A stretch of DNA of 64,000 nucleotides, taken from positions 8,749 through 72,748 of the forward strand of contig CADBKG010000008.1 in the NCBI GenBank assembly GCA_902795215.1, given 5' to 3'. A program made the translations under genes and the position numbers. Every line of letters starts with the position of its first letter. Positions within the stretch are counted from its first letter, which is position 1. The stretch comes from an uncultured Erysipelotrichaceae bacterium (GTDB lineage Bacteria > Bacillota_I > Bacilli_A > RF39 > UBA660). Positions 1 through 64,000 of this stretch are shown one piece after another. The notes beneath the pieces were generated by a model. It was not told where the DNA came from. It saw only the letters and a program-made list of their open reading frames with translations, and ran no database searches.

Positions 1-2
1 TT

Positions 3-740
3 GTAATAATCATATTTATTAATTTTGAAGATGTATTTAAAAAGATTATTCCTAAAAATAAACAAAATGAAAAATACGAGGATTCACCATTAGATTATAC
101 TTGCATTATAAATCTTCCAAAAGAAGAAGAGTTTTTAAGAGCAGAAATACTTGAAAAAACTAAAGCTTTTAATTCTATTAGAGCAGGGAAAAACAAAAAT
201 TTGGAAATTAAGTTAAATAAAAAAGTAGTAGAAGAAAAAGAAATGAAAGCTGCTGAAAAAAAGAAAGTTTTAAAAGAAATTCTTGAATATATTTCTAAAT
301 CTACGAAAAAACCAAAGATAACAAAAAAAGGTGCAATTAAGCTTAAATACCTATATAAACTTACAAATACAATCATATTAACTCCTGCCTATACAGAAGA
401 AGTTATTGATAATCCAACATTTGAAGAACTATATAATTATAGTTTTGATGAAATAGGATTTACAAAAAAAATAAGAGATAAATTATATGAACTACCAGTT
501 TATAATTACATATTGATTTTAACTTATGCTATTATTTACGATAATATTTATTACTTTGATGCTGTTTATAAGATGCTTAAATATAGAATAAAATTGGATG
601 TTAAAGGAGATTTTATAAAAGATAAGCATAAGTGTGATAAGTGTTTAAAACTTATTGAACAAATTATTGATGCATCTGGCAAAAAAGACACTTTTGAGTT
701 AGAAAAAGTAATTGATTTAATAAAATTGCAAAAAATTTAA
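3..740 (+). CDS. hypothetical protein, 5' end outside the window
   Basis: Frame 3 is open from base 3 to TAA 738-740. The ORF-track start at 201 is only the first start-like codon, so the gene probably begins upstream of the window. Lys/Glu-rich, with no motif I recognise. Confidence 0.5.
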   Translation, partial: VIIIFINFEDVFKKIIPKNKQNEKYEDSPLDYTCIINLPKEEEFLRAEILEKTKAFNSIRAGKNKNLEIKLNKKVVEEKEMKAAEKKKVLKEILEYISKSTKKPKITKKGAIKLKYLYKLTNTIILTPAYTEEVIDNPTFEELYNYSFDEIGFTKKIRDKLYELPVYNYILILTYAIIYDNIYYFDAVYKMLKYRIKLDVKGDFIKDKHKCDKCLKLIEQIIDASGKKDTFELEKVIDLIKLQKI

Positions 741-754
741 TGGAGGTGAAGAGT

Positions 755-3700
755 ATGAAAAAAAATAGAAAAATAGTATTATCTATTTCTTCTTTCATAC
801 TCTTTTTATGTGCTTTATTTTTAGCATATAAATTTTTATTACCTTCATCTTATAGTAGAATTACTGTAGGGACTCCCAAATGGAATGGAGAAATTGGATA
901 TGAATTCGGTGGAGGGAATGGAACAAAAGAAAATCCATACGTTATTTCAAACGGAGAAACATTTTCATTCTTTTTAAAAGCATTAAATGATAATCCTGAG
1001 TTATATTCTGATAAAAATTATATATTATCAAGCGATATAGATTTAAATAACAAGGAAATCTCTATAGCTTCTTTTAATGGTGTATTAGATGGTAATGGAC
1101 ATACTATAGGAAATATATATTTAACTAATTCTATTTTTAATAAATTAGATAACGCTAGTATTGTTAATTTAAACTTAGAAAACATTTCTATAAACACAAA
1201 TGATAATAAACCCAGTGTGCTTGCAAGAGAGATTAATAATACTACTATTAGTAGAGTTACTATTATAAAAGCAAATGTAGAAGTTGATAATAGTAATAGC
1301 AAGTCAGGAATACTTGCATCTAATATTACAAATTCTAATATAAATAGAATATATATAAATGGTAATATTGAAACAAATAGTGATTATGGTATGATTTCAA
1401 GTGATGAATCAAATAATACTTTAGATCATATTATTTTAAATGGAAAAATCAATAATGAACAAACAAACAAATTCTTTAATAATTCAAGTAGTGAAAATAA
1501 GAATAGTTATGTTTTAAACGAAGAAAACATTGAAAGTATAATAAATGAACTAAACGAAGATGAAAAAGAAATAATATGGCAAAATTATAATGGGCATTTA
1601 GTATATGAAACTAAAGATTTAGAAGCTATTAAAATTAAAAAAGCTGCGATTCCTAAACGTGTTAGAGGTGCAGCTATTGTAGAACATAATAGTGGAGTAG
1701 AAGGCACTAATGTATATGTTAATGACTTAATCGCTGATTATAATTATTATCAAGGACAAAACTATGTGTATTCACCATCTATTACTGCAACTCCAACAAT
1801 GGAAAACAAAAACATTTATGATGAAACTAATCTAGTGAAAACAGAAGTTGTATATGATGGTGTTACTGGTGGAAAAACTGGAACAATTTCTTTAACAGAA
1901 AATCAAAACAAAATATATTATTACAAATACTATGAAGTAAATGATAATGGTACTAGCGGTGATAATAGTGATGATTATATTTTAATAGAATTATTGGATA
2001 GTCCATTTACGAATAGACCAACAAACTTGGCTTTCCACGGATGGAAAACAGATTATTCTGGTGCATTTGTTTATCTAGATACAGAAGTATATGTAAGATA
2101 TGCTAAAATACCCGTTACATACGATGGGGATAATCCAGAAGATATAAGTATTACATTTAATGCTATATGGGAAGAAGCAACCACTTATACTCTTAATGGA
2201 CGTTCATGGACACAAGCAAATAATAATATTAAAGCGAAGGGTATGGAAGCACTTGAAATAAGGCAGATAGTAAATGGTAATTTGACATTACCTAGTGGTT
2301 ATTTTACATATGCTGGGTATGCAACATTTTATACTAGATTTACGGGTTATGACGTAAATGGTACTTATAGAAGTAATTATAGATGTACAAGTATACTTGG
2401 ATGTGCATATTATAATTCTGCTCAAGGAACAACTTATAATCCTAGTACAACATACTATAAATTAAATGGTCAAGCTGTTGAAGTAACAGAAGCTACTCTT
2501 CTTGCAGATGGTGTATTAAAATATATTCCAAAAGATCAATACACTGATATGACAGGATATTTTATTCAAAAAACTGCTGCAAATGGCACAAGTTTGCAAG
2601 GTTATTATAATTCTTCTGGAACTGCTCTAACCGGAACATGTTCATCAAGTGGTGGATGCTCTAACTATTATATGATTCAAGCTGATGATAATGGTGAACC
2701 AGATATTAATGTAACTTACTATTACATGGTAACAAGAGATACAAATATTCTTGTTATGAATGGAACAATGGATAATTCTTGGACAGATTCTATGACTAAA
2801 CCATTTACTTTAACAAGCGTTCATAATGGCACAGATTATAGAAATTCCAATAATGCCTCATGGGATATAGACTATGCTTATGGTTATGGCGTATATACAT
2901 ATGTTAAAGCGTTCAACGATTTAAATCTTGAAAATCTTAGTATTTCTTCCGGAGAAAATTTATCAAACGATGGTATATCAACAGATACTAATACTACTGA
3001 TTTTTTCTATGGTAATTATAATAATATAAAAATTGGTAGAGGTTTAACAGGAACAACCGGGGATGGTACAAGTTTCATTGGATTTTTAGGCGGTAATAAC
3101 TCATTTGATGATGTTGGTTCAAGTTCTTCTCCTAAAAGATATCGTATGATAATTGAAAGTGGTGTTTATAGAATTGGTGGAGCAACCAACGGTGTTAAAA
3201 GTACAGCACATACTCACTATATAGAAGAAACTACTATACTTGGTTCAGATATAGATAGAGTTAAAAACACTAATAATAAATTAATTATAGGTAATGTTTA
3301 TTCACCTAATTGGAGTGGAACAACTCATTCTAAAGATGATATTACACCTGCATATACAACAATTTATAAAAGTGGAAGCTTTGGTACTAAAAAATATGAT
3401 CATGCCACTGGTGCATATATTGGTGGAAGAGGATATGGTACTATTTATGGCCCTGTGGTCGCAACTGTAGAAGGTGGTTCTTTTTATAACATAGTAGGAG
3501 GACCAGTCCAGCCTAGTACGGATGAACAAAAAAACAAAGTGTTTTTAAATATTAAAGGTGGATCTATCGACAATGTTACTATTGGGGCAGGTACTAATGA
3601 ATCTTATGGTAATAGAATATTAAGTATAACTGGTGGAGAAGTTAATTATAGTGTATTTGGTGGTTCTAATGCATATGATCAAACAAGCGGAACATATGGA

Positions 3701-6700
3701 ATACTAAGAGGAAATTCTTATATATATGTTGGTGGAAATGCCACAATTGGAAGCTCAACAAATGTAAACAACAATAATACACTATGGGGCGCTGAAGCCG
3801 GAAGTTTATTTGGAAATGGAGTTGGTAACTCTGCATCATCTTCAATAGGTTCAAATAATAATGCCTATATAGTAATCGCTGATGAAGCACATATTAGAAG
3901 AAATGTGTATGGTGGTGGAAATTACGGTGCCGTTGGTATTGATACCAGTCAGAATTCTAGTGAAGTAAAAATAAAGATTATTGGTGGAACTGTAGATGGA
4001 AGCGTCTATGGTGGTGGAAACCAAAATGGTGGTGGATCTGACACTATACCTTCTAACACATATATTGAAATGCAGGCTGGACTAGTTAAGGGCTCTGTAT
4101 ATGGTGGATCAAATATAAAGGGTATTGTATATGGTGATTCAAACATAGATATTAAAGGTGGAACTATAAATGGTTCAGTATATGGAGGAGGCCAAGGTGG
4201 ATACGATAATGATAATGCACCTGGTACTTATGTCGCTGGAAGCGTACTTATAAACATTGGTGATACAAACTCTAGTACTTCACCTCAGATTAATACATCT
4301 GTATATGGTGGTAGTGCTTATGGTGCAGTTTGTACTCCTATACATGATCCTACTAAAACAAACGAAACTTTAACTTTAAATATAAATAAAGGTACGGTTG
4401 TTAACTCTGTATTTGGTGGAGGCCAAGGTAGTAGCACATATACTCCAATAGTCGCTTGTGATATAGAAGTAAACATCAATGGTGGAAGTCTTGGAAATAT
4501 TTATGGTGCAAATGATGCCTCTGGAATTCCAAGTGGAGCCCTTGAAGTTAATCTAAATGGTGGTACTGGAAGCAATGTATATGGCGGAGGAAACAACGCC
4601 GGTGCAAATATAACAAATGTTAATTTAAATGGTGGAACATTTAGTGACATATATGGTGGTTCAAACCAAAGTGGGGCAGTTAATACAACGCATGTAACTG
4701 TAAATAGTAATACTGCAACTGCTGTTTATGGTGGAAATAATGCCGGTGGTACAGTCACAAATACAAATGTAGTAATAAACGCTGGTTCAATTCCAAACGT
4801 ATTTGGTGGAGGAAACGCTGCGGAAGTAACTAATTCTTCTGTCATTATAAATGGTGGAACCACAACTAATGTTTATGGCGCAGGAAATAGGGCAGGCGCT
4901 AGTGAAACCCATGTAACAGTAAATTCTGGAACAATAACTAACTTATATGGCGGATCAAACCAAAGTGGTAGTGTAAGTGAAAGTAATGTAACGGTTGGTG
5001 CATTAAATGCAGCGAATAACTTAATAAATATTACAAATCTATATGGTGGAAACAACGCCGGTGGAGTTACTTCTGAAACCAATGTTGCTGTTCATTCAGG
5101 AACTATTGTTAATATATTTGGTGGAGGAAACGAAGCTGTAACTCATTACAATAATGTTGATGTAGATGGTGGAAACATTACAAACGCATTATATGGTGGT
5201 GGAAATAATAGTGCCACTTTAATGGATGTCGCTTTGAATGTTAGCAATGTTACTTTAAATAACCTATATGGTGGAGGAAACCTCGGAGATGTTGAAGGGG
5301 ACGTTGTTGTAAATGTACAAAATACAACAGTTAATGCATCTATTTATGGTGGAGGAAACCAAGCAGATGTATTAGGTGATGTAACTTTGAATATCGGTGG
5401 AACAACAAGTACTACAGGAAGTGTATTTGGTGGAGGGAACCACGGTATGATAGGTGCTAGTGGTGGAAGTTCTACTGTTACAGTAAATATAAAAGGTGCA
5501 AGTGTAACGGGTAATGTTTATGGTGGATGTAATACATCTGTTGTAAATGGTAATACCGTAGTTAATATAGGTGCATCTGCTAATACCAGTTTACCTACAG
5601 GAAATATACTAATAAATGGTACTGTGTTTGGTGGTGGTGAAGCCAATGCTTCAGGATCAGAAAACTATGACTTCTCATTTATAAGTGTTACTAGAGGTAT
5701 CGATATAAATATTGATGGAACAAATTATAATTCATTTGCATTAAATGGAAGTATATTTGGTTCAGGTAATGCATCTAGTTCACAAGGTACATCAAATATA
5801 TATATTAAAAATGTTGGAACAAGAACAAATCCAAATGTAAATATCTCTATCCAAAGAGCGGATAAAGTTACAATGGATAATTCTGTTATTGAATTACTTG
5901 GTGCAACAGATAGAACAAATGAATATAGTAATATCAAATATTCATTTAATAGAATAGGTGAGTTAGTAATTAAAAATAACTCAGTATTACTTCTTCAAAA
6001 AAATGCTAACTTACTTAAAAAATTTACAAGTGCTGTTGATGTAAATGGTACTCAAAAACTTGCAGAAGTAACAATAGATGATAATGGTAACTATACAAGA
6101 AATGTTGATAATAGATTATATAATCTAGCTAATAATAACTTGAATGTTATGAACAGTGAAGACTTATCAGACTATGGTATTGTAAAAGGTATGACCTACT
6201 TTGGAATGTATACAAAATATAGTAATGGTTCTTATCAATATGGAATGTATAAAGATGATGTAGGTAACGGAGATAGCATCGATACAGGTGATGTAATTAT
6301 AGGAAGTTCTTATGTCCTTGGTTCACATATGACTAGTCACGACATAACAAAAGATGGATATTATACAAATTATGCAAATGACGATTATACAAGTGTTCAA
6401 ACCAAATATATAGATCCAACTCCAGAGGATGCTGATTATTATATGTGGCTTATCGGAGCAGGGGCCACTAACTATGATATAGAGTTAACAGCATCTAAAT
6501 ATTCATCTCTTGGTACAAAGGAATTATCAATGCTTGATTTTTCAAAGGGAAATACTATTTTCCATGTATCAGGATTTAACAGTGAAGGTTTATCACCAAA
6601 TATCCAGCTTGTAGATTCAAGTGAAGTACCAAATATTACTAAAGATAAAAATCTTGCCAATAGTAAAATTGGTCTTGCAATGAAATCTGAAACAAGTGAA

Positions 6701-8410
6701 TGGACTAGTTATAATACAACATCATTTACTAGTGAAGATAATGGTTCTTTATATGGTGATACTGAGTATCAAATGGATAATCAAAACCAAGCACCTTCAC
6801 TTATGTTCTATTTATACCATGCTAAAAATATATCACTTGATGAAGATTTAGGAACGGTAGTTGTTTCACTTCAAGCAATGGAACCAAAAAATGAAATAGA
6901 ATATGAAGTAAAACTAATTACAATAACTATAACAATAACAGCGGTTAGTTATACTGATGGAAATGCATACGATGCAAGTATTACTTATGGTAGAAAGTAC
7001 GAAATGCCAAGTACTACTAGTGTAAATATTACAAACAAATCACAATTCACAACATATTTTGGATTATATGGTGAAGCAGAAAGCTTTGAAGCAATGTATG
7101 GGACAGGTGGAACGTACAAGCACGTCCTTACTTCAACTATGGCATTCCCAGAGGGAACTAAAATAACAATGATTGATATAGGCGTTAATGATAAAAATCC
7201 AGAAGAATATTATTATATAGTATCAAATTCAGATTATACTCAAGCAAGCTCAGAAGTACAAACTTCTGGAGAAACATCTATACCTTTATCAAAATTTATA
7301 AAAATGAATAGTCCAGATACGAATAATACATATAGTGATGCTAAGTCTAATCAAGTATATTATGATGATGAAAACAATTATGCATACGAAGAATTCTTAT
7401 TTATTATAGATTTAGAAAACGCTAATATGACTACAACAGAACTTAACAAAAGTATTTCTATGGAACTAAGAAATAATGAAAATAGAACAATAGTTTCTGT
7501 ACTTGGTATTAGACAAGAACAAATGATTTATAATCTATATAATGAACAAAGCAACATAGCACTTGGTGAAACAGTTACTATGCCAAGTGAGTATATCTAT
7601 AATGGACTTAATACAGAAGTAAATTATGAAACAGCAGTTAATTATAGTGAAAATGAAGGTAGACAAACTATTATTGATACAAATTATGAAACAAGTAGTA
7701 TGGGTCTAAATATAAGTTTCTACGATTCAAGTAATACTTTAATATCTTCATCATTACTAGAAGATACAACTATAGAAATAAATGGAACAACATATCATTC
7801 AGATAGTCATGGTGTATTTAGGATAAAACTTGCAGGTAAAGTATCAAATCTATCTAAGAAAATTAACATGCATATAGGTAATACTCTTCCAAAAGGTACT
7901 TACAAAATAGAATATAAATTATTCGCATCAGAAGATGGTCTTTATAGTGATGGTTCTAGAGATACGATAGTTACTAAAAATGTAACATTACTTGGCGCAG
8001 AAAATGCTATTAAAGTAGAAACTGAAAAAGAAGACCAAATAAAAGAAAAAGAAGATACATCTAGAAAAGCATCATATATAATTACTTATGAATCAGAACT
8101 ACAAGAACCTAATATAAGAGTATCTATTAGTAAAAGAAATACTAATGACAAAGATACAACAAATTATACTGAAATAGATCCAAATGAATTATTTACTACA
8201 ACATTTGTTAATCCAGCCGTTAATTCTTTAACGCCAGGAAGTACTCATGAAAAAATGGTTACAACATCTCCAACAGCATCTATTAATGTAAGTTATAACA
8301 TAAAAGATAACGTAGATACAGGAACATATAAGGTTACATTTAGACTCTATAATAAGAACAATTTAATAGATGAAGTAGATAAGTATTTAATTATAAAAAC
8401 CGAGCCATAA
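755..8410 (+). CDS. giant cell-surface beta-helix repeat protein (putative adhesin), N-terminally anchored
   Basis: The ORF runs 740-8410. The better start is ATG 755 (GGAGGTG at 742-748, 6-nt spacer), giving MKKNRKIVLSISSFILFLCALFLAYKF, a basic N-terminus plus a hydrophobic anchor or signal. The central third consists of dozens of degenerate ~20-25 aa units built on (V/I)(Y/F)GGGN...NGG(T/S)(I/V), as in parallel beta-helix or Pmp-like adhesins. No LPXTG or C-terminal anchor was seen. Confidence 0.8.
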   Translation: MKKNRKIVLSISSFILFLCALFLAYKFLLPSSYSRITVGTPKWNGEIGYEFGGGNGTKENPYVISNGETFSFFLKALNDNPELYSDKNYILSSDIDLNNKEISIASFNGVLDGNGHTIGNIYLTNSIFNKLDNASIVNLNLENISINTNDNKPSVLAREINNTTISRVTIIKANVEVDNSNSKSGILASNITNSNINRIYINGNIETNSDYGMISSDESNNTLDHIILNGKINNEQTNKFFNNSSSENKNSYVLNEENIESIINELNEDEKEIIWQNYNGHLVYETKDLEAIKIKKAAIPKRVRGAAIVEHNSGVEGTNVYVNDLIADYNYYQGQNYVYSPSITATPTMENKNIYDETNLVKTEVVYDGVTGGKTGTISLTENQNKIYYYKYYEVNDNGTSGDNSDDYILIELLDSPFTNRPTNLAFHGWKTDYSGAFVYLDTEVYVRYAKIPVTYDGDNPEDISITFNAIWEEATTYTLNGRSWTQANNNIKAKGMEALEIRQIVNGNLTLPSGYFTYAGYATFYTRFTGYDVNGTYRSNYRCTSILGCAYYNSAQGTTYNPSTTYYKLNGQAVEVTEATLLADGVLKYIPKDQYTDMTGYFIQKTAANGTSLQGYYNSSGTALTGTCSSSGGCSNYYMIQADDNGEPDINVTYYYMVTRDTNILVMNGTMDNSWTDSMTKPFTLTSVHNGTDYRNSNNASWDIDYAYGYGVYTYVKAFNDLNLENLSISSGENLSNDGISTDTNTTDFFYGNYNNIKIGRGLTGTTGDGTSFIGFLGGNNSFDDVGSSSSPKRYRMIIESGVYRIGGATNGVKSTAHTHYIEETTILGSDIDRVKNTNNKLIIGNVYSPNWSGTTHSKDDITPAYTTIYKSGSFGTKKYDHATGAYIGGRGYGTIYGPVVATVEGGSFYNIVGGPVQPSTDEQKNKVFLNIKGGSIDNVTIGAGTNESYGNRILSITGGEVNYSVFGGSNAYDQTSGTYGILRGNSYIYVGGNATIGSSTNVNNNNTLWGAEAGSLFGNGVGNSASSSIGSNNNAYIVIADEAHIRRNVYGGGNYGAVGIDTSQNSSEVKIKIIGGTVDGSVYGGGNQNGGGSDTIPSNTYIEMQAGLVKGSVYGGSNIKGIVYGDSNIDIKGGTINGSVYGGGQGGYDNDNAPGTYVAGSVLINIGDTNSSTSPQINTSVYGGSAYGAVCTPIHDPTKTNETLTLNINKGTVVNSVFGGGQGSSTYTPIVACDIEVNINGGSLGNIYGANDASGIPSGALEVNLNGGTGSNVYGGGNNAGANITNVNLNGGTFSDIYGGSNQSGAVNTTHVTVNSNTATAVYGGNNAGGTVTNTNVVINAGSIPNVFGGGNAAEVTNSSVIINGGTTTNVYGAGNRAGASETHVTVNSGTITNLYGGSNQSGSVSESNVTVGALNAANNLINITNLYGGNNAGGVTSETNVAVHSGTIVNIFGGGNEAVTHYNNVDVDGGNITNALYGGGNNSATLMDVALNVSNVTLNNLYGGGNLGDVEGDVVVNVQNTTVNASIYGGGNQADVLGDVTLNIGGTTSTTGSVFGGGNHGMIGASGGSSTVTVNIKGASVTGNVYGGCNTSVVNGNTVVNIGASANTSLPTGNILINGTVFGGGEANASGSENYDFSFISVTRGIDINIDGTNYNSFALNGSIFGSGNASSSQGTSNIYIKNVGTRTNPNVNISIQRADKVTMDNSVIELLGATDRTNEYSNIKYSFNRIGELVIKNNSVLLLQKNANLLKKFTSAVDVNGTQKLAEVTIDDNGNYTRNVDNRLYNLANNNLNVMNSEDLSDYGIVKGMTYFGMYTKYSNGSYQYGMYKDDVGNGDSIDTGDVIIGSSYVLGSHMTSHDITKDGYYTNYANDDYTSVQTKYIDPTPEDADYYMWLIGAGATNYDIELTASKYSSLGTKELSMLDFSKGNTIFHVSGFNSEGLSPNIQLVDSSEVPNITKDKNLANSKIGLAMKSETSEWTSYNTTSFTSEDNGSLYGDTEYQMDNQNQAPSLMFYLYHAKNISLDEDLGTVVVSLQAMEPKNEIEYEVKLITITITITAVSYTDGNAYDASITYGRKYEMPSTTSVNITNKSQFTTYFGLYGEAESFEAMYGTGGTYKHVLTSTMAFPEGTKITMIDIGVNDKNPEEYYYIVSNSDYTQASSEVQTSGETSIPLSKFIKMNSPDTNNTYSDAKSNQVYYDDENNYAYEEFLFIIDLENANMTTTELNKSISMELRNNENRTIVSVLGIRQEQMIYNLYNEQSNIALGETVTMPSEYIYNGLNTEVNYETAVNYSENEGRQTIIDTNYETSSMGLNISFYDSSNTLISSSLLEDTTIEINGTTYHSDSHGVFRIKLAGKVSNLSKKINMHIGNTLPKGTYKIEYKLFASEDGLYSDGSRDTIVTKNVTLLGAENAIKVETEKEDQIKEKEDTSRKASYIITYESELQEPNIRVSISKRNTNDKDTTNYTEIDPNELFTTTFVNPAVNSLTPGSTHEKMVTTSPTASINVSYNIKDNVDTGTYKVTFRLYNKNNLIDEVDKYLIIKTEP
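3470..5790 (+). repeat. intragenic degenerate tandem repeats encoding YGGGN-type beta-helix coils (approximate bounds)
   Basis: tatggtggtggaaa / tttggtggaggaaa (YGGGN/FGGGN) recurs every ~60-75 nt. Protein examples are NVYGGGNYGA, SVYGGGNQNG, NLYGGSNQSG and NIFGGGNEAV. Confidence 0.8.
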
Positions 8411-8468
8411 AATACTAGTATGATTAATTTATTTGTGATATACTTAATTATAGTAAAGAGAGGTAAGC

Positions 8469-9041
8469 ATGAAAACAGTTGGTAAAATTTTAATTGGTAT
8501 ACTTGAAGCAATAATTGTATTATATGCAATATTTGTAATAGTACTAATGCTTTCATATAATGAATTTGGTTATACAGAAGTAGGAGACCATACATTTGTA
8601 TCTATAAATGACCAAAACATAACAGAATTATCGGATTTTAAAGAAGGTGACTTAATCAGCATTAAATCAAAGACTTATAATGAAATTAATGCTGGAGATG
8701 AAGTATATTATTATGCCACTTTAAATGATGAATATATTATTGTAAAAGATAAATTACTAGAAAAAGATGGTAATAATAGAGAAGCAGTTTATAACTTTGA
8801 ACACAATGACAGTATGGTTACATATGATAGAATAATTGGTACATTTGAAAAGAATTACGAAGGTAAAGGAAAGATATATGATATACTTTTATCAACTGTT
8901 GGATTCTTATTACTTGTAATCTTACCAGTATTAGTAATATTCATATATCAAGTTTATAAATTCGTATTACTTGTTAAAGAAGATAAAGAGTTAACTAAAC
9001 AAGAAGCTTCTCCAATAAAACTAAAACCAAGAGAAAAATAG
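8469..9041 (+). CDS. SipW-like pseudo-peptidase membrane protein (catalytic residues absent)
   Basis: RBS agagagg precedes ATG 8469. The protein has N- and C-terminal TM helices. It aligns by eye with the SipW at 61418 (FGYTEVGDHTF vs FGLYTIISGSMEP; EKDGNN vs TKGDNN; RIIGTF vs NFVGKV), but SGSMEP Ser and THRV His are replaced. A paralog lies at 56325-56903. Confidence 0.55.
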   Translation: MKTVGKILIGILEAIIVLYAIFVIVLMLSYNEFGYTEVGDHTFVSINDQNITELSDFKEGDLISIKSKTYNEINAGDEVYYYATLNDEYIIVKDKLLEKDGNNREAVYNFEHNDSMVTYDRIIGTFEKNYEGKGKIYDILLSTVGFLLLVILPVLVIFIYQVYKFVLLVKEDKELTKQEASPIKLKPREK

Positions 9042-9066
9042 AAGATTTCAATCTTCTATTTTTATT
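9039..9066 (+). terminator. intrinsic terminator
   Basis: The hairpin tAGAAGATTtcaAATCTTCTa overlaps stop TAG 9039-9041 and is followed by a T-run. Confidence 0.75.
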
Positions 9067-9245
9067 TACTTTTTAATAAATAATTATTATAATTATAATA
9101 GGAATATTATAACTAAAGATAGAAGACTTATTATGAAAAAATGCTTTTATATATTATTTTAAATAGGTTATTATCTTATTACTAATTCTATTAGAATATA
9201 AATGATAATTTTCGGTTTTAGTCATATTGATATTAATCATCATGC

Positions 9246-9275
9246 AAAAAGCACTCAATCATCAATATTGAGTGC
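9246..9275 (-). terminator. intrinsic terminator for the minus-strand thioredoxin-like gene
   Basis: On the minus strand, GCACTCAAT-attgatg-ATTGAGTGC is followed by TTTTTG (plus-strand stems at 9251-9258 and 9268-9275). Confidence 0.6.
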
Positions 9276-9394
9276 AACCCAAATCGAAAGTGGCACTCAA
9301 CCGGAAAATCAAGTGCTTCCTTTTTTGTAATTTAATAATATCATAAAAATAATAAATTGTCTATATTAGTATATTTTAAAACTTTGATAGTATG

Positions 9395-9907
9395 CTAGTT
9401 ATAAACATATTCAACTATGCTTTTTGTATAATCATAATTTTTATATCCTCTGATGCAGTTTATAGTATCGTAGTTTTTTATAAATAAAGTTAGAGGAGTT
9501 CCAAAAGAGTAGTTTAAGTGCTCATCTAAGTGAGAGTCTGTACACTCGGCAGGTATGATTATTTCACTATTTCTAAGTAAGTTTAAGTCTTCGCTTGATA
9601 GTTTTTTAGTATCAACATATAGTATTTTAACTTCATAGTTTTTAGCGATTTCTTTTAGTACGGGTTTATAACTTTCACAAAACTCACAACCTGATTTACC
9701 GATTACTAAAAAGTTAATTTCATCTAAAGAAAGATAATTTTCTAAACTTGCATAATCTGATATTTCAATTATTTCACCTAGATTTTTCTCAGCTATATTA
9801 GATTCTACCTTGGTATTATTAGATGGTTTTTCATACTTAGTAAATGAATACCCAATTCTAGCAAGTATTAAACAAATAATAATTATAATAAAAACCTTTT
9901 TATTCAT
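9395..9907 (-). CDS. membrane-anchored thioredoxin-fold thiol:disulfide oxidoreductase
   Basis: It has an N-terminal hydrophobic anchor (FIIIIICLILARIGY) and the CxxC motif GKSGCEFCESYKPVL in a thioredoxin-like context. Confidence 0.65.
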   Translation of the reverse strand: MNKKVFIIIIICLILARIGYSFTKYEKPSNNTKVESNIAEKNLGEIIEISDYASLENYLSLDEINFLVIGKSGCEFCESYKPVLKEIAKNYEVKILYVDTKKLSSEDLNLLRNSEIIIPAECTDSHLDEHLNYSFGTPLTLFIKNYDTINCIRGYKNYDYTKSIVEYVYN

Positions 9908-9994
9908 TTTACATCACTATTATATAATATCATTTTTTTTATAAAAATACTACTTACTTTTTTGCTTTTTCCTTTTGTTTATTTTATAATAAAT

Positions 9995-12364
9995 ATGGTG
10001 TTAATTATGGATGTAAATATATTTAATAAAAAAGTAGTAATATTAAAAGATAAAGCTAAAAAAAGTTTTGTTAAAATGCTTAGTAATAGTGATAACTTAA
10101 TAAATGTTAAAATTATTACTTTGTCAGAGTTAAAAAAGAAAATATATTTTGATTATGAAAAAGATGCTATTGTTTATATTTCTAATAAATATAATGTAAT
10201 AACAGAAGTGGCTAAAGTTTATTTAGAAAGTTTATATAATAACCTAGATGCAGAAGGTGAAAAGATAGAGTTTTTGAAAACCTTAAAAAAAGATTTAGAT
10301 GATCAAAACTTATTAATATATGATAATATGTTTAAAAACTTTTTAAAGGGTAAAGATATAGTTTTATTTGATTTAAAATATGAAGATGCATTTTATGAAA
10401 ATATATTTAAAGAGTTAGAAAAAACTTCTAATATAATTAGGGTTGATATAGAAGGGGAAACATCCATAAAAGAAATATATCCTGCTTCTAATAAAGAAGA
10501 AGAAATTAGTTTTGTCGCTGAAGAAATTGCAAAAAAAATAATAAACGGAGTAGATATTAACAATATTAAACTTGCAAATGTAAGTGATGAATATAAATAT
10601 ACAATTAAAAAGATATTTAAGATGTTTAATATACCTGTAAACTTAAATGAAAAAGTATCTCTTAAAGGAACTAAATTACTTAAAACATTTAAAGAAAATT
10701 TTGATAAAGGTACAACTCTTGCTTTAGAAGAAACAAATAAGCTTGTTAAAAATAGTCAAGATGAAAAAATGTATAAAAAGATGATAGATGTTATAAATGA
10801 ATATGCAATTATCGATGAAGAGTATGATATAAAAGGGTATTTATTTGAAGATTTAGAAAATGCAAGTGTTAGTAAAAAGAAACTTAAAAATGCTGTAAAT
10901 ATTATAGATTTTGAAGATGATATTCTTAAAGATGATTATATTTATTTAATCAATTATAATCTAGGTTCAATTCCAAAAATAAAGATGGATGAAGATTATT
11001 TAAATGACAAGTTAAAAGAAACACTTGGACTTAGTCCATCTTATGAAATAAATAAAAGAGCAGTGTTAAATGTTCAAGAAAGAATTAGTAAAGTTAAAAA
11101 CTTGGTTGTCACATATTCCAAAAAAGATTTGACAAAAGAACTTTACATATCTCAAAGTTATAAAGGTGAGTTATTTACGGAAAAAACAATTGAAACTACG
11201 TACAAATATTCTGATTCATATAATAAAATCCTTTTGTTAAAAGCGCTTGATGAAAAGAAAAAGTATGGTACTGAAAGTGATGAATACAAGTTTTTAAGTA
11301 ATCATTACTCACTTGACTATTTAAGTTATGATAATAGTTTTAAAGGTGTAAATAAGTATTTGTTTAAAAACTATATAAAAGAAGGTCTTAATCTTTCTTA
11401 TACAAGTATTGATGAATACTATAAATGTAAATTTAGATATTACCTAGATAGAATACTAAAAATAGATAAAAATGAAGATACTTTTGCAACTATTATTGGT
11501 AATGTTTTTCATAAGATGTTAGAACTTTCTTATCAAGATGATTTTGATTTAGAAAAAGAATATAAAAAAGAAATAGATAATACGGATTATGAATTTAATA
11601 ATATGGAAAAGTTCTTTTTAGAAATATTATATGATGAAATAAATTTAATAATCGATACCATTAAAGAGCAAGACAAGCTTACTAGTTTAACTAGACGTGA
11701 ATTTGAAAAAAGAATTGCTATAAAAATAAAAGATGATCCAATTGTTTATTTTAAAGGATTTATAGATAAAGTAGTGTATGATGAGATAGATGGAAAAAAA
11801 GTATGTGTTATAGTTGATTATAAAACTGGTAATCCAGCATTAAATATTAATAATACTCCGTATGGAATTGGTATGCAGCTTCCTGTTTATATATATCTTT
11901 TGAAAGAAGATCATCCTGATAGCGAGATTGGTGGATTTTATTTACAAAAGATATTAAATGCAGAAGTTGAAATAGAGAAAAAACGTGAAAGTCTTAAATT
12001 ACAAGGTTACTCAAATAGTGATATAAAGATTTTAAGCTTAGTCGATAGCAGTTATAATTCTAGTAAATTAATTAAAGGAATGAAAACAACTGATAAAGGG
12101 TTTTATGCATACTCTAAAGTTCTTTCAAATGAAGAAATAGATAAACTATCGGATATAGTTAAAGAAAAAGTAATAGAGGCTGCAGAGGATATTATAAATG
12201 CAAACTTTGAAATAAATCCTAAATCTATAGATGGAACTTTAGTTGGATGTGAATACTGCAAGTTTAAAGATATATGTTTTAGAAAAAATGAAGATATAGT
12301 TAATCTTGAGAAAAAGGATTACAAAGAATTTTTAGGAGGTGACAAGAGTGAAGTGGACGCCTGA
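9995..12364 (+). CDS. addB: ATP-dependent helicase/nuclease subunit B (AddB/RexB), short form
   Basis: It lies immediately upstream of, and overlaps, addA. The C-terminus carries the AddB Fe-S cysteine pattern: YYKCKFRYY, then GCEYCKFKDIC (CxxCx5C). A RecB-type nuclease motif is present (DYKTG). The start is uncertain (ATG 9995 or 10007; the track start 9962 is TTG). I saw no Walker A motif. Confidence 0.8.
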   Translation: MVLIMDVNIFNKKVVILKDKAKKSFVKMLSNSDNLINVKIITLSELKKKIYFDYEKDAIVYISNKYNVITEVAKVYLESLYNNLDAEGEKIEFLKTLKKDLDDQNLLIYDNMFKNFLKGKDIVLFDLKYEDAFYENIFKELEKTSNIIRVDIEGETSIKEIYPASNKEEEISFVAEEIAKKIINGVDINNIKLANVSDEYKYTIKKIFKMFNIPVNLNEKVSLKGTKLLKTFKENFDKGTTLALEETNKLVKNSQDEKMYKKMIDVINEYAIIDEEYDIKGYLFEDLENASVSKKKLKNAVNIIDFEDDILKDDYIYLINYNLGSIPKIKMDEDYLNDKLKETLGLSPSYEINKRAVLNVQERISKVKNLVVTYSKKDLTKELYISQSYKGELFTEKTIETTYKYSDSYNKILLLKALDEKKKYGTESDEYKFLSNHYSLDYLSYDNSFKGVNKYLFKNYIKEGLNLSYTSIDEYYKCKFRYYLDRILKIDKNEDTFATIIGNVFHKMLELSYQDDFDLEKEYKKEIDNTDYEFNNMEKFFLEILYDEINLIIDTIKEQDKLTSLTRREFEKRIAIKIKDDPIVYFKGFIDKVVYDEIDGKKVCVIVDYKTGNPALNINNTPYGIGMQLPVYIYLLKEDHPDSEIGGFYLQKILNAEVEIEKKRESLKLQGYSNSDIKILSLVDSSYNSSKLIKGMKTTDKGFYAYSKVLSNEEIDKLSDIVKEKVIEAAEDIINANFEINPKSIDGTLVGCEYCKFKDICFRKNEDIVNLEKKDYKEFLGGDKSEVDA

Positions 12365-15300
12365 ACAACAAGATGCCATATTTAAAAGTGGAACAAATAT
12401 AATAGTTAGTGCAGGGGCAGGATCTGGTAAAACTGCTGTGCTTTCTGAAAGAGTGCTTGAAAAGATTAAAAGTGGAATTCATATAAATGAACTTTTAATT
12501 TTAACCTTTACTCGCGCTGCCGCGGATGAAATGAAATATAGAATCAGAAAAAAACTAGCAAGTGATGAGACTTATAAAGAAGAACTTGATAAAATAGATT
12601 CATCTTATATAACTACATTTGATTCCTTCGCATTATCGGTGTTAAAAAAGTATCATTATATGCTTAACTTGCCTAAAAATATAAAAGTAAGTGATGAGTC
12701 ACTTGTTAGACTTAAAAAAGAAGAAATGTTTAATGAAATATTTGAAGAATTATATAAAGAAAAGGATATAGACTTTTTAAATTTTATTAAAAGATATTCT
12801 GTTAAAAATGATTCAAATATAAGAAAAACTATTATTTCTATTAGTAATAAAACAGATGGTTTTATTGAAAAAGAAGAGTATTTTAGATATATAAAAGAGG
12901 CATTTTATAGCGAAGATAATATTAATTCTCTTGTAATTAAATACGAAAATTTAGTTAAAGAAAAACAAGAAGAGTTAAAAGATGCAATCGATAATTTAAA
13001 TTACTATTTTGATGGAGATTATGTAAATAAAATTAATGATATACTTATTAATTTTTATACGTCTGAGTACAATACGTTATCTAAATTATCAAAAGTTAGA
13101 CTTCCAAATGCTCCAAAAGGGGCAAGCGAAGAAGAAAAAAGCGAAAAAGCTAAAGTAAAAACAGCTTTAGATGATCTTTTATCATACTGCAGTTTTGAAA
13201 GTCTAGATGCTATAAAAAAAGATATATTATCTACAAAAGAAGATGCATTTGTAATAATTAAAATACTCGATATATTCTATAGTAGATTTAAAGCTTACAA
13301 ATTAGAAAACAAAATATTTACATTTAATGATATAGCATATTATGCAATCGAAATATTAAAATCTAATGAATCAGCAAGATTAGAACTTAAAAATTCTTTT
13401 AAAGAAATAATGATTGATGAATATCAAGATACTAACGATGTTCAAGAAACATTTATGTCGCTTATATCTAATGATAATATTTACATGGTTGGTGATATTA
13501 AACAGTCTATTTATCGCTTTAGAGGGTCTAACCCTAGTATATTTAAAGATAAGTATGAAAATTATTCTAAATTAGATGGTGGAATAAAAATAGATTTGAT
13601 TAAAAACTTCCGTTCAAGAAGTGAAGTGCTAGATAATATAAATAGTGTATTTAAACTTATAATGGATTCTAAACTTGGTGGGGCAGATTATCAAAAGAAT
13701 TCATTAATGGTATATGGAAATAAATCATATGAAGAAAAAATGGATGATTTTAATTATAACTTAAGAGTTCTTGAGTATGATAAAGAAGATAAAACATTTG
13801 AAAACTTTGAAAAAGAAATATTTATAATCGCAAAAGATATAAAAGATAAAGTAGATAACCATATTAAAGTTTTGGATAAAGAAACAGGGAATTTAAGAGA
13901 TATAAACTATGGTGATTTTGTTATTATTTTAGATAGAAGCAAATATTTTGATGATTATAAGAAAATATTTGAATATTTAAAAATACCTATGACTATATTA
14001 AAAGATGGTAACATAGGTAAAAGTGATGATATTTATTTAATTAAAAATATGATAGACTTGATACTTAGAATTAATGCTGAAGATTTTAATGAAGATTTTA
14101 AACATGATATTTTAAGTATAGGAAGAAGTTATTTATATGAATATAGTGATGATATTTTATTTGATGCAATTATAAATAAAAATTATAAAGAATTACCATT
14201 ATATAAAGATTTTGAAGAGATAGAAGATATAAATTCTAAAAGCCCAAAAGATCTATTTGAAGAAATACTTGATATAACTAATTTATATGAAAAAATATAT
14301 AAAACAGGTGATTACTCTAATGTTGATATCAGACTTGAAAATATAGGTAATATTGCATCTAGTTTAAATGATATTGGTATGGGACTAGAAGAATTTAGAG
14401 ACTATTTAGAAGAGATTTTATCTAGTGATATGGAAATAAAATATACAGAGTTTAGTGAAGATGTAAAAAGCGTTAAAATTATGACAATTCATAAATCTAA
14501 AGGTCTTGAATTTCCAATATGCTACTTTGCAGATTTAGATCATGGATTTAATAAAAGTGATTTAAATGAAAAATTTATTGTAACAAATGAATTTGGGTTA
14601 GTAGTTCCAAGTGAAAATGAAACAAGCGTATTAAAAACTTTATATAAAGAGTCATATTTAAATGATGAAATAAGTGAAAAAATAAGATTATTTTATGTAG
14701 GTTTAACGAGAGCGAAAGAACAAATGATTATAGTTTTACCTTATAAAGATACTCATAAAGAATCTAAAGATAAAGATGGAGTTATAAAACTTAGTGTAAG
14801 GAAAAAATATAGTAAACTATCTGACTTTGTATATAGTATAAAAGATTATTTAAATGGTTTTTTTGAAAAAATAGATTTAGAAAGAATACCTTTAACTAAA
14901 AATTATCTGTTTATAAAAAAGGAAACTACGAGTGTTAAAAACGAAATAACACCTTTAAAGGTATTTGACATAAATATAGATAATACTGAGGTAGAAGAGG
15001 GTAAATTCTCTAAAGAAACAACTAAATTAATAGATAAAAAAGCAAAAGAGAACATGAATTTTGGAACAAAAGTTCATGAAGCATTAGAACTTGTTGATTT
15101 TAAAAAGAGAAATACAGATATTATTGAAGATAAGTTCATTAGAGAAAAAGTAGAAAACTTCTTATCAAACTTGAAGCTTGATAATATAGATAATGCAAAT
15201 ATTTATCATGAATTTGAATTTATTTATGAAGATAAAACGAGAGAAATGACGGGTATAATCGATTTAATGATAGAATATGAAGATCATATAGATATAATTG

Positions 15301-15440
15301 ATTATAAACTTAAAAATGTAGATGATGAGAACTATATTAATCAGCTTAATGGATATAGAGATTATATTAAAAATAAAAAAGATAAAAGAGTTGATATATA
15401 TTTATATTCAATACTTAATAATGAGTTTAAAAACCTATAA
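12348..15440 (+). CDS. addA: ATP-dependent helicase/nuclease subunit A (AddA), UvrD/Rep-type
   Basis: AGGAGG at 12334-12339 favours GTG 12348 (MKWTPEQQDAIF). Motifs include Walker A GAGSGKT, DEYQDTN, IHKSKGLEF, and the C-terminal RecB-family nuclease motif GIIDLM...DIIDYK. Confidence 0.9.
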   Translation: MKWTPEQQDAIFKSGTNIIVSAGAGSGKTAVLSERVLEKIKSGIHINELLILTFTRAAADEMKYRIRKKLASDETYKEELDKIDSSYITTFDSFALSVLKKYHYMLNLPKNIKVSDESLVRLKKEEMFNEIFEELYKEKDIDFLNFIKRYSVKNDSNIRKTIISISNKTDGFIEKEEYFRYIKEAFYSEDNINSLVIKYENLVKEKQEELKDAIDNLNYYFDGDYVNKINDILINFYTSEYNTLSKLSKVRLPNAPKGASEEEKSEKAKVKTALDDLLSYCSFESLDAIKKDILSTKEDAFVIIKILDIFYSRFKAYKLENKIFTFNDIAYYAIEILKSNESARLELKNSFKEIMIDEYQDTNDVQETFMSLISNDNIYMVGDIKQSIYRFRGSNPSIFKDKYENYSKLDGGIKIDLIKNFRSRSEVLDNINSVFKLIMDSKLGGADYQKNSLMVYGNKSYEEKMDDFNYNLRVLEYDKEDKTFENFEKEIFIIAKDIKDKVDNHIKVLDKETGNLRDINYGDFVIILDRSKYFDDYKKIFEYLKIPMTILKDGNIGKSDDIYLIKNMIDLILRINAEDFNEDFKHDILSIGRSYLYEYSDDILFDAIINKNYKELPLYKDFEEIEDINSKSPKDLFEEILDITNLYEKIYKTGDYSNVDIRLENIGNIASSLNDIGMGLEEFRDYLEEILSSDMEIKYTEFSEDVKSVKIMTIHKSKGLEFPICYFADLDHGFNKSDLNEKFIVTNEFGLVVPSENETSVLKTLYKESYLNDEISEKIRLFYVGLTRAKEQMIIVLPYKDTHKESKDKDGVIKLSVRKKYSKLSDFVYSIKDYLNGFFEKIDLERIPLTKNYLFIKKETTSVKNEITPLKVFDINIDNTEVEEGKFSKETTKLIDKKAKENMNFGTKVHEALELVDFKKRNTDIIEDKFIREKVENFLSNLKLDNIDNANIYHEFEFIYEDKTREMTGIIDLMIEYEDHIDIIDYKLKNVDDENYINQLNGYRDYIKNKKDKRVDIYLYSILNNEFKNL

Positions 15441-15447
15441 TAAAGAC

Positions 15448-15475
15448 TTAACGAAATTGTTAAGTTTTTTGTTTA
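15448..15475 (+). terminator. intrinsic terminator after addA
   Basis: ACTTAAC-gaaatt-GTTAAGT is followed by tttttt. Confidence 0.6.
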
Positions 15476-15522
15476 CAAATCAACTACTTTGTGGTAGTAT
15501 AATTAACACTTTCGGAGGGGTT

Positions 15523-17016
15523 ATGGAAAGAGAAGAAATGTTAAACACTATTATAAATAGCACATATTATAAAGAGAATCCTAATTTGAGAATATATATT
15601 GATGATGTAAAAAGTTACAAAGAAGAATCTAATGAAAAGATTAAGGATTTAGCTATTAAGGCTCAAAGAGGGGATAAAACGGAATTAGAAAAAATTTTTA
15701 GTCATTATCAAATGGCAGTTCTTCAATATGCTTTTGAAAACGTAAACGAAGATGTAGATATTATGGATTTAATTCAAGCTGGGAATGAAGGAATATATAA
15801 AGCAGTAGAATTTTATAAGTACAATTTAAAAAGTTGTTTTAGTACTATTGTTATTAATTATATAAAACGTGAAATAAAGAAAGAAACTTATAATCAACAA
15901 TTTATTCAAAAACATGGATTTGAAATTCCTGATGGTTATCAAGCTGCTTCAGAAGCTTATAATAAAGCTAAAAAAATACTTGGATATGAACCCAGTAAAG
16001 AAGAAGTATTATCTTTAACAAATGCTAACAAATTGAGTACTAATAAGTATTATTCTTTACCAATTATCGATATAGAATTAGATAAAGGTTTTTCTAAGGA
16101 ACAATACGAAGAACTAAAAGAATTATCATGTTTACTACAAGAATTTAAAGAACCCGATAGTGATATTGACAAAAAGATGATTATAAATGCCCTTTTAGAT
16201 CGCTTAAGAAAAAGAAGAAGACAAATTGTTGAAATGTACTTTGGATTAAATGGAGAAGAACCAAAAAAAATACAAGAAATAGCTGATTATTATGGCGTAA
16301 GTAAACAAAATATATCAGCAGCAATAAATGAATCACTTAAAAAAATGAAAAAAATAATGATAGAAACAAATGGTAATATAAATTTAATAAAAGAAAATCC
16401 AAAGAAAGAAAAACATAAAAATAAATATATTCCGCAGGATGAAGGGAAAAGTTTTTATCAAATATTTGAACAATACGATGTAGAAACGAATGATATAATC
16501 AAGGTTTTATCTACTTTAGAAAAAAAATATATGAAGATTTTAGAAAAAAAATTTGGAAAAGACTTAAATGGAGAAGCATCAAACAGATTAACAAAAGAAG
16601 AAGATAATACGTTTTATAATGTTATTCTTACGATTATACTATTTAGAGCTTGTACTATTAAAGAACAGCGATTGGAACAAGAAAAACAGGAATACTTAAA
16701 GTATATGAATATAATAAATGATGAAAAATTAGAATTAGCATATTTTTTATCAAGTGAAGACTTTAAAAATCAAATCAAATATTTAGATGTTGCAAAAGTG
16801 TTTATTACAAAACTAAAATTTGGAGCAATTAATGGGGAAGAATATAGTGAAGAAAATATTGCTTACTTTTTAAAATTTAGTAAATCATATATTTATGAAT
16901 GCATTAAAGAAATAGTCACATTATGCAATAATTTAAACAATAATAAATTTAGAAATTATCTAGCATACTATGAAAATGAAAAAGAAATAGCAAAAGAAAA
17001 GGGAATAAAATTATGA
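15523..17016 (+). CDS. divergent sigma-70 family protein with ~220-aa C-terminal extension
   Basis: GGAGGGG at 15514-15520 supports ATG 15523 (MEREEML). Region 2 is DLIQAGNEGIYKAVEFYKY. A region-3-like segment is KAKKILGYEPSKEEVLSL. The region 4 HTH is RRRQIVEMYFGLNGEEPKKIQEIADYYGVSKQNISAAINESLKKMKK. An extension follows containing a second region-4-like segment (KLKFGAINGEEYSEENIAYFLKFSKSYIYECIKE). Confidence 0.75.
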   Translation: MEREEMLNTIINSTYYKENPNLRIYIDDVKSYKEESNEKIKDLAIKAQRGDKTELEKIFSHYQMAVLQYAFENVNEDVDIMDLIQAGNEGIYKAVEFYKYNLKSCFSTIVINYIKREIKKETYNQQFIQKHGFEIPDGYQAASEAYNKAKKILGYEPSKEEVLSLTNANKLSTNKYYSLPIIDIELDKGFSKEQYEELKELSCLLQEFKEPDSDIDKKMIINALLDRLRKRRRQIVEMYFGLNGEEPKKIQEIADYYGVSKQNISAAINESLKKMKKIMIETNGNINLIKENPKKEKHKNKYIPQDEGKSFYQIFEQYDVETNDIIKVLSTLEKKYMKILEKKFGKDLNGEASNRLTKEEDNTFYNVILTIILFRACTIKEQRLEQEKQEYLKYMNIINDEKLELAYFLSSEDFKNQIKYLDVAKVFITKLKFGAINGEEYSEENIAYFLKFSKSYIYECIKEIVTLCNNLNNNKFRNYLAYYENEKEIAKEKGIKL

Positions 17017-18380
17017 TAGAAAAAGTAGTAAAAGTATATGCTGATATGGGATATAATCCTAAAGAAGAAACAACGAAATACTGGTATAAAGTAGTTAATA
17101 TACTAAAAATATATGAATCAGCAGGTTGTGAAATAAATTATGCTTTAATAGCACATATTATTAGTATAGTAAAACATAAAGAAAAGTACCAAAGTCAAAT
17201 ATCTATGTTTTTAAAAGAGGCATTAGATGGAAATTCAATTGCTCAAAAAATAGTAATAGAATATTATGAAGATAAAGTAATAAAAGTTGCAAGTAATTAT
17301 ATTAATAAAGGATATGATTTTGATGAGCTTGTAAATGAAGGAATACTTAAAATATATGATTCTTTAACGAAAAAACCATCAAGTTTATTTTTCAACAATA
17401 TTATTCAAAGATTACATATATTCTATATGCGTATTGTAAAAGATAAAGAAACAATTAGTTATGAAAGGACTTATCAAAATTTAGATTCTCATGAAAAAAA
17501 GAAATATATAGATAATTCTATAATGGAATATAATATAACTGAAGAAGATATTTTAAGTCGAATTAGTGCAGAAAATATCAAAGATTATTTAAAAGATTTA
17601 CCTGATGAAAAACATCAAAGAATTATTGAGAAGCGCTTTGGATTATTAACTGGAGAAGAAATGACTCTTGAGGCAATAGGCAAAGAAGAAAACTTGACAA
17701 AAGAAAGAGTAAGAATAATTGTTGATAATTGCTTAGTTATCTTAAAAAACAAAATTATTTATAATGAACGTATGGCTGAAGTAAATTCTCAGATAAAAGA
17801 TAGTAAAGTAAAAACTTTAGAAAATTATGTTTTTGAACGTAGATTTAACTCATTTTTTGATAAATTGGGATATGATTTATTTACAGTATCTTTTATGTTA
17901 AGACAAATAGATAATGAAACTAAAGAAAGATTAATCATTGAAATAGGGAACTATGATAGTTCTAGTAATAAAGAAAAGCAAATAATCTCAAAATATCCAG
18001 AAGTACTTGAAAAACTTGATGATATAAAGAAACAAATGCAATTTAATAGTAAGAAAGCAAGTTTAAAAAAAGCAGAAAAGGAAGAAAGAATAAAAGAACT
18101 TAAAGACTTTATACTTTTTTATGATTTTGATGAAGTTAATGATATAACTTTTGATATGAAATTATTGGTTACTAAATTATATTTAGGTATACTAAAAGAA
18201 GACGAAAAATATAGTATTGCAAAGATTTCAAGATTTTTAAAAATAAGTAAAGAAGAAGTCCAACAATATATTTATGATGTTATACAATATTGTAATACTA
18301 TTAATGATGGCATATTTGATGTTTGTCTTTCATATTATGAAGATAAATTTAAAAAAACAAAAAGCAAAAGTTTTAATTGA
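17013..18380 (+). CDS. second divergent sigma-70-like protein, paralogous C-terminal extension
   Basis: ATGA overlap with the upstream gene. Region 2-like LVNEGILKIYDSL. Region 4 is HQRIIEKRFGLLTGEEMTLEAIGKEENLTKERVRIIVDNCL. The C-terminal module (KLYLGILKEDEKYSIAKISRFLKISKEEVQQYIYDVIQYCN...LSYYEDK) parallels that of 15523-17016. Confidence 0.65.
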   Translation: MIEKVVKVYADMGYNPKEETTKYWYKVVNILKIYESAGCEINYALIAHIISIVKHKEKYQSQISMFLKEALDGNSIAQKIVIEYYEDKVIKVASNYINKGYDFDELVNEGILKIYDSLTKKPSSLFFNNIIQRLHIFYMRIVKDKETISYERTYQNLDSHEKKKYIDNSIMEYNITEEDILSRISAENIKDYLKDLPDEKHQRIIEKRFGLLTGEEMTLEAIGKEENLTKERVRIIVDNCLVILKNKIIYNERMAEVNSQIKDSKVKTLENYVFERRFNSFFDKLGYDLFTVSFMLRQIDNETKERLIIEIGNYDSSSNKEKQIISKYPEVLEKLDDIKKQMQFNSKKASLKKAEKEERIKELKDFILFYDFDEVNDITFDMKLLVTKLYLGILKEDEKYSIAKISRFLKISKEEVQQYIYDVIQYCNTINDGIFDVCLSYYEDKFKKTKSKSFN

Positions 18381-18405
18381 CAAAACAGGGCGATAAGCCT
18401 ATAAT
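18377..18405 (+). promoter_or_regulatory. sigma-A type promoter for the ileS leader
   Basis: TTGACA (18377-18382), a 17-nt spacer, then TATAAT (18400-18405). Both hexamers match the consensus. Confidence 0.75.
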
Positions 18406-18630
18406 TATATGCATAAAGCAGTTGAGGAAGACGTCAAAATTCTAGAGTTTAAAGAGAGCTTGCGGTTGGTGAAAGCAAGTAAACAAGAAATTTTGTAAAT
18501 CACTTCTGATGCGATTTGGGGATAAGCCAAATACGTTTTACTCGCGTTAAGAGATTAAGCGCATGATAACTCATGAACTAAGGTGGTACCACGGGATTAT
18601 TCTCGCCCTTAGACTCATGAGTTTTTTTAT
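18406..18630 (+). promoter_or_regulatory. T-box riboswitch leader (Ile)
   Basis: The conserved T-box AAGGTGGTACCACGGG lies at 18580-18595. The AGAGA and GGTTGGTGAAAGC stem I motifs are present. A candidate AUC specifier sits in gtaaATCActt. The terminator helix AACTCATGAaCTAAGG...CCTTAGacTCATGAGTT plus a U-run (18568-18628) overlaps the T-box. Confidence 0.9.
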
Positions 18631-18642
18631 TTAGAAGGGAAG

Positions 18643-21600
18643 ATGGATATGAAAAAGTTTGAATCACTAGATAAAAGTGAAACAAGTAAGGTTGAAAAAA
18701 AGATATTAAAAAAATGGAAAAAAGAAAATATCTTAAACAAGACTATTCAAAATAGGGAAGGTAATGAAACTTGGGTTTTTTATGATGGACCAATATACGC
18801 TAATGCAAAACCAGGAATTCATCATGTATTTGCTAAGACTATAAAAGATGCTTTTTGTAAGTATAAAACTATGCAAGGATATAAAGTTTTAAGAAAAATA
18901 GGACTTGATACACATGGTTTACCAATTGAAGTAAACGTTGAGAAGAAACTTGGTTTCAAAACAAAAGCTGATATTGAAAAATTTGGTGTTGAGAACTTCT
19001 GTATCGAGTGTAACAAAAATACAGCGCTTAATATTGATGAAGTAAATAAAGTTACAGATATGATGGGGCAATTTATTGATTGCGATAAACCATATGTTAC
19101 ATGTTCTAATGAATTTATAGAAACTGAATGGTGGTTACTTAAAGAAATCGCTAAAAAAGATCTATTATATTATGGTAATAAAGTACTATGGTATTGTCCT
19201 AGATGTGGTACAGAATTATCTGCAAGTGAGGTATCACAAGGATATCAAGAAGATCCTGTTAATTCTATAATTCTACCATTTAAGAAAAGTGATGAAGACG
19301 TATATTTCTTAGTATGGACTACAACTCCTTGGACATTAATTGCTAATCTTGCAATATGTGTTAATCCTAATTATACATACTTAAAAGTTGAGTCTAAGGG
19401 ATATAAATTTATTATTTGTGAAACTTTACTTGAAAAAGTACTAGGTGAAGACGTAAAAGTTCTTGAGACATATAAAGGTACAGATTTAATCGGTATGAAA
19501 TATGATCAACTTATGCCATTTATCGATGTTCCTGGTAAGGCATTTGAAGTTATTGCAGATGAATACGTAACAGATTCTGATGGTACTGGTCTTGTTCATA
19601 TTGCGCCTGCTTATGGTGAAGATGATAATAGAGTTTGTAAAAAATTTGGTATTGATCCAATTAATCCAGTTGGACCAGATGGATGTTACACTGAAGGTCC
19701 ATGGGAAGGAAGACTTGTTACAGATCCAGAACTTGAAGTTGAAATTATTAAGTGGCTTAAAGAAAATGATAAACTATTTAAGAAAATTAGATTAACTCAC
19801 GATTATCCTCACTGCTGGAGATGTAAGAGTGCTTTAATTAGTTATCCTAAACCAGCATGGTATATCGAAACAACAAAATATAAAAAAGAGATTATAGAAG
19901 CTAATAAAAAAGTTAAATGGTACCCATCTTACATAGGTGAAAAAAGATTTGGAAATTGGCTTGAAAACATGATCGATTGGGGAATCTCTAGAAGTAGATA
20001 TTGGGGATGTCCAATGCCAATTTGGACTTGTGAATGTGGTCATCGTGAAGTTATTGGTTCACTTGATGAATTACAAGAAAAGATTATGGAAGATATTGAT
20101 GTTAGAAAAATAGAATTGCATAGACCATATGTTGATGATTTACATATTAAATGTGAAAAATGTGGAAAAACTATGGACAGAGTAAAAGATGTAATGGATG
20201 TATGGTTTGATTCAGGTGCAATGCCATATGGTCAATATCATTACCCATTTGAAAATAAACAATTATTTGAATCACAATTCCCTGCAGATTTTATTGCAGA
20301 AGGTGTTGATCAAACAAGAGGATGGTTTAATTCATTAATTTGTATATCTACTATTGTAAGTGGAACATCATCTTATAAAAGTGTTGTTGTTAATGATATG
20401 ATGTTAGATGCAGAAGGTAAAAAGATGAGCAAATCATCTGGTAATATTGTTGACCCAGTTGCAATAATGGAAAAATATGGCGCAGATAATATTAGATGGT
20501 ATATGCTTTATGCATCTCCAGTTTGGACACCATTAAAATTTTCTGAAGAAGGTGTTAAAGAAGTACATTCTAAGTTCTTTAATCCATTTAAAAACACATA
20601 TTCATTCTTTGAAACTTATGCTAATATAGATAAGATTGATATTGATAAATGCAAGATTCCTTATGAAAACCGCGAAGAAATAGATAAATGGTTATTATCT
20701 AAATATAATAAGCTTGTAAAAGATGTAACATATGAATATGAACACTTTGACTTAAATAATGTTACAAGATTAATAACTCAATTTGTTTCTGAAGATTTAT
20801 CAAACTGGTATATTAGAAGAAATAGAAATAGATTTTGGGCAAGTGAAATGACTGATTCTAAAAAATCTGTTTATATAACAACTTATGAAGTACTTGAAGG
20901 TTTATGTAAATTATGTGCGCCTATCGCTTCATATACAACAGAAGAAATATTTACAAAACTAACAAGAAAAGAATCTGTTCATTTAGAAGATTTCCCTAAA
21001 GTTGATGAAAAACTAATCAACAAAGAAATCGAAACAAGAATGGATTTAGTAAGAGATTTAATTTCAACTGGTAGATATGTTAGAGAAGAAGCTAAGATTA
21101 AAGTTAGACAACCTCTTTCAGAATGTATTATAAATGGAGCTTATAAGAAAATTCTTGGTGACTTAACTGAATTAATTAAAGAAGAATTAAATGTTAAAAA
21201 AGTTACATATGTAGAAGATTTATCTAAATACATGCATTTTAATATTAAACCTAACTTTAAAGTAGTAGGTCCTACTCTTGGAAGTAATATAAAAGCATTC
21301 CAAGGAGCACTTATGGATTTAAATGAAGAAGATAAGAAGATGCTTCTAAAAGAAGAAACTATTACAATTGACTTCAATGGCGAAAGATTAGATGTTACAC
21401 CTGATATGGTTGATGTTAGAATAGAAGCTAAAGAAGGATTCAATGTTGGAATGGAAAACAATAAGTTCGTTATTCTTAATACAGACATCGATAGAGATTT
21501 ACTACTAGAAGGACTAGCTAGAGAATTTGTTTCTAAAGTTCAAAATATGCGTAAAACTAGTGGCCTTGAAATCGAAAATAGAATCGAATTATATTATGAT

Positions 21601-21750
21601 GGTGACAAAGAAATTTTAGAATCACTATCTAAATATTCTGATTATGTAAAAGAAGAAACACTTGCAACTGTATATGAAAATAAAGATTCAGGTGAAGAAA
21701 TCGACGTAAATGGTCATAAAGTTAAAGTTCAAATTAAAAAGGTAGATTAG
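18643..21750 (+). CDS. ileS: isoleucine--tRNA ligase, type 2 (long, Thermus/eukaryote-like form)
   Basis: HIGH-region PGIHHV, KMSKS, ~1035 aa. The N-terminal region aligns with my recollection of Thermus-type IleRS (DTHGLPIE, CPRCGT.LS..EV..GY). It is preceded by an Ile T-box. Confidence 0.95.
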   Translation: MDMKKFESLDKSETSKVEKKILKKWKKENILNKTIQNREGNETWVFYDGPIYANAKPGIHHVFAKTIKDAFCKYKTMQGYKVLRKIGLDTHGLPIEVNVEKKLGFKTKADIEKFGVENFCIECNKNTALNIDEVNKVTDMMGQFIDCDKPYVTCSNEFIETEWWLLKEIAKKDLLYYGNKVLWYCPRCGTELSASEVSQGYQEDPVNSIILPFKKSDEDVYFLVWTTTPWTLIANLAICVNPNYTYLKVESKGYKFIICETLLEKVLGEDVKVLETYKGTDLIGMKYDQLMPFIDVPGKAFEVIADEYVTDSDGTGLVHIAPAYGEDDNRVCKKFGIDPINPVGPDGCYTEGPWEGRLVTDPELEVEIIKWLKENDKLFKKIRLTHDYPHCWRCKSALISYPKPAWYIETTKYKKEIIEANKKVKWYPSYIGEKRFGNWLENMIDWGISRSRYWGCPMPIWTCECGHREVIGSLDELQEKIMEDIDVRKIELHRPYVDDLHIKCEKCGKTMDRVKDVMDVWFDSGAMPYGQYHYPFENKQLFESQFPADFIAEGVDQTRGWFNSLICISTIVSGTSSYKSVVVNDMMLDAEGKKMSKSSGNIVDPVAIMEKYGADNIRWYMLYASPVWTPLKFSEEGVKEVHSKFFNPFKNTYSFFETYANIDKIDIDKCKIPYENREEIDKWLLSKYNKLVKDVTYEYEHFDLNNVTRLITQFVSEDLSNWYIRRNRNRFWASEMTDSKKSVYITTYEVLEGLCKLCAPIASYTTEEIFTKLTRKESVHLEDFPKVDEKLINKEIETRMDLVRDLISTGRYVREEAKIKVRQPLSECIINGAYKKILGDLTELIKEELNVKKVTYVEDLSKYMHFNIKPNFKVVGPTLGSNIKAFQGALMDLNEEDKKMLLKEETITIDFNGERLDVTPDMVDVRIEAKEGFNVGMENNKFVILNTDIDRDLLLEGLAREFVSKVQNMRKTSGLEIENRIELYYDGDKEILESLSKYSDYVKEETLATVYENKDSGEEIDVNGHKVKVQIKKVD

Positions 21751-21761
21751 TCTACCTTTTT
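21739..21761 (+). terminator. intrinsic terminator after ileS
   Basis: GGTAGA-ttag-TCTACC plus T7, overlapping stop TAG 21748-21750. Confidence 0.75.
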
Positions 21762-21788
21762 TTGATATACTTAAAATAGGTGAGAAGT

Positions 21789-22628
21789 ATGAAAAATATA
21801 AAAGAAAAAATAGTATATTTATCATTAATAACATTGCTATTATCATTTGCATTTATCTTTATAAAAATAGATATACTTTCATATAAAAGTTATAACTTTT
21901 TAGGAATATTACTTACTTTTATAGGTTATATTATGGTCATATATGGAATTAAAAAAGGACAAAAAGAAATATATAATATGGGACTTGTTTTATACTTTGC
22001 ATCATTTATACTTGTGTTTTTTGAAATTGCAAACAAGCATAGTAAATTTACTCAGTTTAAAGAATATCAAGATACTAGAATAATTTTCTGCACAGGATTT
22101 TATATATTAATAACTTCTCTTATAATATTTATTCCAAGTATATTTATTAAAAACAAAAATGAAGATAAAAAAGAAGTAAAAGCTAAAACAAAAAAACAAA
22201 AGAAAATCAAAAAAGAAACTATAAAAGAAGAAAAGAACTATATCGCTGGATATTATGTATATGGTATTAAAAATAAACAAGGATTATTTGATAGTCTATG
22301 TGCCATAAAAAAAGAAGAAGATAATATTATTCTATATATTAAAGATATTGAAAAGAAGATTCCTATATCTAAGATTACTGATATTGACATTAAGAATGAT
22401 ATTATAGAAAAATCTAGATTAAAAGAAATATCTGAAGAAGATAATAAAACTATATTTAAAAAGTTACATTTAAAAACTCCTTTTTATAATTTAATAGAAT
22501 TTAAAAACAAAAAATCAAATTACACTAGTATATACGAATATACATTAACTTATAAAACAGGTAAGACAGAAAATAAAATAATGATTAAAACTATAGAAGA
22601 TCCAAAAAGCTTTATAAGTATAGATTAA
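21789..22628 (+). CDS. hypothetical multi-pass membrane protein with Lys-rich linker and C-terminal soluble domain
   Basis: AGGTGAG precedes ATG 21789. There are about four hydrophobic segments in the N-terminal half, then KKEVKAKTKKQKKIKKE, then a soluble domain. Confidence 0.6.
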   Translation: MKNIKEKIVYLSLITLLLSFAFIFIKIDILSYKSYNFLGILLTFIGYIMVIYGIKKGQKEIYNMGLVLYFASFILVFFEIANKHSKFTQFKEYQDTRIIFCTGFYILITSLIIFIPSIFIKNKNEDKKEVKAKTKKQKKIKKETIKEEKNYIAGYYVYGIKNKQGLFDSLCAIKKEEDNIILYIKDIEKKIPISKITDIDIKNDIIEKSRLKEISEEDNKTIFKKLHLKTPFYNLIEFKNKKSNYTSIYEYTLTYKTGKTENKIMIKTIEDPKSFISID

Positions 22629-22651
22629 CAAAGTTTTGTAAATCATATGAC

Positions 22652-22680
22652 TTGACATCATCTTTATACTGGAGTATATT
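22652..22680 (+). promoter_or_regulatory. sigma-A type promoter of the type III TA operon
   Basis: TTGACA (22652-22657), a 17-nt spacer, then TATATT (22675-22680), about 30 nt upstream of the first RNA repeat. Confidence 0.7.
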
Positions 22681-22707
22681 AAAAACACATAACTTATTTA
22701 TGTAATT

Positions 22708-22817
22708 AAAAAAGCTGGTGATTCCGACCATAACAGGAACCTAAAAAAGCGGCGATTCCGGCCATGACAGGAAACTAAAAAAGCGGCGATTCCGGCCACG
22801 ACAGGAAACCAAAAAAG
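22708..22817 (+). ncRNA. toxI: ToxI-like type III antitoxin RNA: 3.2 tandem 34-35 nt repeats
   Basis: Repeat 1 is AAAAAAGCTGGTGATTCCGACCATAACAGGAACCT (22708-22742). Repeat 2 is AAAAAAGCGGCGATTCCGGCCATGACAGGAAACT (22743-22776). Repeat 3 is AAAAAAGCGGCGATTCCGGCCACGACAGGAAACC (22777-22810), followed by a partial AAAAAAG. The repeats are head-to-tail with no spacers, GC-rich in an AT-rich genome and non-coding. They lie between a promoter and a terminator directly upstream of a ToxN-family gene. Confidence 0.85.
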
Positions 22818-22819
22818 AA

Positions 22820-22847
22820 ATTAGAGAGCTCACTCTAATTTTTATTT
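22820..22847 (+). terminator. intrinsic terminator between antitoxin RNA and toxin gene
   Basis: ATTAGAG-agctca-CTCTAAT is followed by ttttattt. In known type III TA loci a terminator at this position sets the RNA:toxin ratio. Confidence 0.75.
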
Positions 22848-22862
22848 CTCTATGGGGGGACA

Positions 22863-23369
22863 ATGGAAGAGTTAAAATTAGTAAAAATAGATATTGATTA
22901 TTGTAATTATTTACGAAAGTTTGATAAAAAAATAGTCTATAATTCTGAAAACAAGAAAAATAGACCGTTTTTGGGTATTTTATTTAATATAGACTATATA
23001 ATGTATTTTGCTCCGCTATCAAGTCCAAAAGAAAAACATTTTAAAATGCACGATAATATTGATTTTCTTAAAATCGATGGTGGTAAGCTTGGGGTAGTGA
23101 ATTTAAACTTAATGATTCCAGTGGAATATGATAATATTGAGATAATAAATTTGTCTAACAAATATGCTAATAAAAAATATATAAATCTTTTAAACAAACA
23201 AAGTTATTGGATTAATAGACATAAAAACAGGCTGTTTTCAAAAGCATATAAATTATATAAAGATTATTATAATGATAAACTTAACTTTCTAATTAAGGAA
23301 AGATGCTGTAACTATCCACTATTAGAAGAAAAGTGTTTTGAATATAATAATGGATTTTTAAAGTGTTGA
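22863..23369 (+). CDS. toxN: ToxN/AbiQ-family type III toxin endoribonuclease
   Basis: GGGGGGA RBS, 168 aa. Blocks match ToxN as I recall it: YCNYLRKFDKKI (ToxN YIEYLKEFDDKV), PFLGILFNIDYIMYFAPLSSPK (AFIGIVLEIQGHKYLAPLTSPK), GVVNLNLMIPV (GLINLKFMIPI), CCNYPLLEEKC (CNFSLLEEKY). Confidence 0.9.
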   Translation: MEELKLVKIDIDYCNYLRKFDKKIVYNSENKKNRPFLGILFNIDYIMYFAPLSSPKEKHFKMHDNIDFLKIDGGKLGVVNLNLMIPVEYDNIEIINLSNKYANKKYINLLNKQSYWINRHKNRLFSKAYKLYKDYYNDKLNFLIKERCCNYPLLEEKCFEYNNGFLKC

Positions 23370-23394
23370 AATAATAATTAATTTGTGTTAAGAT
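23366..23394 (+). promoter_or_regulatory. promoter for the thrS leader
   Basis: TTGAAA (23366-23371), a 17-nt spacer, then TGtTAAGAT, an extended -10 (23386-23394). Confidence 0.6.
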
Positions 23395-23600
23395 ACATTT
23401 GTAAATCGAAAGAAAGACACGGCTTTAATAGGAGTAATCAAGAGAGTGAGTGGTTGGTGCAAACTCATTTACAAATAATAAAGTTACTACTTTCTAGAGG
23501 GTCTAATAAACCACGTATGACTAGCGTTATTTAGTCTAAGAGTTAAATTAAGGATGGTACCGTGCATATGCACTCCTTTGGTGCTATCTTTTTTTATTTA
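23395..23600 (+). promoter_or_regulatory. T-box riboswitch leader (Thr)
   Basis: The T-box AAGGATGGTACCGTGC lies at 23550-23565. AGAGAG and GGTTGGTGCAAAC stem I motifs are present. Candidate ACU specifiers sit in agttACTACTttc. The terminator GATGGTACC...GGTGCTATC plus T8 overlaps the T-box. Confidence 0.85.
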
Positions 23601-23615
23601 GAAAGAAGGAAAAAT

Positions 23616-25379
23616 ATGGTAAATTTTAAAGAAAATGAAGAGTTAAACAAATTAAATCACAGTTGTGCTCATCTACTTGCGCAAGCTGTAAAACATCTAT
23701 ACCCAGAGGCTAAATTTTGGGTAGGTCCTGTTGTAGATGAGGGATTTTATTATGATATCGATTTAGGGGATAAGGTTATAACAGAAGAAGATATTCCTAA
23801 AATCGAAAAAGAAATGAAAAAATGTGCAAAAGATAATAAACTAATTAAAAGACATGAAATATCTAAAGAAGAAGCGCTTGAAATGTTTAAAGATGATCCT
23901 TATAAAATGGATTTAATATCTAGAATGGATGAAGATACAACTGTTATATCTTGTTATTCTCAAGGGGACTTTACAGACCTATGTCGTGGTCCACATGTTG
24001 AGTCTACAAAACTTCTTAAGAATTTTAAATTAACTAAATTCTCTGGTGCATATTGGAAAGGTGATAAAAATAATAAAATGCTTCAAAGAATATATGGAGT
24101 ATGTTTTCCAACACCTGAAGAGTTAGAAGAACATTTAAAAGAACTTGAAGAGGCTAAAGAAAGAGACCATAGAAAACTAGGTAAAGAAATGGGTATTTAT
24201 ATGATATCTGATTTAATAGGAAAAGGAATGCCACTTTATTTACCTAATGGTTATACTTTATGGAGAACTCTTCAAAACTATATTACTGATAAAGAAATAA
24301 AATATGGTTATCAGCATGTTCATACACCTGATGTAGGTACAAAGCAATTATATGAAACATCTGGACATTGGGATCATTACAAAGAAAATATGTTCCCTGC
24401 AATGGAAGTTGACGGTGAAACATATGTTTTAAGACCAATGAATTGTCCACATCATATGGTAATTTTTGGTAGTGATATTCATTCTTATCGTGATTTACCA
24501 CTTAGAATTGCTGAAGTTGCCAATGACTTTAGATACGAAGCCGCAGGTGCATGTAAAGGTCTTGAAAGAGTTAGAGCAATGACCCAAAATGATTCACATA
24601 TATTCTGCAGGCCTGATCAAGTTGAAGAAGAGTTTAAAAGTGTAGTAAACTTAATAATGGAAGTATATAGTGATTTTAAGGTAGATGTTAGTAAATTCGA
24701 ATTTAGATTATCACTAAGAGATAAAAACTCTAAAACAAATAAATATTATGATGATGATGAAATGTGGGATAAAGCTGAAAATGCATTAAGAAATGTTTTA
24801 AAAGAGATGAAGCTTGATTTCTTTGAAGCTAAAGATGAAGCTGCATTTTATGGCCCAAAACTAGATGTCCTTGTTAAACCTGCAGTTGGTCCTGCAGTAA
24901 CAATTCCAACAGTACAGCTTGATTTCTTACTTCCTAAGAATTTTGAATTATCATATATAGATGAAAATGGAGAAAAGAAAACACCAGTTGTTATCCATAG
25001 AGCAATACTTGGATCAATAGATAGATTTATGGCATTCCTTTTAGAAGAAACAAAAGGTAACTTACCATTATGGCTTGCACCTAAACAAATAAATATTATT
25101 CCTGTTAATAACGAATATCATTTAGATTATGCTAAAGATGTTTATAATAAATTACTTGAATTAGGATATAGAGTCGAGCTTGATGATAGAAATGAAAAGT
25201 TATCTTATAAGATGAGAGAATCTCAAATCAAAAAAATACCTTTAACTTTAATACTTGGCGATAAAGAAAAAGATGCGAAAGAAATAAGTTATAGAAAATA
25301 TTCTAGTAAAGAAACCACTACATTAAAATATGATGAATTTATTGATTATTTAAATAAAAGAATAGAAAGTAAAGATTAA
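23616..25379 (+). CDS. thrS: threonine--tRNA ligase (lacks N-terminal TGS domain)
   Basis: The true start is ATG 23616 (MVNFKENEEL) after gaaagaagga; the track's upstream extension lies inside the T-box terminator. Motifs include HSCAHLLAQA, FTDLCRGPH, RPMNCPHH and class II motifs, plus a C-terminal anticodon-binding domain. The protein begins about 13 aa before the HSxAH motif, so no TGS domain is present. Confidence 0.95.
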   Translation: MVNFKENEELNKLNHSCAHLLAQAVKHLYPEAKFWVGPVVDEGFYYDIDLGDKVITEEDIPKIEKEMKKCAKDNKLIKRHEISKEEALEMFKDDPYKMDLISRMDEDTTVISCYSQGDFTDLCRGPHVESTKLLKNFKLTKFSGAYWKGDKNNKMLQRIYGVCFPTPEELEEHLKELEEAKERDHRKLGKEMGIYMISDLIGKGMPLYLPNGYTLWRTLQNYITDKEIKYGYQHVHTPDVGTKQLYETSGHWDHYKENMFPAMEVDGETYVLRPMNCPHHMVIFGSDIHSYRDLPLRIAEVANDFRYEAAGACKGLERVRAMTQNDSHIFCRPDQVEEEFKSVVNLIMEVYSDFKVDVSKFEFRLSLRDKNSKTNKYYDDDEMWDKAENALRNVLKEMKLDFFEAKDEAAFYGPKLDVLVKPAVGPAVTIPTVQLDFLLPKNFELSYIDENGEKKTPVVIHRAILGSIDRFMAFLLEETKGNLPLWLAPKQINIIPVNNEYHLDYAKDVYNKLLELGYRVELDDRNEKLSYKMRESQIKKIPLTLILGDKEKDAKEISYRKYSSKETTTLKYDEFIDYLNKRIESKD

Positions 25380-25380
25380 T

Positions 25381-25785
25381 ATGGATATAAGTGTTACAGA
25401 GTTAAATACTAAAAAAAGAGTTGATTTTGAAGGAAGTCCTGATTTAAAAGAGTACTTTACAAGTGATGTAAAAGATATTAAAAACTTAAAAGTAAGCGGG
25501 ACTATAATTGATAACGATACCGATGATTATGAAATTAAATTAAGCATTAAAGGTACACTTGTTTTAAAAAGTGTCATAAATGGTAGTGATGTTTTAGAAG
25601 ATTTTGATATCGATTATGAAGATTTTATTGAAAATTTGGTTGAAAAATACAAAAATAGTTCAAATTCGCTTGATATTTTACCAATTATATGGGAAAATAT
25701 ATTGCTGGAGATTCCCATACGTGCAGTCAACGAGGGAGATACATATGAAACTTCAAGCGGAGATGGCTGGGAAATAGTGGATTAA
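25381..25785 (+). CDS. YceD/DUF177 family protein (rpmF-associated)
   Basis: It occupies the conserved position directly upstream of rpmF. The C-terminal ILPIIWENILLEIPIRAV resembles the DUF177 signature. It is shorter than typical family members and lacks the C-terminal Cys motif. Confidence 0.6.
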   Translation: MDISVTELNTKKRVDFEGSPDLKEYFTSDVKDIKNLKVSGTIIDNDTDDYEIKLSIKGTLVLKSVINGSDVLEDFDIDYEDFIENLVEKYKNSSNSLDILPIIWENILLEIPIRAVNEGDTYETSSGDGWEIVD

Positions 25786-25806
25786 GAGTAAGAGAGGAGA
25801 GATATT

Positions 25807-26007
25807 ATGGCAGTTCCTTTTAGAAGAACAAGTAAAACTAAAAAAAGAATGCGTCGTACTCATTTAAAAAAAGAGGTTCCAGGAATGATTTCATGTCCTA
25901 ACTGTGGTGAACCAATTAAACCTCATAGAGTATGTACAAAATGTGGATATTATAAAAATAAAGAAGTTATTGTAACAAAAGATAACGCTCAAGAAGAGGA
26001 AGAATAA
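25807..26007 (+). CDS. rpmF: 50S ribosomal protein L32 (zinc-ribbon form)
   Basis: [19 protein letters not shown] plus CPNCG...CTKCG. The RBS is GAGAGGAGAG. Confidence 0.95.
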
Positions 26008-26076
26008 TCCTCTTTTATTATGCTTGTAAAAGTAAAGAATATAGTATAAAATAATATATGTGAAAGGAGAATTCAA

Positions 26077-27225
26077 ATGGATAGTTATCCAGTCGCTGAT
26101 AAAAAAAGTCAAACTCTTATGCAGCTTGCGCATTACTTCATAACAGTAGAAAACTATACTCCAATTGTAGTTAAAGGGGCAGAAAACGAATTATGGCTTG
26201 AAAATTTGGATGCTCCTTATAGAATAATTAGACTTAATCTAAATTATATACATAATAATGAACAATTAAAATTTGATTTATTTAAAATAAAGGGAATTGT
26301 AAAACAAGTAAAAAGAAAAACACTTAGTTTTCATGTTGATACATTAAATATACTTTTAAATGCTGGCTATAATGTTGATTTAAATAAAGAGGAAGACAAA
26401 CAAATAGAATCTATAATTATCGATACAGAAAAAGGTGTTGAAAACTCTGAAGTTATTAACAATATGTATCCTAAATTAAAATCTAATTTATTAAGTACTG
26501 ACGATGATATATCATTCTTTATAAATGTTACTGATGGAATAAATAGAAAGACGGCGAAAGAAAATATGAAATACGAAAAGATGTTTTCAAATAAAAAACC
26601 AACTGCAACTTATACTTTAATGGGAATAAATATACTCGTTTATATTATTTGCTTACTTGCAGCTGTAGCATTTAATAAAGATTTTTATTCAGTACTTGCT
26701 TTAAATGGGTCGCTTGTTAAAAGTGGAGAAATATATAGAATTATAACTGCAGCTTTCTTACATCAAAATTTATTTCATATATTTACAAATATGTATTCAC
26801 TTTATATAATTGGACCACAAGCCGAAAAATTCTTAGGAAAAACAAAATATGTAATAGTATATTTAATAAGTGCAATAACAGGATCACTACTTTCATGTGT
26901 AATTAATAGTGGATGGTCACTTGGTGCAAGTGGTGCAATATTTGGTGTAATGGGAATATTATTATACTTTGGATATCATTATAGATTATATTTAAAGGAT
27001 GCACTTCTTAGTCAAATAGTACCGGTAATTGCATTAAATTTAGCAATAGGATTTATGGTACCAAGAATAGATATGGCAGCCCATGTTGGAGGCCTTGTAG
27101 GTGGTTTATTTGGTGCGATGGCTTTAGGTGCAGAAGAAAGTGAAAATAAATCTGATAAAATCAATGGAACAATATGCCTTGCAATATTAGTTGTAGCATT
27201 ATGCTATTTGATATTTTTTAGATAA
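26077..27225 (+). CDS. rhomboid family intramembrane serine protease with N-terminal cytoplasmic domain
   Basis: HQNLFHIFTNM (HxxxxHxxxN), GASGAIFGVMG (catalytic GxSG), AAHVGGLVGG (catalytic His). It has six or more TM segments in the C-terminal half. Confidence 0.9.
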   Translation: MDSYPVADKKSQTLMQLAHYFITVENYTPIVVKGAENELWLENLDAPYRIIRLNLNYIHNNEQLKFDLFKIKGIVKQVKRKTLSFHVDTLNILLNAGYNVDLNKEEDKQIESIIIDTEKGVENSEVINNMYPKLKSNLLSTDDDISFFINVTDGINRKTAKENMKYEKMFSNKKPTATYTLMGINILVYIICLLAAVAFNKDFYSVLALNGSLVKSGEIYRIITAAFLHQNLFHIFTNMYSLYIIGPQAEKFLGKTKYVIVYLISAITGSLLSCVINSGWSLGASGAIFGVMGILLYFGYHYRLYLKDALLSQIVPVIALNLAIGFMVPRIDMAAHVGGLVGGLFGAMALGAEESENKSDKINGTICLAILVVALCYLIFFR

Positions 27226-27274
27226 AAAACTTGCAAATATAATAAAAAAATGATATATTATATTTGCGTTTCAT

Positions 27275-27351
27275 GGCGGTGTAGCTCAGTTGGCTAGAGC
27301 GACTGGTTCATACCCAGTAGGTCGGGAGTTCAATTCTCTCCGCCGCTACCA
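27275..27351 (+). tRNA. tRNA-Met (CAU), elongator type
   Basis: I folded a 77-nt cloverleaf by hand. Acceptor GGCGGTG/CGCCGCT; D arm GCTC-AGTTGGCTA-GAGC; anticodon stem ACTGG/CCAGT with loop TTCATAC; T arm GGGAG-TTCAATT-CTCTC; encoded CCA. It is near-identical in its stems to Bacillus elongator tRNA-Met. It lacks the initiator features (no 3 G:C pairs in the anticodon stem). Confidence 0.9.
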
Positions 27352-27359
27352 ATGAATAT

Positions 27360-27387
27360 AAATCTAACAGTATAGTTAGATTTTTTT
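27360..27387 (+). terminator. intrinsic terminator after tRNA-Met
   Basis: AAATCTAAC-agtata-GTTAGATTT plus a T-run. Confidence 0.8.
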
Positions 27388-27528
27388 GTTGCAAATATAT
27401 ATGGTTTTCAGGGTTTCTGTGAAAGAGTGTTGATAAAGAATAAAGATGCTTTTGATATATGTTTCTAAATATTAATGATTTTAAGTTTAATATGTAGTAT
27501 AATAATGGACTAAAAAGGAGGATTGTAA

Positions 27529-28332
27529 ATGGAAAACAAAACACAAAATTATATAGCATATTTTGATGAAACAGGTGATGATGGAAATAATACAAATTCT
27601 TCTGACACTTTTTTATTAACAAGTATGTATATGCCCATGAATAGTTGGCAAAAAAATTATGAAATAATGACGGATTTAAAAAAGAATTTAAAAGATAAAT
27701 ATGGTTTTTATATAAAAGAAGAAATGCATACTAAACATTTTTTATGTGATAAAGACCCATATAGAAAATATAACTGGACTAAAGAACAAAAGCAAAAAAT
27801 ATTAGTAGAATTTACTTTAGCTATTAGCAAACTAGATGCTAAACTTATAAATGTTATGATAGATAAAAGAAAAATTAAAAAACCTAATTATAAAGTATTA
27901 GAAAATGCACTAACATATAATATTCAAAGAATAGAAAATGATAGTAATGGTAAATGGAACTATATAATTATTACTGATAAGGGTAGAATATCTCCTATGA
28001 GAAAAACTGCAAGGTCTATAAGAGCATACAATCCTATTCATTCTAAGTTTTCAACGGAAGTAACTAATCAACCAATTAAAAATTTAATAGAAGATATTCT
28101 TGAAAAAGATTCTAAAGAATCACATTTTATACAAGTTTGTGATTTTGTTTCTTATTTTACTCATTTATATCAAAAATGTTGTGTTGAAAAACAACCCTTT
28201 CCAAATAGAGTAGCAAACTGTATTGATGATAATTTTATAAGTAGAGTGCTTCAAACTTTAAAAAGTAAAGATAAATTAAATTTAAATGCAAATAAAAAGG
28301 ATACCTTTGGAATAGTTAAGTATCCTAGATAA
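27529..28332 (+). CDS. DUF3800 domain protein
   Basis: AAGGAGG RBS. The N-terminal YIAYFDETGDDG (DE(S/T)G motif) and C-terminal HFIQVCDFVSYF (Q-x-x-D motif) are characteristic of DUF3800. Confidence 0.75.
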   Translation: MENKTQNYIAYFDETGDDGNNTNSSDTFLLTSMYMPMNSWQKNYEIMTDLKKNLKDKYGFYIKEEMHTKHFLCDKDPYRKYNWTKEQKQKILVEFTLAISKLDAKLINVMIDKRKIKKPNYKVLENALTYNIQRIENDSNGKWNYIIITDKGRISPMRKTARSIRAYNPIHSKFSTEVTNQPIKNLIEDILEKDSKESHFIQVCDFVSYFTHLYQKCCVEKQPFPNRVANCIDDNFISRVLQTLKSKDKLNLNANKKDTFGIVKYPR

Positions 28333-28485
28333 AAAAAGGCACTACCCTACGTGCATTCGCACATCGAGTAGTTCAATATAATTATATGATAAAAATTATG
28401 TATTGTCAAATGTATTTTCAATGCTCATTATTTATTGTAATTTTAATAAAAATACTCTATAATCTAATATAGAGTAGGTGAGTGT

Positions 28486-30069
28486 ATGAATAATGAAGCA
28501 ACGGATAAATTAAGTGCTAAAATAAATGAAGAATTTGCGAAAATAAGCGCAGAAGCTGGGCTTGATTTAACAAAAGAAATGGAAGAAATATTAAAAAGTG
28601 GCACTGAAAATATTATACCTGCTATAAAGGCTTTATTTATAAAAAAATATTTTGAATCAATTATGACTGATGAAGTCCCTGAAGAAATAAGTTTTATATG
28701 GCAAGAAAAAGTTAAAAATAATAATATGGAAACACTATCTTATAAAGAACTTGCAGACTTAATGGATTCTACTAAAAAGGATGCAATACTATATAGATAT
28801 ATAAAAGATAATGTAACTTTAATACTTAAAATGTTTAATATTACAGATAGTGATAAACTAGTAGATGAATTAACAGCAAAAACACTTAATACCAATGGAA
28901 CTCTTGAATCTTTAAAAGAAGTTGTAAATAACGAAATAAATGTTTATATAAGTAATACTTTAAATCAAAAAACGGATGAAGTTTTAACATTTTTAACAAG
29001 CTTAAATACAACAAAAGGTTCTGAAATTAATAATCAATATAAAAATGAAGGATTAAGCTTAGGTACTATTTATGATTATATAAGTAGTATGAATGTATCA
29101 GAAGAAGAAAAGAGAAAAATATTCAATGAAAAAATGGATAAAGTAATTAAACCATATATTATTAATTCGATAGGAGAAGAATTTGCAAGAAATCAAATTA
29201 CTACTAAATATAAAGATGTACTTGGACATGTTGAAACAAGTGATGGATTAAGCTTTTTAAATTATGATACTGTCACTAAAATGAAAGGCGCTAATGACAA
29301 ATCAAACGAAGTAATAATTCCAGAAAGCGAAACAAGATTTTTTGCAACTATAGATGCAAAAGCAAACCTATATGAGAATAATAGATTTAATCCTCAAATG
29401 TTTAATTTTGATGGAATGAATGAATTTTATGAATATACAAGGAAAAATGACCCTGATTTTAAATTTGAGACAATACTTTGGCATCAGTTTATTCCTGAAA
29501 ATCTAATAAAAGAAGCTAATAGCTTAGAAACAAAACAAGCACAAATTTTAATATATAATTTTATAGATTTTTATATTCGTAAATTAAATGAATATTTTAG
29601 TAAAAACAATATTCCTTTAGATCTAAAAATGACAGATGTACTTAAAAGTTTAGACGCTTCTTTGGAATCAAATCTATATGAAAGTCAGCAAGTTCAATTT
29701 AATGATTGGAAAAAATTATGTTCTGGAATAACAGATAATTTAGAAGAAATAATTGACAATGGAGAAAAAGCTAAAGAATCTAGTGAATTTGAAAAATTTG
29801 AAAATACACCAGAGGAAGGCGAAGTAACCATGGAAGAAGAAAAAGAATCTAGTGAAGTATTTGAATTTACAGAGGAAGATAAAGATAAAGTTTCACAAAT
29901 AGATTTAAGCGTAAGTCAAAAAACAAAAGTACCTGTTAAAAAATTAAAACCTAAAAATGGAATTATTAATGATAGAGCAGCTTCTGCTTCAACAGTTTTA
30001 ATATATGTTTTAGTAGTAGTTCTTATTTCTGTTCTTACATTTATAATAAGCTATAATCTAATAAAATAA
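28486..30069 (+). CDS. hypothetical tail-anchored protein (acidic, C-terminal TM)
   Basis: 527-aa ORF with RBS gtaggtgag. The only hydrophobic segment is the extreme C-terminus (ASTVLIYVLVVVLISVLTFIISY). Confidence 0.6.
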   Translation: MNNEATDKLSAKINEEFAKISAEAGLDLTKEMEEILKSGTENIIPAIKALFIKKYFESIMTDEVPEEISFIWQEKVKNNNMETLSYKELADLMDSTKKDAILYRYIKDNVTLILKMFNITDSDKLVDELTAKTLNTNGTLESLKEVVNNEINVYISNTLNQKTDEVLTFLTSLNTTKGSEINNQYKNEGLSLGTIYDYISSMNVSEEEKRKIFNEKMDKVIKPYIINSIGEEFARNQITTKYKDVLGHVETSDGLSFLNYDTVTKMKGANDKSNEVIIPESETRFFATIDAKANLYENNRFNPQMFNFDGMNEFYEYTRKNDPDFKFETILWHQFIPENLIKEANSLETKQAQILIYNFIDFYIRKLNEYFSKNNIPLDLKMTDVLKSLDASLESNLYESQQVQFNDWKKLCSGITDNLEEIIDNGEKAKESSEFEKFENTPEEGEVTMEEEKESSEVFEFTEEDKDKVSQIDLSVSQKTKVPVKKLKPKNGIINDRAASASTVLIYVLVVVLISVLTFIISYNLIK

Positions 30070-30139
30070 AGTAACTAATATTAGTTGCTTTTTTTTAATA
30101 AATTGTATATTATAATTATAGAAAGTGTAGGAGGATTAT

Positions 30140-30448
30140 ATGAAAATAGTTAGTATTGAAAATATAGGACAAGAATATGAGGTACTTGGACTTGTTAAAG
30201 GAGAAATAGTTCAATCAAAACATTTTGGTAGAGATTTTATGGCAGGTATGAAAACTCTTGTTGGTGGTGAAATAAAAGGATATACAGAAATGATTAGAGA
30301 AGCAAGACAAATTGCAACAAGAAGAATGGTAGATGAAGCTGAAAAAATGGGCGCAGATGCAATAATAGGTGTTAAATTTGGTTCATCAACTGTTATGCAA
30401 GGTGCCGCTGAAGTAATCGCTTATGGGACTGCTGTAAAATTAAAATAA
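30140..30448 (+). CDS. YbjQ/UPF0145 family protein
   Basis: ~100 aa. GRDFMAGMKTLVGGEIKGYTEM...ADAIIGVKF...AYGTAVK matches the YbjQ family pattern. The RBS is AGGAGGA. Confidence 0.85.
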   Translation: MKIVSIENIGQEYEVLGLVKGEIVQSKHFGRDFMAGMKTLVGGEIKGYTEMIREARQIATRRMVDEAEKMGADAIIGVKFGSSTVMQGAAEVIAYGTAVKLK

Positions 30449-30465
30449 AATAAGAAGGAAGTAAT

Positions 30466-30843
30466 ATGGAAAATGTAAAATTTTATAAATGTCCAATATG
30501 CGGAAACATAGTTGGACTAATAGATGGTGATGGTAAAAGATTATCTTGCTGTGGAAAACCTATGGAAGAACTAACAGCAAATACTGTTGATGCCGCCACT
30601 GAAAAACATGTACCAGTATACGAAGTAAATGGCGATGAAATGATTGTTAGGGTAGGAGAAGTTTCTCATCCTATGGAAGAAAATCACTATATAATGTGGA
30701 TAGCACTAGTAGAAGAAACTAAAACAACTAGAGTATCTTTAAAACCAGGGGATGTTCCAGAAGTTAAATTTCCTTATGTAAAAGGCGCAAGCATATACGC
30801 GTATTGTAATTTACATGGATTATGGAAAAGCGAGGTTAAATAA
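30466..30843 (+). CDS. dfx: desulfoferrodoxin (2Fe superoxide reductase)
   Basis: N-terminal desulforedoxin-type CPICGN...CCG. The centre II ligands are EKHVPV, HPMEENHYI and CNLHGLW. Confidence 0.9.
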   Translation: MENVKFYKCPICGNIVGLIDGDGKRLSCCGKPMEELTANTVDAATEKHVPVYEVNGDEMIVRVGEVSHPMEENHYIMWIALVEETKTTRVSLKPGDVPEVKFPYVKGASIYAYCNLHGLWKSEVK

Positions 30844-31502
30844 TGGAACAAAAATTCAAAAGCAGTATTACACTTAATTTAATAAAATTAATAATATGGA
30901 TAATTGTTTCTTGTTTGCTTTGGGTAATTATTTTTTCAATAGTAAGCCCTGAAGAAGCTGAAAAGATGGTTGAACCATTCCCACATGCTGTATTTGTTTG
31001 TGGTGTTGCAACAGCCCTCCTTGTTATGTTTATAATAAATTATAATGCTGCGAATAAAGAAAGACAAAATATTAAAGCTGAATTTAGTAATATAAAAGTA
31101 TTAAATAAAAGAAGCACAATATTACTTGAAAAAGCTAATAAAGTTGCAGATAAATATATGACACATGAAAGAACTACTCAAGTAGGTGTTGCAAAAGAAA
31201 GAAAAAGTCCAAAAGTTCCATTTACCAAAAAAATTAGAAGTGCATCTCAATTTGAAAATGCAATTGAAAGTTATCCTGATTTAAAAGCAAATGAAAGCAT
31301 TATGGAATTACTTAGACAAATAAGAGAAAGTGAAAATGCTATTTCTAATGCAAAGATAGCATATAATGATTATGTTGCAAAATATAATACAATGATTCAT
31401 AATTTCCCATTTTCTCTTATTAGAAAACTATTAAAATTTGAAGATGAAACATTCTATCAGGAAGAAGAAGATATTATTTCTGATGAAGAACTTGGAATTT
31501 AA
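30843..31502 (+). CDS. LemA family membrane protein
   Basis: TAATG overlap with dfx. It has N-terminal TM helices and the LemA-type C-terminal segment AKIAYNDYVAKYNTMIHNFPFSLI. Confidence 0.75.
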   Translation: MEQKFKSSITLNLIKLIIWIIVSCLLWVIIFSIVSPEEAEKMVEPFPHAVFVCGVATALLVMFIINYNAANKERQNIKAEFSNIKVLNKRSTILLEKANKVADKYMTHERTTQVGVAKERKSPKVPFTKKIRSASQFENAIESYPDLKANESIMELLRQIRESENAISNAKIAYNDYVAKYNTMIHNFPFSLIRKLLKFEDETFYQEEEDIISDEELGI

Positions 31503-31504
31503 AA

Positions 31505-32355
31505 ATGGAATATAAGGATATAGTCAGTTTTTTTGAAAACGATTTAAAAATAAAATTATTAATGCTTGATATGGGGAAGCATCATTTAATTATGGTGAAA
31601 GGTTTTATAACAAATTAATTGAAATAGAAGACATATTAAAAGATATTTCTAAAAAAATAGATTTAGATTTTGATATTGAGTCTTTTTTTGGAAAAATAAA
31701 AGATGCTTTTTCAGTTTGTAATTATGATATATATAAAATAAGAGATTTATATTCTAAAAGTATATCTAGTATGAGTGAAAAATTAATTAAAAAAGTAAAA
31801 GATGAATTCATTGGATATATGCTTCATAGAGATGTAGAGGGTGTTTTAGAACAAATCAATACAGTTAATGAATTATTACATGTATATCATAATTATATAG
31901 TTAATATAGAATCCTTTTATATTGGTTTACCTAATATAAAACAGGATGGTAAGATTCTATATAAAGGTGAAGAAATGCCTATCGCTGATGATATTTACGA
32001 GGCATTTATAGATGATCCAATGGTTAATCACGCTATGATTATATCTATGCCAAAAATAAATAAAGCAATAGCCATGATAAGAGGTAGAGGGCACTCAACA
32101 ACCCTAGAAGCAACTGTTGCTGATGGCATTGTAAGAGTTAATTATTTCGTACCGAAAAACGAAAATACAGAAATGGTTAATAATCTTCCTGGGGTTAGAG
32201 CATTAACGGATGATAATACATTTAATAACGGCACTAATGGTTATTTTGAAGTAAATGAAGATGAATTCAGGGAATACATGACTGATTTTGTCCAAATGAT
32301 ACCTTCCGGGGAAGATAATGTATATAATAGAAGAATATATAATAAAAATGCATAA
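31505..32355 (+). pseudogene. hypothetical protein split by a 1-nt frameshift (or assembly error)
   Basis: ATG 31505 opens a 37-codon ORF that stops at 31616-31618. The frame of the 31771-32355 ORF is already open from 31570 with no start codon until 31771. One extra base in a short run (for example G4 at 31573-31576) would fuse them into a ~283-aa protein. Confidence 0.55.
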
Positions 32356-32446
32356 TTAATATGCATTTTTTTGTTTACACTTTTTTAATAAAAAAAGCTT
32401 TATAACAACTTTTTTATGTTATAATTAAAATACTAGGAGTGGTAAT

Positions 32447-33283
32447 ATGGAAAAAGATCATAAAAAAATGTTAATAGGAATAATCGTATTTTTAATTTTA
32501 GCAGTAATAGCTCTTGCAGGGTATATTGTACTTGATAAGAAAATGAAACCAAAACAATTAGAACTTAATAGTGAGAGCATAGAAAGCAAAGAAGAATTAT
32601 CGGATAAAGATATAAATGATTTGTTAGATAGCTTAATAACAAATGATGGAAGAGCTAGTATTTATTTTGGTAAAAAAATTAGCAGTGAAGAATCATCAAA
32701 AGAATTGATATCATTTAATATCTATAGTTATATAATTGAAAATAATATAGACCTTCCAACAGGAAATGAACCTGTTAAAATTAGTAAAGAGCTAATTAAC
32801 AAGTTTATTAATGAAAAATACAATACAACTATAAAATATGATTTATCATCACCAGATTCAAGTGCAGTTATAGATGAGGTGGGGTGTGTAAGTTTATATA
32901 ATTACGACACTAATAATTGGGCTGTTAGCCAAATTCAAACAGGGTGTTCTGACATGAGTAAAAATCATATATTAGTTAAATATGAAGAGGATGGGGATAT
33001 TTTATACATTTATTCTAAATATGTAAGCTGTTTTGCAGAAAGCGGAACAACTTGTCAGTCTGATTTATCTTCTAATACAAATTTATTTACTTGTTCAGTT
33101 ATGGAAGAAGCAAGTGAAAATTGCCCAAGTGAATTAAATGGTTCTAATTACAAAAAAGAAATTGCTGAATATAGTAAATATGCTTTAAATAATATGAACG
33201 ATAAACTAACAACATATAAACATACATTTAAAAAAGTTGATGGTAAATACTACTGGCAATCCTCAGAATTACAAACAAATTAA
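32447..33283 (+). CDS. hypothetical N-terminally anchored exported protein (Cys-containing)
   Basis: RBS taggagtgg. It has the signal-anchor LIGIIVFLILAVIALAGYIVL and no recognised domain. Confidence 0.6.
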   Translation: MEKDHKKMLIGIIVFLILAVIALAGYIVLDKKMKPKQLELNSESIESKEELSDKDINDLLDSLITNDGRASIYFGKKISSEESSKELISFNIYSYIIENNIDLPTGNEPVKISKELINKFINEKYNTTIKYDLSSPDSSAVIDEVGCVSLYNYDTNNWAVSQIQTGCSDMSKNHILVKYEEDGDILYIYSKYVSCFAESGTTCQSDLSSNTNLFTCSVMEEASENCPSELNGSNYKKEIAEYSKYALNNMNDKLTTYKHTFKKVDGKYYWQSSELQTN

Positions 33284-33310
33284 TATCTACGTAATGTAGA
33301 TATTTTTTTT
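33283..33310 (+). terminator. intrinsic terminator
   Basis: ATATCTAC-gtaat-GTAGATAT plus T8. Confidence 0.8.
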
Positions 33311-33398
33311 ATGCAGAAAGTTACTTTTAGTATGCAATAAAATATTTTTGGTACGTCAAAAAGTTAAATATTCAAATAATAAGCACTTTTAAAAAAAA

Positions 33399-33440
33399 TT
33401 AAGAAAAATGAAATCTATCTTGAATAATAATAGAAGGGGT
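33399..33440 (+). promoter_or_regulatory. promoter-like element, copy A of a duplicated ~40-nt sequence
   Basis: TTAAGAAAAATGAAATCTATCTTG (24 nt) is identical to 37216-37239. Both copies continue with an ATAATAA..TAGA.GG tail. Confidence 0.5.
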
Positions 33441-33487
33441 TGGAAGAAAAGACTCAAAAATTTAAAATTAGAAAGGAGGTGAAAATA

Positions 33488-34138
33488 GTGACCAAAAAAG
33501 AAAAGGTAAAAAAGAAAGTAATCCAACTTAATTTAAATAATTATGAAAAAAGAGATAAAGAGATAGAAGAGATAGTTCCTAAAGATAGTGTAAACAAAAA
33601 GTATTTGCAAAACTTTGTAATTTATGAATATTTTTTACCAGCGATAAAAGAATTATGCTATGATGAAGCTGACGAGAGAACAAAGAAAATAATTAGTTGG
33701 AGTGTGATACTGTTGGAAAAAGACATTAATAAAATAGAAAGCGAGGTAATGAAAGTGTTAACAAAGGAAGATGTGCCAGGATTTATAGAAAAGATGAGAA
33801 AGTTATGCGAAGAAGAAAAAGCAGAAGAATTTTGGGAGAATTATCATGCTAATGTAGATAATATAAATCACATTATAAAAACAGAAAGACAGCTTGGGAA
33901 AAAGGAAGGAATAGTAGTTGGAGAGAAAAAAGGAATCAAGAAAGGAATAAAAGAAGGCGAAGAAATAAAAACATATGAAATAGTAAGAAATATGCTAAAT
34001 GGTAAATTGCCTATAGAAAAGATTATGCTATATTCAGGACTAACAGAAAAACAGATATTAAATATCAAAAATAATCTAATAAACGAGGAATTAGTAACTA
34101 GTGTTGAAAAAGAAAAAAATGTAATTATTCCATTATAA
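33488..34138 (+). CDS. Rpn/YhgA-like (PD-(D/E)XK transposase-like) family C-terminal fragment protein
   Basis: AGGAGGTG at 33475-33482 favours GTG 33488. The C-terminal GKKEGIVVGEKKGIKKGIKEGEEIKTYEIVRNMLNGKLPIEKIMLYSGLTEKQILNI is the characteristic tail of that family. I could not recognise the N-terminal nuclease domain. Confidence 0.5.
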   Translation: MTKKEKVKKKVIQLNLNNYEKRDKEIEEIVPKDSVNKKYLQNFVIYEYFLPAIKELCYDEADERTKKIISWSVILLEKDINKIESEVMKVLTKEDVPGFIEKMRKLCEEEKAEEFWENYHANVDNINHIIKTERQLGKKEGIVVGEKKGIKKGIKEGEEIKTYEIVRNMLNGKLPIEKIMLYSGLTEKQILNIKNNLINEELVTSVEKEKNVIIPL

Positions 34139-34217
34139 TTAGTTTACACCTTAATTTACGATTTTATTGAAGAGCGTTTTTTTGCGTGTTATAATTTAAT
34201 TATCATAGGAGTAGTAC

Positions 34218-35477
34218 ATGAGAAAAAGAAGAAAGAGATTTAAACTTAAAAAGAAAGTAAAGAGATTTTTGTGGTTTCTTCTTCTTTTGTGTGTAGGTAT
34301 TATAATATTTAATTCTTGTGACAAAAATAAAGACAAAGAACTAACGGATGATGAAAAAATAAATGTGCTTCTAGAAAAGAAAACTTATTTAAATAAAATA
34401 GATAATGAAAGTAATAAAGATATAAAAGAAGAATGGAAAAATGCTATTACAAATTATTTAGATTTATACTTTAAATCCATGATTAATCTTGAAACAAGAG
34501 ATGTTACAAAGGTATTTGATGATCCTAAAGGAGAAGAAGCATATCTTGCCAAGAATGCTGTTGATTTACTAGTTAAGCATCATAAAATGCAGTTTAATGA
34601 TATGAGATTAATAAAAGCAAACTACGATTTGTTATTTAGTGATGTTGAAGAAACTGCTGATGGAGTAAAAATAGAAGTAAAGGTTAATGAAAATGTAACT
34701 TTTAAATATATTCCTGATGTTAAATCTAAAGCTATAGATGTTGAAAACACATTTGTTATAAACAATGAAGGTAAAATAAAATCACTTAGAGTAGTACAAG
34801 GATATTATGTGATGTTTACTAATGAAATGGATGTAATATCTAAAAGTGAAATTGATAATCTAAAAAAAGAGTATATCAGTTTAATGAAAGAGGAATTAGA
34901 AGATTTAAAACTAGATAAAGAAGATGCTTTTAATGAAAAGTATGAAACTGATATAACTTGTGATGGAAAATATGATAGAAAAAAAGCAGTTGCGTATAAT
35001 TATAAATACTTAGAAAAACGTAATCCTGAGTATACAGCATATGATGAGATAGGGGGAAATTGTCAAAACTTAGTATCTCAAAGTTTACATGCTGGAGGAT
35101 TACCTATGGACAACGAGGGGTATCATCAATGGAAATATTATGGGCCTGATTTAGATACAACGGATACCAAAAACGGAAGAAGTGCACCTTGGACAGGGAC
35201 AGCGAACTTCTATGATTATGTGGTTGGTAACACGGGCGCTGGAATATGCGCAGACTCTAATATAAATATATTTTACGCAGAACCTGGTGATGTTGGACAC
35301 GTTGGATATAACGGATATACCCATGCAGTTCTCGTTGTTAAAAAAGTAAAGGATAAAAACGGGAAAGTAACGGATCTCTTAGTAAACTCTAATACTACAT
35401 CTCTAAAAGATTATCCGTTCTTAGCGTATCCATATCAAAATAAAAGAATTATTAAAATACTTGGATATAATAATTAA
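34218..35477 (+). CDS. membrane-anchored putative amidase-domain protein (Amidase_6-like)
   Basis: Basic N-terminus plus a TM helix. The C-terminal GGNCQNLVSQSLHAGGLPM...WTGTANFYDYV...GDVGHVGYNGYTHAVLV fits the putative amidase domain family. Confidence 0.7.
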   Translation: MRKRRKRFKLKKKVKRFLWFLLLLCVGIIIFNSCDKNKDKELTDDEKINVLLEKKTYLNKIDNESNKDIKEEWKNAITNYLDLYFKSMINLETRDVTKVFDDPKGEEAYLAKNAVDLLVKHHKMQFNDMRLIKANYDLLFSDVEETADGVKIEVKVNENVTFKYIPDVKSKAIDVENTFVINNEGKIKSLRVVQGYYVMFTNEMDVISKSEIDNLKKEYISLMKEELEDLKLDKEDAFNEKYETDITCDGKYDRKKAVAYNYKYLEKRNPEYTAYDEIGGNCQNLVSQSLHAGGLPMDNEGYHQWKYYGPDLDTTDTKNGRSAPWTGTANFYDYVVGNTGAGICADSNINIFYAEPGDVGHVGYNGYTHAVLVVKKVKDKNGKVTDLLVNSNTTSLKDYPFLAYPYQNKRIIKILGYNN

Positions 35478-35517
35478 ACAAAAGCAATTTATTTGTTATA
35501 ATACTTATGGAGGAATT

Positions 35518-36396
35518 ATGATTTTAAACGTAAGTGGAAGAACAGATATAATTGCTTTTTATATGGATTGGTTTAAAAACAGACTTGAGAGTGGGTTTGT
35601 AGATGTTAGAAATCCATTTAATAAAAGCTTAGTAAGTAGAATATATCTTGAAAATGTAGATGCTTATATGTTTTGTACAAAGAATCCTAGTAGGTTTTTA
35701 GAAATAATAGATTTGATTAAAAAACCCTTTATTTTGCATGTTACACTTACTCCTTATAAAAAAGATATTGAACCAAATGTTATAGATAAAAAAGTTCTTA
35801 TTGAAGAAATAAAAAAGATTTCTAGTGTAATTGGTAGTGATAATCTATATATAAGATATGATCCAATATTTTTGAGTGAAAAATATGATGTTAATTATCA
35901 TTTAAAAGCATTTGATAAATTATGTAATTTACTTGATGGATATGTTCATAACTACATTATTTCTTTTATAGATGATTATAAAAACGTAAGAAAAAATATG
36001 AACATTTTAAAATATAGAGATTTTACAGAAGAGGATTACAAACAAATAGGAATTGGATTTAGTGAAAGTGCTAGAAAACACGATGCCAGTGTTCAAACGT
36101 GCTTTGAAGAAAGAAACTTAGTCGAATATGGTTTTAAAAAAGGTGAATGTTTATCTATAGAAATGGCATATAAATTAACAGGGAAAGTATATAAAAAGTG
36201 GAAGGCTAGAAACTGTGCATGCGCTGAAATGGTGGATATAGGAGTATATAATACATGCACACATTTTTGTAAATATTGTTATGCAAATTTTGATGAAAAA
36301 AACATTAAGGAAAACATAAAAAAGCATAATAAAAATAGCTCTTTACTTATTGGTGAACTAAATGACGATGATATAATTAAAGAAAGATATAAATAA
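35518..36396 (+). CDS. DUF1848 domain protein
   Basis: The start is ATG 35518 after GGAGG. MILNVSGRTDIIAFYMDWFKNRLESGFVDVRNPFN matches the DUF1848 N-terminus. A C-terminal Cys cluster is present (CACAEMVDIGVYNTCTHFCKYCYA). Confidence 0.75.
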   Translation: MILNVSGRTDIIAFYMDWFKNRLESGFVDVRNPFNKSLVSRIYLENVDAYMFCTKNPSRFLEIIDLIKKPFILHVTLTPYKKDIEPNVIDKKVLIEEIKKISSVIGSDNLYIRYDPIFLSEKYDVNYHLKAFDKLCNLLDGYVHNYIISFIDDYKNVRKNMNILKYRDFTEEDYKQIGIGFSESARKHDASVQTCFEERNLVEYGFKKGECLSIEMAYKLTGKVYKKWKARNCACAEMVDIGVYNTCTHFCKYCYANFDEKNIKENIKKHNKNSSLLIGELNDDDIIKERYK

Positions 36397-36446
36397 CTTG
36401 ATTTTTGTTATTCTTTATTTTAATATATTAAAGGAAGTATGAGGTT

Positions 36447-37202
36447 ATGATGAAAATATTAAAATATATTGGATTTGCTCTTATTGGAGTAAGTATTGGA
36501 TGCATGTGTTTATTTGTATATGATAAATCTAGTGAGTCTAAAGAAGATTTATCATATATGCCTGATTATATGGTATTAAAAGATTTAGATACAATAAATG
36601 ATTCTAGTTATACTATTAGCTTAAGTGCTAAATATGAACCTAATGTAATAAGTTCTAATAGTAATGTAACATATAATAATTATTATACTTACAATACATA
36701 TAATGAATATACTAGCGATAAAGACTTATCCCAAGGAGATAAAACCGTCATAAATTATTTAAGTGAAAAGGTAGATGGAATAAAAACAGGGGTTAACACC
36801 ACTTCTTTAAAAGATGGTGCAAAAAATGCTTTTACTAGTACTGTAGACTTTTTATTCTATGGAGGAACTATTAAAGGGTATACATTTAAAGACTTAACAA
36901 GCAAAGGAAAACTTGCGGTTATAAAGCTTGCTATAAAACTAGAAGATAAGATTGATCAGTATTTTCCTGGATTAATTGATAACTTAAGTGAAAAATATCA
37001 AAATGCTAAAGCTAAAATTATACAGCTTTATGAGGAGAAGACCAACGAATTTTGCATGCAATATCCTGATAATTGTGGATACGCTATAGAAGATTATAAT
37101 CAAATGAAAGCATCTTTTGGTAATGCATTTAGTATATTTAAGAATGCTGGGAAGAGTATTGCTTCAAAAACAAGTGAGTGGTATCAAAGAAATTTTAAAT
37201 AA
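36447..37202 (+). CDS. hypothetical N-terminally anchored protein
   Basis: RBS aaggaag; signal-anchor IGFALIGVSIGCMCLFVY; no recognised domain. Confidence 0.55.
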   Translation: MMKILKYIGFALIGVSIGCMCLFVYDKSSESKEDLSYMPDYMVLKDLDTINDSSYTISLSAKYEPNVISSNSNVTYNNYYTYNTYNEYTSDKDLSQGDKTVINYLSEKVDGIKTGVNTTSLKDGAKNAFTSTVDFLFYGGTIKGYTFKDLTSKGKLAVIKLAIKLEDKIDQYFPGLIDNLSEKYQNAKAKIIQLYEEKTNEFCMQYPDNCGYAIEDYNQMKASFGNAFSIFKNAGKSIASKTSEWYQRNFK

Positions 37203-37215
37203 ATTTTAAGAAATT

Positions 37216-37258
37216 TTAAGAAAAATGAAATCTATCTTGTATAATAATAATAGAGGGT
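37216..37258 (+). promoter_or_regulatory. promoter-like element, copy B of the duplicated ~40-nt sequence
   Basis: TTAAGAAAAATGAAATCTATCTTG, then TATAAT (37240-37245). It is preceded by tandem aaattttaag x2 (37201-37220). Confidence 0.5.
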
Positions 37259-37301
37259 GTTTTTTAATAAGGTGTATCACAACAAAAAGAAAGGAGAATA
37301 T

Positions 37302-39686
37302 ATGTTAGAGATTAAAAACATATCAAAGACTTATAAAACAGGGGATTTTGTACAAAAAGCGCTTGATAATATAAGCATAAATTTTCGTGAAAATGAATTT
37401 GCAAGTATACTTGGTCCTTCTGGTTCAGGAAAAACAACACTATTAAATATAATAGGTGGCCTTGATCATTATGATGAAGGAGATCTCATTATTAATGAAG
37501 TAAGCACTAAAAAATATAAATCTAAAAATTGGGATTCTTATAGAAATCATAGAGTAGGTTTTGTTTTTCAAAATTATAATTTGATAACACATCAAAGTAT
37601 TCTTAAAAATGTAGAAATTGCCTTAACTTTATCTGGTGTTAGTAAAAAGACAAGAAAGAAAAAAGCTGCTGAAATACTTACAAGAGTTGGTCTTAAAGAC
37701 CATATGCATAAAAGGCCAAATGAATTATCTGGTGGTCAAATGCAAAGAGTATCTATTGCAAGAGCGCTTGTTAATAATCCAGATATAATACTTGCTGATG
37801 AGCCAACAGGAGCACTTGATTCAAAAACTAGTGTTCAAATTATGGAATTGCTTAAAGAAATTGCTAAAGATAAGTTAGTTATTATGGTTACTCACAATCC
37901 TGAACTTGCAAATACTTATTCAAATAGAATAATAAATTTAAGCGATGGAAAAATAGTTGGTGATTCTAATCCATATGATGGCAAAGAGAATACTATTGAA
38001 ACAGAAGAAATAAAAAAAGTTAAAAATAAAAAAACAAGCATGAAACTTAGTACATCACTAGGATTATCTTTAAATAATTTAATGACCAAAAAAGGAAGAA
38101 CAATGCTTACTGCATTCGCAGGTTCTATTGGAATTATAGGAATTGCCCTTATTTTATCATTATCAACGGGTGTTCAAAACTATATAGATGACGCAGAAAG
38201 GACAACTTTTGCATCTTACCCAATAACAATATCAAAAGAAGATTATGATATGTCTGGTCTACTTGAAGGTGGTTTTAATACAAAAGATTCAAAATGTGAT
38301 AACGAAAAATTATGTACTTATGATGATGTTTCTACTCAGCTTAGTATGACAAGTACAACTATAGAAAACAACTTAAAGGATTTTAAAAAAGCGTTAGAAA
38401 ATAACTTTGAAAATATAAATAATGAAGTAACAAATATAGAATATAATTATGAGATACCAATTGAAATATATGATAATGATGCTAGAAAAGTTAATCCTTT
38501 TGAATATTCAACTGAGTTTTCTTATAGTAAAGTAGAAGAATTAATAAATAATAAAGATATACTTGATACTAGGTATGACATTATTAAAGGTAATATGCCT
38601 ACTTCATATGATGAAGTAGTATTAATAGTAGATGAAAATAATCAAATGTCTTCTACTATGATGTATATGCTTGGGCTTGATAGTTCTGAAAATTTAAAAA
38701 AGCATATGGAAACATTGAAAAAAGATAAAAACGCTAAACTAGAATCAAAGAATTATACATATGATGATATATTAAATAAGGAATTTAAAGTTATTCCTAG
38801 TAGTAAATACTATCAAAAAGAAAATGGTATATATATAAATAAATCTTATGATAAAGAATATATTAAATCACTATTTAATGATGCTATAACTATTAAAATA
38901 GTTGGAATAATTAAACCATCAAAGGATTCGAATGCTTATAGTGATAAAATAGGGTATACACACGATTTAACTACAAGACTGCTAGAAGTTAATAATAATA
39001 GTGAAGTAGTGCTTGCACAGGAACAAAATAAAGATATAAATGTGTTAACCAATCAAGAGTTTGATAATGTATTAACGACATATAAACAAAATATTAAAGA
39101 TTTTGGTGCAAGTGATATTGAAGAGCCAACAAGTATTTCTATTTATCCAAAAAGCTATGAAAGCAAAGATAAGATAACAAAAATTATCGATAAATATAAT
39201 GAAAAAGCAACTAAAGAGAATAAAATTGAATATACCGACTTTGTAAGTATTATTACTAGTAATATTAATTCAATAATAAATGTTATTACTTATGTCTTAA
39301 TTGCTTTTGTTGCAATAAGCTTAGTAGTATCTAGTATAATGATTGCAATAATTACTTATATAAGTGTACTTGAAAGAACTAAAGAAATTGGTATATTGCG
39401 CGCAGTTGGTGCAAGTAAAAAAGATATAAGGAGATTATTTACAGCAGAAACAATAATCGAAGGTTTCCTTGCTGGGGCACTTGGAGTTTTAGTTACTAAT
39501 TTACTATGTATTCCAATTAATAAGGTTATAGCAACACTTACAAAAGTAGATGTAAAAGCACAGCTTGATATTAAATATGCTATAATATTAATAACAATAA
39601 GTGTTATTTTAACGGTAATCGCAGGACTTATTCCATCTAGAGTAGCAAGTAAAAAAGATCCTGTTGAATCACTTAGAAGTGAATAG
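37302..39686 (+). CDS. fused ABC transporter ATP-binding/permease protein (MacB/FtsX type)
   Basis: The start is ATG 37302 after AAGGAG. Motifs are Walker A GPSGSGKTT, signature LSGGQMQRVSIARAL and Walker B ILADEPTGALD. A large extracytoplasmic domain follows, then a C-terminal FtsX-type permease (ERTKEIGILRAVGASKKDI). Confidence 0.9.
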   Translation: MLEIKNISKTYKTGDFVQKALDNISINFRENEFASILGPSGSGKTTLLNIIGGLDHYDEGDLIINEVSTKKYKSKNWDSYRNHRVGFVFQNYNLITHQSILKNVEIALTLSGVSKKTRKKKAAEILTRVGLKDHMHKRPNELSGGQMQRVSIARALVNNPDIILADEPTGALDSKTSVQIMELLKEIAKDKLVIMVTHNPELANTYSNRIINLSDGKIVGDSNPYDGKENTIETEEIKKVKNKKTSMKLSTSLGLSLNNLMTKKGRTMLTAFAGSIGIIGIALILSLSTGVQNYIDDAERTTFASYPITISKEDYDMSGLLEGGFNTKDSKCDNEKLCTYDDVSTQLSMTSTTIENNLKDFKKALENNFENINNEVTNIEYNYEIPIEIYDNDARKVNPFEYSTEFSYSKVEELINNKDILDTRYDIIKGNMPTSYDEVVLIVDENNQMSSTMMYMLGLDSSENLKKHMETLKKDKNAKLESKNYTYDDILNKEFKVIPSSKYYQKENGIYINKSYDKEYIKSLFNDAITIKIVGIIKPSKDSNAYSDKIGYTHDLTTRLLEVNNNSEVVLAQEQNKDINVLTNQEFDNVLTTYKQNIKDFGASDIEEPTSISIYPKSYESKDKITKIIDKYNEKATKENKIEYTDFVSIITSNINSIINVITYVLIAFVAISLVVSSIMIAIITYISVLERTKEIGILRAVGASKKDIRRLFTAETIIEGFLAGALGVLVTNLLCIPINKVIATLTKVDVKAQLDIKYAIILITISVILTVIAGLIPSRVASKKDPVESLRSE

Positions 39687-39732
39687 TAGTAGAAATACTG
39701 CTATTTTTTTGATAAAATTAATTTGATGTAAA

Positions 39733-40209
39733 ATGGAAGAAGAAAACGCTAAGAAAATAAAAATATCTAAAAAAACTAAAATATTAATTATAAGTATATT
39801 AATAATAATTGGTCTTATAACATTTTTTGTAGTTCATGAATTTTCGTTTGAAACAAATATGTTTATAAATTGGAATGTGGTCGTGCCAAGAAATAATAAA
39901 CAAGAATTTAAAACAGATTATACAAGCGAAAAAGAAATAATCAATTATACAGTTATAAGTTATGATGATTTAACTAAGATAGACTCTAAAATTACATGGT
40001 CAACTAAACAAATATTTACACATAACTATGATAATTATAATGAGGTTATGAATGATGTTTATAATAAAATAACAGTAGATGATAAATATAAAATAGAATA
40101 TGATAAATGTTTATATAATTATAAAAAGAAGGATAATAGTGAATTATTTATGTATTTAAATAGAGAAAAAAAGATGGTTTATTTTATTGAAATATTAGAG
40201 CTTGACTAG
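39733..40209 (+). CDS. hypothetical N-terminally anchored protein
   Basis: 158-aa ORF with a single TM (ILIISILIIIGLITFFVV). Confidence 0.5.
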   Translation: MEEENAKKIKISKKTKILIISILIIIGLITFFVVHEFSFETNMFINWNVVVPRNNKQEFKTDYTSEKEIINYTVISYDDLTKIDSKITWSTKQIFTHNYDNYNEVMNDVYNKITVDDKYKIEYDKCLYNYKKKDNSELFMYLNREKKMVYFIEILELD

Positions 40210-40252
40210 TAGGTAACAAATGTATATAATATCTACTTGCATGGAGGTTAAT

Positions 40253-40570
40253 ATGAATTGTTGCATGGTAGAAATTGCGTTTGATGATATGGAAATTGTA
40301 AAAAAAGTATTAAGTGAGCTTCTTAATAAAAAGCTAATTGCTGGAGGCCAAGTCGTTAATTCTTATTCAAAGTGGAATTGGCATGGTGAGATGGAAATGA
40401 GCGAGGAATATTTATTATTTATAAAAACCAAAAAAGATTTATTAGATGAAATTAAAAACGTTGTAGAAAAATATCACAACTATGAATGTTTTGAATTTGC
40501 AGTCTTTGATTTAAGCAGCCCAAATAAAGATTATTTAGATTGGATAGAAAGTGAAACAAAAACCAGATAA
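40253..40570 (+). CDS. cutA: CutA1 divalent-cation tolerance family protein
   Basis: The start is ATG 40253 after GGAGG. KLIAGGQVVNSYSKWNWHGEMEMSEEYLLFIKT...YHNYECFEF follows the CutA pattern. Confidence 0.7.
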   Translation: MNCCMVEIAFDDMEIVKKVLSELLNKKLIAGGQVVNSYSKWNWHGEMEMSEEYLLFIKTKKDLLDEIKNVVEKYHNYECFEFAVFDLSSPNKDYLDWIESETKTR

Positions 40571-40632
40571 AATTTGTTTCACTTTTTTTAATCTTATGCT
40601 ATAATTTAAGTTGATGATAGGAGTTGGCTTTT

Positions 40633-41955
40633 ATGAGAAAAAGATTTTTTGCATTAGCAGTAATTTTATCTATATTTAGTTTTATTAGTGTTTATGCAGA
40701 TTGTGGAGAACTTAAAAATGTTGGGGTTAGTCCTGGAAAAATAACTAGTATAGAAGGAAGATATTACTATGTAACTGTTCCTAATGGAACTAAAAGTATA
40801 AATATAAGTGCAGACCTTATAAATAAAGGCGAATCATTTGTAAATGGTAAAGGCCCTGGAAAATATACAGTTCCAGCGAATATTGAAATAAGTATTGAAT
40901 GTTCAGATAAAGGACATAGATATTATTATTTTAAAGTAACTGAAGCAGCCAAACCAAAGGAAAATACAAAAACTAATGAAACTACCAAGCCAGCGGAATC
41001 AAAAGCTGAAGAAAGTAAACAAGAGTCAAAAGAAGAATCAAAAGAGAGCACACCACCGCCAACACCTTACCTTAAGGGGCTTGAAATAAAAGGGTATACT
41101 ATTGATTTTAAAAAAGATGTTACTAAATATGAAATAATAGAAGAAAAAAATGTAAAAAAACTTGAAATAACAGCGACTAGTGAAAACGAAGCTGATAAAG
41201 TAACTGTTTCAAGTAATGCTGAAAACATTAAAACAGGTACTAATAATATAACAGTTACAGTTACAAATGCAGAAGGCGGTAAAAACGTTTATACTATTAA
41301 ATTTGTAAAATCTTATAAAGAATCAAGTGATGCAACTTTAAAAAGTTTAAGAGTTAAAGGTTACGATATCGATTTTGATAAAGATACCTACAGTTATACA
41401 TTAAATTATAAGGGAGACTCAAAACTTGATATTACAACTGCAGCAAGTGATAGTAAATCAAAAGTAGAAGTAACTGGTAATGAAAATTTAAAAAATGGTA
41501 GTGTAGTTAATATAGAAGTAACTGCAGAAGATGGAACAAAAAAATCTTATAGATTAGTTCTTCAAAAAACATTTGATTTCAAAAGATATGCTGGTTATAT
41601 AATAGCAGGGGCAGTAATATTATTCTTATTATTCCTAATTATATTGTTTAGACCTAAAAAGAAAAAGAAGGCAAAAGCTACTGCAGAAGATACTTCTAAA
41701 AAGGAAACTGAAACAGTTACAAAAGGTAAAAACAAGAAGAATAAAAAAATAGAAGCACAGCCAAAACAGGACGTAGAATTCGAAATTAAAAATGAACAAA
41801 CAGAAACAACTCAAAAACCAAAGAAAGAATATGATGAAGTAAAACCTAATGAAAATGAGGTAAATATAGATGAACACTTACAAATAGTTAATCCTACAGA
41901 TGTAGATGAAAGTGCAAATGAAGATTCATCTAAAACAGAAGTATTTAAGTTTTAA
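40633..41955 (+). CDS. surface protein with two cadherin-like beta-sandwich domains and C-terminal TM plus Lys-rich tail
   Basis: Signal peptide MRKRFFALAVILSIFSFISVYA. There are two copies of the (L)KGLEIKGYTIDFKKDVTKYEI / LKSLRVKGYDIDFDKDTYSYTL motif. TM helix YIIAGAVILFLLFLIILF is followed by KKKKKAK. Confidence 0.7.
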   Translation: MRKRFFALAVILSIFSFISVYADCGELKNVGVSPGKITSIEGRYYYVTVPNGTKSINISADLINKGESFVNGKGPGKYTVPANIEISIECSDKGHRYYYFKVTEAAKPKENTKTNETTKPAESKAEESKQESKEESKESTPPPTPYLKGLEIKGYTIDFKKDVTKYEIIEEKNVKKLEITATSENEADKVTVSSNAENIKTGTNNITVTVTNAEGGKNVYTIKFVKSYKESSDATLKSLRVKGYDIDFDKDTYSYTLNYKGDSKLDITTAASDSKSKVEVTGNENLKNGSVVNIEVTAEDGTKKSYRLVLQKTFDFKRYAGYIIAGAVILFLLFLIILFRPKKKKKAKATAEDTSKKETETVTKGKNKKNKKIEAQPKQDVEFEIKNEQTETTQKPKKEYDEVKPNENEVNIDEHLQIVNPTDVDESANEDSSKTEVFKF

Positions 41956-41981
41956 AAAAAGGACTATTTTTAGTCCTTTTT
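41954..41981. terminator. bidirectional intrinsic terminator between convergent genes
   Basis: A7-GGACTA-tttt-TAGTCC-T5. It contains the stop codon of the minus-strand gene. Confidence 0.8.
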
Positions 41982-42323
41982 GATTGCTTTAAAAGCAGAA
42001 GAATTATACGCTCTAAGAAGAGGGCCAGCGCCTAGTTTAACTCCTCCAAAATATCTAACCACTGCAATTAAATGATGATCTAAGTTTTCACTAAGTAATG
42101 CATTATACAATGGAGTTCCTGCAGTACCATTTGGTTCTTTATCATCAGTTTTTTTAGCAAAGCCTTTATATATATAGGCGTAAGGTATATGTCTTGCTTT
42201 TTTATTTTCTTTCCATAAATTATCAATTATAATTTCTGCTTCTTCTTTAGAATCTAATTCGTAAAAGTGTGCAATAAATTTAGATTTTTTAACTTCAAGT
42301 GTATATGTGTTTATAAGTTTCAT
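41970..42323 (-). CDS. YigZ/IMPACT (UPF0029) family protein, N-terminal domain only
   Basis: KKSKFIAHFYEL, EPNGTAGTPL and VVRYFGGVKLGAGPLLRAY match the family. It is 117 aa versus about 200 aa for full-length YigZ. Confidence 0.8.
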   Translation of the reverse strand: MKLINTYTLEVKKSKFIAHFYELDSKEEAEIIIDNLWKENKKARHIPYAYIYKGFAKKTDDKEPNGTAGTPLYNALLSENLDHHLIAVVRYFGGVKLGAGPLLRAYNSSAFKAIKKD

Positions 42324-42387
42324 AAAATCACCAATCTAATTATACAATATTTTTTAAGTTTGTGGTAGAATATGAATGTGATGCGAT

Positions 42388-44151
42388 ATGTTTAAAAATG
42401 AACTTGCCTTAGTGCCTCATATGCCTGGCAGCTATCAAATGTATAATAAAGATAATATAATTATCTATGTAGGAAAAGCGAAAGATTTAAAAAATAGACT
42501 TTCGTCTTATTTTCATGGAAAACATACTGGAAAAACAAAAAAGATGGTCAGTGAAATAGCATACTTTAAATATATTGTAACAAATACTGAAAAAGAAGCA
42601 TTTATTTTAGAGATAAACTTAATTAAAAAATATGATCCAAAATATAATATACTTTTAAAAGATGACAAAAGTTATCCATATATAGAATACATTAAAAGTC
42701 CTTATCCAAAACTTAAAATAGTTAGATATTTAAATATTAAAAAGAAAGCAGGAAGAAAATTATTTGGACCTTATCCAAATCAATATGCCGCAAGAAAAAT
42801 AGTTAATTTATTAAATAGATTATATCCACTTAAAAAGTGCGAAGGAAATCCAAAAGAATTATGTTTATATTATCATATAAACGAATGCCTTGGTTATTGC
42901 GTGAAAAAAATACCACAAGAACAAATTGATACAATGGAAAAAGATATCTTATCATTTTTAAATGGTAATTATGACATTATAAAAAATAAAGCCTTAGAAA
43001 AGATTCAAATGCATAGTGATGCATTAAACTATGAATCAGCGCTAGATTTAAAAAGAGAACTTGATTATGTAGAATCAGTTCTTGCTAAACAAAAAGTGGA
43101 ACTTACAGATTTAGAAGATAGGGATGTAATAAACTTTGCAGAAGAGAATGGTTATATAAGTATAAATATATTCTTTATAAGACATGGTAAATTACTTGGT
43201 AATAAAAACAAAATATTTCCTATTATGGAAAACTATTTAGAAGAGATTGAAAACTATATTGCGTTATTCTATCAAAAAAATGAGACTCCAAAAGAAATTA
43301 TTGTTAATGAAAATTTAGATAAAGATGTCTTATCAGAGGCATTAAATACAAATGTAGTACATGCAATAAGAGGAGAGAAGAAGAGACTTTTAGAGCTTGT
43401 TAAAACAAATGCTTCAATCTCACTTAAAAATGAATTTGAACTTATTAAAAGAGATGAAAAAAGAACTGTAGACGCTAATGAAGCTTTAAGAAAATTACTC
43501 GGATTAAAAGTACTATATAGAATAGATGTATTTGATAACTCAAACCTTTTTGGAGAATATACAGTATCAGGTATGGTTGTGTTTAAAGATGGCAAACCAT
43601 CTAAAAGTGATTATCGTAAGTTTAAAATATCTATTGATAAAAATGATGACTATAATAGTATGAAAGAAGTATTATATAGAAGATATTATAGAATGCTTAT
43701 GGAAAAAACAGAAAGACCAGATTTAATACTACTCGATGGTGGCGAAAATCAAATAAGGGCAGCAAGAGAAATAATAGAGTCATTAAATTTAAACATTAAA
43801 ATAGCAGGTCTTGTTAAAAATAATAAACATGAAACAAATGAACTAATGGATAGTGATATGAATGTAATAAGTATAGATAAGACTTCTGATTTATTCCATT
43901 TCTTAACGAGAATGCAAGATGAAGTACATAGATTTACAATTACTTATCATAGAGATATAAGAAGCAAAGGAAGTATATCAAGTGTACTTGAAAACATAGA
44001 AGGTCTTGGTGAAAAAAGAAGAAAAGCACTTATTAAAAAATATGGAAGTGTTAAAAAAATAAAAGAAGCAAGTGTAGAAGATTTAAGCACACTTATTCCT
44101 GAAAAAGTTGCATTAAACCTTCATGATTATTTAAATTCAATGGAAAAGTAA
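42388..44151 (+). CDS. uvrC: excinuclease ABC subunit C
   Basis: GIY-YIG module (PGSYQMYNKDNIIIYVGKAKDLKNRLSSYF...YIVTNTEKEAFILEINLIKKYDPKYN), an endonuclease V-like domain, and a C-terminal HhH (IEGLGEKRRKALIKKYGSV). Confidence 0.95.
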   Translation: MFKNELALVPHMPGSYQMYNKDNIIIYVGKAKDLKNRLSSYFHGKHTGKTKKMVSEIAYFKYIVTNTEKEAFILEINLIKKYDPKYNILLKDDKSYPYIEYIKSPYPKLKIVRYLNIKKKAGRKLFGPYPNQYAARKIVNLLNRLYPLKKCEGNPKELCLYYHINECLGYCVKKIPQEQIDTMEKDILSFLNGNYDIIKNKALEKIQMHSDALNYESALDLKRELDYVESVLAKQKVELTDLEDRDVINFAEENGYISINIFFIRHGKLLGNKNKIFPIMENYLEEIENYIALFYQKNETPKEIIVNENLDKDVLSEALNTNVVHAIRGEKKRLLELVKTNASISLKNEFELIKRDEKRTVDANEALRKLLGLKVLYRIDVFDNSNLFGEYTVSGMVVFKDGKPSKSDYRKFKISIDKNDDYNSMKEVLYRRYYRMLMEKTERPDLILLDGGENQIRAAREIIESLNLNIKIAGLVKNNKHETNELMDSDMNVISIDKTSDLFHFLTRMQDEVHRFTITYHRDIRSKGSISSVLENIEGLGEKRRKALIKKYGSVKKIKEASVEDLSTLIPEKVALNLHDYLNSMEK

Positions 44152-44176
44152 GCATACTCTTATGCTTCTTTTTTTG
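44151..44176 (+). terminator. intrinsic terminator after uvrC
   Basis: AAGCATA-ctct-TATGCTT plus a T-run. Confidence 0.75.
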
Positions 44177-44248
44177 TAAATAAGATTTAAAAATAATTGC
44201 TTTAAAAAAAAACATAAGTTATACTTTTAATAGAGAGTAGGAAAGTAT

Positions 44249-45469
44249 ATGAAAAGAAATATTTTAATGATAAGTTTGTTTATATTTATTTTTCCTTTAA
44301 TGGTTAATGCTGAAACAATTGAATATAACATTTGTAAAAATGGATGTGAATATAGTGATTTTATATCAGTGGGAAGAAATATATATGAGACATCTAATTT
44401 AAGTGATAAAGATATCGTAATTAAAATAACCGACAGTGAAACTTATGAATGGCCTGAATATGAAGTTGACTTTGGACAAAGCAATAATAGAATAAAATCT
44501 ATATCTATTGATGGAGGTAATTGCAATATTTCTTATTATAATAATCCTACTATTTCTTTTTTTGCAGATGAAGTTAATATTAAAAATGTAAGATTTTCAG
44601 ATGTTGTAAACTTTTTGATGCATGATAGTAAGAGAGTTAAGATAACTAGTTCTCAAATAAGAGGAATAGCTTTTGAATATTTGAATGATGATGGAACATT
44701 TAATGATGAAGAGATTAATATATCTGATGTTTTTGAAATAGATAATAGTTCTTATAATCATTTAAAAATGCTTGGTTTTGCGGGAAAAATAAAAATACAA
44801 GATATGGATTTTACGGATCAAGTAGTTATGCCTATGGGAGGAACAATAAATATATATAATAGCAATGTCAAAAAAGTTCTTAATTTTCCTGCATATGCAA
44901 AGGTAGATACTAATATATATAATACAAAAATAGATGGTTTAAAATATACACGTGTTGTTTCTGAAGATGATGAAGCTTACTTAGACTTCATGAACTTTTT
45001 TGATACTTATGATCCATCAGTTTTAAAATATGATATATATGAAGCTAATGGAGATGCATTTAGATTATCTTCTTCTTACGTGTCAAATACTATGGTATAT
45101 TACGATAGTGATGTAAGCTCAAAACCATCTAATGAATTAAATCTAACAGATTATTTAGATTATTATACAGACGATAAAGAAATAAATAGTTTTGTAGAGA
45201 CTAGTAGTGTAGCAAGTATTAAAGGCACAAAACTAAAAGCGTTGAAACCTGGAAATACAAAAGTACAAGTTACAACTGATGATGGTCACATTGTCTATAA
45301 TATAAATTTAACCGTAGAAAAAGAAACAATTCCTGAAAAAATTGATAAGATGACAATAAAAGTGCCTATTACTGGAAGCAAACTAAAGCTTTGGGTACTA
45401 ATTGTTGGAGGAATACTTCTTGGTATTGTTGGTACATGCTTATGTATGCTTATAAAGAGGAAAAAATAA
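44249..45469 (+). CDS. secreted protein with Big_2-like Ig domain and C-terminal TM anchor
   Basis: Signal peptide ILMISLFIFIFPLMVNA. A Big_2-like segment is present (ASIKGTKLKALKPGNTKVQVTTDDGHIVYNINLTV). The C-terminal TM is LWVLIVGGILLGIVGTCLCMLI followed by KRKK. Confidence 0.6.
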   Translation: MKRNILMISLFIFIFPLMVNAETIEYNICKNGCEYSDFISVGRNIYETSNLSDKDIVIKITDSETYEWPEYEVDFGQSNNRIKSISIDGGNCNISYYNNPTISFFADEVNIKNVRFSDVVNFLMHDSKRVKITSSQIRGIAFEYLNDDGTFNDEEINISDVFEIDNSSYNHLKMLGFAGKIKIQDMDFTDQVVMPMGGTINIYNSNVKKVLNFPAYAKVDTNIYNTKIDGLKYTRVVSEDDEAYLDFMNFFDTYDPSVLKYDIYEANGDAFRLSSSYVSNTMVYYDSDVSSKPSNELNLTDYLDYYTDDKEINSFVETSSVASIKGTKLKALKPGNTKVQVTTDDGHIVYNINLTVEKETIPEKIDKMTIKVPITGSKLKLWVLIVGGILLGIVGTCLCMLIKRKK

Positions 45470-45478
45470 TCCTCTTTT
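45454..45478 (+). terminator. intrinsic terminator
   Basis: AGAGGA-aaaaataa-TCCTCT plus a T-run, overlapping the stop at 45467-45469. Confidence 0.65.
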
Positions 45479-45551
45479 TTATTTAATTTTTTCTTTACAA
45501 AGTCTTTATATTTTGTTATTATGTTAATAGAATAAAAAGGTGTGATTACAT

Positions 45552-47378
45552 ATGAGCAAAGTAAATTTAGAAAATTCTAATTATAATCGTCAAGAAGATA
45601 TTAAAGCATACATTGGTGCAATTGAAGACGCTAATACTAAGTTTGAAAAATGTGCTAAATCTTCAAGTGATGAAGTTAAAAAGTTAGAAACTGCTATAGA
45701 TAAAAAAAGAATTAGCATTGAAAAACTTGAAAGAGTAGAGGAAGAACTAACTAAAAAGCAAGAAGAGTTAGATGCTTTAAAGGCTGCTACTAAGAGTGCT
45801 ATTTCTGATTTAGAAGCTAAGAAAAAAGAAGTTTCATATGAAGATGCAGATGTTCAAAAAATGGAAATTGAGGACATCGATTCTTTAATAAGCGTTAAAA
45901 GAGGTAAGATAGCTAAAATAGATTCAAAGCTAACAGCTTCTAAGGATAAATTCAAAACTAATTCTGGCAATCTTAAAATGCAAAGAAAAGAGCTAGAAAC
46001 ACTTGAAAAGCAAAGGGAAGTTGCAGAAGAATCATTACTTAAAACAAATGATTTAGTATCAATAATTCAAGATGCGAGTGAAGGACTAATAGCTAGTATT
46101 CATGATGTACTTGATAGACATTATGATGCACCTGTTTATGAACCTTATGAAGAAAGTCACACTGATTATAATATAAAAACTCATCATATTGAAATTCCAG
46201 AAGCTAATGTAGCACCAATTGAGAGTGAACCAATCGATGCTCTTAAAGGAGAAGAAATAATACTTCCAACTGATGATGAACCAGTTAGTGTTCCTCCAAT
46301 AAATGAAAATGATATTAGTTTAAGTGGGCTTGAAACAGTGGCACCAATTGAAGAACCTGTAATAGATATTGATATAGATGATGATATAGCTAGTGGTCTT
46401 GCAGAAGCAACTACTGCACCATCAGAAGAACCTAAAAAAGATGTTATAGAACCTGAAGCTGCACCAGTAGAAGAAAAGGAAGAACCTGAACTTATTGAGC
46501 CAACAGTAGAGGAACCTAAAGAAGAAGTTTCAGAACCAGTTGAAGAAACTCCTGAGGTAAGCGAACCTATAGTTGAACCAACACCAGAACCTGCTGTAGT
46601 AGATACTCCTGTTGAAGAAACTATTCCAGCACCACCAGAGACTATAGATTTAAGAACAGATGAAAAACTTCCTGAACCAGAAGTTAATGAACAAGAAACA
46701 ACACCACAAGATGATTCATGGGAGGTGAAGCCTGTAGGCACTGGTATGACTACTGAGCAAAACGAAAATTACTTAAAAGATGTATTTGATAAAGAAGAGA
46801 TAAAATTTGATGATTTCTCTGATGAAGATAAAGAAAAGCTAAATTCTTACTCAGATAGAGTTGTTAAAAACTTAGTAATTCTTAAAAAACATAATATTCC
46901 ATTAAAATATACGATTAATGCCGCTAGTATTTACTATAATATTAGTCCTGAAGATTTAGAAGACTTATTAAATATAATTACTTCTGATGAAGAAGGTAAT
47001 GGTATGGGATATGGAATTGAATATTCATTTAACGTATTAAAAGAATTATCATTTATAGATGTTGATAAACTAATAGATGTTTATAACTCTGAATATATGA
47101 ACATTAATTCTAAAACTGGATTAATTGATTTACTTAAGAAAACTAATCCTAGTTTAGGAGACTTTGAAACTAATAGAAAAGCTAATGAAGCAGTTCTTAC
47201 AAGTCTTGGAATTAATTATGTAAAAGATATTTCTGAGAAATATCCTGAATTTATTAACTTAGATCATCCTTTATTCGAAAATATAATCGGCTTATTCGAT
47301 AAAGATGATTTGATAGAAAAGTTAAATGCAGATATAACTGTTATTCCTCAAATACTTGATTATTGGAAAAATAATTAG
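45552..47378 (+). CDS. hypothetical coiled-coil protein with acidic Pro/Glu-rich linker and helical-repeat C-terminal domain
   Basis: The N-terminal ~200 aa are heptad-like (KKLETAIDKKRISIEKLERVEEELTKKQEELDALKAA). The middle region is EPxxEEP low complexity (~46180-46740). The C-terminal ~200 aa contain ~35-aa helical repeats. Confidence 0.6.
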   Translation: MSKVNLENSNYNRQEDIKAYIGAIEDANTKFEKCAKSSSDEVKKLETAIDKKRISIEKLERVEEELTKKQEELDALKAATKSAISDLEAKKKEVSYEDADVQKMEIEDIDSLISVKRGKIAKIDSKLTASKDKFKTNSGNLKMQRKELETLEKQREVAEESLLKTNDLVSIIQDASEGLIASIHDVLDRHYDAPVYEPYEESHTDYNIKTHHIEIPEANVAPIESEPIDALKGEEIILPTDDEPVSVPPINENDISLSGLETVAPIEEPVIDIDIDDDIASGLAEATTAPSEEPKKDVIEPEAAPVEEKEEPELIEPTVEEPKEEVSEPVEETPEVSEPIVEPTPEPAVVDTPVEETIPAPPETIDLRTDEKLPEPEVNEQETTPQDDSWEVKPVGTGMTTEQNENYLKDVFDKEEIKFDDFSDEDKEKLNSYSDRVVKNLVILKKHNIPLKYTINAASIYYNISPEDLEDLLNIITSDEEGNGMGYGIEYSFNVLKELSFIDVDKLIDVYNSEYMNINSKTGLIDLLKKTNPSLGDFETNRKANEAVLTSLGINYVKDISEKYPEFINLDHPLFENIIGLFDKDDLIEKLNADITVIPQILDYWKNN

Positions 47379-47422
47379 CGATTGCGCTAGTTATTTTTTT
47401 AATGTTATGATATTATTAATAT

Positions 47423-49048
47423 GTGATTAAAATGAAAGAAAGTACAAAAAAATTAAAAACAAAATTTATAATTTTTTCCTTATTTTTAATTTTGATTAGT
47501 TTTTTGTGTTTAGAATATACATTTTATAAAAAAAACTACTTTGTATCTGATGAAAAAATTAAGGTAATTGAGCAAAATGCTTTAAAGTATGCAAATAATC
47601 ATATAGAAAATCCTAAATTTTATAATGAATTAATAAATAAAGGTTATAAATATATATCTGTATATGAAATTGTTAATTCTTCTAATATGGATAAAAGCGA
47701 AATTAATAATACAAATGGTTATGTAAAAATCACTTATGAAGATGGACTTAAAGCAAAGTATATTAAAAGAGTAAAAAATCTATACACTATTTATTATTAT
47801 GCAAATGATTATAAATTAGATAAATACTCCGATGTTGTTGAAAATATAGAGGATGCTTCATTTCCTAATTCGATAAGTGAAGATGTTAGTATAGAGGGTT
47901 GGACTTTTGATAAAAGAGTAAAAGAAGTAGAGTTTTTATCTAACGAAAAATTAACAAAAAATAAAGTTAAAAAGAATGTTGTTTATATGTATGCTATTAC
48001 CAATAGAAAATTAACTCTTACAATAGATAATTCTATGCTTGGTTTAGATGAAGAAAAACTAACTTGTAATTTACATAATAAAGAAAAAAAATGTAGTATA
48101 AATCTACCTCTAATAGATAATACTAATAATAACATAACATATAATACTAAAAAAGATATGACAGGTTATATGTTTTATCAAAATGAAGAATATGACTTAT
48201 ATGATAATGAAGTTATGTATGTAGATAAAACATTAAATAATGTTAGTATTTCTGGAAAAGAAAACTATGTAAAAGATATTGATAAGTATAATTTAATAAT
48301 ATCGATTGATTCCTCTAGTTATATGAAAGATTTAAATTCTTTTGAAAATATAAAAGAAAAAATAAAGAATTTATTTGAAAATTTAGATAGTGAAAATGTT
48401 AATATTGTTATATTAGATAATGAAACAAATAAGTTATTAAAAACACAAAACAAAAAACGAGCTGTATATGAAGTAAGTACTTTAAAAATAAGTAAAACAT
48501 ATAATTATAATACTGCAATTTATAAAATAAATGATTATATTGTTAATAGTGATATAGATAAAAATATAGTTTTAATAATAAGTAATAACAAATCAAATAT
48601 AAATGAAGAGTATGTTACAAAATTAAAAGAGATAAGTAGTGTATATACAATTAGTTTATCAAATGAAACTAGTGAAATATTAGGTAAATCTATAAATAAC
48701 AACTATTTATATGAACCTCTTAAAGATAACATGGATTTAGATAATTTAGCTGGTTTGTTTAATAAGATAAGCGGACATATCAATATGGAAACTAAAGAGG
48801 TTAAGGAAAAGTATAAAACAATTAATATAAATGATAATTTATTAGAACTTAGTTGTGATATTGATAAAGAAGTTATAGTTTATGATAATGATAAAATAAT
48901 AGGTAGTGTAAATGGTTATTTAATGAAAAATGGTAATAGATATATATTTGATATAAAAGAGTATTTGATTAATAATAATATTAGTATTGATGATATAAGT
49001 AATATAAGTATTGAGTATTATAAATATACTGGAACGGAGGTTAAATGA
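47423..49048 (+). CDS. hypothetical N-terminally anchored protein, possible degenerate vWA-like domain
   Basis: The signal-anchor is FIIFSLFLILISFLCL. NLIISIDSSSYM resembles but does not match the vWA MIDAS motif DxSxS. The start is GTG 47423 or ATG 47432. Confidence 0.55.
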   Translation: MIKMKESTKKLKTKFIIFSLFLILISFLCLEYTFYKKNYFVSDEKIKVIEQNALKYANNHIENPKFYNELINKGYKYISVYEIVNSSNMDKSEINNTNGYVKITYEDGLKAKYIKRVKNLYTIYYYANDYKLDKYSDVVENIEDASFPNSISEDVSIEGWTFDKRVKEVEFLSNEKLTKNKVKKNVVYMYAITNRKLTLTIDNSMLGLDEEKLTCNLHNKEKKCSINLPLIDNTNNNITYNTKKDMTGYMFYQNEEYDLYDNEVMYVDKTLNNVSISGKENYVKDIDKYNLIISIDSSSYMKDLNSFENIKEKIKNLFENLDSENVNIVILDNETNKLLKTQNKKRAVYEVSTLKISKTYNYNTAIYKINDYIVNSDIDKNIVLIISNNKSNINEEYVTKLKEISSVYTISLSNETSEILGKSINNNYLYEPLKDNMDLDNLAGLFNKISGHINMETKEVKEKYKTININDNLLELSCDIDKEVIVYDNDKIIGSVNGYLMKNGNRYIFDIKEYLINNNISIDDISNISIEYYKYTGTEVK

Positions 49049-49821
49049 GTAGAAAGAAAAAAATATTGATTGCAATTGGGGTTTTATTATTTTTGTCGCT
49101 TATTATCTTCCTAGTTTTCAAAAAATATAATAAAACTATTACTTTAAAAACAGAAAAATCAGAAGAATATATAGTTTTAAGAGAAACACTTTATGATAGT
49201 GATTATTTTAAAGGTAGTAGATTTAATTATAATGATGAAAAGAAAATATTTACAATAAATGATGAATATACAATTAATATTAAAAATGGTTATTATACTA
49301 TGGATATAGTTGATGAAGATGATATAGAAGAATATTGTAAAATTGTTGATGCTGTAGAAATGAAATTAGGATTTACTAAAGGTGAATCTATAAAAACATG
49401 TGAAATGGTTTTAGAGGGAAAAATAAATGCTAGTGGAATAAATGTTACTAAATATGAAGGACACAAAATTTTAAGTGTTAATAATAGAGAAAAAGCAATA
49501 TTATATATAGAAGATAGTTCAAGAAATCAAGATGAAGATATAAGCTTAGATGAACAAAGTTATACCATAAATATTGATGATTATATATTATCATCGATAA
49601 ATGGTTCATATGATGAGGATTTAAAAATATATAATATATGCGGAAATATCTATGGAGAAGAAGATGGAGACTTTATATTTACAATAGCGGATGAAAACAA
49701 AGAAACATCGAAAGAAACAGAATATAAATATGAAAAAGAAGATAGTTATGTTCCATTTTGTATAGAATTTAAAGACATAAATATTGAACCAAAGTATTAT
49801 AAAGTACACTTAAATGATTAG
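49045..49821 (+). CDS. hypothetical N-terminally anchored protein (translationally coupled)
   Basis: ATGA overlap with the upstream gene. The signal-anchor is ILIAIGVLLFLSLIIFLVF. Confidence 0.55.
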   Translation: MSRKKKILIAIGVLLFLSLIIFLVFKKYNKTITLKTEKSEEYIVLRETLYDSDYFKGSRFNYNDEKKIFTINDEYTINIKNGYYTMDIVDEDDIEEYCKIVDAVEMKLGFTKGESIKTCEMVLEGKINASGINVTKYEGHKILSVNNREKAILYIEDSSRNQDEDISLDEQSYTINIDDYILSSINGSYDEDLKIYNICGNIYGEEDGDFIFTIADENKETSKETEYKYEKEDSYVPFCIEFKDINIEPKYYKVHLND

Positions 49822-49847
49822 TGTGCTTTTTTATATGTTTAATAATC

Positions 49848-49876
49848 TTGAAAATAGAGAATATAAATGATAAAAT
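49848..49876 (+). promoter_or_regulatory. sigma-A type promoter
   Basis: TTGAAA (49848-49853), a 17-nt spacer, then TGaTAAAAT, an extended -10 (49868-49876). Confidence 0.55.
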
Positions 49877-49895
49877 TAACTTAAGAGTGATGTAT

Positions 49896-50015
49896 TATGA
49901 ACAAAGATATTGATAAATTAACTACAACTGAACTTATAGAATTATATAAAAATATTAAAAATCATATTGAAACTCTAGAATCTATGAAAATAGAGGAGAG
50001 TGAAGAAGATGAATG
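49896..50015 (+). CDS. possible 39-aa acidic small protein
   Basis: It reads ATG 49896 ... TGA 50013-50015 (MNKDIDKLTTTELIELYKNIKNHIETLESMKIEESEEDE). The stop overlaps the next gene's start as ATGAATGA. It is too short for the ORF track. Confidence 0.35.
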
Positions 50016-51571
50016 AGTTTGAAAAATACATGGAAGAAGACATTAAACATATTGAGTCAATAGAATTATCGATATCTAAAGGCACTAAAAAAATGAAAGA
50101 GGACTTCCATAATAATAAAGTTGCTGAAAGAAATGAATTTATAGATAATAAAATAAAGGAGTATGAAAATCTTAAAAAAATAGTTAAAGAAAAATTGGAT
50201 GCTATTAAAACACAAATGACTCCTAAAAAAAATGAAATAGATTTTACCGAGTTAAAGAGTAAAATCATTAAAAGTAAAAGTATGCTTAAAACTACAAATG
50301 AATATGCTGACATTGTAGATAAAACAGGTATTAATAAAATTATTAATCTAATTAGTGAAAATAAGGACGTTAATCTAATAAAAATTAATAATTATATAAA
50401 AGAGTTTATTGAAATATTTAATTCATATAATATTAAACTTTCTTTGGATGATTTTAATTACACTTTATATACGCATAGATATATGGAAGAGTTTTTAAAT
50501 AGTGATAAAGACAAATTTGACGAAATTATGGAGAAAACATTTAATGAGATTTTCTTTAGTTGTCCAGATATTGTAAATGAATTAAAATTGATGCTTAAAA
50601 GAATTTATAATAAAAAAGAAAAAGAAATATCAAGTATATTTAATAAAAATATTGTGCAAGGAGACTATAAAGCAGAATATAAATCTAATTTAGATGAGTA
50701 TTATGAAAAATTAAATAGTAATGCATTTTATTTAAGCAATGATTATTTAAATGGAACAAAGAATCCACTTGATTATAAAAAAGAATCAGCGAACTTTAAA
50801 AAAGAATTTGATAAATTTTTAATTAATAAGTCATTTGAAGACTTAACTGATATAGAAAAAGACAAATTTTATGAAGATATATTAGGGTTAGATAAGATTA
50901 TCAAAGAGCTTGAATATTATAAGTTGTTTACGCCTCTTATTAATGAAGTGATTTCTATTTATAAAACTAAAGAATCATTAAAAGATGCATTTAAATCCAA
51001 AAAGAAAGAAATGGATAAACTTGAATCAGTTAGAGAAAAGATAGTTAATAACATTTTATCTAAAAAAGGTTTATTTAAGAAAGATAATACAAATAATGAA
51101 AAATTAATTCTAAAACAGAATGAAGCAGTAAAAAATATTATTAATGATTACGATAGTTATATAGAAGAATATTCTAAAAATGTTATTATTACTAAGCTGT
51201 TTGATACTTCAGAATTACTAGATATAGTAAAATTAATATCTTCAAATTATACACTATATTTATATTTATATAAGAAGTGTGAAATAACTGAAGATATAGA
51301 AGAATTCTTTTCTAAACTTGAAAACTTTGCATATGATCCATACAATTTATTTACAAAAGAAATAAATATACTAAATGAGCTTGATATATGTGAAATAATA
51401 TCAAATAAATATAAGCTAATAAACATTAATTTAAATGTTGATGAACTTAGAGATAATTTAGATTCTATTAAACAATCAATTAAGTATATTTTAGATGTTT
51501 ATTATATTGATAAAGCAAATATTAGTTTTGATAGTTTAAATACTATTAATGAGATATCTGCACTTACTTAA
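50009..51571 (+). CDS. hypothetical cytoplasmic helical protein
   Basis: AGGAGA at 49993-49998 favours ATG 50009 (MNEFEKYMEED). The ~520-aa product has no TM helix and no recognised domain. Confidence 0.55.
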   Translation: MNEFEKYMEEDIKHIESIELSISKGTKKMKEDFHNNKVAERNEFIDNKIKEYENLKKIVKEKLDAIKTQMTPKKNEIDFTELKSKIIKSKSMLKTTNEYADIVDKTGINKIINLISENKDVNLIKINNYIKEFIEIFNSYNIKLSLDDFNYTLYTHRYMEEFLNSDKDKFDEIMEKTFNEIFFSCPDIVNELKLMLKRIYNKKEKEISSIFNKNIVQGDYKAEYKSNLDEYYEKLNSNAFYLSNDYLNGTKNPLDYKKESANFKKEFDKFLINKSFEDLTDIEKDKFYEDILGLDKIIKELEYYKLFTPLINEVISIYKTKESLKDAFKSKKKEMDKLESVREKIVNNILSKKGLFKKDNTNNEKLILKQNEAVKNIINDYDSYIEEYSKNVIITKLFDTSELLDIVKLISSNYTLYLYLYKKCEITEDIEEFFSKLENFAYDPYNLFTKEINILNELDICEIISNKYKLININLNVDELRDNLDSIKQSIKYILDVYYIDKANISFDSLNTINEISALT

Positions 51572-51623
51572 AATGTATAATATTATTTTTATATAATATT
51601 ATTAAGAAAGGAGGTTTTTGTTA

Positions 51624-52286
51624 ATGAAGAAGTACATATGTGAATTTATGGGTACTTTAGTTCTTGTTCTATTTGGATGTGGTACTGCTGTTATTTCTGA
51701 TGGAAATTTAGTTGCAACTGCACTTGCATTTGGACTTTCAATAGTTGCTTGTGCATATGTAATTGGAAATGTTTCAGGATGCCATGTTAACCCAGCTGTT
51801 TCTCTTGCTATGCTAATAGATGGAAGAATGAGTGTTAAAGATTTCGTTTGGTATGTTATTGTACAAGTAGTTGGAGCATTATGTGGTTCTGCAATTCTTT
51901 ACTTTATCTTATCAAATTCAGTAATTAACCCAGTTAACTTAGGTGCTAACGGATACGGAGCATTATCAGGAATAAATGTTTCACTTTTAGGAGCGCTCGT
52001 TACTGAAGTAATTCTTACATTTGTATTTGTATATACAATTTTAGGTGTTACTGATGATGAATCTAAGTCAAGTGTAGCTGGTATAGTTATTGGTTTAACT
52101 CTTGCATTTGTTCATATTTTAGGTATTGGAATTACTGGAACAAGTGTTAACCCTGCAAGAAGTTTAGCTCCTGCATTAATAATTGGTGGAACAGCACTTA
52201 AACAGGTTTGGGTGTTTATAGTAGCGCCATTTATTGGGGCAGCTTTATCAGCAATTGTTTATAAATTCTTAAATAGAGAAGATTAA
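51624..52286 (+). CDS. aqpZ: aquaporin Z-like MIP family channel
   Basis: AAGGAGG RBS with ATG 51624. There are two NPA boxes (HVNPAVS, SVNPARS) and six TM segments in ~220 aa. Confidence 0.9.
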   Translation: MKKYICEFMGTLVLVLFGCGTAVISDGNLVATALAFGLSIVACAYVIGNVSGCHVNPAVSLAMLIDGRMSVKDFVWYVIVQVVGALCGSAILYFILSNSVINPVNLGANGYGALSGINVSLLGALVTEVILTFVFVYTILGVTDDESKSSVAGIVIGLTLAFVHILGIGITGTSVNPARSLAPALIIGGTALKQVWVFIVAPFIGAALSAIVYKFLNRED

Positions 52287-52292
52287 AAAAAT

Positions 52293-52319
52293 GTATATCG
52301 AAAAGATATACTTTTTTTT
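52293..52319 (+). terminator. intrinsic terminator after the aquaporin gene
   Basis: GTATATC-gaaaa-GATATAC plus T8. Confidence 0.8.
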
Positions 52320-52453
52320 ATGAAATAAATTTCAAAAAGAAATTGACTATATATAATGAAAGGTATCTAATTTATATAGTGATAATAAATGGTTTATCTC
52401 TATATAAATATATCAAAAATACTTTAAATAAATTTGTTGTTGTAGGAGAAGGA

Positions 52454-52965
52454 ATGAATAAAAATAAAGGTAGTAAAACTTTAGTTTTAAGTATGATTAA
52501 AACTATACTAGCGGTTTTTATTATTTTTATATGTAGTAATTTATTAAACAATAACAATAAAGAAATAAACACTAATCAAAAATGGAAGAAGTTTATGATA
52601 CATCGCATATAGATATTCATAATACTAAAAATTCTAAAATACGTAATGGTGAAAAATATAATACCGTTAATGCAATATCTAAACCTCATACGATGGGGGA
52701 AGATTATGAAATAGATGACATGAAAATATATACTAAAGATGGATGGTGTTATATTGAATTTACTCTTACAAACATTGGGGATTCAAAATGTAACGATAAT
52801 AATTGTTCTTTACATTTAACGTTTTACAAAGATAAAAAAAGAACTGAATATTTAGATTTTGCAATGATACCAATTCCTAAAATGGGTGTCAATGAGAGTA
52901 AAAAAAATGTTTCCCAGCAAATACAAGATTTTACCATTGCAGCAGAATATAAAATCGATTATTAA
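52454..52965 (+). pseudogene. small anchored beta-sandwich-like protein split by a 1-nt frameshift in an A5 tract
   Basis: AGGAGA RBS plus ATG 52454 gives MNKNKGSKTLVLSMIKTILAVFIIFICSNLL..NTNQK. The 52582-52965 ORF (MEEVYDTS...EFTLTNIGDSK...) has no RBS and starts inside A5 (52578-52582). An A6 tract would fuse the two into one ~170-aa anchored protein. Confidence 0.55.
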
Positions 52966-53070
52966 AAGATTAAAGCATCAAAGTTTGGTGCTTTTTTCTT
53001 ATAAAAAGTATTTTACTTTAAACCTCATTTATAGTATAATTAAAGTAACTAACAAAATGGAGCGGTAGAT

Positions 53071-54312
53071 ATGAGAAAAATTATGGCTAGTATTAATGTT
53101 GATAGTGATAGTATTAAGCTTTTAGTTGGTGAATTTAATGGAAGCCACCTAAATATTTTGAGTGCTTCTAAAGTTAGTTCTAGTACAAGTTTTGATGATA
53201 AAAAATCAAATATTGGAGTTATAGACGCTATTAAAAATGCAGTTAAAGAAGCTAGCGAAACCCTTGGTATAGAGATTAAAAAAGTCATACTTGGAATAGA
53301 TGAAAGGAATCTAAAATTAGTTAAATCAGAGGGAAAAGTAGATATTAAAAGCGAAAGTAAAGTAATTACTGGTGAAGATATAGATAAAGTTTTAAGTGAA
53401 GCATGTGAATCTAAAATTCCAGAAAAATATGCTTTAGTATCTATAATGCCAGCACAATTTACAATTGATAATGATAAAAAAGTTAGAGAGCCTCTAGGTA
53501 GAGAGAGTAGTTCATTAAGCGTAAAAGCAATCCTTGCTTTATCTCCTAAAGAATACGTTAAAAGTTTGCTTGAAATAATTGAAGAAAGTGGATTAAAAGT
53601 AGTTGACGTAGTAATAAATACACTTGGAGATTATGCAACTTTTGAAACTAATAGTACTAGAAAAGATATTGGTGCAATTATTAACCTTGGTTACGATATT
53701 AGTACTATTTCTATATTTAACAAAGGAATACTTACAAATACAAAGTGTTATAATGCAGGGTATAAATCTGTTATAAAAGATATTGGGTATATTTATAAAA
53801 TTGATACTCAAAGCGCTACTGGACTATATAGAGATTTAGCGCTTGCGTCTACAAGACTTGCTAATGTAAATGAGTATAGAAATGTTATTAATGAAGAAGG
53901 CAAGGAAGTTAGAGTTAATCAATATGAGATTAGTGAGATTGCTAGTAGTAGGATTGAAGAGATACTTAATCTAGCGAAAAAACAAATTAATATCTTAACA
54001 AAAAAGGAAATTAGTTATATAATTGTAACAGGAGGGTTGACGGAATTAAAAGATTTTTCTATAATACTAGAGAAAGTAATTGGAAAAAGTGCTTATCTAG
54101 GGGATGTTAAAAATATAGGTGCAAGAGATAATAATTATGCTAGTACACTTGGTATTTTAAAATATTATAAAGATAGACTTGATTTAAGAGGAAAATCTTT
54201 TTCTATGTTTACTACAAGTGAACTTGAAGAAATGAATGATAGGGGAAAACGAGAAAGTGAAAATAAAGAATCGATATTCGGAAAAGTGTTTGGATATTTT
54301 TTCGAGAGTTAG
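53071..54312 (+). CDS. ftsA: cell division protein FtsA
   Basis: Actin-fold protein directly upstream of ftsZ. Segments include SIKLLVGEF, VILGIDERNL, GAIINLGYDISTISIF and IIVTGGLTEL. Confidence 0.85.
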   Translation: MRKIMASINVDSDSIKLLVGEFNGSHLNILSASKVSSSTSFDDKKSNIGVIDAIKNAVKEASETLGIEIKKVILGIDERNLKLVKSEGKVDIKSESKVITGEDIDKVLSEACESKIPEKYALVSIMPAQFTIDNDKKVREPLGRESSSLSVKAILALSPKEYVKSLLEIIEESGLKVVDVVINTLGDYATFETNSTRKDIGAIINLGYDISTISIFNKGILTNTKCYNAGYKSVIKDIGYIYKIDTQSATGLYRDLALASTRLANVNEYRNVINEEGKEVRVNQYEISEIASSRIEEILNLAKKQINILTKKEISYIIVTGGLTELKDFSIILEKVIGKSAYLGDVKNIGARDNNYASTLGILKYYKDRLDLRGKSFSMFTTSELEEMNDRGKRESENKESIFGKVFGYFFES

Positions 54313-54325
54313 GAGATGAAATAGT

Positions 54326-55381
54326 ATGAATCATGCATTAGAAATGGATCAAATAGCAAAAATAAAAGTAATCGGAGTCGGTGGAGGCGGATGTAATGCT
54401 GTTAACCGTATGATTACTTCTGGAGTAAAAGGAGTAGAATTCATTGTTGCTAATACAGATTTACAGGTATTAAATAGAAGTGAAGCACCTGTAAAACTTC
54501 AGATTGGAGCAAGTATTTCTAATGGACTCGGTGCGGGTGATAACCCTGAAGTGGGTAAAGAAGCAGCACTTGAATCTAAAGAAGAAATCGAAGATGCAAT
54601 TAAAGGTGCTGATATGGTGTTTGTTACTTGCGGAATGGGTGGAGGAACTGGAACTGGAGCTGCACCTGTTATTGCAGAAATTGCACAAAACTTAGGGGCT
54701 TTAACAGTTGGTATTGTTACAAAACCTTTTAGATTTGAAGGTAACAAACGTATGAGACAAGCTTTAGGTGGTGTAGAAGAGCTTAGAAAACATGTCGATA
54801 CATTAATAGTTATTCCAAATGACAGATTAAGACAAATAGTTGATAAAAATACTACTATGACAGATGCATTTAAAGAAGTAGATAATGTACTTCATAGAGG
54901 AGTTCAATCAATAAGTGATCTAATCGCTGTTACGGGTCTTGTTAACCTTGACTTTGCTGACGTAAAAGCTGTAATGGAAAAACGTGGTAATGCGCTTATT
55001 GGTATAGGGCTTGGAGTTGGAGATAATAGAGCTATTGAAGCTGCAAAACAGGCTGTATCAAGTCCTCTTCTAGAAACTAGTATTGAAGGTGCAACAGATG
55101 CAATTATTAATATAACTGGTGGAAAGTCCCTTACACTTTTTGAAGCAGAAGATGCCGCAGAAGTTGTAAGAGAAGCTGCTAATACAGATATTAATACAAT
55201 ATTTGGTGCAGTTATTAACGAGAATCTAACGGATGAAGTAATCGTAACAGTTATTGCTACTGGATTTGATGAAGATGCAGTTAAAGATGGTGATTATATT
55301 CCTGAAGAAAAAAGAACCCCAAAGGCTGAAGTAGAGGATGATTTTGATTTACCACCATTTTTAAGAGACAGAGACTATTAA
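54326..55381 (+). CDS. ftsZ: cell division protein FtsZ
   Basis: [13 protein letters not shown], the tubulin signature [16 protein letters not shown], and a C-terminal [10 protein letters not shown] peptide. Confidence 0.97.
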
Positions 55382-55398
55382 GCACATTAGTGCTTTTT
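55380..55398 (+). terminator. intrinsic terminator after ftsZ
   Basis: AAGCAC-atta-GTGCTT plus a T-run, overlapping the stop codon. Confidence 0.65.
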
Positions 55399-55445
55399 CT
55401 TTTGACTAAAAATATTTATTATGATATTCTTATGGTGTGATGTAT

Positions 55446-56243
55446 ATGAAGAAAAAATTATTTAAAGGGATTGGCACTTTTATAATTATAATTATAACTC
55501 TTATTTTGATAAAAAATAATGTAAAACTTACTAAAGCAGAACCTGAATCGATTGAAAGTAAGTCACAAGTTACAACTCTTAATAATAATTCTGACTTAGT
55601 AAAGAAATTATATGATAAATTAAATATGGACCTTATAAATAATGAATGTACGTCTTGTTTAACAAACGAATCATATAATTTTATGTATTATAACTTTGAA
55701 GGAGAAGAATACTCTTATAGTGATGATGCAAAAGTATATTTAACTATTAACTATTTATATAAAAATAAATTAATAAATAATACTACACTTGAAGATAAAA
55801 CAAATTATTTAATTGAAAAGAAAACTATGGAAGATGGGATAATAAAATTATTTGGTAATAGCAAATTAGATAACTTTGACTATTCATTTAATCCTGATGG
55901 ACAATGTGGTATTACTGAATATACTTATACAAAAGAAAATATAGAAATAAATACAAATATTTGTAATCAAAGTTTATCTAAAGCCAAAAGCAAAGAAATA
56001 AAAGCGTTTAAAGATGGAAATTATGTAAAGATGCAGATTAATGCATTTAAGTATGAAATAAATGAAGAAAATGTAATTATCAAAAACTTTAATGATGAAT
56101 TGATTACTAGTATTTCAAAAGAAGAGTTTGAAGCAAGCTTTGATAAGTACTTAGATGTAACCGAAGTAGATAATTTTGAGTTTATATTTAAATTAATTGG
56201 TGATGATTATTATTTACAAAAAATAATAAAAAACAATGTATAA
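55446..56243 (+). CDS. hypothetical N-terminally anchored protein (Cys-containing)
   Basis: MKKKLFKGIGTFIIIIITLILI signal-anchor; no recognised domain. Confidence 0.55.
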   Translation: MKKKLFKGIGTFIIIIITLILIKNNVKLTKAEPESIESKSQVTTLNNNSDLVKKLYDKLNMDLINNECTSCLTNESYNFMYYNFEGEEYSYSDDAKVYLTINYLYKNKLINNTTLEDKTNYLIEKKTMEDGIIKLFGNSKLDNFDYSFNPDGQCGITEYTYTKENIEINTNICNQSLSKAKSKEIKAFKDGNYVKMQINAFKYEINEENVIIKNFNDELITSISKEEFEASFDKYLDVTEVDNFEFIFKLIGDDYYLQKIIKNNV

Positions 56244-56277
56244 AAAGTGTAAATTTGGGTGAAAATTTACACTTTTT
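56244..56277 (+). terminator. strong intrinsic terminator
   Basis: A 13-bp stem, AAAGTGTAAATTT-gggtga-AAATTTACACTTT, plus a T-run. Confidence 0.85.
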
Positions 56278-56324
56278 AATTTGTAAACCTAATATAAATG
56301 TTATATTTTATTTAGGTGGTTACA

Positions 56325-56903
56325 GTGAAACTAGCAAAATATTCAAATGCATTAACAATCTTTTTTCTAGTAGTCGCTTTGTTCGGTGGCTTTATTATGG
56401 TCAATAAAAACGAATATGGTTTTTGTAATGTTGGAAGGGCTACGTATTTTTTAAGCGATAGTAAATTATATAAAATAGTAGAATCAAATCTAGCTAGAGG
56501 AGATAAAGTGTATTATTATGATAAAGATGACTTAGGGTATAAAATAGATAGTGACAAATTAACATATGCCAGTGAAGATGTATTTGTTGTAAAATCTAAA
56601 CCTGATGAAGCTATTGATGGAAGAAGAATGATTGGAAAATTATCTTATAAGAGTACTATTTTGGGAAGTGTTTTAAATATATTTTCATATAAAATAAATT
56701 TTATGATACTAGTAATATTACCTTTAATATTGTTATTAACATATAGGTTTTATAATGTTATTAGTCTTCCAGGGAATAAAGTTCCTGTTAAACTTGGAAA
56801 TATGGCATATGAACTACCTGCACTTAAGAGAAAACAAATTACTAGAAGAAGTGCAAATACAATTGCTTTTAAAAGAGCTCCTATTAAAAAAAGATATTCA
56901 TAA
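56325..56903 (+). CDS. SipW-like pseudo-peptidase membrane protein, paralog of 8469-9041
   Basis: AGGTGG at 56314-56319 favours GTG 56325. It shares NEYGFCNVGRATYF, GDKVYYY, RMIGKL and the C-terminal TM FMILVILPLILLL with the 8469 protein. It has no SGSMEP Ser and no THR(V/I) His. Confidence 0.5.
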   Translation: MKLAKYSNALTIFFLVVALFGGFIMVNKNEYGFCNVGRATYFLSDSKLYKIVESNLARGDKVYYYDKDDLGYKIDSDKLTYASEDVFVVKSKPDEAIDGRRMIGKLSYKSTILGSVLNIFSYKINFMILVILPLILLLTYRFYNVISLPGNKVPVKLGNMAYELPALKRKQITRRSANTIAFKRAPIKKRYS

Positions 56904-56946
56904 TAATATAATTATGATATAATCTAAATAACTAGGAGGCTTTTAT

Positions 56947-57627
56947 ATGGATGTTACAATTTATTATATAATTGGTGCTATATCATTTGCTATTGTTTCA
57001 CTTGCTCAAGGGTATGTAAAAAGAAATTATAATAAATATTCAAAGGTTGATTCTAAAGGAAATATTACAGGAGCAGAGATTGCAAGAAAAATACTAAAAG
57101 CTAATGGACTTGATAAAGTTTATGTTGTTGAAACGCAAGGAGTATTAACTGATCATTATGATCCATCTAGAAAAGTGGTTAGATTATCTAGTTCAAATTA
57201 TAATGACACTAGTATAGCTGCTGTTGCAGTGGCAGCGCATGAGTGTGGTCACGCTCTTCAAGATAAAGATAATTACTTTTTATTAAGACTTAGAGCAGCA
57301 CTTGTACCTATAGTTAATATATCTAATAAAGCTGGTTATATTATAATAATGATAGGTGTATTTGCTAATATATTTAATCTTGTTATACTGGGTATTATGT
57401 TACTTGGTGCAATTTTGCTATTTCATTTAGTAACTTTGCCAGTAGAAATAAATGCTTCTAAAAGGGCTATGGAAAAAATCGAAAAAATGCATTTGCTTAC
57501 TGGTGATGAAGTGGGAAAAGGCAGGAGTATGCTTATTGCTGCAGCGCTTACTTATGTGGCATCTGTTCTATCATCACTACTGGAAATATTTAGATTATTA
57601 CTTGTATATGGAAACAGAGACGAATAA
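56947..57627 (+). CDS. YugP-type membrane zinc metallopeptidase (Zn_peptidase_2)
   Basis: AGGAGG RBS. Motifs include GAEIARKILKANGL, LTDHYDP, HECGHALQD (HExxH) and C-terminal TM helices. Confidence 0.85.
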   Translation: MDVTIYYIIGAISFAIVSLAQGYVKRNYNKYSKVDSKGNITGAEIARKILKANGLDKVYVVETQGVLTDHYDPSRKVVRLSSSNYNDTSIAAVAVAAHECGHALQDKDNYFLLRLRAALVPIVNISNKAGYIIIMIGVFANIFNLVILGIMLLGAILLFHLVTLPVEINASKRAMEKIEKMHLLTGDEVGKGRSMLIAAALTYVASVLSSLLEIFRLLLVYGNRDE

Positions 57628-57707
57628 AGTCTCTTTTGTTTTGCACAAGTATTTCATATATTTTTCACATTTGTGTTATAATCTTTTATAGAGAAAGGGA
57701 GATACTC

Positions 57708-58370
57708 ATGAAAATATTAATAGTAGATGATGAGGAGCTAATTAGAAACGTTATAAAAGAATATGCTGAACTTGAGAAATTTGAAATCGATGAAGCAGGG
57801 GATGGGTATGAAGCAATAGAAAAATGCAAAAATAATAATTATAATCTAGTAATTATGGATATAATGATGCCAAAACTTGACGGTTATCAAGCTGTAAAAG
57901 AAATCAAAAAAGAGAAAAACATGCCTGTAATTATGCTTTCTGCTCGTGGTGAAGAATATGACAAATTACTTGGGTTTGATTTAGGTATAGATGATTACGT
58001 TCAAAAACCATTTAGTCCAAAAGAATTAATAGCGAGAATAAAAGCTATATTAAAAAGATATAATAATGATAGCGAAAAAATGGTTTACGGAAAACTATCT
58101 ATTGATAAAGCCGGTAGAGAAGTTTATGTTAATGATAAACAAGTGGTATTAACTTTAAAAGAATATGAGATGCTTGTATACCTTGTTGATAATAAAAATA
58201 TAGCTGTTTCAAGAGAAAAATTATTAAATTCAATATGGGGTTATGATTTTTACGGAGATGATAGAACAGTAGATACCCATATTAAAACTCTTAGAAGTAA
58301 ACTAGGTGAATGCAAAGATTATATAGTTACACTTAGAGGGGTAGGTTACAAATTTGAGTACAAGAATTAA
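57708..58370 (+). CDS. OmpR/PhoB-family response regulator
   Basis: The start is ATG 57708 after AAGGGAG. The receiver domain has ILIVDDE, MDIMMPKLDG and KPF. The winged-helix output domain has LTLKEYEML...RTVDTHIKTLRSKL...TLRGVGYKF. Confidence 0.92.
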   Translation: MKILIVDDEELIRNVIKEYAELEKFEIDEAGDGYEAIEKCKNNNYNLVIMDIMMPKLDGYQAVKEIKKEKNMPVIMLSARGEEYDKLLGFDLGIDDYVQKPFSPKELIARIKAILKRYNNDSEKMVYGKLSIDKAGREVYVNDKQVVLTLKEYEMLVYLVDNKNIAVSREKLLNSIWGYDFYGDDRTVDTHIKTLRSKLGECKDYIVTLRGVGYKFEYKN

Positions 58371-59733
58371 TACTAACTCCTTTATGAAGAAGACACTTGT
58401 TTTATTAGTTGTTTTTTCTTCGATTATAGCGCTTTTATATATATCGCAAGCAAGACTGCTCAATTGGTATTATGAGAGATATAAAATAAATAGTGTAGAA
58501 GAAATAGCAACTAAAATCAAAAAACAAGGAGAAAATGAAGAATATTTAGAACAAATTAGTGAAAGTTCTGATTTGTGTATAGAAGTATATGATGGAGAAG
58601 AACATGAAATATATAATGAACATGCAAAGGGATGTATGTTTCGTGGTCCAAATAACAAAATAACTAACCTTATGGAAGATATGTATAAAAGCAAAAAAAA
58701 TGAAGAATTTTATACAATTATTAATCCAGAATTTAAATCAAAGTCTTTACTTTATGGAATAAGATTATCAGAAGGTAAATATGTATATATAAATGGGCAA
58801 CTAGAAAGCTTAGATCAGGCTTCAAGACTTATAACAAAACAAAGTAGTTATGTAATAGTTGTAATATTTATTTTATCTATTCTTATTGCAATATTTATAT
58901 CCAATTCAATAACAAAACCAATTAGAGAAATAACTGCTAAAGCAAAGAGAATGGGTGAAGGAGATTTAAAAGTAGAATTTGAGCATAACTCAATAAAAGA
59001 AATAGACGATTTATCAGAAACACTAAACTATGCTAAAGAAGAAATGATAAAAACTGACGATTATAGAAGAGATTTGATGGCAAATGTCGGTCATGATTTA
59101 AAAACGCCTTTAACATTAATTAAGAGTTATGCTGAAATGGTAAGGGATATTTCTTATAAAGATGAAGAAAAAAGAAATAAACACTTAAATGTTATAATTA
59201 ATGAAACCGATAGATTAAATGTGCTTGTTAATGATATTTTGACGTTATCCAAACTAGAAGTATCTGAAAGTCCACTTGAAATAAAGGAATATGATTTATG
59301 TAAACAAATAAATGATATTATTGGAAAGTTTGAGATTTTGGAATTAACGGAGAATTATCATTTTGTTACAAATATGCCCAAAAAAGCTATGGTAAAAGCA
59401 GATGAAAATAAGATTAATCAAGTTATATATAATTTAATCAATAATGCAATCAATTATACAGGTGAAGATTTAACTATAAATATAAACATTAAAGAAGAAA
59501 AAAACGGATATAAAATAGAGATTATTGATAGTGGAAAAGGCATTGATAAAAAAGATATTAAACATGTATGGAATAGATATTATAAAACGGATAAAAAGCA
59601 TAGAAGAAACAAAGTAGGAACAGGGTTAGGTTTATCTATTGTTAAAGAGATACTTAATAAACATGATTTTAAATATGGAGTTAAAAGTGAAATAGGAAAA
59701 GGAACAAATTTCTGGTTTATAGCAAAAAAATAA
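58354..59733 (+). CDS. sensor histidine kinase (2 TM, HAMP, HisKA, HATPase)
   Basis: H-box ANVGHDLKTPLT, N-box NLINNAINYT and G-boxes DSGKGI/GTGLGLSI. The start is uncertain (TTG 58354 overlapping the RR stop, or ATG 58384). Confidence 0.9.
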   Translation: MSTRINTNSFMKKTLVLLVVFSSIIALLYISQARLLNWYYERYKINSVEEIATKIKKQGENEEYLEQISESSDLCIEVYDGEEHEIYNEHAKGCMFRGPNNKITNLMEDMYKSKKNEEFYTIINPEFKSKSLLYGIRLSEGKYVYINGQLESLDQASRLITKQSSYVIVVIFILSILIAIFISNSITKPIREITAKAKRMGEGDLKVEFEHNSIKEIDDLSETLNYAKEEMIKTDDYRRDLMANVGHDLKTPLTLIKSYAEMVRDISYKDEEKRNKHLNVIINETDRLNVLVNDILTLSKLEVSESPLEIKEYDLCKQINDIIGKFEILELTENYHFVTNMPKKAMVKADENKINQVIYNLINNAINYTGEDLTININIKEEKNGYKIEIIDSGKGIDKKDIKHVWNRYYKTDKKHRRNKVGTGLGLSIVKEILNKHDFKYGVKSEIGKGTNFWFIAKK

Positions 59734-59736
59734 AAT

Positions 59737-59758
59737 ATTTCACATAAATTTCACATAA
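59737..59758 (+). promoter_or_regulatory. perfect tandem 11-nt direct repeat (candidate response-regulator box)
   Basis: ATTTCACATAA ATTTCACATAA, with one helical turn of periodicity. It lies between the HK stop and the TasA-like gene promoter. Confidence 0.35.
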
Positions 59759-59810
59759 CTTTAGTATAAGTAAATTGAATATGCAAGCAAGTTATCCTTC
59801 TCTATCTTGT

Positions 59811-59838
59811 AAGCACATTCATTTTTTTGTGCTTTTTT
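59811..59838 (+). terminator. intrinsic terminator after the two-component operon
   Basis: AAGCACA-(10 nt loop)-TGTGCTT plus a T-run. Confidence 0.6.
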
Positions 59839-59849
59839 CATATTTTTTG

Positions 59850-59878
59850 TTGCATTTAAAAATGTTTTTTGTTATCAT
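59850..59878 (+). promoter_or_regulatory. promoter of TasA-like gene 1
   Basis: TTGCAT (59850-59855), a 17-nt spacer, then TATCAT (59873-59878). The same TTGCAT -35 hexamer recurs at 60601. Confidence 0.55.
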
Positions 59879-59901
59879 TATTATAGTAAGGAGGACTTAA
59901 T

Positions 59902-60561
59902 ATGGAAGGAGAAAATCAAAAAAAACAAAAGAATAATAATACTGTTTTAGTAATTATTGCTGTTGCGACATTACTTGTAGCATTAGTAGGTGCAACATTT
60001 GCGTACTTTACTGCGACTGTTAATAACGAATCTGCACAAAGTATCGAAGTTACTACTGCAAGTCCAGCAACTTTGGAGTATAGATCTACAGATACTCTTG
60101 CATTAACAAATGCATCTCCAGGACCTGAAGCAACTAAAACCATGACATTCACTGTTAAAAATCCGCTTACAACAACTGATGGACAAAGTAATACAAAAAG
60201 TTACAAATATGACTTATATTTAACAAGTCTAACAGATGACTTTTCTGATGCTAGTGGTGGTCTAGAACAATTAATGCTTTCTGTTACTCAAACTACAGAT
60301 GGTGATTCTACTTTAAAAATTGGTAATACACCATTAACAATTAATTTAACAAATGGTACACAAGTTTTAGCAGCTACTAGATCAACTGATGCAACAATCC
60401 ATGGAAAAGATGTTGTTATTGAACAAGAAATTGCTCCTGGTGAAACACATACTTATAGTGCAACAATTGAGTTCAGAGATACTGACTCTAACCAAAATAG
60501 CAACCAAAATAAGACATATTCAGGTTATTTTGAAATTGCAAATGCTCAAACAGTTAATTAA
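59902..60561 (+). CDS. SipW-dependent-type signal peptide protein, TasA/camelysin-like matrix protein 1
   Basis: AAGGAGG RBS. The N-terminus ...VLVIIAVATLLVALVGATFAYFTATV carries the (G)(A/G)TFAYF(T/S) motif typical of SipW substrates. The mature part is Thr/Ser/Asn-rich and looks like a beta-protein. Confidence 0.8.
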   Translation: MEGENQKKQKNNNTVLVIIAVATLLVALVGATFAYFTATVNNESAQSIEVTTASPATLEYRSTDTLALTNASPGPEATKTMTFTVKNPLTTTDGQSNTKSYKYDLYLTSLTDDFSDASGGLEQLMLSVTQTTDGDSTLKIGNTPLTINLTNGTQVLAATRSTDATIHGKDVVIEQEIAPGETHTYSATIEFRDTDSNQNSNQNKTYSGYFEIANAQTVN

Positions 60562-60574
60562 TAATATATAAATA

Positions 60575-60598
60575 AAAGAAGAGAAATCTTCTTTTTTT
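60575..60598 (+). terminator. intrinsic terminator
   Basis: AAGAAGA-gaaa-TCTTCTT plus a T-run. Confidence 0.75.
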
Positions 60599-60600
60599 AG

Positions 60601-60629
60601 TTGCATTTTAGTTATGGTTTTGATATACT
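60601..60629 (+). promoter_or_regulatory. promoter of TasA-like gene 2
   Basis: TTGCAT (60601-60606), a 17-nt spacer, then TGaTATACT, an extended -10 (60621-60629). Confidence 0.6.
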
Positions 60630-60654
60630 TTTAATAGAGTAAAGGAGAATAGGC

Positions 60655-61329
60655 ATGGAAGAAAAAGAAGTAAAACAAACTAATGAAGTTAGCGAAGAGG
60701 AAAAAGATAAAAAGAAAAATAGAGCAATATTATTGATAATTGGTATTGCTACTGTATTAATTGCTTTAATAGGTGCAACATTTGCATTCTTTACTGCTCA
60801 AATTAATAATGTTAATGGAGATCAAAGTGTAATGGTAACAACTGCAACAGTTGAAGGTGTTATATATACATCAACTGATCCAATTGTATTAAATCATGCG
60901 ATGCCTGGAGATAGTGATGAAGGTACATTTACTATAGAAAATCCAAATACAACTGCAAGTGCTAAATATACAATTACATTTGTTCCTGATTTTGATAACT
61001 TTGTGCTTACTCCAACAGAACCAGGAGATACTAAAGAAGATATGGCTGGACAATTAATCTTAACAGTTACTGGCCCTGGAATAGTTGGACAATTTAGACA
61101 TGATTTCACTGATGGAGAGAACGCTACACCTCAACCAGTAGCGGAAGATATAGAAATACCTGCCAACGCAATGGGTAGCGCAGGTCACACATATACAGCT
61201 AATATCGAGTTTGTTGAAATAGATAAAAACCAAGATGCTAACAAATCTACTAATGAAAGATCTGTAAGTTTCTTTGGACACTTCGAAGTAACTCAAAAAG
61301 TTACAGCTCAAACAAGTAGTAATCCATAA
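60655..61329 (+). CDS. SipW-dependent-type signal peptide protein, TasA/camelysin-like matrix protein 2
   Basis: AAGGAGA RBS. The N-terminus is ...AILLIIGIATVLIALIGATFAFFTAQI. It is paralogous to 59902-60561 (shared blocks include TTA..., LNHAMPGD/LTNASPGP, FTIENPNT/FTVKNPLT, YTANIEF/YSATIEF). Confidence 0.8.
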   Translation: MEEKEVKQTNEVSEEEKDKKKNRAILLIIGIATVLIALIGATFAFFTAQINNVNGDQSVMVTTATVEGVIYTSTDPIVLNHAMPGDSDEGTFTIENPNTTASAKYTITFVPDFDNFVLTPTEPGDTKEDMAGQLILTVTGPGIVGQFRHDFTDGENATPQPVAEDIEIPANAMGSAGHTYTANIEFVEIDKNQDANKSTNERSVSFFGHFEVTQKVTAQTSSNP

Positions 61330-61356
61330 GATGACAACAATGTCATCTTTTTTTTG
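61328..61356 (+). terminator. intrinsic terminator
   Basis: AAGATGACA-acaa-TGTCATCTT plus T8. Confidence 0.8.
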
Positions 61357-61417
61357 TTTTAGTACATTTTTTTGGCAATATATCTTGTTTTTTTTGCTAT
61401 TTTAATATATACTTATT

Positions 61418-62524
61418 ATGGTGAACACTATGAATAATAAAGGGGCGAGTTCTAGTTTTCTAACAAGTACTAGAATTAAGATAAATCGTATAAAAGATTC
61501 TTATATTTATAGACTCATTTCAAAGGTTCTATCTGTAATTGGAACGCTTGTATTAATATGCCTTATAATTATTGGTTCACTTATGTTTTACTTTAATGCC
61601 AAAGCCAAAGCTGCTGAAAAGCGTGGAATTAGTTATGTTCCTCCATTTGGATTATATACTATTATCAGTGGTAGTATGGAACCTAGTATTCACGTTTACG
61701 ATGTAGTTGTTTCAGTAAATGAAAAAGATTTGAGTAAGATAAAAGTGGGAGATATTATAACGTTTATTTCTACTTGGGATGTAAATTATGGTTTAACCGT
61801 TACACATAGAGTCGCAAGTGTGTCTAAGAATTCTTATGGGGAATACCAATTTACCACTAAGGGTGATAATAACCAAGATCCAGATGGTGCGGTTGTTACA
61901 CAACAAAATTTTGTAGGTAAGGTAGTTGCGAGACTGCCATATTTAGGTAGACTTCAATTCTTCTTAGCAACTAAGATGGGTTGGTTTATGGTAGTATTTA
62001 TTCCAGCACTTGGAGTAATAATTTATGATATGTTTAAAATATTTAAATTAATTGTATTAAAGAGACAAATCGATAATGTTGAAACATACGATGATCTTAA
62101 TACATTGCCAGCATATAATGAAGATGAATCTATTAATCAAACTGTTGAGGAGAGCATAACACCAGAAGAAAACAAGATAGAGGAAAACCATAAACAAAAA
62201 ATTATACCTATAAGACATAATCAAGAACAAGAAGAAATAAAAACAACAGTTAATTCAGACGAAAACATTAATATAATATATTCACCAAGCGTAGAACCTG
62301 CTAAAGAAGAAACTAATAATTCAATTGTAAATGATGTTCCAGAAGAAATTGTGCCAGTTGTTGAAAACAAACCAGTTATTAACAATGAAAATCCACTAGC
62401 AAGTTTAACGCCGGTTTCAACCAATAGTAATGAAAAAGAAACGGATGAAATAGAGTTGCCAGTAATGAATGGTAATGTAATGGCACCTAATGGAAGAAAA
62501 CCACTAGAAAGAAGAAAAAAATAA
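61418..62524 (+). CDS. sipW: signal peptidase I, SipW (archaeal/ER) type, with ~170-aa acidic C-terminal tail
   Basis: The catalytic Ser box is ISGSMEPSI and the His box is LTVTHRV (His instead of the Lys of P-type SPases). TKGDNNQDPD is present. Two TM helices flank the catalytic domain. A long Glu/Asn/Pro-rich tail ends in RKPLERRKK. Confidence 0.9.
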   Translation: MVNTMNNKGASSSFLTSTRIKINRIKDSYIYRLISKVLSVIGTLVLICLIIIGSLMFYFNAKAKAAEKRGISYVPPFGLYTIISGSMEPSIHVYDVVVSVNEKDLSKIKVGDIITFISTWDVNYGLTVTHRVASVSKNSYGEYQFTTKGDNNQDPDGAVVTQQNFVGKVVARLPYLGRLQFFLATKMGWFMVVFIPALGVIIYDMFKIFKLIVLKRQIDNVETYDDLNTLPAYNEDESINQTVEESITPEENKIEENHKQKIIPIRHNQEQEEIKTTVNSDENINIIYSPSVEPAKEETNNSIVNDVPEEIVPVVENKPVINNENPLASLTPVSTNSNEKETDEIELPVMNGNVMAPNGRKPLERRKK

Positions 62525-62546
62525 ATAAGTAAGAAGGTGAAAAGAT

Positions 62547-64000
62547 ATGAGCGAGCTTCCAAATAATAAAAACCTATTAGAAGCTATTGAAGCAGCGGAA
62601 AAAGAGCTTAAGAAACTTGAAAAATCAAAAACAAGATCTAAGAAAAATAAATATAAAAGAGTTTATAAAGCTGTTGATAACGCTTATAATCTTTTAAATC
62701 ATGAAATATATACAAAGGAAGAACTTGATAACCGAGAAGATTTAATATGGAAAGCTTTGAGAGATGACGACGATAAAGGGTTATTCTTATGGGTTACGAG
62801 ATTATTGCTTCTAGCATTGCTTCTTCTTGCTATAGTTGGAGGATATGCTTTTGTAACAAAAGTTCTTCATATAGGTGATGGAAGTATTCCAAATTTGAAT
62901 ATTGATACTGATGGTGATGGTATACCAAATATTAATATTGATTATAAAGGAAATGGAAAATTTGTGTTTAATATTGATACTAATGGTGATGGTATACCAG
63001 ATAAAAACCTTATGAATCAAGATTTAGATGGTGATGGAGTTTGTGATTTAAACTGTGATACAAATAAAGATGGATGGCCAGATATAAATATAGATTATAA
63101 TGGTGATGGAAAAGCTGATTTAAATATTGATACAAATAATGATGGAAAACCAGATATTAATTATGATTTTGATGGAGATGGAAGACCAGATGTTAATGTA
63201 GATACTAACAAAGATGGAAAACCCAATAAAAACTTAAAAAATCAAGATACCAATGGTGATGGTAAATGTGATTTAAATTGTGATACAAATAAAGATGGAA
63301 TTCCAGATGTAAATATCGATATAAATGGAGATAAAAAACCAGATATAAACATTGATACTAATGGTGATTTAAAACCAGATACAAACATCGACGTAAATAG
63401 CGATGGTAAGCCAGATATAAATGTAGATACCAATGGAGACGGAAAACCAGATAAAAATCCAATGAACCAAGATACAAACAAAGATGGCAAATGTGATTTA
63501 AATTGTGATGTTAATAAAGATGGATTCCCTGATACAAATATTGACGTAAATGGTGATGGCATACCTGATATTAATCTTGATAAAGATGGCGATGGTAAAC
63601 CTGATAAAAACATTGATACTAATGGAGATGGAAAACCAAATCAACAAGTCGAATACGGAGGAAACACATATGGTGACATCGGCGGCAAACCAGTTAATCC
63701 TGTAAACTATGATACTGATGGTGATGGTAAATGTAATATCAACTGTGACTATAATTATGATGGTATCCCAGATGTAAACATCGATATAGATGGAGATGGT
63801 AAACCTGATATAAACGTAGATACAAATGGAGATAAGAAACCAGACATTAATATTGATTACGATAAGGATGGAAAGCCAGATATAAATGTTGATACCAATG
63901 GTGATGGAAAGCCCGATAAAAATCCAATGAATCAAGATACCAACGGTGATGGTAAATGTGATTTGAATTGCGATAAAAACAAAGATGGATGGCCTGATAC
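62547..64000 (+). CDS. membrane-anchored thrombospondin-type-3-like Asp-rich (Ca2+-binding type) repeat protein, 3' end outside the window
   Basis: This gene is not in the ORF track because no stop is reached. It starts at ATG 62547 after AAGAAGGTGA. A ~90-aa cytoplasmic N-terminus is followed by the TM helix WVTRLLLLALLLLAIVGGYAFV. After that come uninterrupted D(T/I/V)(N/D)GDGKPD(I/K)N units with periodic NQDTNGDGKCDLNCD(T/K)NKDG(W/I/F)PD. Confidence 0.85.
   Translation, partial: MSELPNNKNLLEAIEAAEKELKKLEKSKTRSKKNKYKRVYKAVDNAYNLLNHEIYTKEELDNREDLIWKALRDDDDKGLFLWVTRLLLLALLLLAIVGGYAFVTKVLHIGDGSIPNLNIDTDGDGIPNINIDYKGNGKFVFNIDTNGDGIPDKNLMNQDLDGDGVCDLNCDTNKDGWPDINIDYNGDGKADLNIDTNNDGKPDINYDFDGDGRPDVNVDTNKDGKPNKNLKNQDTNGDGKCDLNCDTNKDGIPDVNIDINGDKKPDINIDTNGDLKPDTNIDVNSDGKPDINVDTNGDGKPDKNPMNQDTNKDGKCDLNCDVNKDGFPDTNIDVNGDGIPDINLDKDGDGKPDKNIDTNGDGKPNQQVEYGGNTYGDIGGKPVNPVNYDTDGDGKCNINCDYNYDGIPDVNIDIDGDGKPDINVDTNGDKKPDINIDYDKDGKPDINVDTNGDGKPDKNPMNQDTNGDGKCDLNCDKNKDGWPD
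62880..64000 (+). repeat. nested tandem repeats: ~27-30 nt units within ~230-nt super-repeats
   Basis: gatac(t/a/c)aatggtgatgg(t/a)aaacc(a/t)gat recurs throughout. The Cys-pair unit (ggtaaatgtgatttaaattgtgat) recurs near 63040, 63260, 63490, 63730 and 63950. Confidence 0.85.

Follow-up and report, generated by a model that had tools for sequence, protein, structure and literature searches.

Two overlapping genes in the window (the whole 64,000-nt stretch of DNA that was analysed), S1 and S2, encode sigma-70-like proteins that each carry ~190 extra C-terminal residues matched by no Pfam, NCBIfam or PHROG model. They raise the question of whether such proteins are sigma factors at all, and of what their tails might do.

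The S1–S2 gene pair and its sigma cores

An earlier, sequence-only reading of this DNA had placed both open reading frames where we find them (Table 1), and the motifs it quoted all occur in S1 and S2 exactly as given. S1 begins with an ATG that has a GGAGGGG ribosome-binding site a short way upstream, and its stop codon overlaps the S2 start in an ATGA. This overlap is retained in four independent metagenome contigs, in keeping with the translational coupling that had been proposed, and both frames (497 or 504 aa for S1; 455 aa for S2) are open in seven independent assemblies. A promoter-like site bounds the transcription unit on its 5′ side; on its 3′ side lie the promoter of ileS and its T-box. 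The former (TTTACA, 17 nt, then TAGTAT with a TG; alternatively TATAAT at 15498-15503) was identified by pattern matching only; shuffled sequences contain at least as many sites of this kind as the region does. The latter promoter, which overlaps the S2 stop, matches the consensus at 12/12 positions, and the ileS leader T-box scores 117.5 bits against RF00230. The upstream spacers in the window and in L013 both appear sigmaA-like, and so provide no unusual promoter motif for a genome-wide search. The source genome encodes at least 10 sigma-family genes, yet the genomes of such organisms are small (0.8-1.5 Mb).

Table 1. Features of the S1–S2 locus, in window coordinates.
Feature	Residues	Coordinates	Strand	Description and basis
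SigmaA-type promoter-like site		15472..15503	+	addA-S1 spacer (82 nt); consensus scan and sequence
S1		15523..17016	+	497 aa, sigma-70 family: sigma1.2/2, sigma3, sigma4, module A, cap B
S1 region 1.2-like segment and sigma2	1-131	15523..15915	+	DLIQAGNEGIYKAVEFY; Pfam, RpoD alignment, model helices
S1 within-species hypervariable stretch		15600..16835	+	Two allele classes
S1 sigma3-like helical domain	139-177	15937..16053	+	NCBIfam RpoS/RpoD region 3, RpoD alignment, model helices
S1 sigma4	211-290	16153..16392	+	Pfam Sigma70_r4, charge, alignment
S1 tail module A	307-383	16441..16671	+	Sigma4-derived, without HTH; family HMM
S1 tail cap B	393-482	16699..16968	+	Sigma4-like HTH module; family HMM
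S2		17013..18380	+	455 aa, reduced sigma-70 family: short N-terminal extension, sigma2, sigma4, middle segment, cap B
S2 region 1.2-like segment and sigma2	41-145	17133..17447	+	ELVNEGILKIYDSL; Pfam (below cut-off), TIGR02937, alignment
S2 sigma4	176-249	17538..17759	+	Pfam Sigma70_r4, alignment
S2 middle tail segment	272-341	17826..18035	+	At module A position; conserved with L013
S2 tail cap B	351-441	18063..18335	+	Sister of S1 cap; family HMM, tree, BLASTP
Unit boundary		18377..18613	+	Perfect TTGACA-17-TATAAT promoter over S2 stop, then ileS T-box leader

Profile scans agreed with the assignment of both proteins to the sigma-70 family. S1 scores above the curated cut-offs of Pfam Sigma70_r2 (27.3 bits, residues 59-121; cut-off 24), Pfam Sigma70_r4 (33.8 bits, residues 224-277; cut-off 24.1) and the NCBIfam sigma-70 superfamily model TIGR02937 (66.9 bits; cut-off 42.9). 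S2 passes with Sigma70_r4 (38.2 bits, residues 198-245) and TIGR02937 (44.8 bits over residues 81-247), while its Sigma70_r2 match (19.1 bits, residues 82-118) is below the cut-off. Residues 21-284 of S1 align to the RpoS and RpoD models of NCBIfam, region 3 included; Pfam Sigma70_r3 gave no match in the sigma3-like domain, and S1 passes no NCBIfam equivalog model (best ~70 bits, against cut-offs >250). In S2, the alignment and profile matches place no sigma3 between sigma2 and sigma4. An AF2 model of S1 built with a 60-sequence alignment has a pLDDT of 85.7 (34.5 from the single sequence) and a pTM of 0.48, so that the placement of the tail on the core is not reliably given by the model; its best Foldseek matches are sigmaS and SigA chains of holoenzyme structures, over 270-340 columns. 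In a tree of the sigma2 and sigma4 cores (121 leaves), the common ancestor of S1 and S2 spans 60 leaves, too broad a group to tell whether the two cores are sisters.

Region 2.3/2.4 of S1 reads FSTIVINYIKREIKKE, and FFNNIIQRLHIFYMR occupies its place in S2, with the corresponding readings being FSTIVINYIKRE for S1a, FSTYTINNILHE for S1b and FFNNIIQRLHIF for S2. Alignment to the RpoD of this genome shows that neither protein has the group-1 residues for -10 melting and recognition, YATWWIRQ. Alternative sigma groups likewise depart from this pattern, and its absence is therefore no bar to sigma function. The earlier description of the region as degenerate holds in that YATWWIRQ is missing from both proteins, but it is partly an artefact of the comparison with RpoD, because the S1 sequence comes nearer to FSTYA..CI.NEI, the prevailing group-3 pattern among its tailed relatives (below). 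S1 sigma4 is basic (pI 9.8) and has a non-canonical recognition helix, SKQNISAAINES, which retains 0 of the canonical R/E/R/Q contacts in the RpoD alignment and differs between alleles; that of S2 is near-canonical (TKERVRII vs TRERIRQI).

C-terminal tails and the tailed-sigma family

The two tails had been described as paralogous extensions of ~200 aa, and this is borne out only for the terminal ~90 residues. Against family HMMs from which S1, S2 and their kin had been left out, the S1 tail matches module A (55.2 bits, E 2.9e-19) and cap B (47.6 bits, E 6e-17), and the S2 tail matches cap B (23.8 bits, E 1.6e-9). The last 62 tail residues of S1 and S2 are 37% identical (BLASTP E 3e-8), and among 98 caps the two form an exclusive clade (support 0.96); the caps probably arose by local duplication. 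Residues 272-341 of S2 align in register with S1, but they show no statistical relationship to S1 module A, and compared with family module A they gave no independent-HMM match and an hhalign probability of 0.2%; this middle segment is probably specific to the lineage.

In NCBIfam, S1 cap B matches region 4 of SigK/SigE (E 5e-4), and in the PDB the terminal tail module matches region 4 of SigA (E 5e-4). Aligned to canonical sigma4 with hhalign, family module A reaches 95.3% (E 2e-8) and family module B 97.6% (E 3e-12). At the level of profiles, this shows modules A and B both to be derived from sigma region 4, and the region-4-like HTH that had been noticed in the extensions is recovered in the cap. 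The accompanying claim of duplicated DNA-binding modules fares worse, as the terminal HTH probably does not qualify as one: across the family the cap is acidic, with a median pI of 5.0 compared with 9.5 for true sigma4, which points to protein rather than DNA binding.

The architecture extends well beyond this locus. A tail profile search returned 294 protein clusters at E<=1e-3 (clustered at 50% identity; a lower bound on family size), most of them sigma factors, of which S1 and S2 are the shortest form. Among the best 91 of the 294, Sigma70_r4 is present in 78/91 and Sigma70_r2 in 55/91. The family layout is a sigma core followed by 1 to ~10 A modules and one acidic B cap; in most members the core is well conserved and of group 1 or group 3, and the consensus core bears the group-3 signature FSTYA..CI.NEI.M..R. 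S1 follows this layout with a single A module before its B cap, and S2 shares the B cap. Their tails are shorter and their cores far more divergent than those of the other tailed sigmas; in addition, S2 lacks sigma3 and has a middle segment not recognisable as an A module, the two form a coupled pair, and S1 is dimorphic within its species. Members are known solely from metagenome-assembled genomes of uncultured gut Bacilli, and in NCBI they go under the name 'sigma-70 family RNA polymerase sigma factor'. Further members lie in tandem on contig C11 of the same genome (2949-4859 and 4861-6645), and one in an NCBI MAG has polA, fpg, truB and hisS as neighbours. The sequence-only reading did not recognise the architecture as a described family, and we likewise found no curated domain model in Pfam or NCBIfam, nor a paper in the searchable literature on sigma4-derived tails, that describes the tail. 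S1 and S2 are most likely co-transcribed, accessory members of an undescribed 'tailed' sigma lineage of uncultured, small-genome, low-GC gut Bacilli.

Allelic variation of S1 and distribution of the pair

S1 exists as two alleles in one species (63% protein identity, dS 0.47), set between flanks that are 98-100% identical (dS 0.03-0.12). Along the hypervariable stretch, DNA identity per 60-nt interval is 43-90%, mostly 57-80%; the alleles diverge most where the protein would read DNA, and one contig carries a mosaic. Between alleles, omega indicates purifying selection in residues 1-92 (N-terminus and sigma2.1-2.2; 0.29) and in the tail (0.15-0.34), rises to 0.8 across residues 93-330, and is 0.6-1.3 in the DNA-reading segments, the least constrained parts of the protein and the opposite of what is expected for a sigma with a fixed regulon. 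Omega is ~0.5 for both S1 and S2, compared with 0.05 for addA and ileS, and the core of S2 scarcely differs from strain to strain. S1 substitutions number 134, 120 and 73 at third, first and second codon positions, respectively. These data suggest that S1 is a fast-evolving gene with two old alleles, which may represent two types of specificity or a weakly constrained DNA-reading function. Two sources of variation were considered and rejected: a silent donor cassette, as the variable segment of S1b matches nothing else in the genome as protein or DNA, and a diversity-generating retroelement, as substitutions fall at all four bases and at every codon position, with no adenine bias.

The pair was seen in the source species and in one diverged metagenome contig only; it was not found in ~240 related genomes, and scans of JGI metagenomes with S2 and of GTDB genomes with the S2 alignment returned no relative. 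No tail gene lies <=5 kb from addA at the addA loci of 80 relatives. In the nearest species, mutS and two further genes precede ileS in place of the pair, and another member of the genus has rpsB-tsf there; together with the MAG member, these loci rule out a conserved gene neighbourhood. In L013, tailed sigma genes again occur in tandem, with an S2-like, not S1-like, upstream gene and a 90-nt spacer containing its own promoter-like site.

Proposed function and relation to known sigma systems

On balance, we think S1 and S2 are probably accessory sigma factors of the alternative type, each with a built-in sigma4-like tail for protein interaction. The conserved sigma2 and sigma4 of each protein would contact core RNA polymerase, and each would act as an alternative sigma factor, with the pair expressed from a sigmaA-type promoter. 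The tail would serve in cis as a sigma4-like protein-interaction module rather than reading DNA a second time. It may take up the partners of sigma4 or compete for them (the beta-flap and sigma4-binding regulators), or it may dock onto the core of its own protein, a role that can be likened to that of regulatory extensions fused to certain ECF sigmas. The earlier suggestion of a sigma fused to its own regulatory domain is plausible. In favour of alternative sigma factors are the curated thresholds passed, the confident S1 model with its matches to holoenzyme sigma chains, purifying selection on the S1 N-terminus/sigma2.1-2.2 and tail, and the intact genes of the seven assemblies. Against them stand the missing group-1 -10 melting residues of both proteins, the lost sigma4 contacts and poorly constrained DNA-reading segments of S1, and the sub-cut-off Sigma70_r2 match of S2.

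An S1–S2 heterodimer, as had been proposed, is possible, and in its strict form the two proteins would be an obligate pair, a single heteromeric factor joined through the sister B caps or long tail helices. S1 would then supply the sigma2/sigma3 scaffold and variable specificity, and S2, as the constant partner, the better-preserved sigma4 reading head. Such an arrangement is consistent with the ATGA coupling kept in all strains, the mutual closeness of the caps, the near-canonical sigma4 helix of S2 beside the non-canonical one of S1, the contrast between a dimorphic S1 and a nearly invariant S2 core, and the tandem tailed genes on C11 and in L013. We nonetheless regard it as unlikely, since duplication ordinarily yields tandem paralogues, core polymerase normally holds one sigma at a time, the upstream gene of L013 is S2-like and separated by a spacer with its own promoter-like site, and each protein, unlike those of known split sigmas (PMC7826278), has its own sigma2 and sigma4. 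A slightly less probable idea is that S1 and S2 are sigma mimics that bind core RNA polymerase or sigma4-binding proteins and do not direct initiation, acting as competitors, regulators or decoys (phage proteins aimed at sigma4 being one conceivable target). This role would account for their fast evolution (omega ~0.5), and the acidic cap, the conservation of core-binding and tail segments over DNA-reading ones, the patchy, accessory distribution, and the presence of two old alleles and a mosaic, a pattern known from loci under conflict, all agree with it. However, S1 sigma4 is basic and above the Pfam threshold, the only PADLOC matches, to the MzaA sigma core, are weak and do not exceed generic sigma similarity, the pair has no defence or phage genes directly beside it, and the conserved group-1/group-3 cores of most family members suggest real sigma activity there. 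A little more doubtful still is a joint reading in which S2 is the constant and S1 the swappable specificity subunit of a two-part device maintained by balanced polymorphism: the two old, recombining S1 alleles would differ mainly in their -10 and -35 reading helices, and the cap-joined tails would mimic sigma4, docking on the beta-flap or capturing sigma4-binding regulators or phage anti-sigma proteins.

Two further explanations appear highly improbable. Were the genes decaying duplicates, that is, non-functional remnants of a tailed sigma pair, the divergence of S1 would reflect lost constraint, as its core omega of 0.8, the loss of canonical DNA-contact residues and the narrow distribution of the pair might imply. 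Yet both frames are open in every independent assembly despite an S1 dS of 0.47, the S1 N-terminus and tail are constrained (omega 0.15-0.34), the S2 core hardly varies between strains, and start signals and coupling are retained. Mobile-element cargo, such as a phage late-gene sigma or similar regulatory module inserted between addA and ileS, has the slimmest chance. The pair is missing at this position in the 80 relatives and the nearest species, its G+C is slightly below that of neighbouring genes, and S1 matches phrog_351, a phage sigma factor family (E 1e-29). That match was judged generic sigma-core similarity, however, with no PHROG match for S2 or the tails; viral-structure Foldseek returned ordinary sigma factors only, no integrase, repeat boundary or phage gene was found nearby, and other family members lie among housekeeping genes.

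Few bacterial regulators have been studied as closely as sigma factors, and to our knowledge fused regulatory extensions are known from ECF sigmas only, with unrelated folds. A sizeable group-1/group-3 family with tails made of region 4 copies is an addition to this picture, and a tail that acts as a built-in sigma4 mimic would, if true, be a new principle of sigma control. The two S1 alleles between near-identical flanks suggest strain-variable transcription specificity or resistance to a sigma-targeting agent; the two-part device, should it exist, would be a new form of RNA polymerase control or protection, in which a sigma carries its own sigma4 decoy. With one module and a cap, S1 and S2 are the smallest family members and convenient for experiments.

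In split sigmas, sigma2 and sigma4 reside on two separate small polypeptides (PMC7826278; bioRxiv 10.64898/2026.10.01.756105). S1 and S2 resemble these systems (B. subtilis SigO-RsoA, Tn916 Sig7-Sig8, T4 gp55-gp33) in being adjacent, co-expressed, sigma-related genes, but their products are ~450-500 aa and each contains both domains, and so the comparison with SigO-RsoA made earlier does not hold. With the group 3 sigma-70 factors of Bacillota (SigE/SigK/SigF/SigG), S1 shares the sigma2-sigma3-sigma4 order, a core of ~290 aa and full-length holoenzyme sigma chains as best structural matches, and the consensus core of the tailed family shares the group-3 signature. S1 departs from them in its ~190-aa tail beyond region 4, its non-canonical regions 2.4 and 4.2, the lack of a passed equivalog model, and the restriction of the pair to the source species and one diverged contig. 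Among ECF sigmas, C-terminal extensions include the SnoaL-like domains of ECF41/ECF56, the TPR of ECF42 and the Cys-rich extension of ECF238 (PMC7826278). The tails of S1 and S2 matched no SnoaL-like, TPR, Cys-rich, DUF1835 or transmembrane extension type in Pfam; they are degenerate region 4 copies, a type not listed in PMC7826278, and S1 further differs from ECF sigmas in its sigma3-like domain, as do the tailed-family cores in belonging to group 1 or group 3. Nevertheless, both proteins consist of a core fused to a C-terminal extension with no adjoining anti-sigma gene, S2 has an ECF-like sigma2-sigma4 layout, and in function these ECF sigmas are the closest analogue of a tail that would control its own sigma in cis.

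Locus architecture and sigma cores of S1 and S2

S1 and S2 are intact, selected and co-arranged sigma-70-family genes, placed between addB-addA and ileS in the window. S1 starts with an ATG a few bases 3′ of GGAGGGG, and the 82-nt spacer preceding it holds a predicted sigmaA-like promoter site. The S1 stop and the S2 start share the sequence ATGA, with a purine run (GGGA) 9 nt upstream. A perfect TTGACA-17-TATAAT promoter match overlaps the S2 stop, and next comes a T-box leader serving ileS (117.5 bits). Given the promoter-like match before S1, the ATGA overlap and the separate ileS promoter and T-box, S1 and S2 form a two-gene unit of their own.

Coordinates of the genes and arrays discussed (window positions unless another contig is named)
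Feature	Position	Strand	Description
2556-aa ORF	740-8410	+	no Pfam match at E<=1e-3
190-aa ORF	after the 2556-aa ORF	+	no Pfam match at E<=1e-3
170-aa ORF	after the 2556-aa ORF	-	no Pfam match at E<=1e-3
S1	15523-17016	+	497 aa; sigma-70 family
S2	17013-18380	+	455 aa; sigma-70 family
ileS	18643-21750		1035-aa enzyme
RpoD	contig C10, 23889-25244	-	housekeeping sigma, 451 aa
Tailed sigma array	contig C11 (L015), 2949-14863		three RpoD-like tailed sigma genes and repeated cassettes
S2 orthologue	L013 (ERZ12289774), 786-2154		split into a core gene of 253 aa and a tail gene of 206 aa

Pfam searches matched S1 to Sigma70_r2 (27.3 bits) and Sigma70_r4 (33.8 bits), and S2 to Sigma70_r4 (38.2 bits) with a sub-threshold Sigma70_r2 match (19.1 bits). 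Both proteins pass the NCBIfam superfamily model TIGR02937. The sequence-only reading of two coupled sigma-70-like ORFs with C-terminal extensions is confirmed, apart from how far the tail homology extends (see below). The RpoS/RpoD NCBIfam models align over S1 residues 21 to 284. When aligned with the genome's own canonical RpoD (contig C10), S1 contains regions 1.2, 2, 3 and 4, none missing, with a region 4.2 helix that lacks the canonical contacts. S2 comprises an N-terminal extension, a 1.2-like segment, sigma2 and sigma4, is missing ~60 residues of region 3, and has a near-canonical region 4.2 helix (TKERVRII versus TRERIRQI). In this alignment the group-1 YATWWIRQ residues are absent from region 2.3/2.4 of both proteins, as first noticed by eye, and the S1 sequence FSTIVINYIKREI is closer to the group-3 pattern FSTYA..CI.NEI, the consensus seen across the tailed family described below.

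An AlphaFold2 model of S1, built on a 60-sequence alignment (pLDDT 85.7, pTM 0.48), displays confident helical domains at residues 1-131, 139-177, 211-290, 311-409 and 412-496. Its top Foldseek matches in the PDB are sigmaS and SigA chains from holoenzyme complexes, with 270-340 columns aligned. The C10 RpoD is itself longer than the open frames of about 360-375 aa in most relatives, and therefore carries roughly 80 extra N-terminal residues.

An undescribed sigma4-tailed family

S1 and S2 belong to an undescribed family of sigma factors with sigma4-derived tails. Neither tail has a family of its own in Pfam, NCBIfam or PHROG, and our literature search turned up neither a paper nor a domain model for such a tail, in keeping with the initial impression of an unfamiliar architecture. 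We built a profile from five tails (those of both S1 alleles, S2, L013 and a C11 paralogue); searched against 1.84 billion proteins, it retrieved 294 representative clusters at E<=1e-3, 37 of which reach E<=1e-10. Among the best 91 matches, Sigma70_r4 is present in 78, r2 in 55, r3 in 28 and r1.2 in 19. Domain mapping revealed a recurring plan, comprising a sigma core, one to about ten copies of a ~75-aa module A and one ~90-aa terminal module B (the cap); free-standing tail proteins of 160-260 aa are also among the matches, with many in the protein library.

Profile-profile comparison with canonical sigma4 gave 95.3% for module A (E 2e-8, 58 columns) and 97.6% for module B (E 3e-12, 60 columns). 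The cap also matches SigA region 4 in the PDB (E 5e-4) and SigK/SigE region 4 in NCBIfam, bearing out the suspected region-4-like module in the tail. Family-wide, the caps are acidic, with a median pI of 5.0, in contrast to the basic true sigma4 (9.5); the pI of S1's own sigma4 is 9.8.

The two C-terminal extensions had been read as paralogous throughout, which is borne out for the caps but could not be shown for the middle segment of S2. Over their final 62 residues, S1 and S2 share 37% identity (E 3e-8), and a 98-cap tree groups their caps in an exclusive clade (support 0.96), making them sisters; the cores are too divergent to be placed in a tree. Using HMMs rebuilt without the S1, S2, L013 and C11 proteins, we recovered module A (55 bits, E 2.9e-19) and cap B (48 bits, E 6e-17) in S1, and cap B in S2 (24 bits, E 1.6e-9). 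These HMMs did not match the S2 middle segment, which hhalign scored as unrelated to module A (0.2%), and paralogy is therefore proven for the caps only.

Patchy distribution and an old S1 polymorphism

The genome (1.34 Mb, 93% complete, about 26% G+C) encodes at least ten sigma-family proteins, including RpoD, sporulation-type sigmas and, from contig C11, three C-terminally extended RpoD-like proteins, two of which are encoded by adjoining genes. The relatives compared are metagenome-assembled genomes from the guts of animals and humans (uncultured Bacilli, Clostridium sp. CAG:433 or CAG:628, Candidatus Coprovivens and Candidatus Scybalousia). The S1-S2 distribution is patchy and accessory: no orthologues were found in 40 relatives or across 200 genera of the family, and in 80 relatives no tail gene lies within 5 kb of addA. 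The tail is present in 13 of 121 relatives and, class-wide, in 6 of 400 sampled genomes, all within the same family. In the nearest species, the gene order preceding ileS differs.

On a more distant metagenome contig (L013), an S2-like paralogue precedes an S2 orthologue (56% identity), which is divided into core and tail genes whose stop and start overlap in ATGATGATAAATAA. Taken with the free-standing tail proteins, this split suggests that the tail may also work in trans; alternatively, given the low coverage (about 3x), it may be an assembly or sequencing frameshift.

The C11 array opens with two tailed sigma genes (636 and 594 aa, 1 nt apart) that keep an intact YA(S/T)(Y/W)WI(R/K)Q. Three repeats follow of a 193-197-aa protein without a Pfam match and a ~500-aa protein; SLH domains were found in the one ~500-aa protein scanned, whose sequence block recurs in the other two. 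The array closes with another tailed RpoD-like sigma, the third (478 aa). The C11 sigmas may control the surface-protein cassettes there.

The first 200 residues of the window's IleS are matched in two other species of the genus only (97% and 73% identity), with a partial match in a third (67% over residues 104-200); most other members have a ~915-aa IleS just 31-33% identical to it. The genes ahead of it are arranged differently each time, suggesting ileS replacement or transfer within the genus.

The locus recurs in six more assemblies (L001, L002, L014, L050, L051 and L052); samples containing it are ERZ1029111, ERZ1029114, ERZ1029116, ERZ28613751, ERR3275138 and SRR30827660. Their flanks are 95-100% identical in DNA, and S1 falls to 43-90% across 15600-16835, mostly 57-80%. 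S1 occurs as two discrete protein alleles, type a (window and L014) and type b (L001, L002, L050 and L052), identical within each class and 63-65% identical between them; in L051 the tail is mosaic, combining the two. Between strain types, dS is 0.47 for S1 (omega 0.51), far above that of S2 (0.025; omega 0.54, from few changes), ileS (0.032; omega 0.05) and addA (0.12; omega 0.05). The two-allele polymorphism is therefore old, the alleles being much older than the strains, between which they were exchanged by homologous recombination. We found no donor cassette for S1 variation in the genome, and no adenine-biased mutation pattern between the alleles. S2 strain differences (window versus L001, L002, L050, L051 and L052) lie mostly in the tail from residue 292 onward, chiefly 292-377 (e.g. 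D336E, D337Y, Q343E, L368C, F369T and D373I), and the sigma core is nearly invariant.

Proposed function and known systems

By binding core polymerase, S1 and S2 would function as alternative sigma factors. They may instead be mimics or decoys that do not initiate transcription, a role favoured by weak constraint on the DNA-reading helices: along S1, omega is 0.29 in residues 1-92 and 0.15-0.34 in the tail, and rises to 0.78 in region 2.3/2.4, 1.29 in the region 3.2 linker, 0.59 in region 4 and 0.91 in the linker to the tail. For alternative sigma factors, the acidic sigma4-like tail would serve as a protein-interaction or autoregulatory module.

The interpretation offered by the sequence-only reading is partly supported. 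Functional pairing of S1 and S2 is possible. The comparison with a split sigma (SigO-RsoA) fails on the defining feature of that class, with S1 and S2 each having both sigma2 and sigma4. ECF41/42-type sigmas carry fused extensions (PMC7826278), and by analogy the tail would work as those extensions do, although its fold is a different one.

Follow-up and report, generated by a model that had tools for sequence, protein, structure and literature searches.

The ToxIN systems with the closest resemblance to the locus described here are ToxIN_Bt from the Bacillus thuringiensis plasmid pAW63 (PDB code 4ATO), ToxIN_Pa from Pectobacterium atrosepticum pECA1039 (2XD0), ToxIN_Ec from E. coli (7D8O) and AbiQ/antiQ from Lactococcus lactis pSRQ900 (4GLK). 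The ToxI_Bt antitoxin consists of 2.9 copies of a 34-nt repeat and its A-rich cleavage site is A/AAAA (PMC5086642). ToxIN_Bt is carried on a conjugative plasmid, and its documented role is plasmid retention during sporulation, rather than phage defence (PMC4615649). The antiQ array has 2.8 copies of a 35-nt unit and AbiQ cleaves at A/AAA (PMC5086642). A ToxIN locus as defined in 2012 has a single promoter, a tandem array of short repeats, a palindromic repeat or Rho-independent terminator and then the gene for a ToxN homologue, a toxin that its cognate RNA neutralises, the pair conferring abortive infection (PMC3401426). Across the family, repeats range from 31 to 62 nt and arrays from 1.9 to 5.6 copies, and CptIN and TenpIN repeats span 39-57 nt (PMC3401426).

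We analysed a stretch of 64,000 nt (the window), in which positions 22652-23369 of the + strand encode, in order, a predicted promoter, a repeat array (toxI), a hairpin and toxN, the identical order to that of ToxIN_Bt. The preliminary description had read this segment as a type III toxin-antitoxin module with a consensus promoter, three repeats of 34-35-nt period plus a partial fourth, a divergent first repeat, a terminator ahead of the toxin gene and ToxN-like motifs. Every one of these sequence-level predictions held, and the values that it gives for ToxI_Bt, 34-nt repeats in 2.9 copies, agree with the literature, as do the A-rich cleavage sites (PMC5086642). A full-length ToxN protein, its predicted fold, the repeat array, a covarying pseudoknot and purifying selection together support the type III interpretation, and we consider it very probable that the locus is a bona fide ToxIN-family operon on the chromosome of an uncultured low-G+C member of the Bacilli. 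The copy is complete and apparently working.

The toxin gene (22863-23369, + strand) encodes a 168-aa protein predicted to be a ToxN/AbiQ-family endoribonuclease. It matches the Pfam ToxN_toxin profile (PF13958) along its entire length (positions 1-159 of 159) with 154.2 bits, against a cutoff of 25 (E 4.4e-45), and no other Pfam family matches the ORF at E ≤ 1. The PADLOC model for AbiQ also matches at full model length (1.5e-33), and the motifs YLxxFDxK, APLSSPK, NLxxMIP and LLEEK, noted earlier from the sequence, are present in the alignments. Searches against PDB sequences returned 4ATO, 2XD0, 7D8O and 4GLK; 4ATO was the best match (E 8.6e-24), with AbiQ far more distant by sequence (E 9.5e-5). 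The AlphaFold model of the toxN product (pLDDT 90.1) has the same four structures as its top Foldseek matches (TM-scores 0.77-0.82), with nothing else at E ≤ 0.001; the matches that come next are to MazF, at E > 0.06. ToxN_Bt is the closest solved toxin, with 31% identity in the structural alignment. The toxins of ToxIN_Pa and ToxIN_Ec share the fold (TM-scores 0.78-0.82) and are 25-27% identical in sequence; these two systems resemble the present locus in operon logic and in having an H-type pseudoknot antitoxin, which here is predicted, but differ from it in having 36-nt units in 5.5 copies and in cutting at AA/AU or GAAAU (PMC5086642, PMC8860590). Membership of the CptIN or TenpIN families was considered and rejected: ToxN_toxin is the sole Pfam match and the 34-nt repeat lies below both of their ranges.

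Four of the five ToxN_Pa active-site residues have aligned counterparts in the toxN product: K33, T52, S53 and K55 correspond to R34, S53, S54 and K56. The fifth, Tyr29, has no aligned equivalent, as it falls in a 3-residue alignment gap. Arginine at position 33 is also found in E. coli clusters 4 and 5, and serine at the position of Thr52 is as in AbiQ, which has Ser51 there (PMC5086642); both the K-to-R and the T-to-S substitutions occur in active members of the family (PMC5086642, PMC8860590). R34, S53, S54 and K56, together with N80 and Q113, align with ToxN residues that have been functionally tested (PMC8860590). Among 39 homologues, five of these six are invariant and S53 is present in at least 90%. 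Comparison of toxN with its same-locus orthologues gave dN/dS values of 0.12-0.13 at a dS of ~0.5, which indicates that the gene is under purifying selection.

The expectation that such a system would be unlikely to be annotated was not borne out for the toxin, since public annotation routinely names ToxN homologues "type III toxin-antitoxin system ToxN/AbiQ family toxin"; it is the RNA alone that such annotation misses. NCBIfam holds no matching ToxN model, its sole match being sub-threshold (STM3941), so the public name must come from another model set.

The predicted promoter is of the sigma-70 type, TTGACA-17-TATATT (22652-22680, + strand), and agrees with the consensus at 11 of 12 positions. 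The region shows no overall enrichment of promoter-like sites (10 versus 8.4 expected), and this is the best-scoring of them. In the orthologous loci (L002 and L105-L112) both hexamers are invariant and the spacer has accumulated substitutions, which is consistent with its acting as the toxIN operon promoter. The leader, which runs from the predicted transcription start to the array, contains a weak 6-bp hairpin (22687-22703, + strand; -2.4 kcal/mol, z -1.7) and is 92.6% identical to that of L107. A terminator-like hairpin occupies the gap between toxI and toxN (22816-22849, + strand; -9.8 kcal/mol, z -2.3): an 11-bp A/U-rich stem (22816-22826 with 22833-22843) closes the loop AGCUCA and is followed by the U-rich tail AUUUCU. 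A simple terminator scanner missed it because it has just 2 G-C pairs. Its stem is unchanged in the orthologues, with the sole change in the loop, and family precedent suggests that termination here would be partial (PMC5086642). A Shine-Dalgarno-like run of six G residues (22854-22859, + strand), conserved in the orthologues, ends 3 nt 5' of the toxN ATG.

Direct reading of the array (22708-22817) gives head-to-tail units of 35, 34 and 34 nt plus a 7-nt partial unit, all on the + strand, and Tandem Repeats Finder reported the same array (22707-22817) as 3.2 copies of period 34 with 90% matches and a score of 171. Repeat 1 (22708-22742, 35 nt, AAAAAAGCTGGTGATTCCGACCATAACAGGAACCT) is a variant, with an additional U after GC, stem 1 as GGU/ACC and the tail GGAACCU; this variant is the first unit in every orthologous array and is 97% identical to its counterpart in L107. 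Repeat 2 (22743-22776, 34 nt, AAAAAAGCGGCGATTCCGGCCATGACAGGAAACT) and repeat 3 (22777-22810, 34 nt, AAAAAAGCGGCGATTCCGGCCACGACAGGAAACC) differ from one another at two positions, both unpaired. The partial fourth unit, AAAAAAG (22811-22817), seen both by direct reading and by Tandem Repeats Finder, gives repeat 3 an A-tract at its 3' boundary and runs into the base of the terminator stem. The array ends 45 nt before the toxN ATG. When a 30-nt unit pattern was searched with a tolerance of 3 mismatches, the window yielded two matches, each of them within the array, against 0.00 expected from 100 shuffles. An A6 tract lies at every unit boundary and is compatible with the ToxN_Bt site. At 34 nt x 3.2 copies upstream of toxN, the array falls inside the published family range, and its unit length and ~3 copies are those of ToxIN_Bt.

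The structure of the unit had to be approached through covariation. Minimum-free-energy folding did no better than shuffles for either the unit or the whole array (z 0.08 and 0.67), a result that is expected for a short pseudoknot; as nested-only folding is blind to pseudoknots, we dropped it as evidence either way, and the structure depends on covariation alone. Covariation was counted on Tandem Repeats Finder consensus units of related sequences, restricted to the 44 with a 7-nt loop; 12 units with 8-9-nt loops, ToxI_Bt among them, entered the permutation test only. As the linker is of variable length, plain MAFFT misaligned the units in their 3' halves, and the alignment used carries the start of the next unit appended as a right-hand anchor.

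The pattern that emerged is an H-type pseudoknot. In repeat 2 (+ strand), predicted stem 1 pairs 22751-22753 with 22761-22763, predicted stem 2 joins 22756-22760 to 22768 and 22770-22773 with A22769 as a bulge, and the A6 of the 5' tail (22743-22748) would be single-stranded. Across the 44 unit consensuses, the share of paired cells is 91.2% versus 80.7 +/- 1.1 in shuffles, none of which reached 91.2% (0/500); the covariation score is 0.358 versus 0.164 in shuffles, and controls in which the pattern was slid gave a maximum of 53%. Both sides have changed in four of the eight pairs; pair 14-31 is weak, being formed in just 26 of the 44 units. Complementarity between loop and tail within cognate units exceeded that of all 2000 permutations (0/2000), and nine different stem-2 sequences occur across the family. 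The published description of the family's repeat unit, an H-type pseudoknot with two 3-4 bp stems and single-stranded tails (PMC3401426), fits the computed structure.

The comparison with ToxI pseudoknots that had been proposed at the outset showed the same unit layout as ToxI_Bt, backed by covariation. The shared order of elements is an A6 tract, GGY, a loop with its pairing partner further downstream, RCC, a linker and the 3' strand of stem 2, and the helix in the Rfam ToxI model (RF02519) corresponds to stem 2 of the unit described here. ToxI_Bt has a stem-1 loop of 8 nt, as against 7 nt in the present unit, and this subfamily differs further by an extra covarying pair between unit positions 18 and 26, across a 1-nt bulge. 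These data support a unit pseudoknot of the same design as that of B. thuringiensis ToxI.

The RNA sequence itself has diverged from ToxI_Bt to the point that RF02519 found no match in 22000-24000, even at E ≤ 10; the same Rfam scan gave only the thrS T-box leader and one chance sRNA match. The model works, as a control on the three pAW63 units gave 59.2, 47.1 and 39.8 bits, relative to a gathering threshold of 50 bits. By its layout and pairing pattern, then, the antitoxin RNA is predicted to be ToxI-like in function yet outside the current Rfam model. Three loci were scanned with the model, those of the window, L001 and L003, and it missed all of them; the 82 related arrays described below appear, judging from those three, to be beyond its reach. 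Searches of IMG/VR for phage ToxI mimics of this unit returned zero matches to a first, exact pattern. A second pattern gave three single matches, which we rejected as chance since they lie in unrelated, G+C-richer sequence without an array and without toxN.

An array precedes the toxN homologue in 82 of 103 related loci, with periods of 32-55 nt. The modal copy number is 3.2, followed by 2.2, and together these account for 58 of the 82 arrays. The array-bearing loci come mostly from gut and other metagenomes, some of them being viral contigs, and the genes beside the arrays are unrelated: in L003, for example, the array follows dnaJ. A scan of genome contigs found one relative, 50% identical, in a Bacilli MAG, and ThrS relatives carry names that place the source among uncultured Bacilli/Bacillota. 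In public data the ToxN family as a whole falls into 1,490 or more distinct clusters at 50% identity. Nine orthologous contigs (L002 and L105-L112) carry the module, at the same site in all those found. Among the orthologues, identity is 92.3% in the intergenic region versus 79.3% at the third codon positions of toxN; the pseudoknot-forming positions are conserved, and it is the linker and the third codon positions that drift. The orthologous array of L002 has one repeat fewer (2.2 copies).

The genes around the module are housekeeping genes (addAB-like genes, two sigma-like ORFs, ileS, thrS, a yceD-like gene and rpmF) rather than a defence island. The preliminary description had placed the module between ileS and thrS, as a chromosomal insertion. 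It does lie within this region, but neither gene flanks it directly: a 282-aa ORF (21780-22628) intervenes on the ileS side and the thrS T-box leader (23400-23580, identified by the Rfam scan) adjoins it downstream. Nor could an insertion event be demonstrated, the gene order upstream of thrS being different in relatives whose ThrS is at most 90% identical. We looked for an empty site in relatives with ThrS 90%, 84%, 84% and 81% identical and found other genes upstream, without toxN; the repeat array was absent from these loci too. In L113, homology to the window begins right after the toxN stop, and the gene upstream is unrelated to the 282-aa ORF. Chromosomal placement, which had been presented as notable, is the rule, accounting for 57 of the 67 toxIN loci in a 2012 catalogue (PMC3401426), and is a difference from the plasmid-borne ToxIN_Bt.

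If the locus operates as its relatives do, the toxI array would be transcribed from the single promoter at 22652-22680, and the weak hairpin at 22816-22849 would stop most transcripts, with a minority reading through to yield ToxN. ToxN, presumably a metal-independent endoribonuclease, would cleave the precursor within the A6 tracts into 34-35-nt units with single-stranded A-rich tails and, as published for the family, 2',3'-cyclic phosphate ends (PMC3401426); because the partial fourth unit provides the last cleavage site, each transcript would give three complete antitoxin units. Each unit would then fold into the H-type pseudoknot supported by covariation, with stem 1 formed by GGY/RCC and the loop UUCCG pairing with the downstream C-A-GGAA. 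Going by 4ATO, 2XD0 and 7D8O, the two tails of a unit would dock in the active-site grooves of two adjacent ToxN molecules, producing a closed, inactive ToxN-ToxI complex, probably of 3:3 stoichiometry. A shut-off of transcription, for instance by phage, would deplete the RNA antitoxin before the toxin, and free ToxN could then cut A-rich RNAs and cause cell arrest or death, that is, abortive infection.

An alternative to a role in phage defence is that the same functional ToxIN serves as a selfish addiction element that stabilises its locus, or as a stress-responsive growth regulator, its loss being lethal. The housekeeping surroundings outside any defence island, the fixation of the module at one site in nine of nine orthologous contigs and the part that ToxIN_Bt, the closest solved relative, plays in plasmid retention (PMC4615649) all fit such a role; ToxIN_Pa, AbiQ and other family members, however, confer abortive infection (PMC3401426, PMC5086642), and PADLOC assigns the protein to AbiQ. 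We regard a non-defence role as possible, if somewhat unlikely; the two roles are compatible, and sequence does not discriminate between them.

That the locus might instead be a decaying or inactive remnant with a nonfunctional toxin or antitoxin could be argued from its weak terminator, from the closeness of the G6 Shine-Dalgarno run to the ATG, from the missing repeat in L002 and from the fact that activity is deduced from sequence. We consider this very improbable, given an intact ORF that keeps the alignable active-site residues, the low dN/dS, and promoter hexamers, pseudoknot positions and a terminator stem that are conserved as neighbouring linker and third codon positions drift; moreover, 2.2-copy arrays are the second commonest in the family, and ~2.5 repeats suffice for ToxI_Pa (PMC5086642). 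More improbable still is a reading of the repeats as a cis-regulatory leader, an attenuator or protein-binding array for toxN or thrS, in place of an antitoxin. The array does form part of the 5' untranslated region of toxN, ahead of thrS, and the minus strand of each unit resembles an intrinsic terminator. Against this, such arrays accompany toxN homologues amid unrelated neighbours in 82 loci, so that the array goes along with toxN rather than thrS; thrS-bearing relatives without toxN lack the array. An antitoxin is likewise favoured by the A-tract boundaries and by the covarying pseudoknot, both as in ToxI_Bt, for which a structure of the complex with ToxN is available.

The bona fide ToxIN operon that we favour is also an ordinary one: its 34-nt unit, ~3 copies, 168-aa toxin and chromosomal site are all published toxIN family averages (PMC3401426), and the novelty originally claimed for it was overstated. 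A single locus of this kind, one more chromosomal ToxIN in a large family, carries little weight. Its 3' end raises a further, speculative point. No terminator belongs to toxN itself: downstream on the + strand, the first terminator-like structure is that of the T-box (23570-23584), and the thrS promoter-like site has a -35 hexamer that overlaps the toxN stop codon (23367-23369). Any transcript reading through the toxI hairpin would consequently carry the thrS T-box leader as a 3' UTR, and this arrangement is retained in the orthologous contigs that reach into thrS. [quoted passage not shown] For the family, natural variants (repeat 1 versus repeats 2 and 3, 2.2- versus 3.2-copy arrays, and the set of stem-2 sequences) could guide experiments on specificity, and a covariance model of wider reach, in which the pseudoknot is marked, would allow antitoxin and toxin to be annotated together.

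The noncoding region upstream of the 168-aa ORF holds the parts given in the preliminary description, in the order it gave them: promoter, repeat array, hairpin and toxin ORF, all on the + strand. The promoter-like site (22652-22680) comprises TTGACA (22652-22657), a 17-nt spacer and TATATT (22675-22680); it matches 11 of 12 consensus positions and is the best in the region, where the frequency of such sites is not above that in shuffles. After a 27-nt leader, read from the sequence, comes the toxI array, detected by Tandem Repeats Finder (TRF) with period 34, 3.2 copies, 90% matches and a score of 171. It consists of R1 (22708-22742, 35 nt), R2 (22743-22776, 34 nt), R3 (22777-22810, 34 nt) and, at its end, the partial unit AAAAAAG (22811-22817). 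A 30-nt unit pattern with up to 3 mismatches matched inside the array only, and none of 100 shuffles contained a match. The hairpin (22816-22843) has an 11-bp A/U-rich stem, followed by AUUUCU, and folds in ViennaRNA at -9.8 kcal/mol (z -2.3); with just two G-C pairs in its stem, it went uncalled by the terminator scanner. A G6 run (22854-22859) lies upstream of the ATG of toxN (22863-23369, 168 codons).

The proposed identity of the ORF as ToxN is borne out by a profile search: it matches Pfam ToxN_toxin (PF13958) end to end (154.2 bits, E 4.4e-45), with no second Pfam family at E ≤ 1, and the PADLOC AbiQ model at 1.5e-33. The nearest solved structure by sequence is ToxN_Bt from Bacillus thuringiensis plasmid pAW63 (4ATO, 8.6e-24), followed by ToxN_Pa from P. 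atrosepticum (2XD0, 2.8e-14), ToxN_Ec from E. coli (7D8O, 3.3e-12) and AbiQ (4GLK, 9.5e-5). The fold agrees: Foldseek searches of the PDB with an AlphaFold2 model (39 homologues as input, mean pLDDT 90.1) returned exactly these four structures at E ≤ 1e-8, with TM-scores of 0.77-0.82, and the next matches were MazF toxins at E > 0.06.

Toxicity of ToxN_Ec is abolished by mutating K33, T52, K55, N79 or Q117, and the structure places S53 in the active site (PMC8860590). When the protein is aligned to 2XD0, window residues R34, S53, S54 and K56 correspond to K33, T52, S53 and K55, and N80 and Q113 to N79 and Q117. E. coli clusters 4 and 5 likewise have Arg in place of Lys at position 33 (PMC8860590), and AbiQ has Ser at position 52 (PMC5086642). 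Across 39 toxN homologues R34, S54, K56, N80 and Q113 are invariant and S53 is kept in at least 90%. Tyr29 of ToxN_Pa falls inside a 3-residue gap of the alignment and has no mapped counterpart.

For comparison we took 103 loci with toxin relatives: 80 came from metagenomes, 19 from viral contigs, 1 from genomes and 3 from exact look-ups. TRF, applied to at most 450 nt upstream of each gene, found an array in 82 loci, with periods of 32-55 nt (median 36) and most commonly 3.2 (38 loci) or 2.2 copies (20 loci); in 9 of the 21 array-less loci the contig ends within about 160 nt of the toxN relative. The units follow a recognisable common plan. An A-tract, G-C/U and GGY precede a loop of 7-9 nt, after which come RCC, an A-rich linker that varies in length, a short G-rich stretch and a further 2-5 nt. 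ToxI-like arrays (32-40 nt, 2.2-5.2 copies) lie directly upstream of toxN relatives in 13 of the 19 viral-contig loci (L085-L103, IMG/VR), so complete toxIN modules are present on contigs classed as viral. Some toxN relatives have units of 54-56 nt (L056 2731-2945, L057 2835-2945, L072 2016-2145), with a 20-nt A/U-rich insert between the 3' strands of stems 1 and 2 and a 5' half unchanged from the 34-36-nt units. These may be of the same class as the ~60-nt ToxI units that could not be aligned in a 2012 survey (PMC3401426).

In the window unit, stem 1 would pair G9 G10 C11 with G19 C20 C21, and stem 2 U14 U15 C16 C17 with G28 G29 A30 A31, with an extra pair between G18 and C26 and A27 bulged. 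The ToxI_Bt units on pAW63 have a plan identical to that of the window-related units (AAAAAATTGGTGTAGCCTTACCGTAGTAGGCGCT), and the helix of the Rfam ToxI covariance model (gCCU/AGGc) is the pairing of the stem-1 loop with the downstream segment. Two tests, both on TRF consensus units of related loci, support folding of the toxI unit as a pseudoknot on this plan, as far as comparison of sequences can tell. Across 56 units, the longest Watson-Crick match between the loop and its own 3' part averaged 3.93 nt, against 3.36 ± 0.08 when the 3' parts were exchanged among units; none of 2000 permutations equalled it. Stem 2 occurs in at least nine kinds: UUCC/GGAA, UCCA/UGGA, UCCC/GGGA, GCC/GGC, CCUC/GAGG, GCUC/GAGC, ACUC/GAGU, GCCU/AGGC and CCCC/GGGG. 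Columns were counted in a MAFFT-only alignment restricted to the 44 units whose loop is 7 nt long; the first bases of the following unit were appended to each to serve as a neutral anchor. The eight proposed pairs form in 91.2% of cells, whereas column shuffles give 80.7 ± 1.1 and none of the 500 reaches the observed value. The covariation score is 0.358 against 0.164 shuffled, and slid partners reach at most 53%. Both sides change in pairs 9-21 (GC 37, AU 6), 11-19 (UA 17, UG 16, CG 9), 15-30 (UA 33, CG 7, GC 3) and 18-26 (GC 15, CG 9, AU 8, UG 3); pair 14-31 forms in only 26 of the 44. Within the window itself, stem 1 shows a compensatory change, GGU...ACC in R1 versus GGC...GCC in R2 and R3. 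Nested-only MFE folding of toxI gave no signal. The Rfam ToxI model scores the three pAW63 units at 59, 47 and 40 bits; it reported nothing on the window array at E ≤ 10 and had no match at E ≤ 1 on two loci with toxin relatives, L001 and L003.

Read from the minus strand, every toxI unit is a G+C-rich hairpin with a T6 run behind it, and the scanner called one of them (22783-22799) terminator-like. An antisense transcript entering the array would thus encounter three terminator-like sites, perhaps as a side effect of combining stem 1 with an A-tract.

The exact window ToxN sequence is present on five public contigs, and the arrangement is orthologous in nine contigs as far as each extends, the longest carrying ileS, a 278/282-aa ORF, toxIN, the T-box leader, thrS, a yceD-like gene and rpmF. 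Between the window and 87%-identical orthologues, toxN has a dS of about 0.5 and a dN/dS of 0.12-0.13. The 234-nt noncoding part is 92.3% identical to that of the orthologous locus L107, against 79.3% at third codon positions of toxN. Orthologues keep both promoter hexamers and the terminator stem intact, and the differences fall in the promoter spacer, in the terminator loop and, within the units, at unpaired linker and tail positions. Copy number differs, with 2.2 in L002 (152-228) and 3.2 in the window, L105 and L107-L112, and all of these retain the variant first unit with its extra U. At the level of sequence, this pattern is as expected for a working promoter, a structured RNA, a terminator and a toxin gene under purifying selection.

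The module is flanked by ileS and thrS, as described, but a 282-aa ORF (21780-22628) separates it from ileS. This ORF is hydrophobic in its N-terminal half and rich in Lys/Glu in the middle, and matches no family; its counterpart has 278 aa in orthologous contigs, but in L107 (1424-2263) it is broken into two ORFs of 122 and 132 aa. The other neighbours are housekeeping: an AddAB-like nuclease/helicase pair, two sigma-70-like ORFs, ileS and thrS each with a T-box, the yceD-like gene, rpmF and tRNA-Met. G+C stays at 20-33% throughout, without a shift in composition at the module, and no integrase or other mobility gene adjoins it. The suggested insertion between the two synthetase genes is no more than a possibility. 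Relatives with ThrS 90-81% identical have other genes upstream of thrS and lack toxN, so the module is confined to a narrow lineage, but no clean empty site was found among the ThrS relatives compared. In one of them, L113, homology to the window starts just downstream of the toxN stop, and the gene upstream of thrS is unrelated to the 282-aa ORF.

Further upstream, ileS (18643-21750) follows a T-box leader (18413-18613, 117.5 bits). The overlapping sigma-like ORFs (15322-17016, 564 aa; 17013-18380, 455 aa) match sigma-70 regions 2/4 and, weakly, MzaA, the sigma factor of the MZA anti-phage system (1.1e-8 and 6.6e-6); in each, a long C-terminal part matches no family. The overlapping ORFs for an 800-aa PD-(D/E)XK nuclease (9962-12364) and a 1033-aa UvrD-like helicase (12339-15440) look AddB/AddA-type, and the helicase matches the PADLOC GajB and DRT-helicase models, as expected of any UvrD-like protein. 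A 2556-aa ORF (740-8410) matched nothing in Pfam or PADLOC at E ≤ 0.001. Downstream, tRNA-Met (27275-27351) is directly followed by a DUF3800 protein (27529-28332, 267 aa, E 1.4e-12), a junction that could mark one end of an integrated element.

The toxN stop TGA (23367-23369) shares bases with the -35 hexamer of a promoter-like site, TTGAAA-17-TAAGAT (23366-23394), which has an extended -10 TG. Downstream of it is the thrS T-box leader (23400-23584), whose Rfam score of 64.4 bits falls short of the gathering score, 93. Transcripts of toxN should continue into this leader, since the first terminator-like site beyond the gene is the T-box terminator (23570-23584); regulatory coupling of this read-through to the leader strikes us as improbable.

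The direct basis for a mechanism here is the parts and their order, toxin family membership, conservation of regulatory parts and pseudoknot covariation. By analogy with ToxIN_Pa, ToxIN_Bt, ToxIN_Ec and AbiQ (PMC5086642, PMC8860590, PMC3401426), partial termination at the hairpin would keep toxI RNA in excess over toxin. ToxN_Bt cuts at A/AAAA and AbiQ at A/AAA (PMC5086642), and this ToxN would likewise cut somewhere within the A-tracts (A6) of the precursor. The terminal 0.2 copy would supply the last cut site, so that 3.2 copies would yield three complete units. As in known ToxIN and AbiQ systems, each processed unit would bind two ToxN head to tail, blocking their active sites in a closed heterohexamer, and on transcription shut-off the labile RNA would be lost and ToxN freed. 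That three units per transcript are related to a 3:3 complex is speculation.

Toxin family, fold, array and pseudoknot covariation agree, and the type III toxin-antitoxin (ToxIN/AbiQ-like) reading of the module is right. Its chromosomal location, held to be notable in the preliminary description, is the usual one: of 67 toxIN loci in the 2012 survey, 57 were chromosomal (PMC3401426). Surveyed repeats were 31-62 nt (mean 38.1) in 1.9-5.6 copies (mean 2.8), the mean toxin had 168.0 aa, and a conserved pseudoknot with two stems of 3-4 nt was predicted (PMC3401426). With 34 nt, 3.2 copies and 168 aa, on a chromosome of the Firmicutes, the window locus is mid-range throughout. An exhaustive HMMER search for ToxN relatives returned 1,490 cluster representatives at E ≤ 0.001, of which 575 had E ≤ 1e-10. 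The expectation that such systems are seldom annotated applies to the RNA, which the current Rfam model misses and which is the sole unannotated component, but not to the toxin: ToxN-type proteins are already named in public annotation. Given this and its mid-range values, the module is a further case of a known toxIN kind.

Follow-up and report, generated by a model that had tools for sequence, protein, structure and literature searches.

A putative TasA/camelysin-superfamily fibre cassette with an adjacent SipW peptidase in a genome-reduced gut member of the Bacilli

Animal and human guts commonly contain an order of uncultured Bacilli with small genomes (about 1 Mb), and to our knowledge almost nothing is known about the cell surface in this order. 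In a 64,000-nucleotide stretch of DNA from one such organism (hereafter, the window), two paralogous genes for small exported proteins stand beside a signal peptidase gene, which raises the question of whether these cells build extracellular fibres of the TasA type. The two genes, fibA (59902..60561; 219 aa) and fibB (60655..61329; 224 aa), encode proteins that are 34% identical (E 4e-28), and are followed by a SipW-type open reading frame (61418..62524; 368 aa); these and all features given below lie on the + strand. MurG is encoded in the 1.34-Mb host genome, so the host cell has a wall. We favor, with moderate confidence, the reading that this walled and uncultured gut member of the Bacilli, whose genome is reduced, carries here a fibre cassette that depends on SipW and belongs to the TasA/camelysin superfamily. 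The genes, their motifs, the distant homology, the conserved synteny, the two subunit clades and the enrichment of a regulatory repeat, all described below, are shown by the sequence data, from which we propose that this SipW cuts the subunits, that they polymerize, that they have distinct roles and that the regulator controls the genes. Such a cassette is a variant of a known fibre system rather than a new principle, similar loci being known in Bacillus and in archaea.

The N-termini of both proteins comprise a K-rich segment and then a hydrophobic stretch that ends in GATFA|(Y/F)FTA (MEGENQKKQKNNNTVLVIIAVATLLVALVGATFAYFTA in FibA and ...KDKKKNRAILLIIGIATVLIALIGATFAFFTA in FibB). Cleavage is predicted after A34 in FibA (GATFA|YFTA; A34|Y35) and at GATFA|FFTA, within the motif IGATFAFFTA, in FibB. 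Since GATFA(Y/F)F was invariant among 48 homologs, the SipW-cognate N-terminus that an earlier, sequence-only reading had assigned to both proteins is borne out in their orthologs. The profile for this signal, TIGR04088, scored FibA at 19.9 bits, barely above the cut-off of 19, but gave no match for FibB at that cut-off despite the same motif. FibA thus combines a SipW-cognate signal with a neighboring sipW; of the 79 related loci, 44 have this gene directly 3' of the fib genes. The site T-F-A|(Y/F)-F aligns with the known TasA site T-W-A|A-F, and the mature TasA chain in structure 8AUR begins at A28. The aromatic residue at P2' also matches TasA, in which this residue reportedly makes LepB cleavage inefficient, so that the dedicated SipW is needed (PMC10269814).

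Across the family, pairwise identity reached 89% in the signal region, compared to 38% in the mature part, which makes the hydrophobic segment the most conserved part of the protein, and in the structural models it came out as a single long helix (residues 9-32). Both observations would suit an N-terminus that is never cleaved and acts instead as a signal anchor or pilin-like helix, giving a membrane-anchored layer or a helix-core filament. However, the cleaved signals of TasA/CalY are equally over-conserved (75% in the signal vs. 42% in the remainder of true TasA proteins), and the alignment with the TasA site and the 8AUR start point the same way. The features of a type IV pilin or class III signal are also absent: the family sequences carry no prepilin-peptidase motif and no acidic residue at +5 (the Glu5 equivalent), and the position just ahead of the hydrophobic stretch, occupied by N in FibA, shows no conserved G/A. 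Moreover, a dedicated peptidase with an outward active site is encoded alongside in the same 44 of 79 loci. We therefore regard an uncleaved N-terminus as improbable.

For the peptidase, the earlier reading had described an ER/archaeal-type enzyme with SGSMEP and THRV boxes, and both the Ser and the His box are present in a protein that scored 101.2 bits against TIGR02228 (cut-off 51.85). Two hydrophobic segments, with starts near residues 30-45 and 183-191, give the order first membrane helix, extracellular catalytic domain and second membrane helix, with the catalytic part encoded at 61418..62044. The score against NF046067, the Bacillus SipW equivalog, was 89.1 bits, below the cut-off of 190; judged by these profiles, the enzyme is of the same type as Bacillus SipW but is not its ortholog. 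Because the first codon (61418) is TTG in two relatives, the ATG at 61430, which is preceded by a GGTGA ribosome-binding site, is the more likely start. The host genome encodes seven SipW-type peptidases and one ordinary signal peptidase, so other enzymes of this type could also act on FibA and FibB besides the adjacent SipW, by which we infer that the two are cut.

After the second membrane helix, SipW continues into an acidic Asn/Pro-rich C-terminal tail (62045..62524), which the positive-inside rule would place in the cytoplasm. Its composition (15.7% Glu, 13.8% Asn and 8.2% Pro; net charge -15) is as the sequence-only reading had described, while its length is 159 aa and not the ~170 aa given there. 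That reading had also marked the long tail as worth examining, given the regulatory role of the short SipW C-terminus in B. subtilis. However, the tails of orthologs range from 12 to 283 aa and could not be aligned even between close orthologs, apart from a membrane-proximal KIFKL..K and a short I(E/Q)LPVM common to the window and one related locus, L001. Because the tail is not conserved, a specific regulatory role for it appears unlikely.

Turning to the mature proteins, sequence comparison points to FibA and FibB as distant relatives of TasA and camelysin. FibA matched PF12389 (Peptidase_M73) at 19.7 bits (E 8e-4), below the gathering threshold of 22.5, and FibB gave no match to this model. 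At E<=0.01, 24 of the 48 family members matched PF12389 (best 4.8e-7), while the NCBIfam TasA model was matched by one of the 48. The shared signal peptide contributes part of this TasA-family signal, yet after removal of the signal 5 of 10 sequences still aligned with the last third of PF12389 (E 5e-4 to 0.05). When the fib family was aligned by hhalign with 32 true TasA/CalY proteins, similarity extended over 161 columns (E 6.9e-5, with a probability of only 63%) and included three collinear motifs: the signal, L.N..PG....F.v.N and F.e....QN.xQG.s. PDB sequences searched with the fib profile gave no match. The claim that these are TasA/camelysin-like subunits is thus supported as distant homology, through the signal-stripped and hhalign comparisons, but not at the PF12389 threshold for either protein; of the other two profiles proposed with it, TIGR02228 matched SipW, and TIGR04088 matched FibA only.

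The Pfam name (Peptidase_M73, camelysin) and a GETHTY motif, whose Glu and His are conserved in the fib family, could be taken to mean that FibA and FibB are camelysin-type cell-surface proteases and not structural subunits. We consider this very improbable, given that the proteins have no HExxH or other recognized metalloprotease motif and, PF12389 aside, no protease-family match, and that TasA, the structurally characterized member, is a fibre subunit (PMC9674648).

AlphaFold2 models of FibA (pLDDT 78 and 82) predicted a nine-strand, jelly-roll-like beta-sandwich. In a Foldseek search of the PDB, single-chain models gave weak, generic jelly-roll matches only (E >= 5e-3, TM <= 0.39), among them 4-1BBL, picornavirus capsid proteins, mu-adaptin and lambda gpJ, and neither TasA (5OF1/8AUR) nor AbpA was in the top 50. 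This lack of a specific structural match to any fibre subunit fits a reading in which FibA and FibB are SipW-processed TasA-superfamily monomers that do not polymerize but serve as wall-associated coat, adhesin or binding proteins. So does the finding that the same N-terminal module of ~200 aa heads proteins of 400-1000 aa, in at least 15 copies per related genome, an arrangement that would fit a module for export or anchoring shared among various surface proteins; in that case, the numerous longer paralogs of relatives would be separate surface proteins with a common export/attachment module. Against this, the mature protein is better conserved over its first ~20 residues (54% identity) than over its remainder (38%), yet these residues are modeled as disordered, two subunit classes with conserved positions occur in tandem, and the characterized relatives with such a signal and context (TasA, CalY and AbpA) all form fibres (PMC9674648, PMC4292775, PMC9245690). 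In the FibA model, the conserved mature residues 1-17 are those that come out disordered, as one would predict if this strand were to pair with a different subunit. On balance, we judge the monomer alternative rather unlikely, although less so than the protease or the uncleaved N-terminus, and retain the fibre cassette as the preferred reading.

The cassette was found again at 79 related loci, where it is made up of a response regulator, a histidine kinase, one to three subunit genes, sipW and sometimes a DxDxDG repeat protein; the regulator lies 5' of the fib genes in 28 of these loci, and the kinase is syntenic in 30. The subunit family was present in 110 of 201 sampled genomes of the order, often in many copies each. 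On the family tree, sipW-proximal copies fall apart from sipW-distal ones into old clades of their own, indicating two subunit classes; fibA belongs to the distal class, and fibB groups with the sipW-proximal genes of loci L001 and L002 (support 100/100). The proximal/distal labels required 5 changes on the tree, compared to 20 in shuffles, and none of 500 shuffles was as low. The idea of a major and a minor subunit, put forward from the sequence, is compatible with this tree.

Each subunit gene appears to form its own transcription unit. A putative promoter at 59850..59878 (TTGCAT-17-TATCAT, the -10 box having a TG ahead of it) precedes fibA, which has a strong AAGGAGG ribosome-binding site and ends in a predicted intrinsic terminator at 60569..60599 (-8.7 kcal/mol and z -2.4, with a trailing U-run). 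The putative fibB promoter (60601..60629; TTGCAT-17-TATACT) recurs unchanged upstream of the L001 ortholog, and the predicted fibB terminator (61328..61359) consists of a 9-bp stem and a T-run (-10 kcal/mol, z -3.8). Relatives conserve, upstream of their fib genes, TTGCAT/TTGCAA at -35 together with a TGn-extended -10 box. A promoter-like site also precedes sipW (61385..61413; TTGTTT-17-TATACT), and the block CTTGTTTTTTTT...TATACTTAT upstream of sipW is conserved in the window and in L001, L002, L007 and L018. The separate promoter and terminator claimed for each fibre gene can thus be recognized here and are conserved in relatives; separate transcription of one paralog has a precedent in B. 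cereus, where calY is monocistronic (PMC4292775).

Downstream of sipW, after 22 nt with no terminator in between, starts a gene for a DxDxDG (thrombospondin-type-3-like) repeat protein (62547..64000 within the window and continuing beyond it; the genome encodes 872 aa). It contains 36 DxDxDG-like units and 8 CDLNC pairs, in agreement with the Ca-binding-type repeat neighbor noted earlier, and homologs adjoin fib or sipW in 7 of the 79 loci. VGGYAF directly follows its membrane helix, and the homologs in L071, L048 and L072 have N-termini (...GATYSYY or ...GLTYSYY) that resemble a SipW-type signal; its C-terminal domain showed no similarity to the fib profile.

The neighbor on the 5' side, an OmpR/histidine kinase pair, was likewise confirmed, with all regulator and kinase domains well above cut-offs. 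The OmpR/PhoB-type response regulator (57708..58370; Response_reg 111 bits, Trans_reg_C 90 bits) overlaps the gene for a membrane histidine kinase (58354..59733; HAMP, HisKA and HATPase_c), and the query used retrieved only one regulator of this architecture and size from the 1.34-Mb genome. Their predicted operon promoter (57653..57682) is the best promoter match in the region and carries the direct repeat TTCATATATTTTTCACA over its -35 region, with two half-sites at an 11-nt period, then 7 nt and TATAAT with an upstream TG. Among relatives, the repeat upstream of the regulator gene (TTCACA-N5-TTCACA; half-site T(T/A)CA(C/T)A) was exact in 9 of 27 and near-exact in most others. A second, putative regulator box (59739..59767; TTCACATAAATTTCACA, then 6 nt and TAGTAT) begins 5 nt past the kinase stop, with a geometry like that of the operon promoter. 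A box follows the kinase stop directly in 17 of 28 related kinase-fib intergenic regions, a density of 3.2 per kb compared to 0.02 overall (~160-fold enrichment). Within the same genome, a 27-nt copy lies at contig C7:6685-6711 (26/27 identical, E 2.8e-6), and the box, CUUAUCCUUCUC and a terminator recur upstream of a second SipW-linked cluster. Promoters with a Pho box, bound by OmpR/PhoB-family regulators, have two direct half-sites with an 11-bp period in place of the -35 box, leaving 6-7 nt between them and the -10 box. Both boxes here share this period and spacing; the half-site, in contrast, is unlike that of the E. coli Pho box, and regulator binding is putative. The adjacent OmpR-type system probably controls the cassette via this Pho-box-like repeat.

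Between the second box and the fibA promoter lies a candidate short regulator-dependent RNA or leader (59768..59845), in which a hairpin with the apical loop UUAUCCUUCUCUAU is followed by a terminator-like AAGCACA...TGTGCUU hairpin and a U-run (z about -2 to -3). With this terminator-like hairpin in between, the regulator could act on fibA only indirectly or via read-through transcription. L001 has an identical 22-nt core, CAAGTTATCCTTCTCTATCTTG, which folds there into a hairpin of -16.5 kcal/mol (z -4.9). In the window and L001, the putative RNA would present an unpaired, CU-rich, anti-Shine-Dalgarno-like loop, and in more distant species a purine/pyrimidine stem around an invariant AUAUAAACUCAAACUCACA; the candidate had no match in Rfam. 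What is new here, as read from the DNA, is the Pho-box-like repeat at the regulator promoter and the promoter-like site after the kinase gene, followed by a predicted structured RNA with a terminator. We tentatively suggest, as a possibility held at well below even chance, that an undescribed regulatory RNA links the two-component system to the fibre genes through a regulator-dependent promoter after the kinase, a short structured RNA and a terminator before the fibre promoters.

Compared to tapA-sipW-tasA of B. subtilis (5OF1, 8AUR, PF12389), the cassette likewise encodes an ER/archaeal-type peptidase beside more than one substrate, with a conserved signal ending G-x-T-aromatic-A|x-F and a mature beta-sandwich (here predicted) with L.N..PG....F.x.N and QNxxQG motifs. 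It differs in that similarity to TasA is confined to profile-profile and sub-threshold Pfam matches with no Foldseek TasA match, and in that the mature subunits are smaller (~185 vs. 234 aa) and modeled without the helical insertions of TasA. It also has no TapA homolog, the order subunit-subunit-sipW with a promoter and terminator per subunit, an OmpR-type two-component link where B. subtilis has SinR/SinI, the acidic SipW tail and a DxDxDG repeat protein putatively co-transcribed with sipW. Two TasA-like paralogs beside sipW also occur in B. cereus (sipW-tasA and calY), but there sipW comes first and is co-transcribed with tasA (PMC4292775), whereas here both subunit genes are 5' of sipW and each is monocistronic-looking; the sequences are only distantly related. 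AbpA of the archaeon Pyrobaculum calidifontis (7UEG, PMC9245690) is similarly a small jelly-roll subunit whose kinship with TasA emerges by sensitive comparisons only, and once the signal peptide is gone, AbpA subunits assemble with their N-terminal strand as the inserted donor strand (PMC9245690); AbpA has no dedicated peptidase gene nearby, and no direct sequence or Foldseek match between it and FibA/FibB was obtained. Uncultured gut Firmicutes have SipW-linked TasA-like clusters, among them CoCoPALM (Bell et al., eLife 2024, PMC11090510), in which small-genome gut Bacilli likewise encode SipW-type peptidases next to several exported paralogs with a beta-sandwich, and in both cases the genome also has inactive-looking SipW-like paralogs; neither a McrB/McrC-like GTPase nor a coiled-coil partner was found in or beside the present cassette, and its conserved partner is a two-component system. 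Membership in CoCoPALM was rejected, as the genes at 55.4-64 kb include no McrB-like NxD GTPase or McrC-like partner; no McrB/McrC-like genes were found after the other SipW and giant-protein pair (8.5-21.7 kb) either.

In the fibre cassette that we favor, FibA and FibB would be exported via Sec, and the adjacent peptidase would cut after GATFA to free the N-terminus (Y/F)FTA...QS(V/I)xVTTA. By analogy with TasA and archaeal AbpA, the freed N-terminus would be donated as a strand to the beta-sandwich of the following subunit, giving an extracellular fibre. FibA may be the bulk subunit and FibB a specialized minor, initiating or capping subunit, each produced from its own transcription unit, while sipW would be co-transcribed with the repeat protein, possibly a third SipW substrate or an anchor. 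The OmpR-type system would act through the repeat at its own promoter and after the kinase gene.

If this holds, the TasA/AbpA family of donor-strand fibres would extend to a much smaller and more divergent subunit, and a regulatory RNA of the kind proposed above, if real, would define a small regulon tuning SipW-dependent surface fibres across a whole order of genome-reduced gut Bacilli. Because sensor, regulator, two subunit classes, peptidase and repeat protein together form a compact, self-contained cassette, the locus is a practical target for heterologous reconstruction and cryo-EM. The large investment in this machinery, with the subunit family in over half of the genomes sampled and seven SipW-type peptidases in this genome, suggests that SipW-processed fibres or surface proteins are a main route by which these bacteria attach to hosts, food particles or other microbes.

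The three open reading frames of the locus, as read from the sequence, reproduced exactly in position and length those of the sequence-only reading: fibA (59902-60561; 219 aa), fibB (60655-61329; 224 aa), and the sipW peptidase gene (61418-62524; 368 aa). FibA and FibB are paralogs (34% identity, E 4e-28), and both carry the SipW-cognate N-terminus claimed for them, i.e., a Lys-rich start followed by a hydrophobic segment and GATFA(Y/F)FTA. The neighbors that had been named are also there: a domain search found an OmpR-type regulator and a HAMP/HisKA/HATPase_c kinase upstream of fibA, and the Ca-binding-type repeat protein downstream is a DxDxDG repeat protein, 872 aa long in the genome. The host assembly, in which the window is contig C8:8749-72748, is 1.34 Mb and 93% complete, and since it contains MurG (301 bits), the host is a genome-reduced, walled monoderm; a wall-less, mycoplasma-like host was thus ruled out. 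All fibA relatives belong to uncultured genomes from gut or rumen, which are labeled Bacilli, Tenericutes, Erysipelotrichaceae, or "Firmicutes bacterium CAG:582." Several public low-GC, Bacilli-type genomes with the cassette bear the titles "uncultured Muribaculaceae" or "Phocaeicola vulgatus" (related loci L001, L009-L011, L017, L020, L049, and others). These labels are evidently wrong: where FtsZ is present in these loci, it is 83-86% identical to that of the window, and the same regulator-kinase pair occurs, which argues for mislabeled records or mis-binned contigs.

How close the two subunits stand to TasA and camelysin was assessed with curated models, family profiles, and structure prediction. 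FibA passed TIGR04088 (19.9 bits vs. a cut-off of 19) but stayed under the threshold of PF12389 (19.7 vs. 22.5 bits), while FibB matched neither model, so that membership in PF12389 at its curated threshold fell away for both proteins. Among 48 fib homologs, 24 matched PF12389 at E ≤ 0.01 and one matched the NCBI TasA model. Since a shared signal peptide could give much of the PF12389 score, the signal was removed before retesting, and 5 of 10 stripped sequences still matched the C-terminal part of the model. A PF12389 search for true TasA proteins in 250 genomes of the class gave weak matches only, mostly to the signal-peptide part; we therefore used Bacillus subtilis TasA as the query instead (a sequence identical to PDB 8AUR over residues 28-261) and collected with it a comparison set of 32 true TasA/CalY proteins. 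The fib and TasA/CalY profiles aligned over 161 columns (probability 63%, E 6.9e-5), with the signal, L.N..PG....F.x.N, and F.e....QN.xQG.s in the same order; at the level of families, the link to TasA is clearer than for the single proteins. Against PDB sequences, FibA gave weak matches to STIV A223-like jelly-rolls (E 0.004-0.02) and the family profile gave none. The predicted structure is a confidently modeled nine-strand beta-sandwich (pLDDT 78 for the full-length model and 82 for the mature part), for which Foldseek searches of the PDB with both models returned weak, generic jelly-roll matches, with TasA and AbpA absent from the top 50. We read the Fib subunits as a putative branch of the TasA superfamily, smaller and divergent, on the basis of sequence profiles and gene context and not of the fold search.

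The N-terminus is by far the most conserved part of the family, with 89% pairwise identity in the hydrophobic and cleavage region vs. 38% in the rest of the mature protein. A retained, pilin-like helix was considered as the main reading of this conservation; however, such an excess is also seen in the cleaved signals of true TasA/CalY proteins (75% vs. 42%), and we therefore set that reading aside in favor of a putative SipW-type signal. The motif, on whose presence in orthologs the sequence-only reading depended, is near-invariant across the family, and in the profile alignment its invariant T-F-A↓(Y/F)-F falls on T-W-A↓A-F of TasA, whose mature chain in PDB 8AUR begins at A28. TasA is reported to be a poor LepB substrate, the feature held responsible being an aromatic residue at P2′ (PMC10269814), and the fib family matches this feature with an invariant P2′ aromatic. 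The first ~20 mature residues are 54% identical, compared to 38% for the remaining mature protein, and are disordered in both monomer models, a combination that hints at strand pairing with another subunit.

Both SGSMEP and THRV boxes are present in the peptidase, which scored 101.2 bits on TIGR02228, the SipW-type model (cut-off 51.85), vs. only 15.6 bits on the bacterial-type model, in agreement with its assignment as an ER/archaeal-type signal peptidase. Its tail beyond the second membrane helix has the Glu/Asn/Pro-rich composition described earlier (15.7% Glu, 13.8% Asn, and 8.2% Pro; net charge -15), but measures 159 rather than ~170 aa. The size of this tail had been thought to merit regulatory interest. 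Tails of 43 orthologs adjoining fib genes, however, range from 12 to 283 aa (222, 114, 25, and 20 aa in the closest ones) and cannot be aligned, except for a membrane-proximal KIFKL..K and an I(E/Q)LPVM motif common to the window and L001. Since neither length nor sequence is kept, the idea of a conserved domain was dropped, and a specific regulatory role is unlikely; the tail looks like a fast-evolving, disordered extension instead. The stretch near its end, IELPVMNGN in the window and IQLPVMKAN in L001, may be a short linear motif.

That each subunit gene has its own promoter and terminator, as proposed, agrees with promoter-like TTGCAT-17-TAT... sites before fibA (59850-59878) and fibB (60601-60629), both read from the sequence, and with a terminator hairpin after each gene (-8.7 kcal/mol, z -2.4 for fibA; -10 kcal/mol, z -3.8 for fibB). 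Relatives, too, have a TTGCAT -35 box and a -10 box extended by TG ahead of their fib genes; TTGCAT-17-TATACT before the L001 fibB ortholog is identical to that in the window, and the hairpins are present in L001 and L002 too. B. cereus calY offers a precedent for a separately transcribed paralog (PMC4292775). The sipW gene has a conserved TTGTTT-17-TATACT block of its own. Its second ATG is preceded at 5 nt by an invariant GGTGA, and L002 and L007 have TTG in place of the first ATG, so that translation probably begins at 61430. No hairpin was found in the 22-nt gap between sipW and the next gene.

Across 79 related loci, sipW directly follows one to three fib genes in 44, and many of the others end at contig boundaries; the same regulator-kinase pair lies directly upstream in about 30, and a DxDxDG protein adjoins fib or sipW in 7. 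On a maximum-likelihood tree of 62 subunits, sipW-proximal and sipW-distal genes clustered strongly, their labels requiring 5 changes, compared to 20 in shuffles (none of 500 shuffles reached so low a number). One large clade consists of a proximal-only and a distal-only group of 15 each, drawn from the same loci, and FibB clusters with its sipW-proximal counterparts in L001 and L002 (support 100/100). This indicates two ancient classes of subunit, arranged in a constant order, consistent with the idea of a major and a minor subunit. The fib profile matched 110 of 201 genomes and 52 of 98 genera of the order. In some ~1-Mb genomes the family has at least 15 members, many of which form the N-terminal part of 400-1000-aa proteins; the ~200-aa fib module heads many such longer proteins in the 1.0-1.3 Mb genomes G313, G282, G358, G401, G308, and others. 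With 15 or more copies in 1.0-1.3 Mb, a single family of surface proteins takes up a very large part of the coding capacity.

A tandem 11-nt repeat after the kinase stop is one instance of a conserved box, T(T/A)CA(C/T)A-N5-T(T/A)CA(C/T)A. Over both strands of 1.54 Mb from related loci, this pattern occurs 31 times, 18 times directly after the kinase stop and 9 times at the -35 position of the regulator-kinase promoter, and near-matches lie at most other regulator promoters. In the window, the first copy (57653-57669) is 7 nt before TATAAT, the best promoter match in the region, and the second (59739-59755) is 6 nt before TAGTAT, which is the geometry of Pho-box promoters. The only other genomic copy, 27 nt long and 26/27 identical, is on contig C7 (6685-6711; E 2.8e-6), a few kilobases upstream of another cluster, which encodes a small protein with a SipW signal together with a membrane-fused SipW. 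About 150 nt past that box (C7:6685-6900) come CTTATCCTTCTC and a GC-rich terminator, with a 78-aa ORF, a 585-aa P-loop ATPase, a small VGFAAYS-signal protein, and the membrane-fused SipW further downstream.

The second box is always followed by a structured segment that ends in a T-run ahead of the fib promoter. The window and L001 have a hairpin here, with the loop UUAUCCUUCUCUAU, and more distant loci have a purine/pyrimidine stem around a near-invariant AUAUAAACUCAAACUCACA. A conserved segment of ~80-110 nt was seen after the box, between kinase and fib genes, in L038, L039, L042-L044, L050, L052, L053, L061, L064, L067-L069, and L076-L078. Here the arms are lineage-specific yet complementary (GGGAAAA/TTTTCCC, GAAAAAGGAAA/TTTCCTTTTTC, and GGGAAG/CTTCCC), and the loop closed by these purine/pyrimidine arms holds a near-invariant ATATAAACTCAAACTCACA. 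An Rfam search of the intergenic RNA of the window and related loci gave no match, and, as the MAFFT alignment puts the stem arms out of register, RNAalifold yielded no consensus structure; the structures are those of single-sequence folds. No target complementary to the conserved loop ACUCAAACUCACA was found within the loci at up to 2 mismatches, nor is any small ORF of the intergenic RNA conserved across the sequences. We regard a putative regulator-dependent small RNA or leader after the kinase gene as a lead, not a result. At 59902-59925, the ribosome-binding site of fibA (AAGGAGG) and its codons 2-4 (GAAGGAGAA) are both complementary to UCCUUC in the CU-rich loop of the upstream hairpin, possibly by chance, since purine-rich sites are common.

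The genome encodes five fib-like genes, seven SipW-type peptidases above the cut-off, and one LepB-type peptidase, the SipW-type matches being spread over contigs C1, C7, C8, C10, and C13. In two of them (C7:9674-10801 and C8:86313-87455), the peptidase is joined to a large polytopic membrane domain, and on C13 a short SipW adjoins a camelysin-like protein that is more canonical and has GGTIAYFTS as its signal. Another, of 386 aa, starts at C8:8328, just before the window, and ends at window position 740; its Lys-rich, helical cytoplasmic tail is quite unlike that of the fib-linked SipW. A 2556-aa protein follows directly (740-8410), and this pair and the fib-sipW locus are two separate putative peptidase-plus-substrate units in the window. 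The DxDxDG repeat protein has VGGYAF after its membrane helix, where relatives have GATYSYY or GLTYSYY, which resemble a SipW-type site, and it may be a third SipW substrate or an anchor. A TasA-like C-terminal domain in this protein was dropped as a candidate for want of any similarity to the fib family. Two small membrane proteins, paralogs of 190 aa (8469-9041) and 195 aa (56316-56903; mutual E 1e-4), have the SipW layout of helix, outside domain, and helix without the catalytic Ser and His boxes. The former matches the catalytic domain of SipW at E 1e-4 and the latter weakly, at E 0.1, and both may be inactive SipW-like partners. No linkage to CoCoPALM/McrBC was found among the genes at 55.4-64 kb or 8.5-21.7 kb.

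Together, these analyses point to a real and conserved cassette of the TasA superfamily that is predicted to be SipW dependent, with the subunits cleaved by SipW. It most likely encodes a two-subunit surface fiber under the control of the adjacent two-component system, polymerization and regulation being what we infer from the locus. What is new is a divergent family of small subunits that has expanded in an unstudied order of gut bacteria, its conserved tie to a two-component system with a recognizable putative operator, and a candidate RNA element between the kinase and fib genes.
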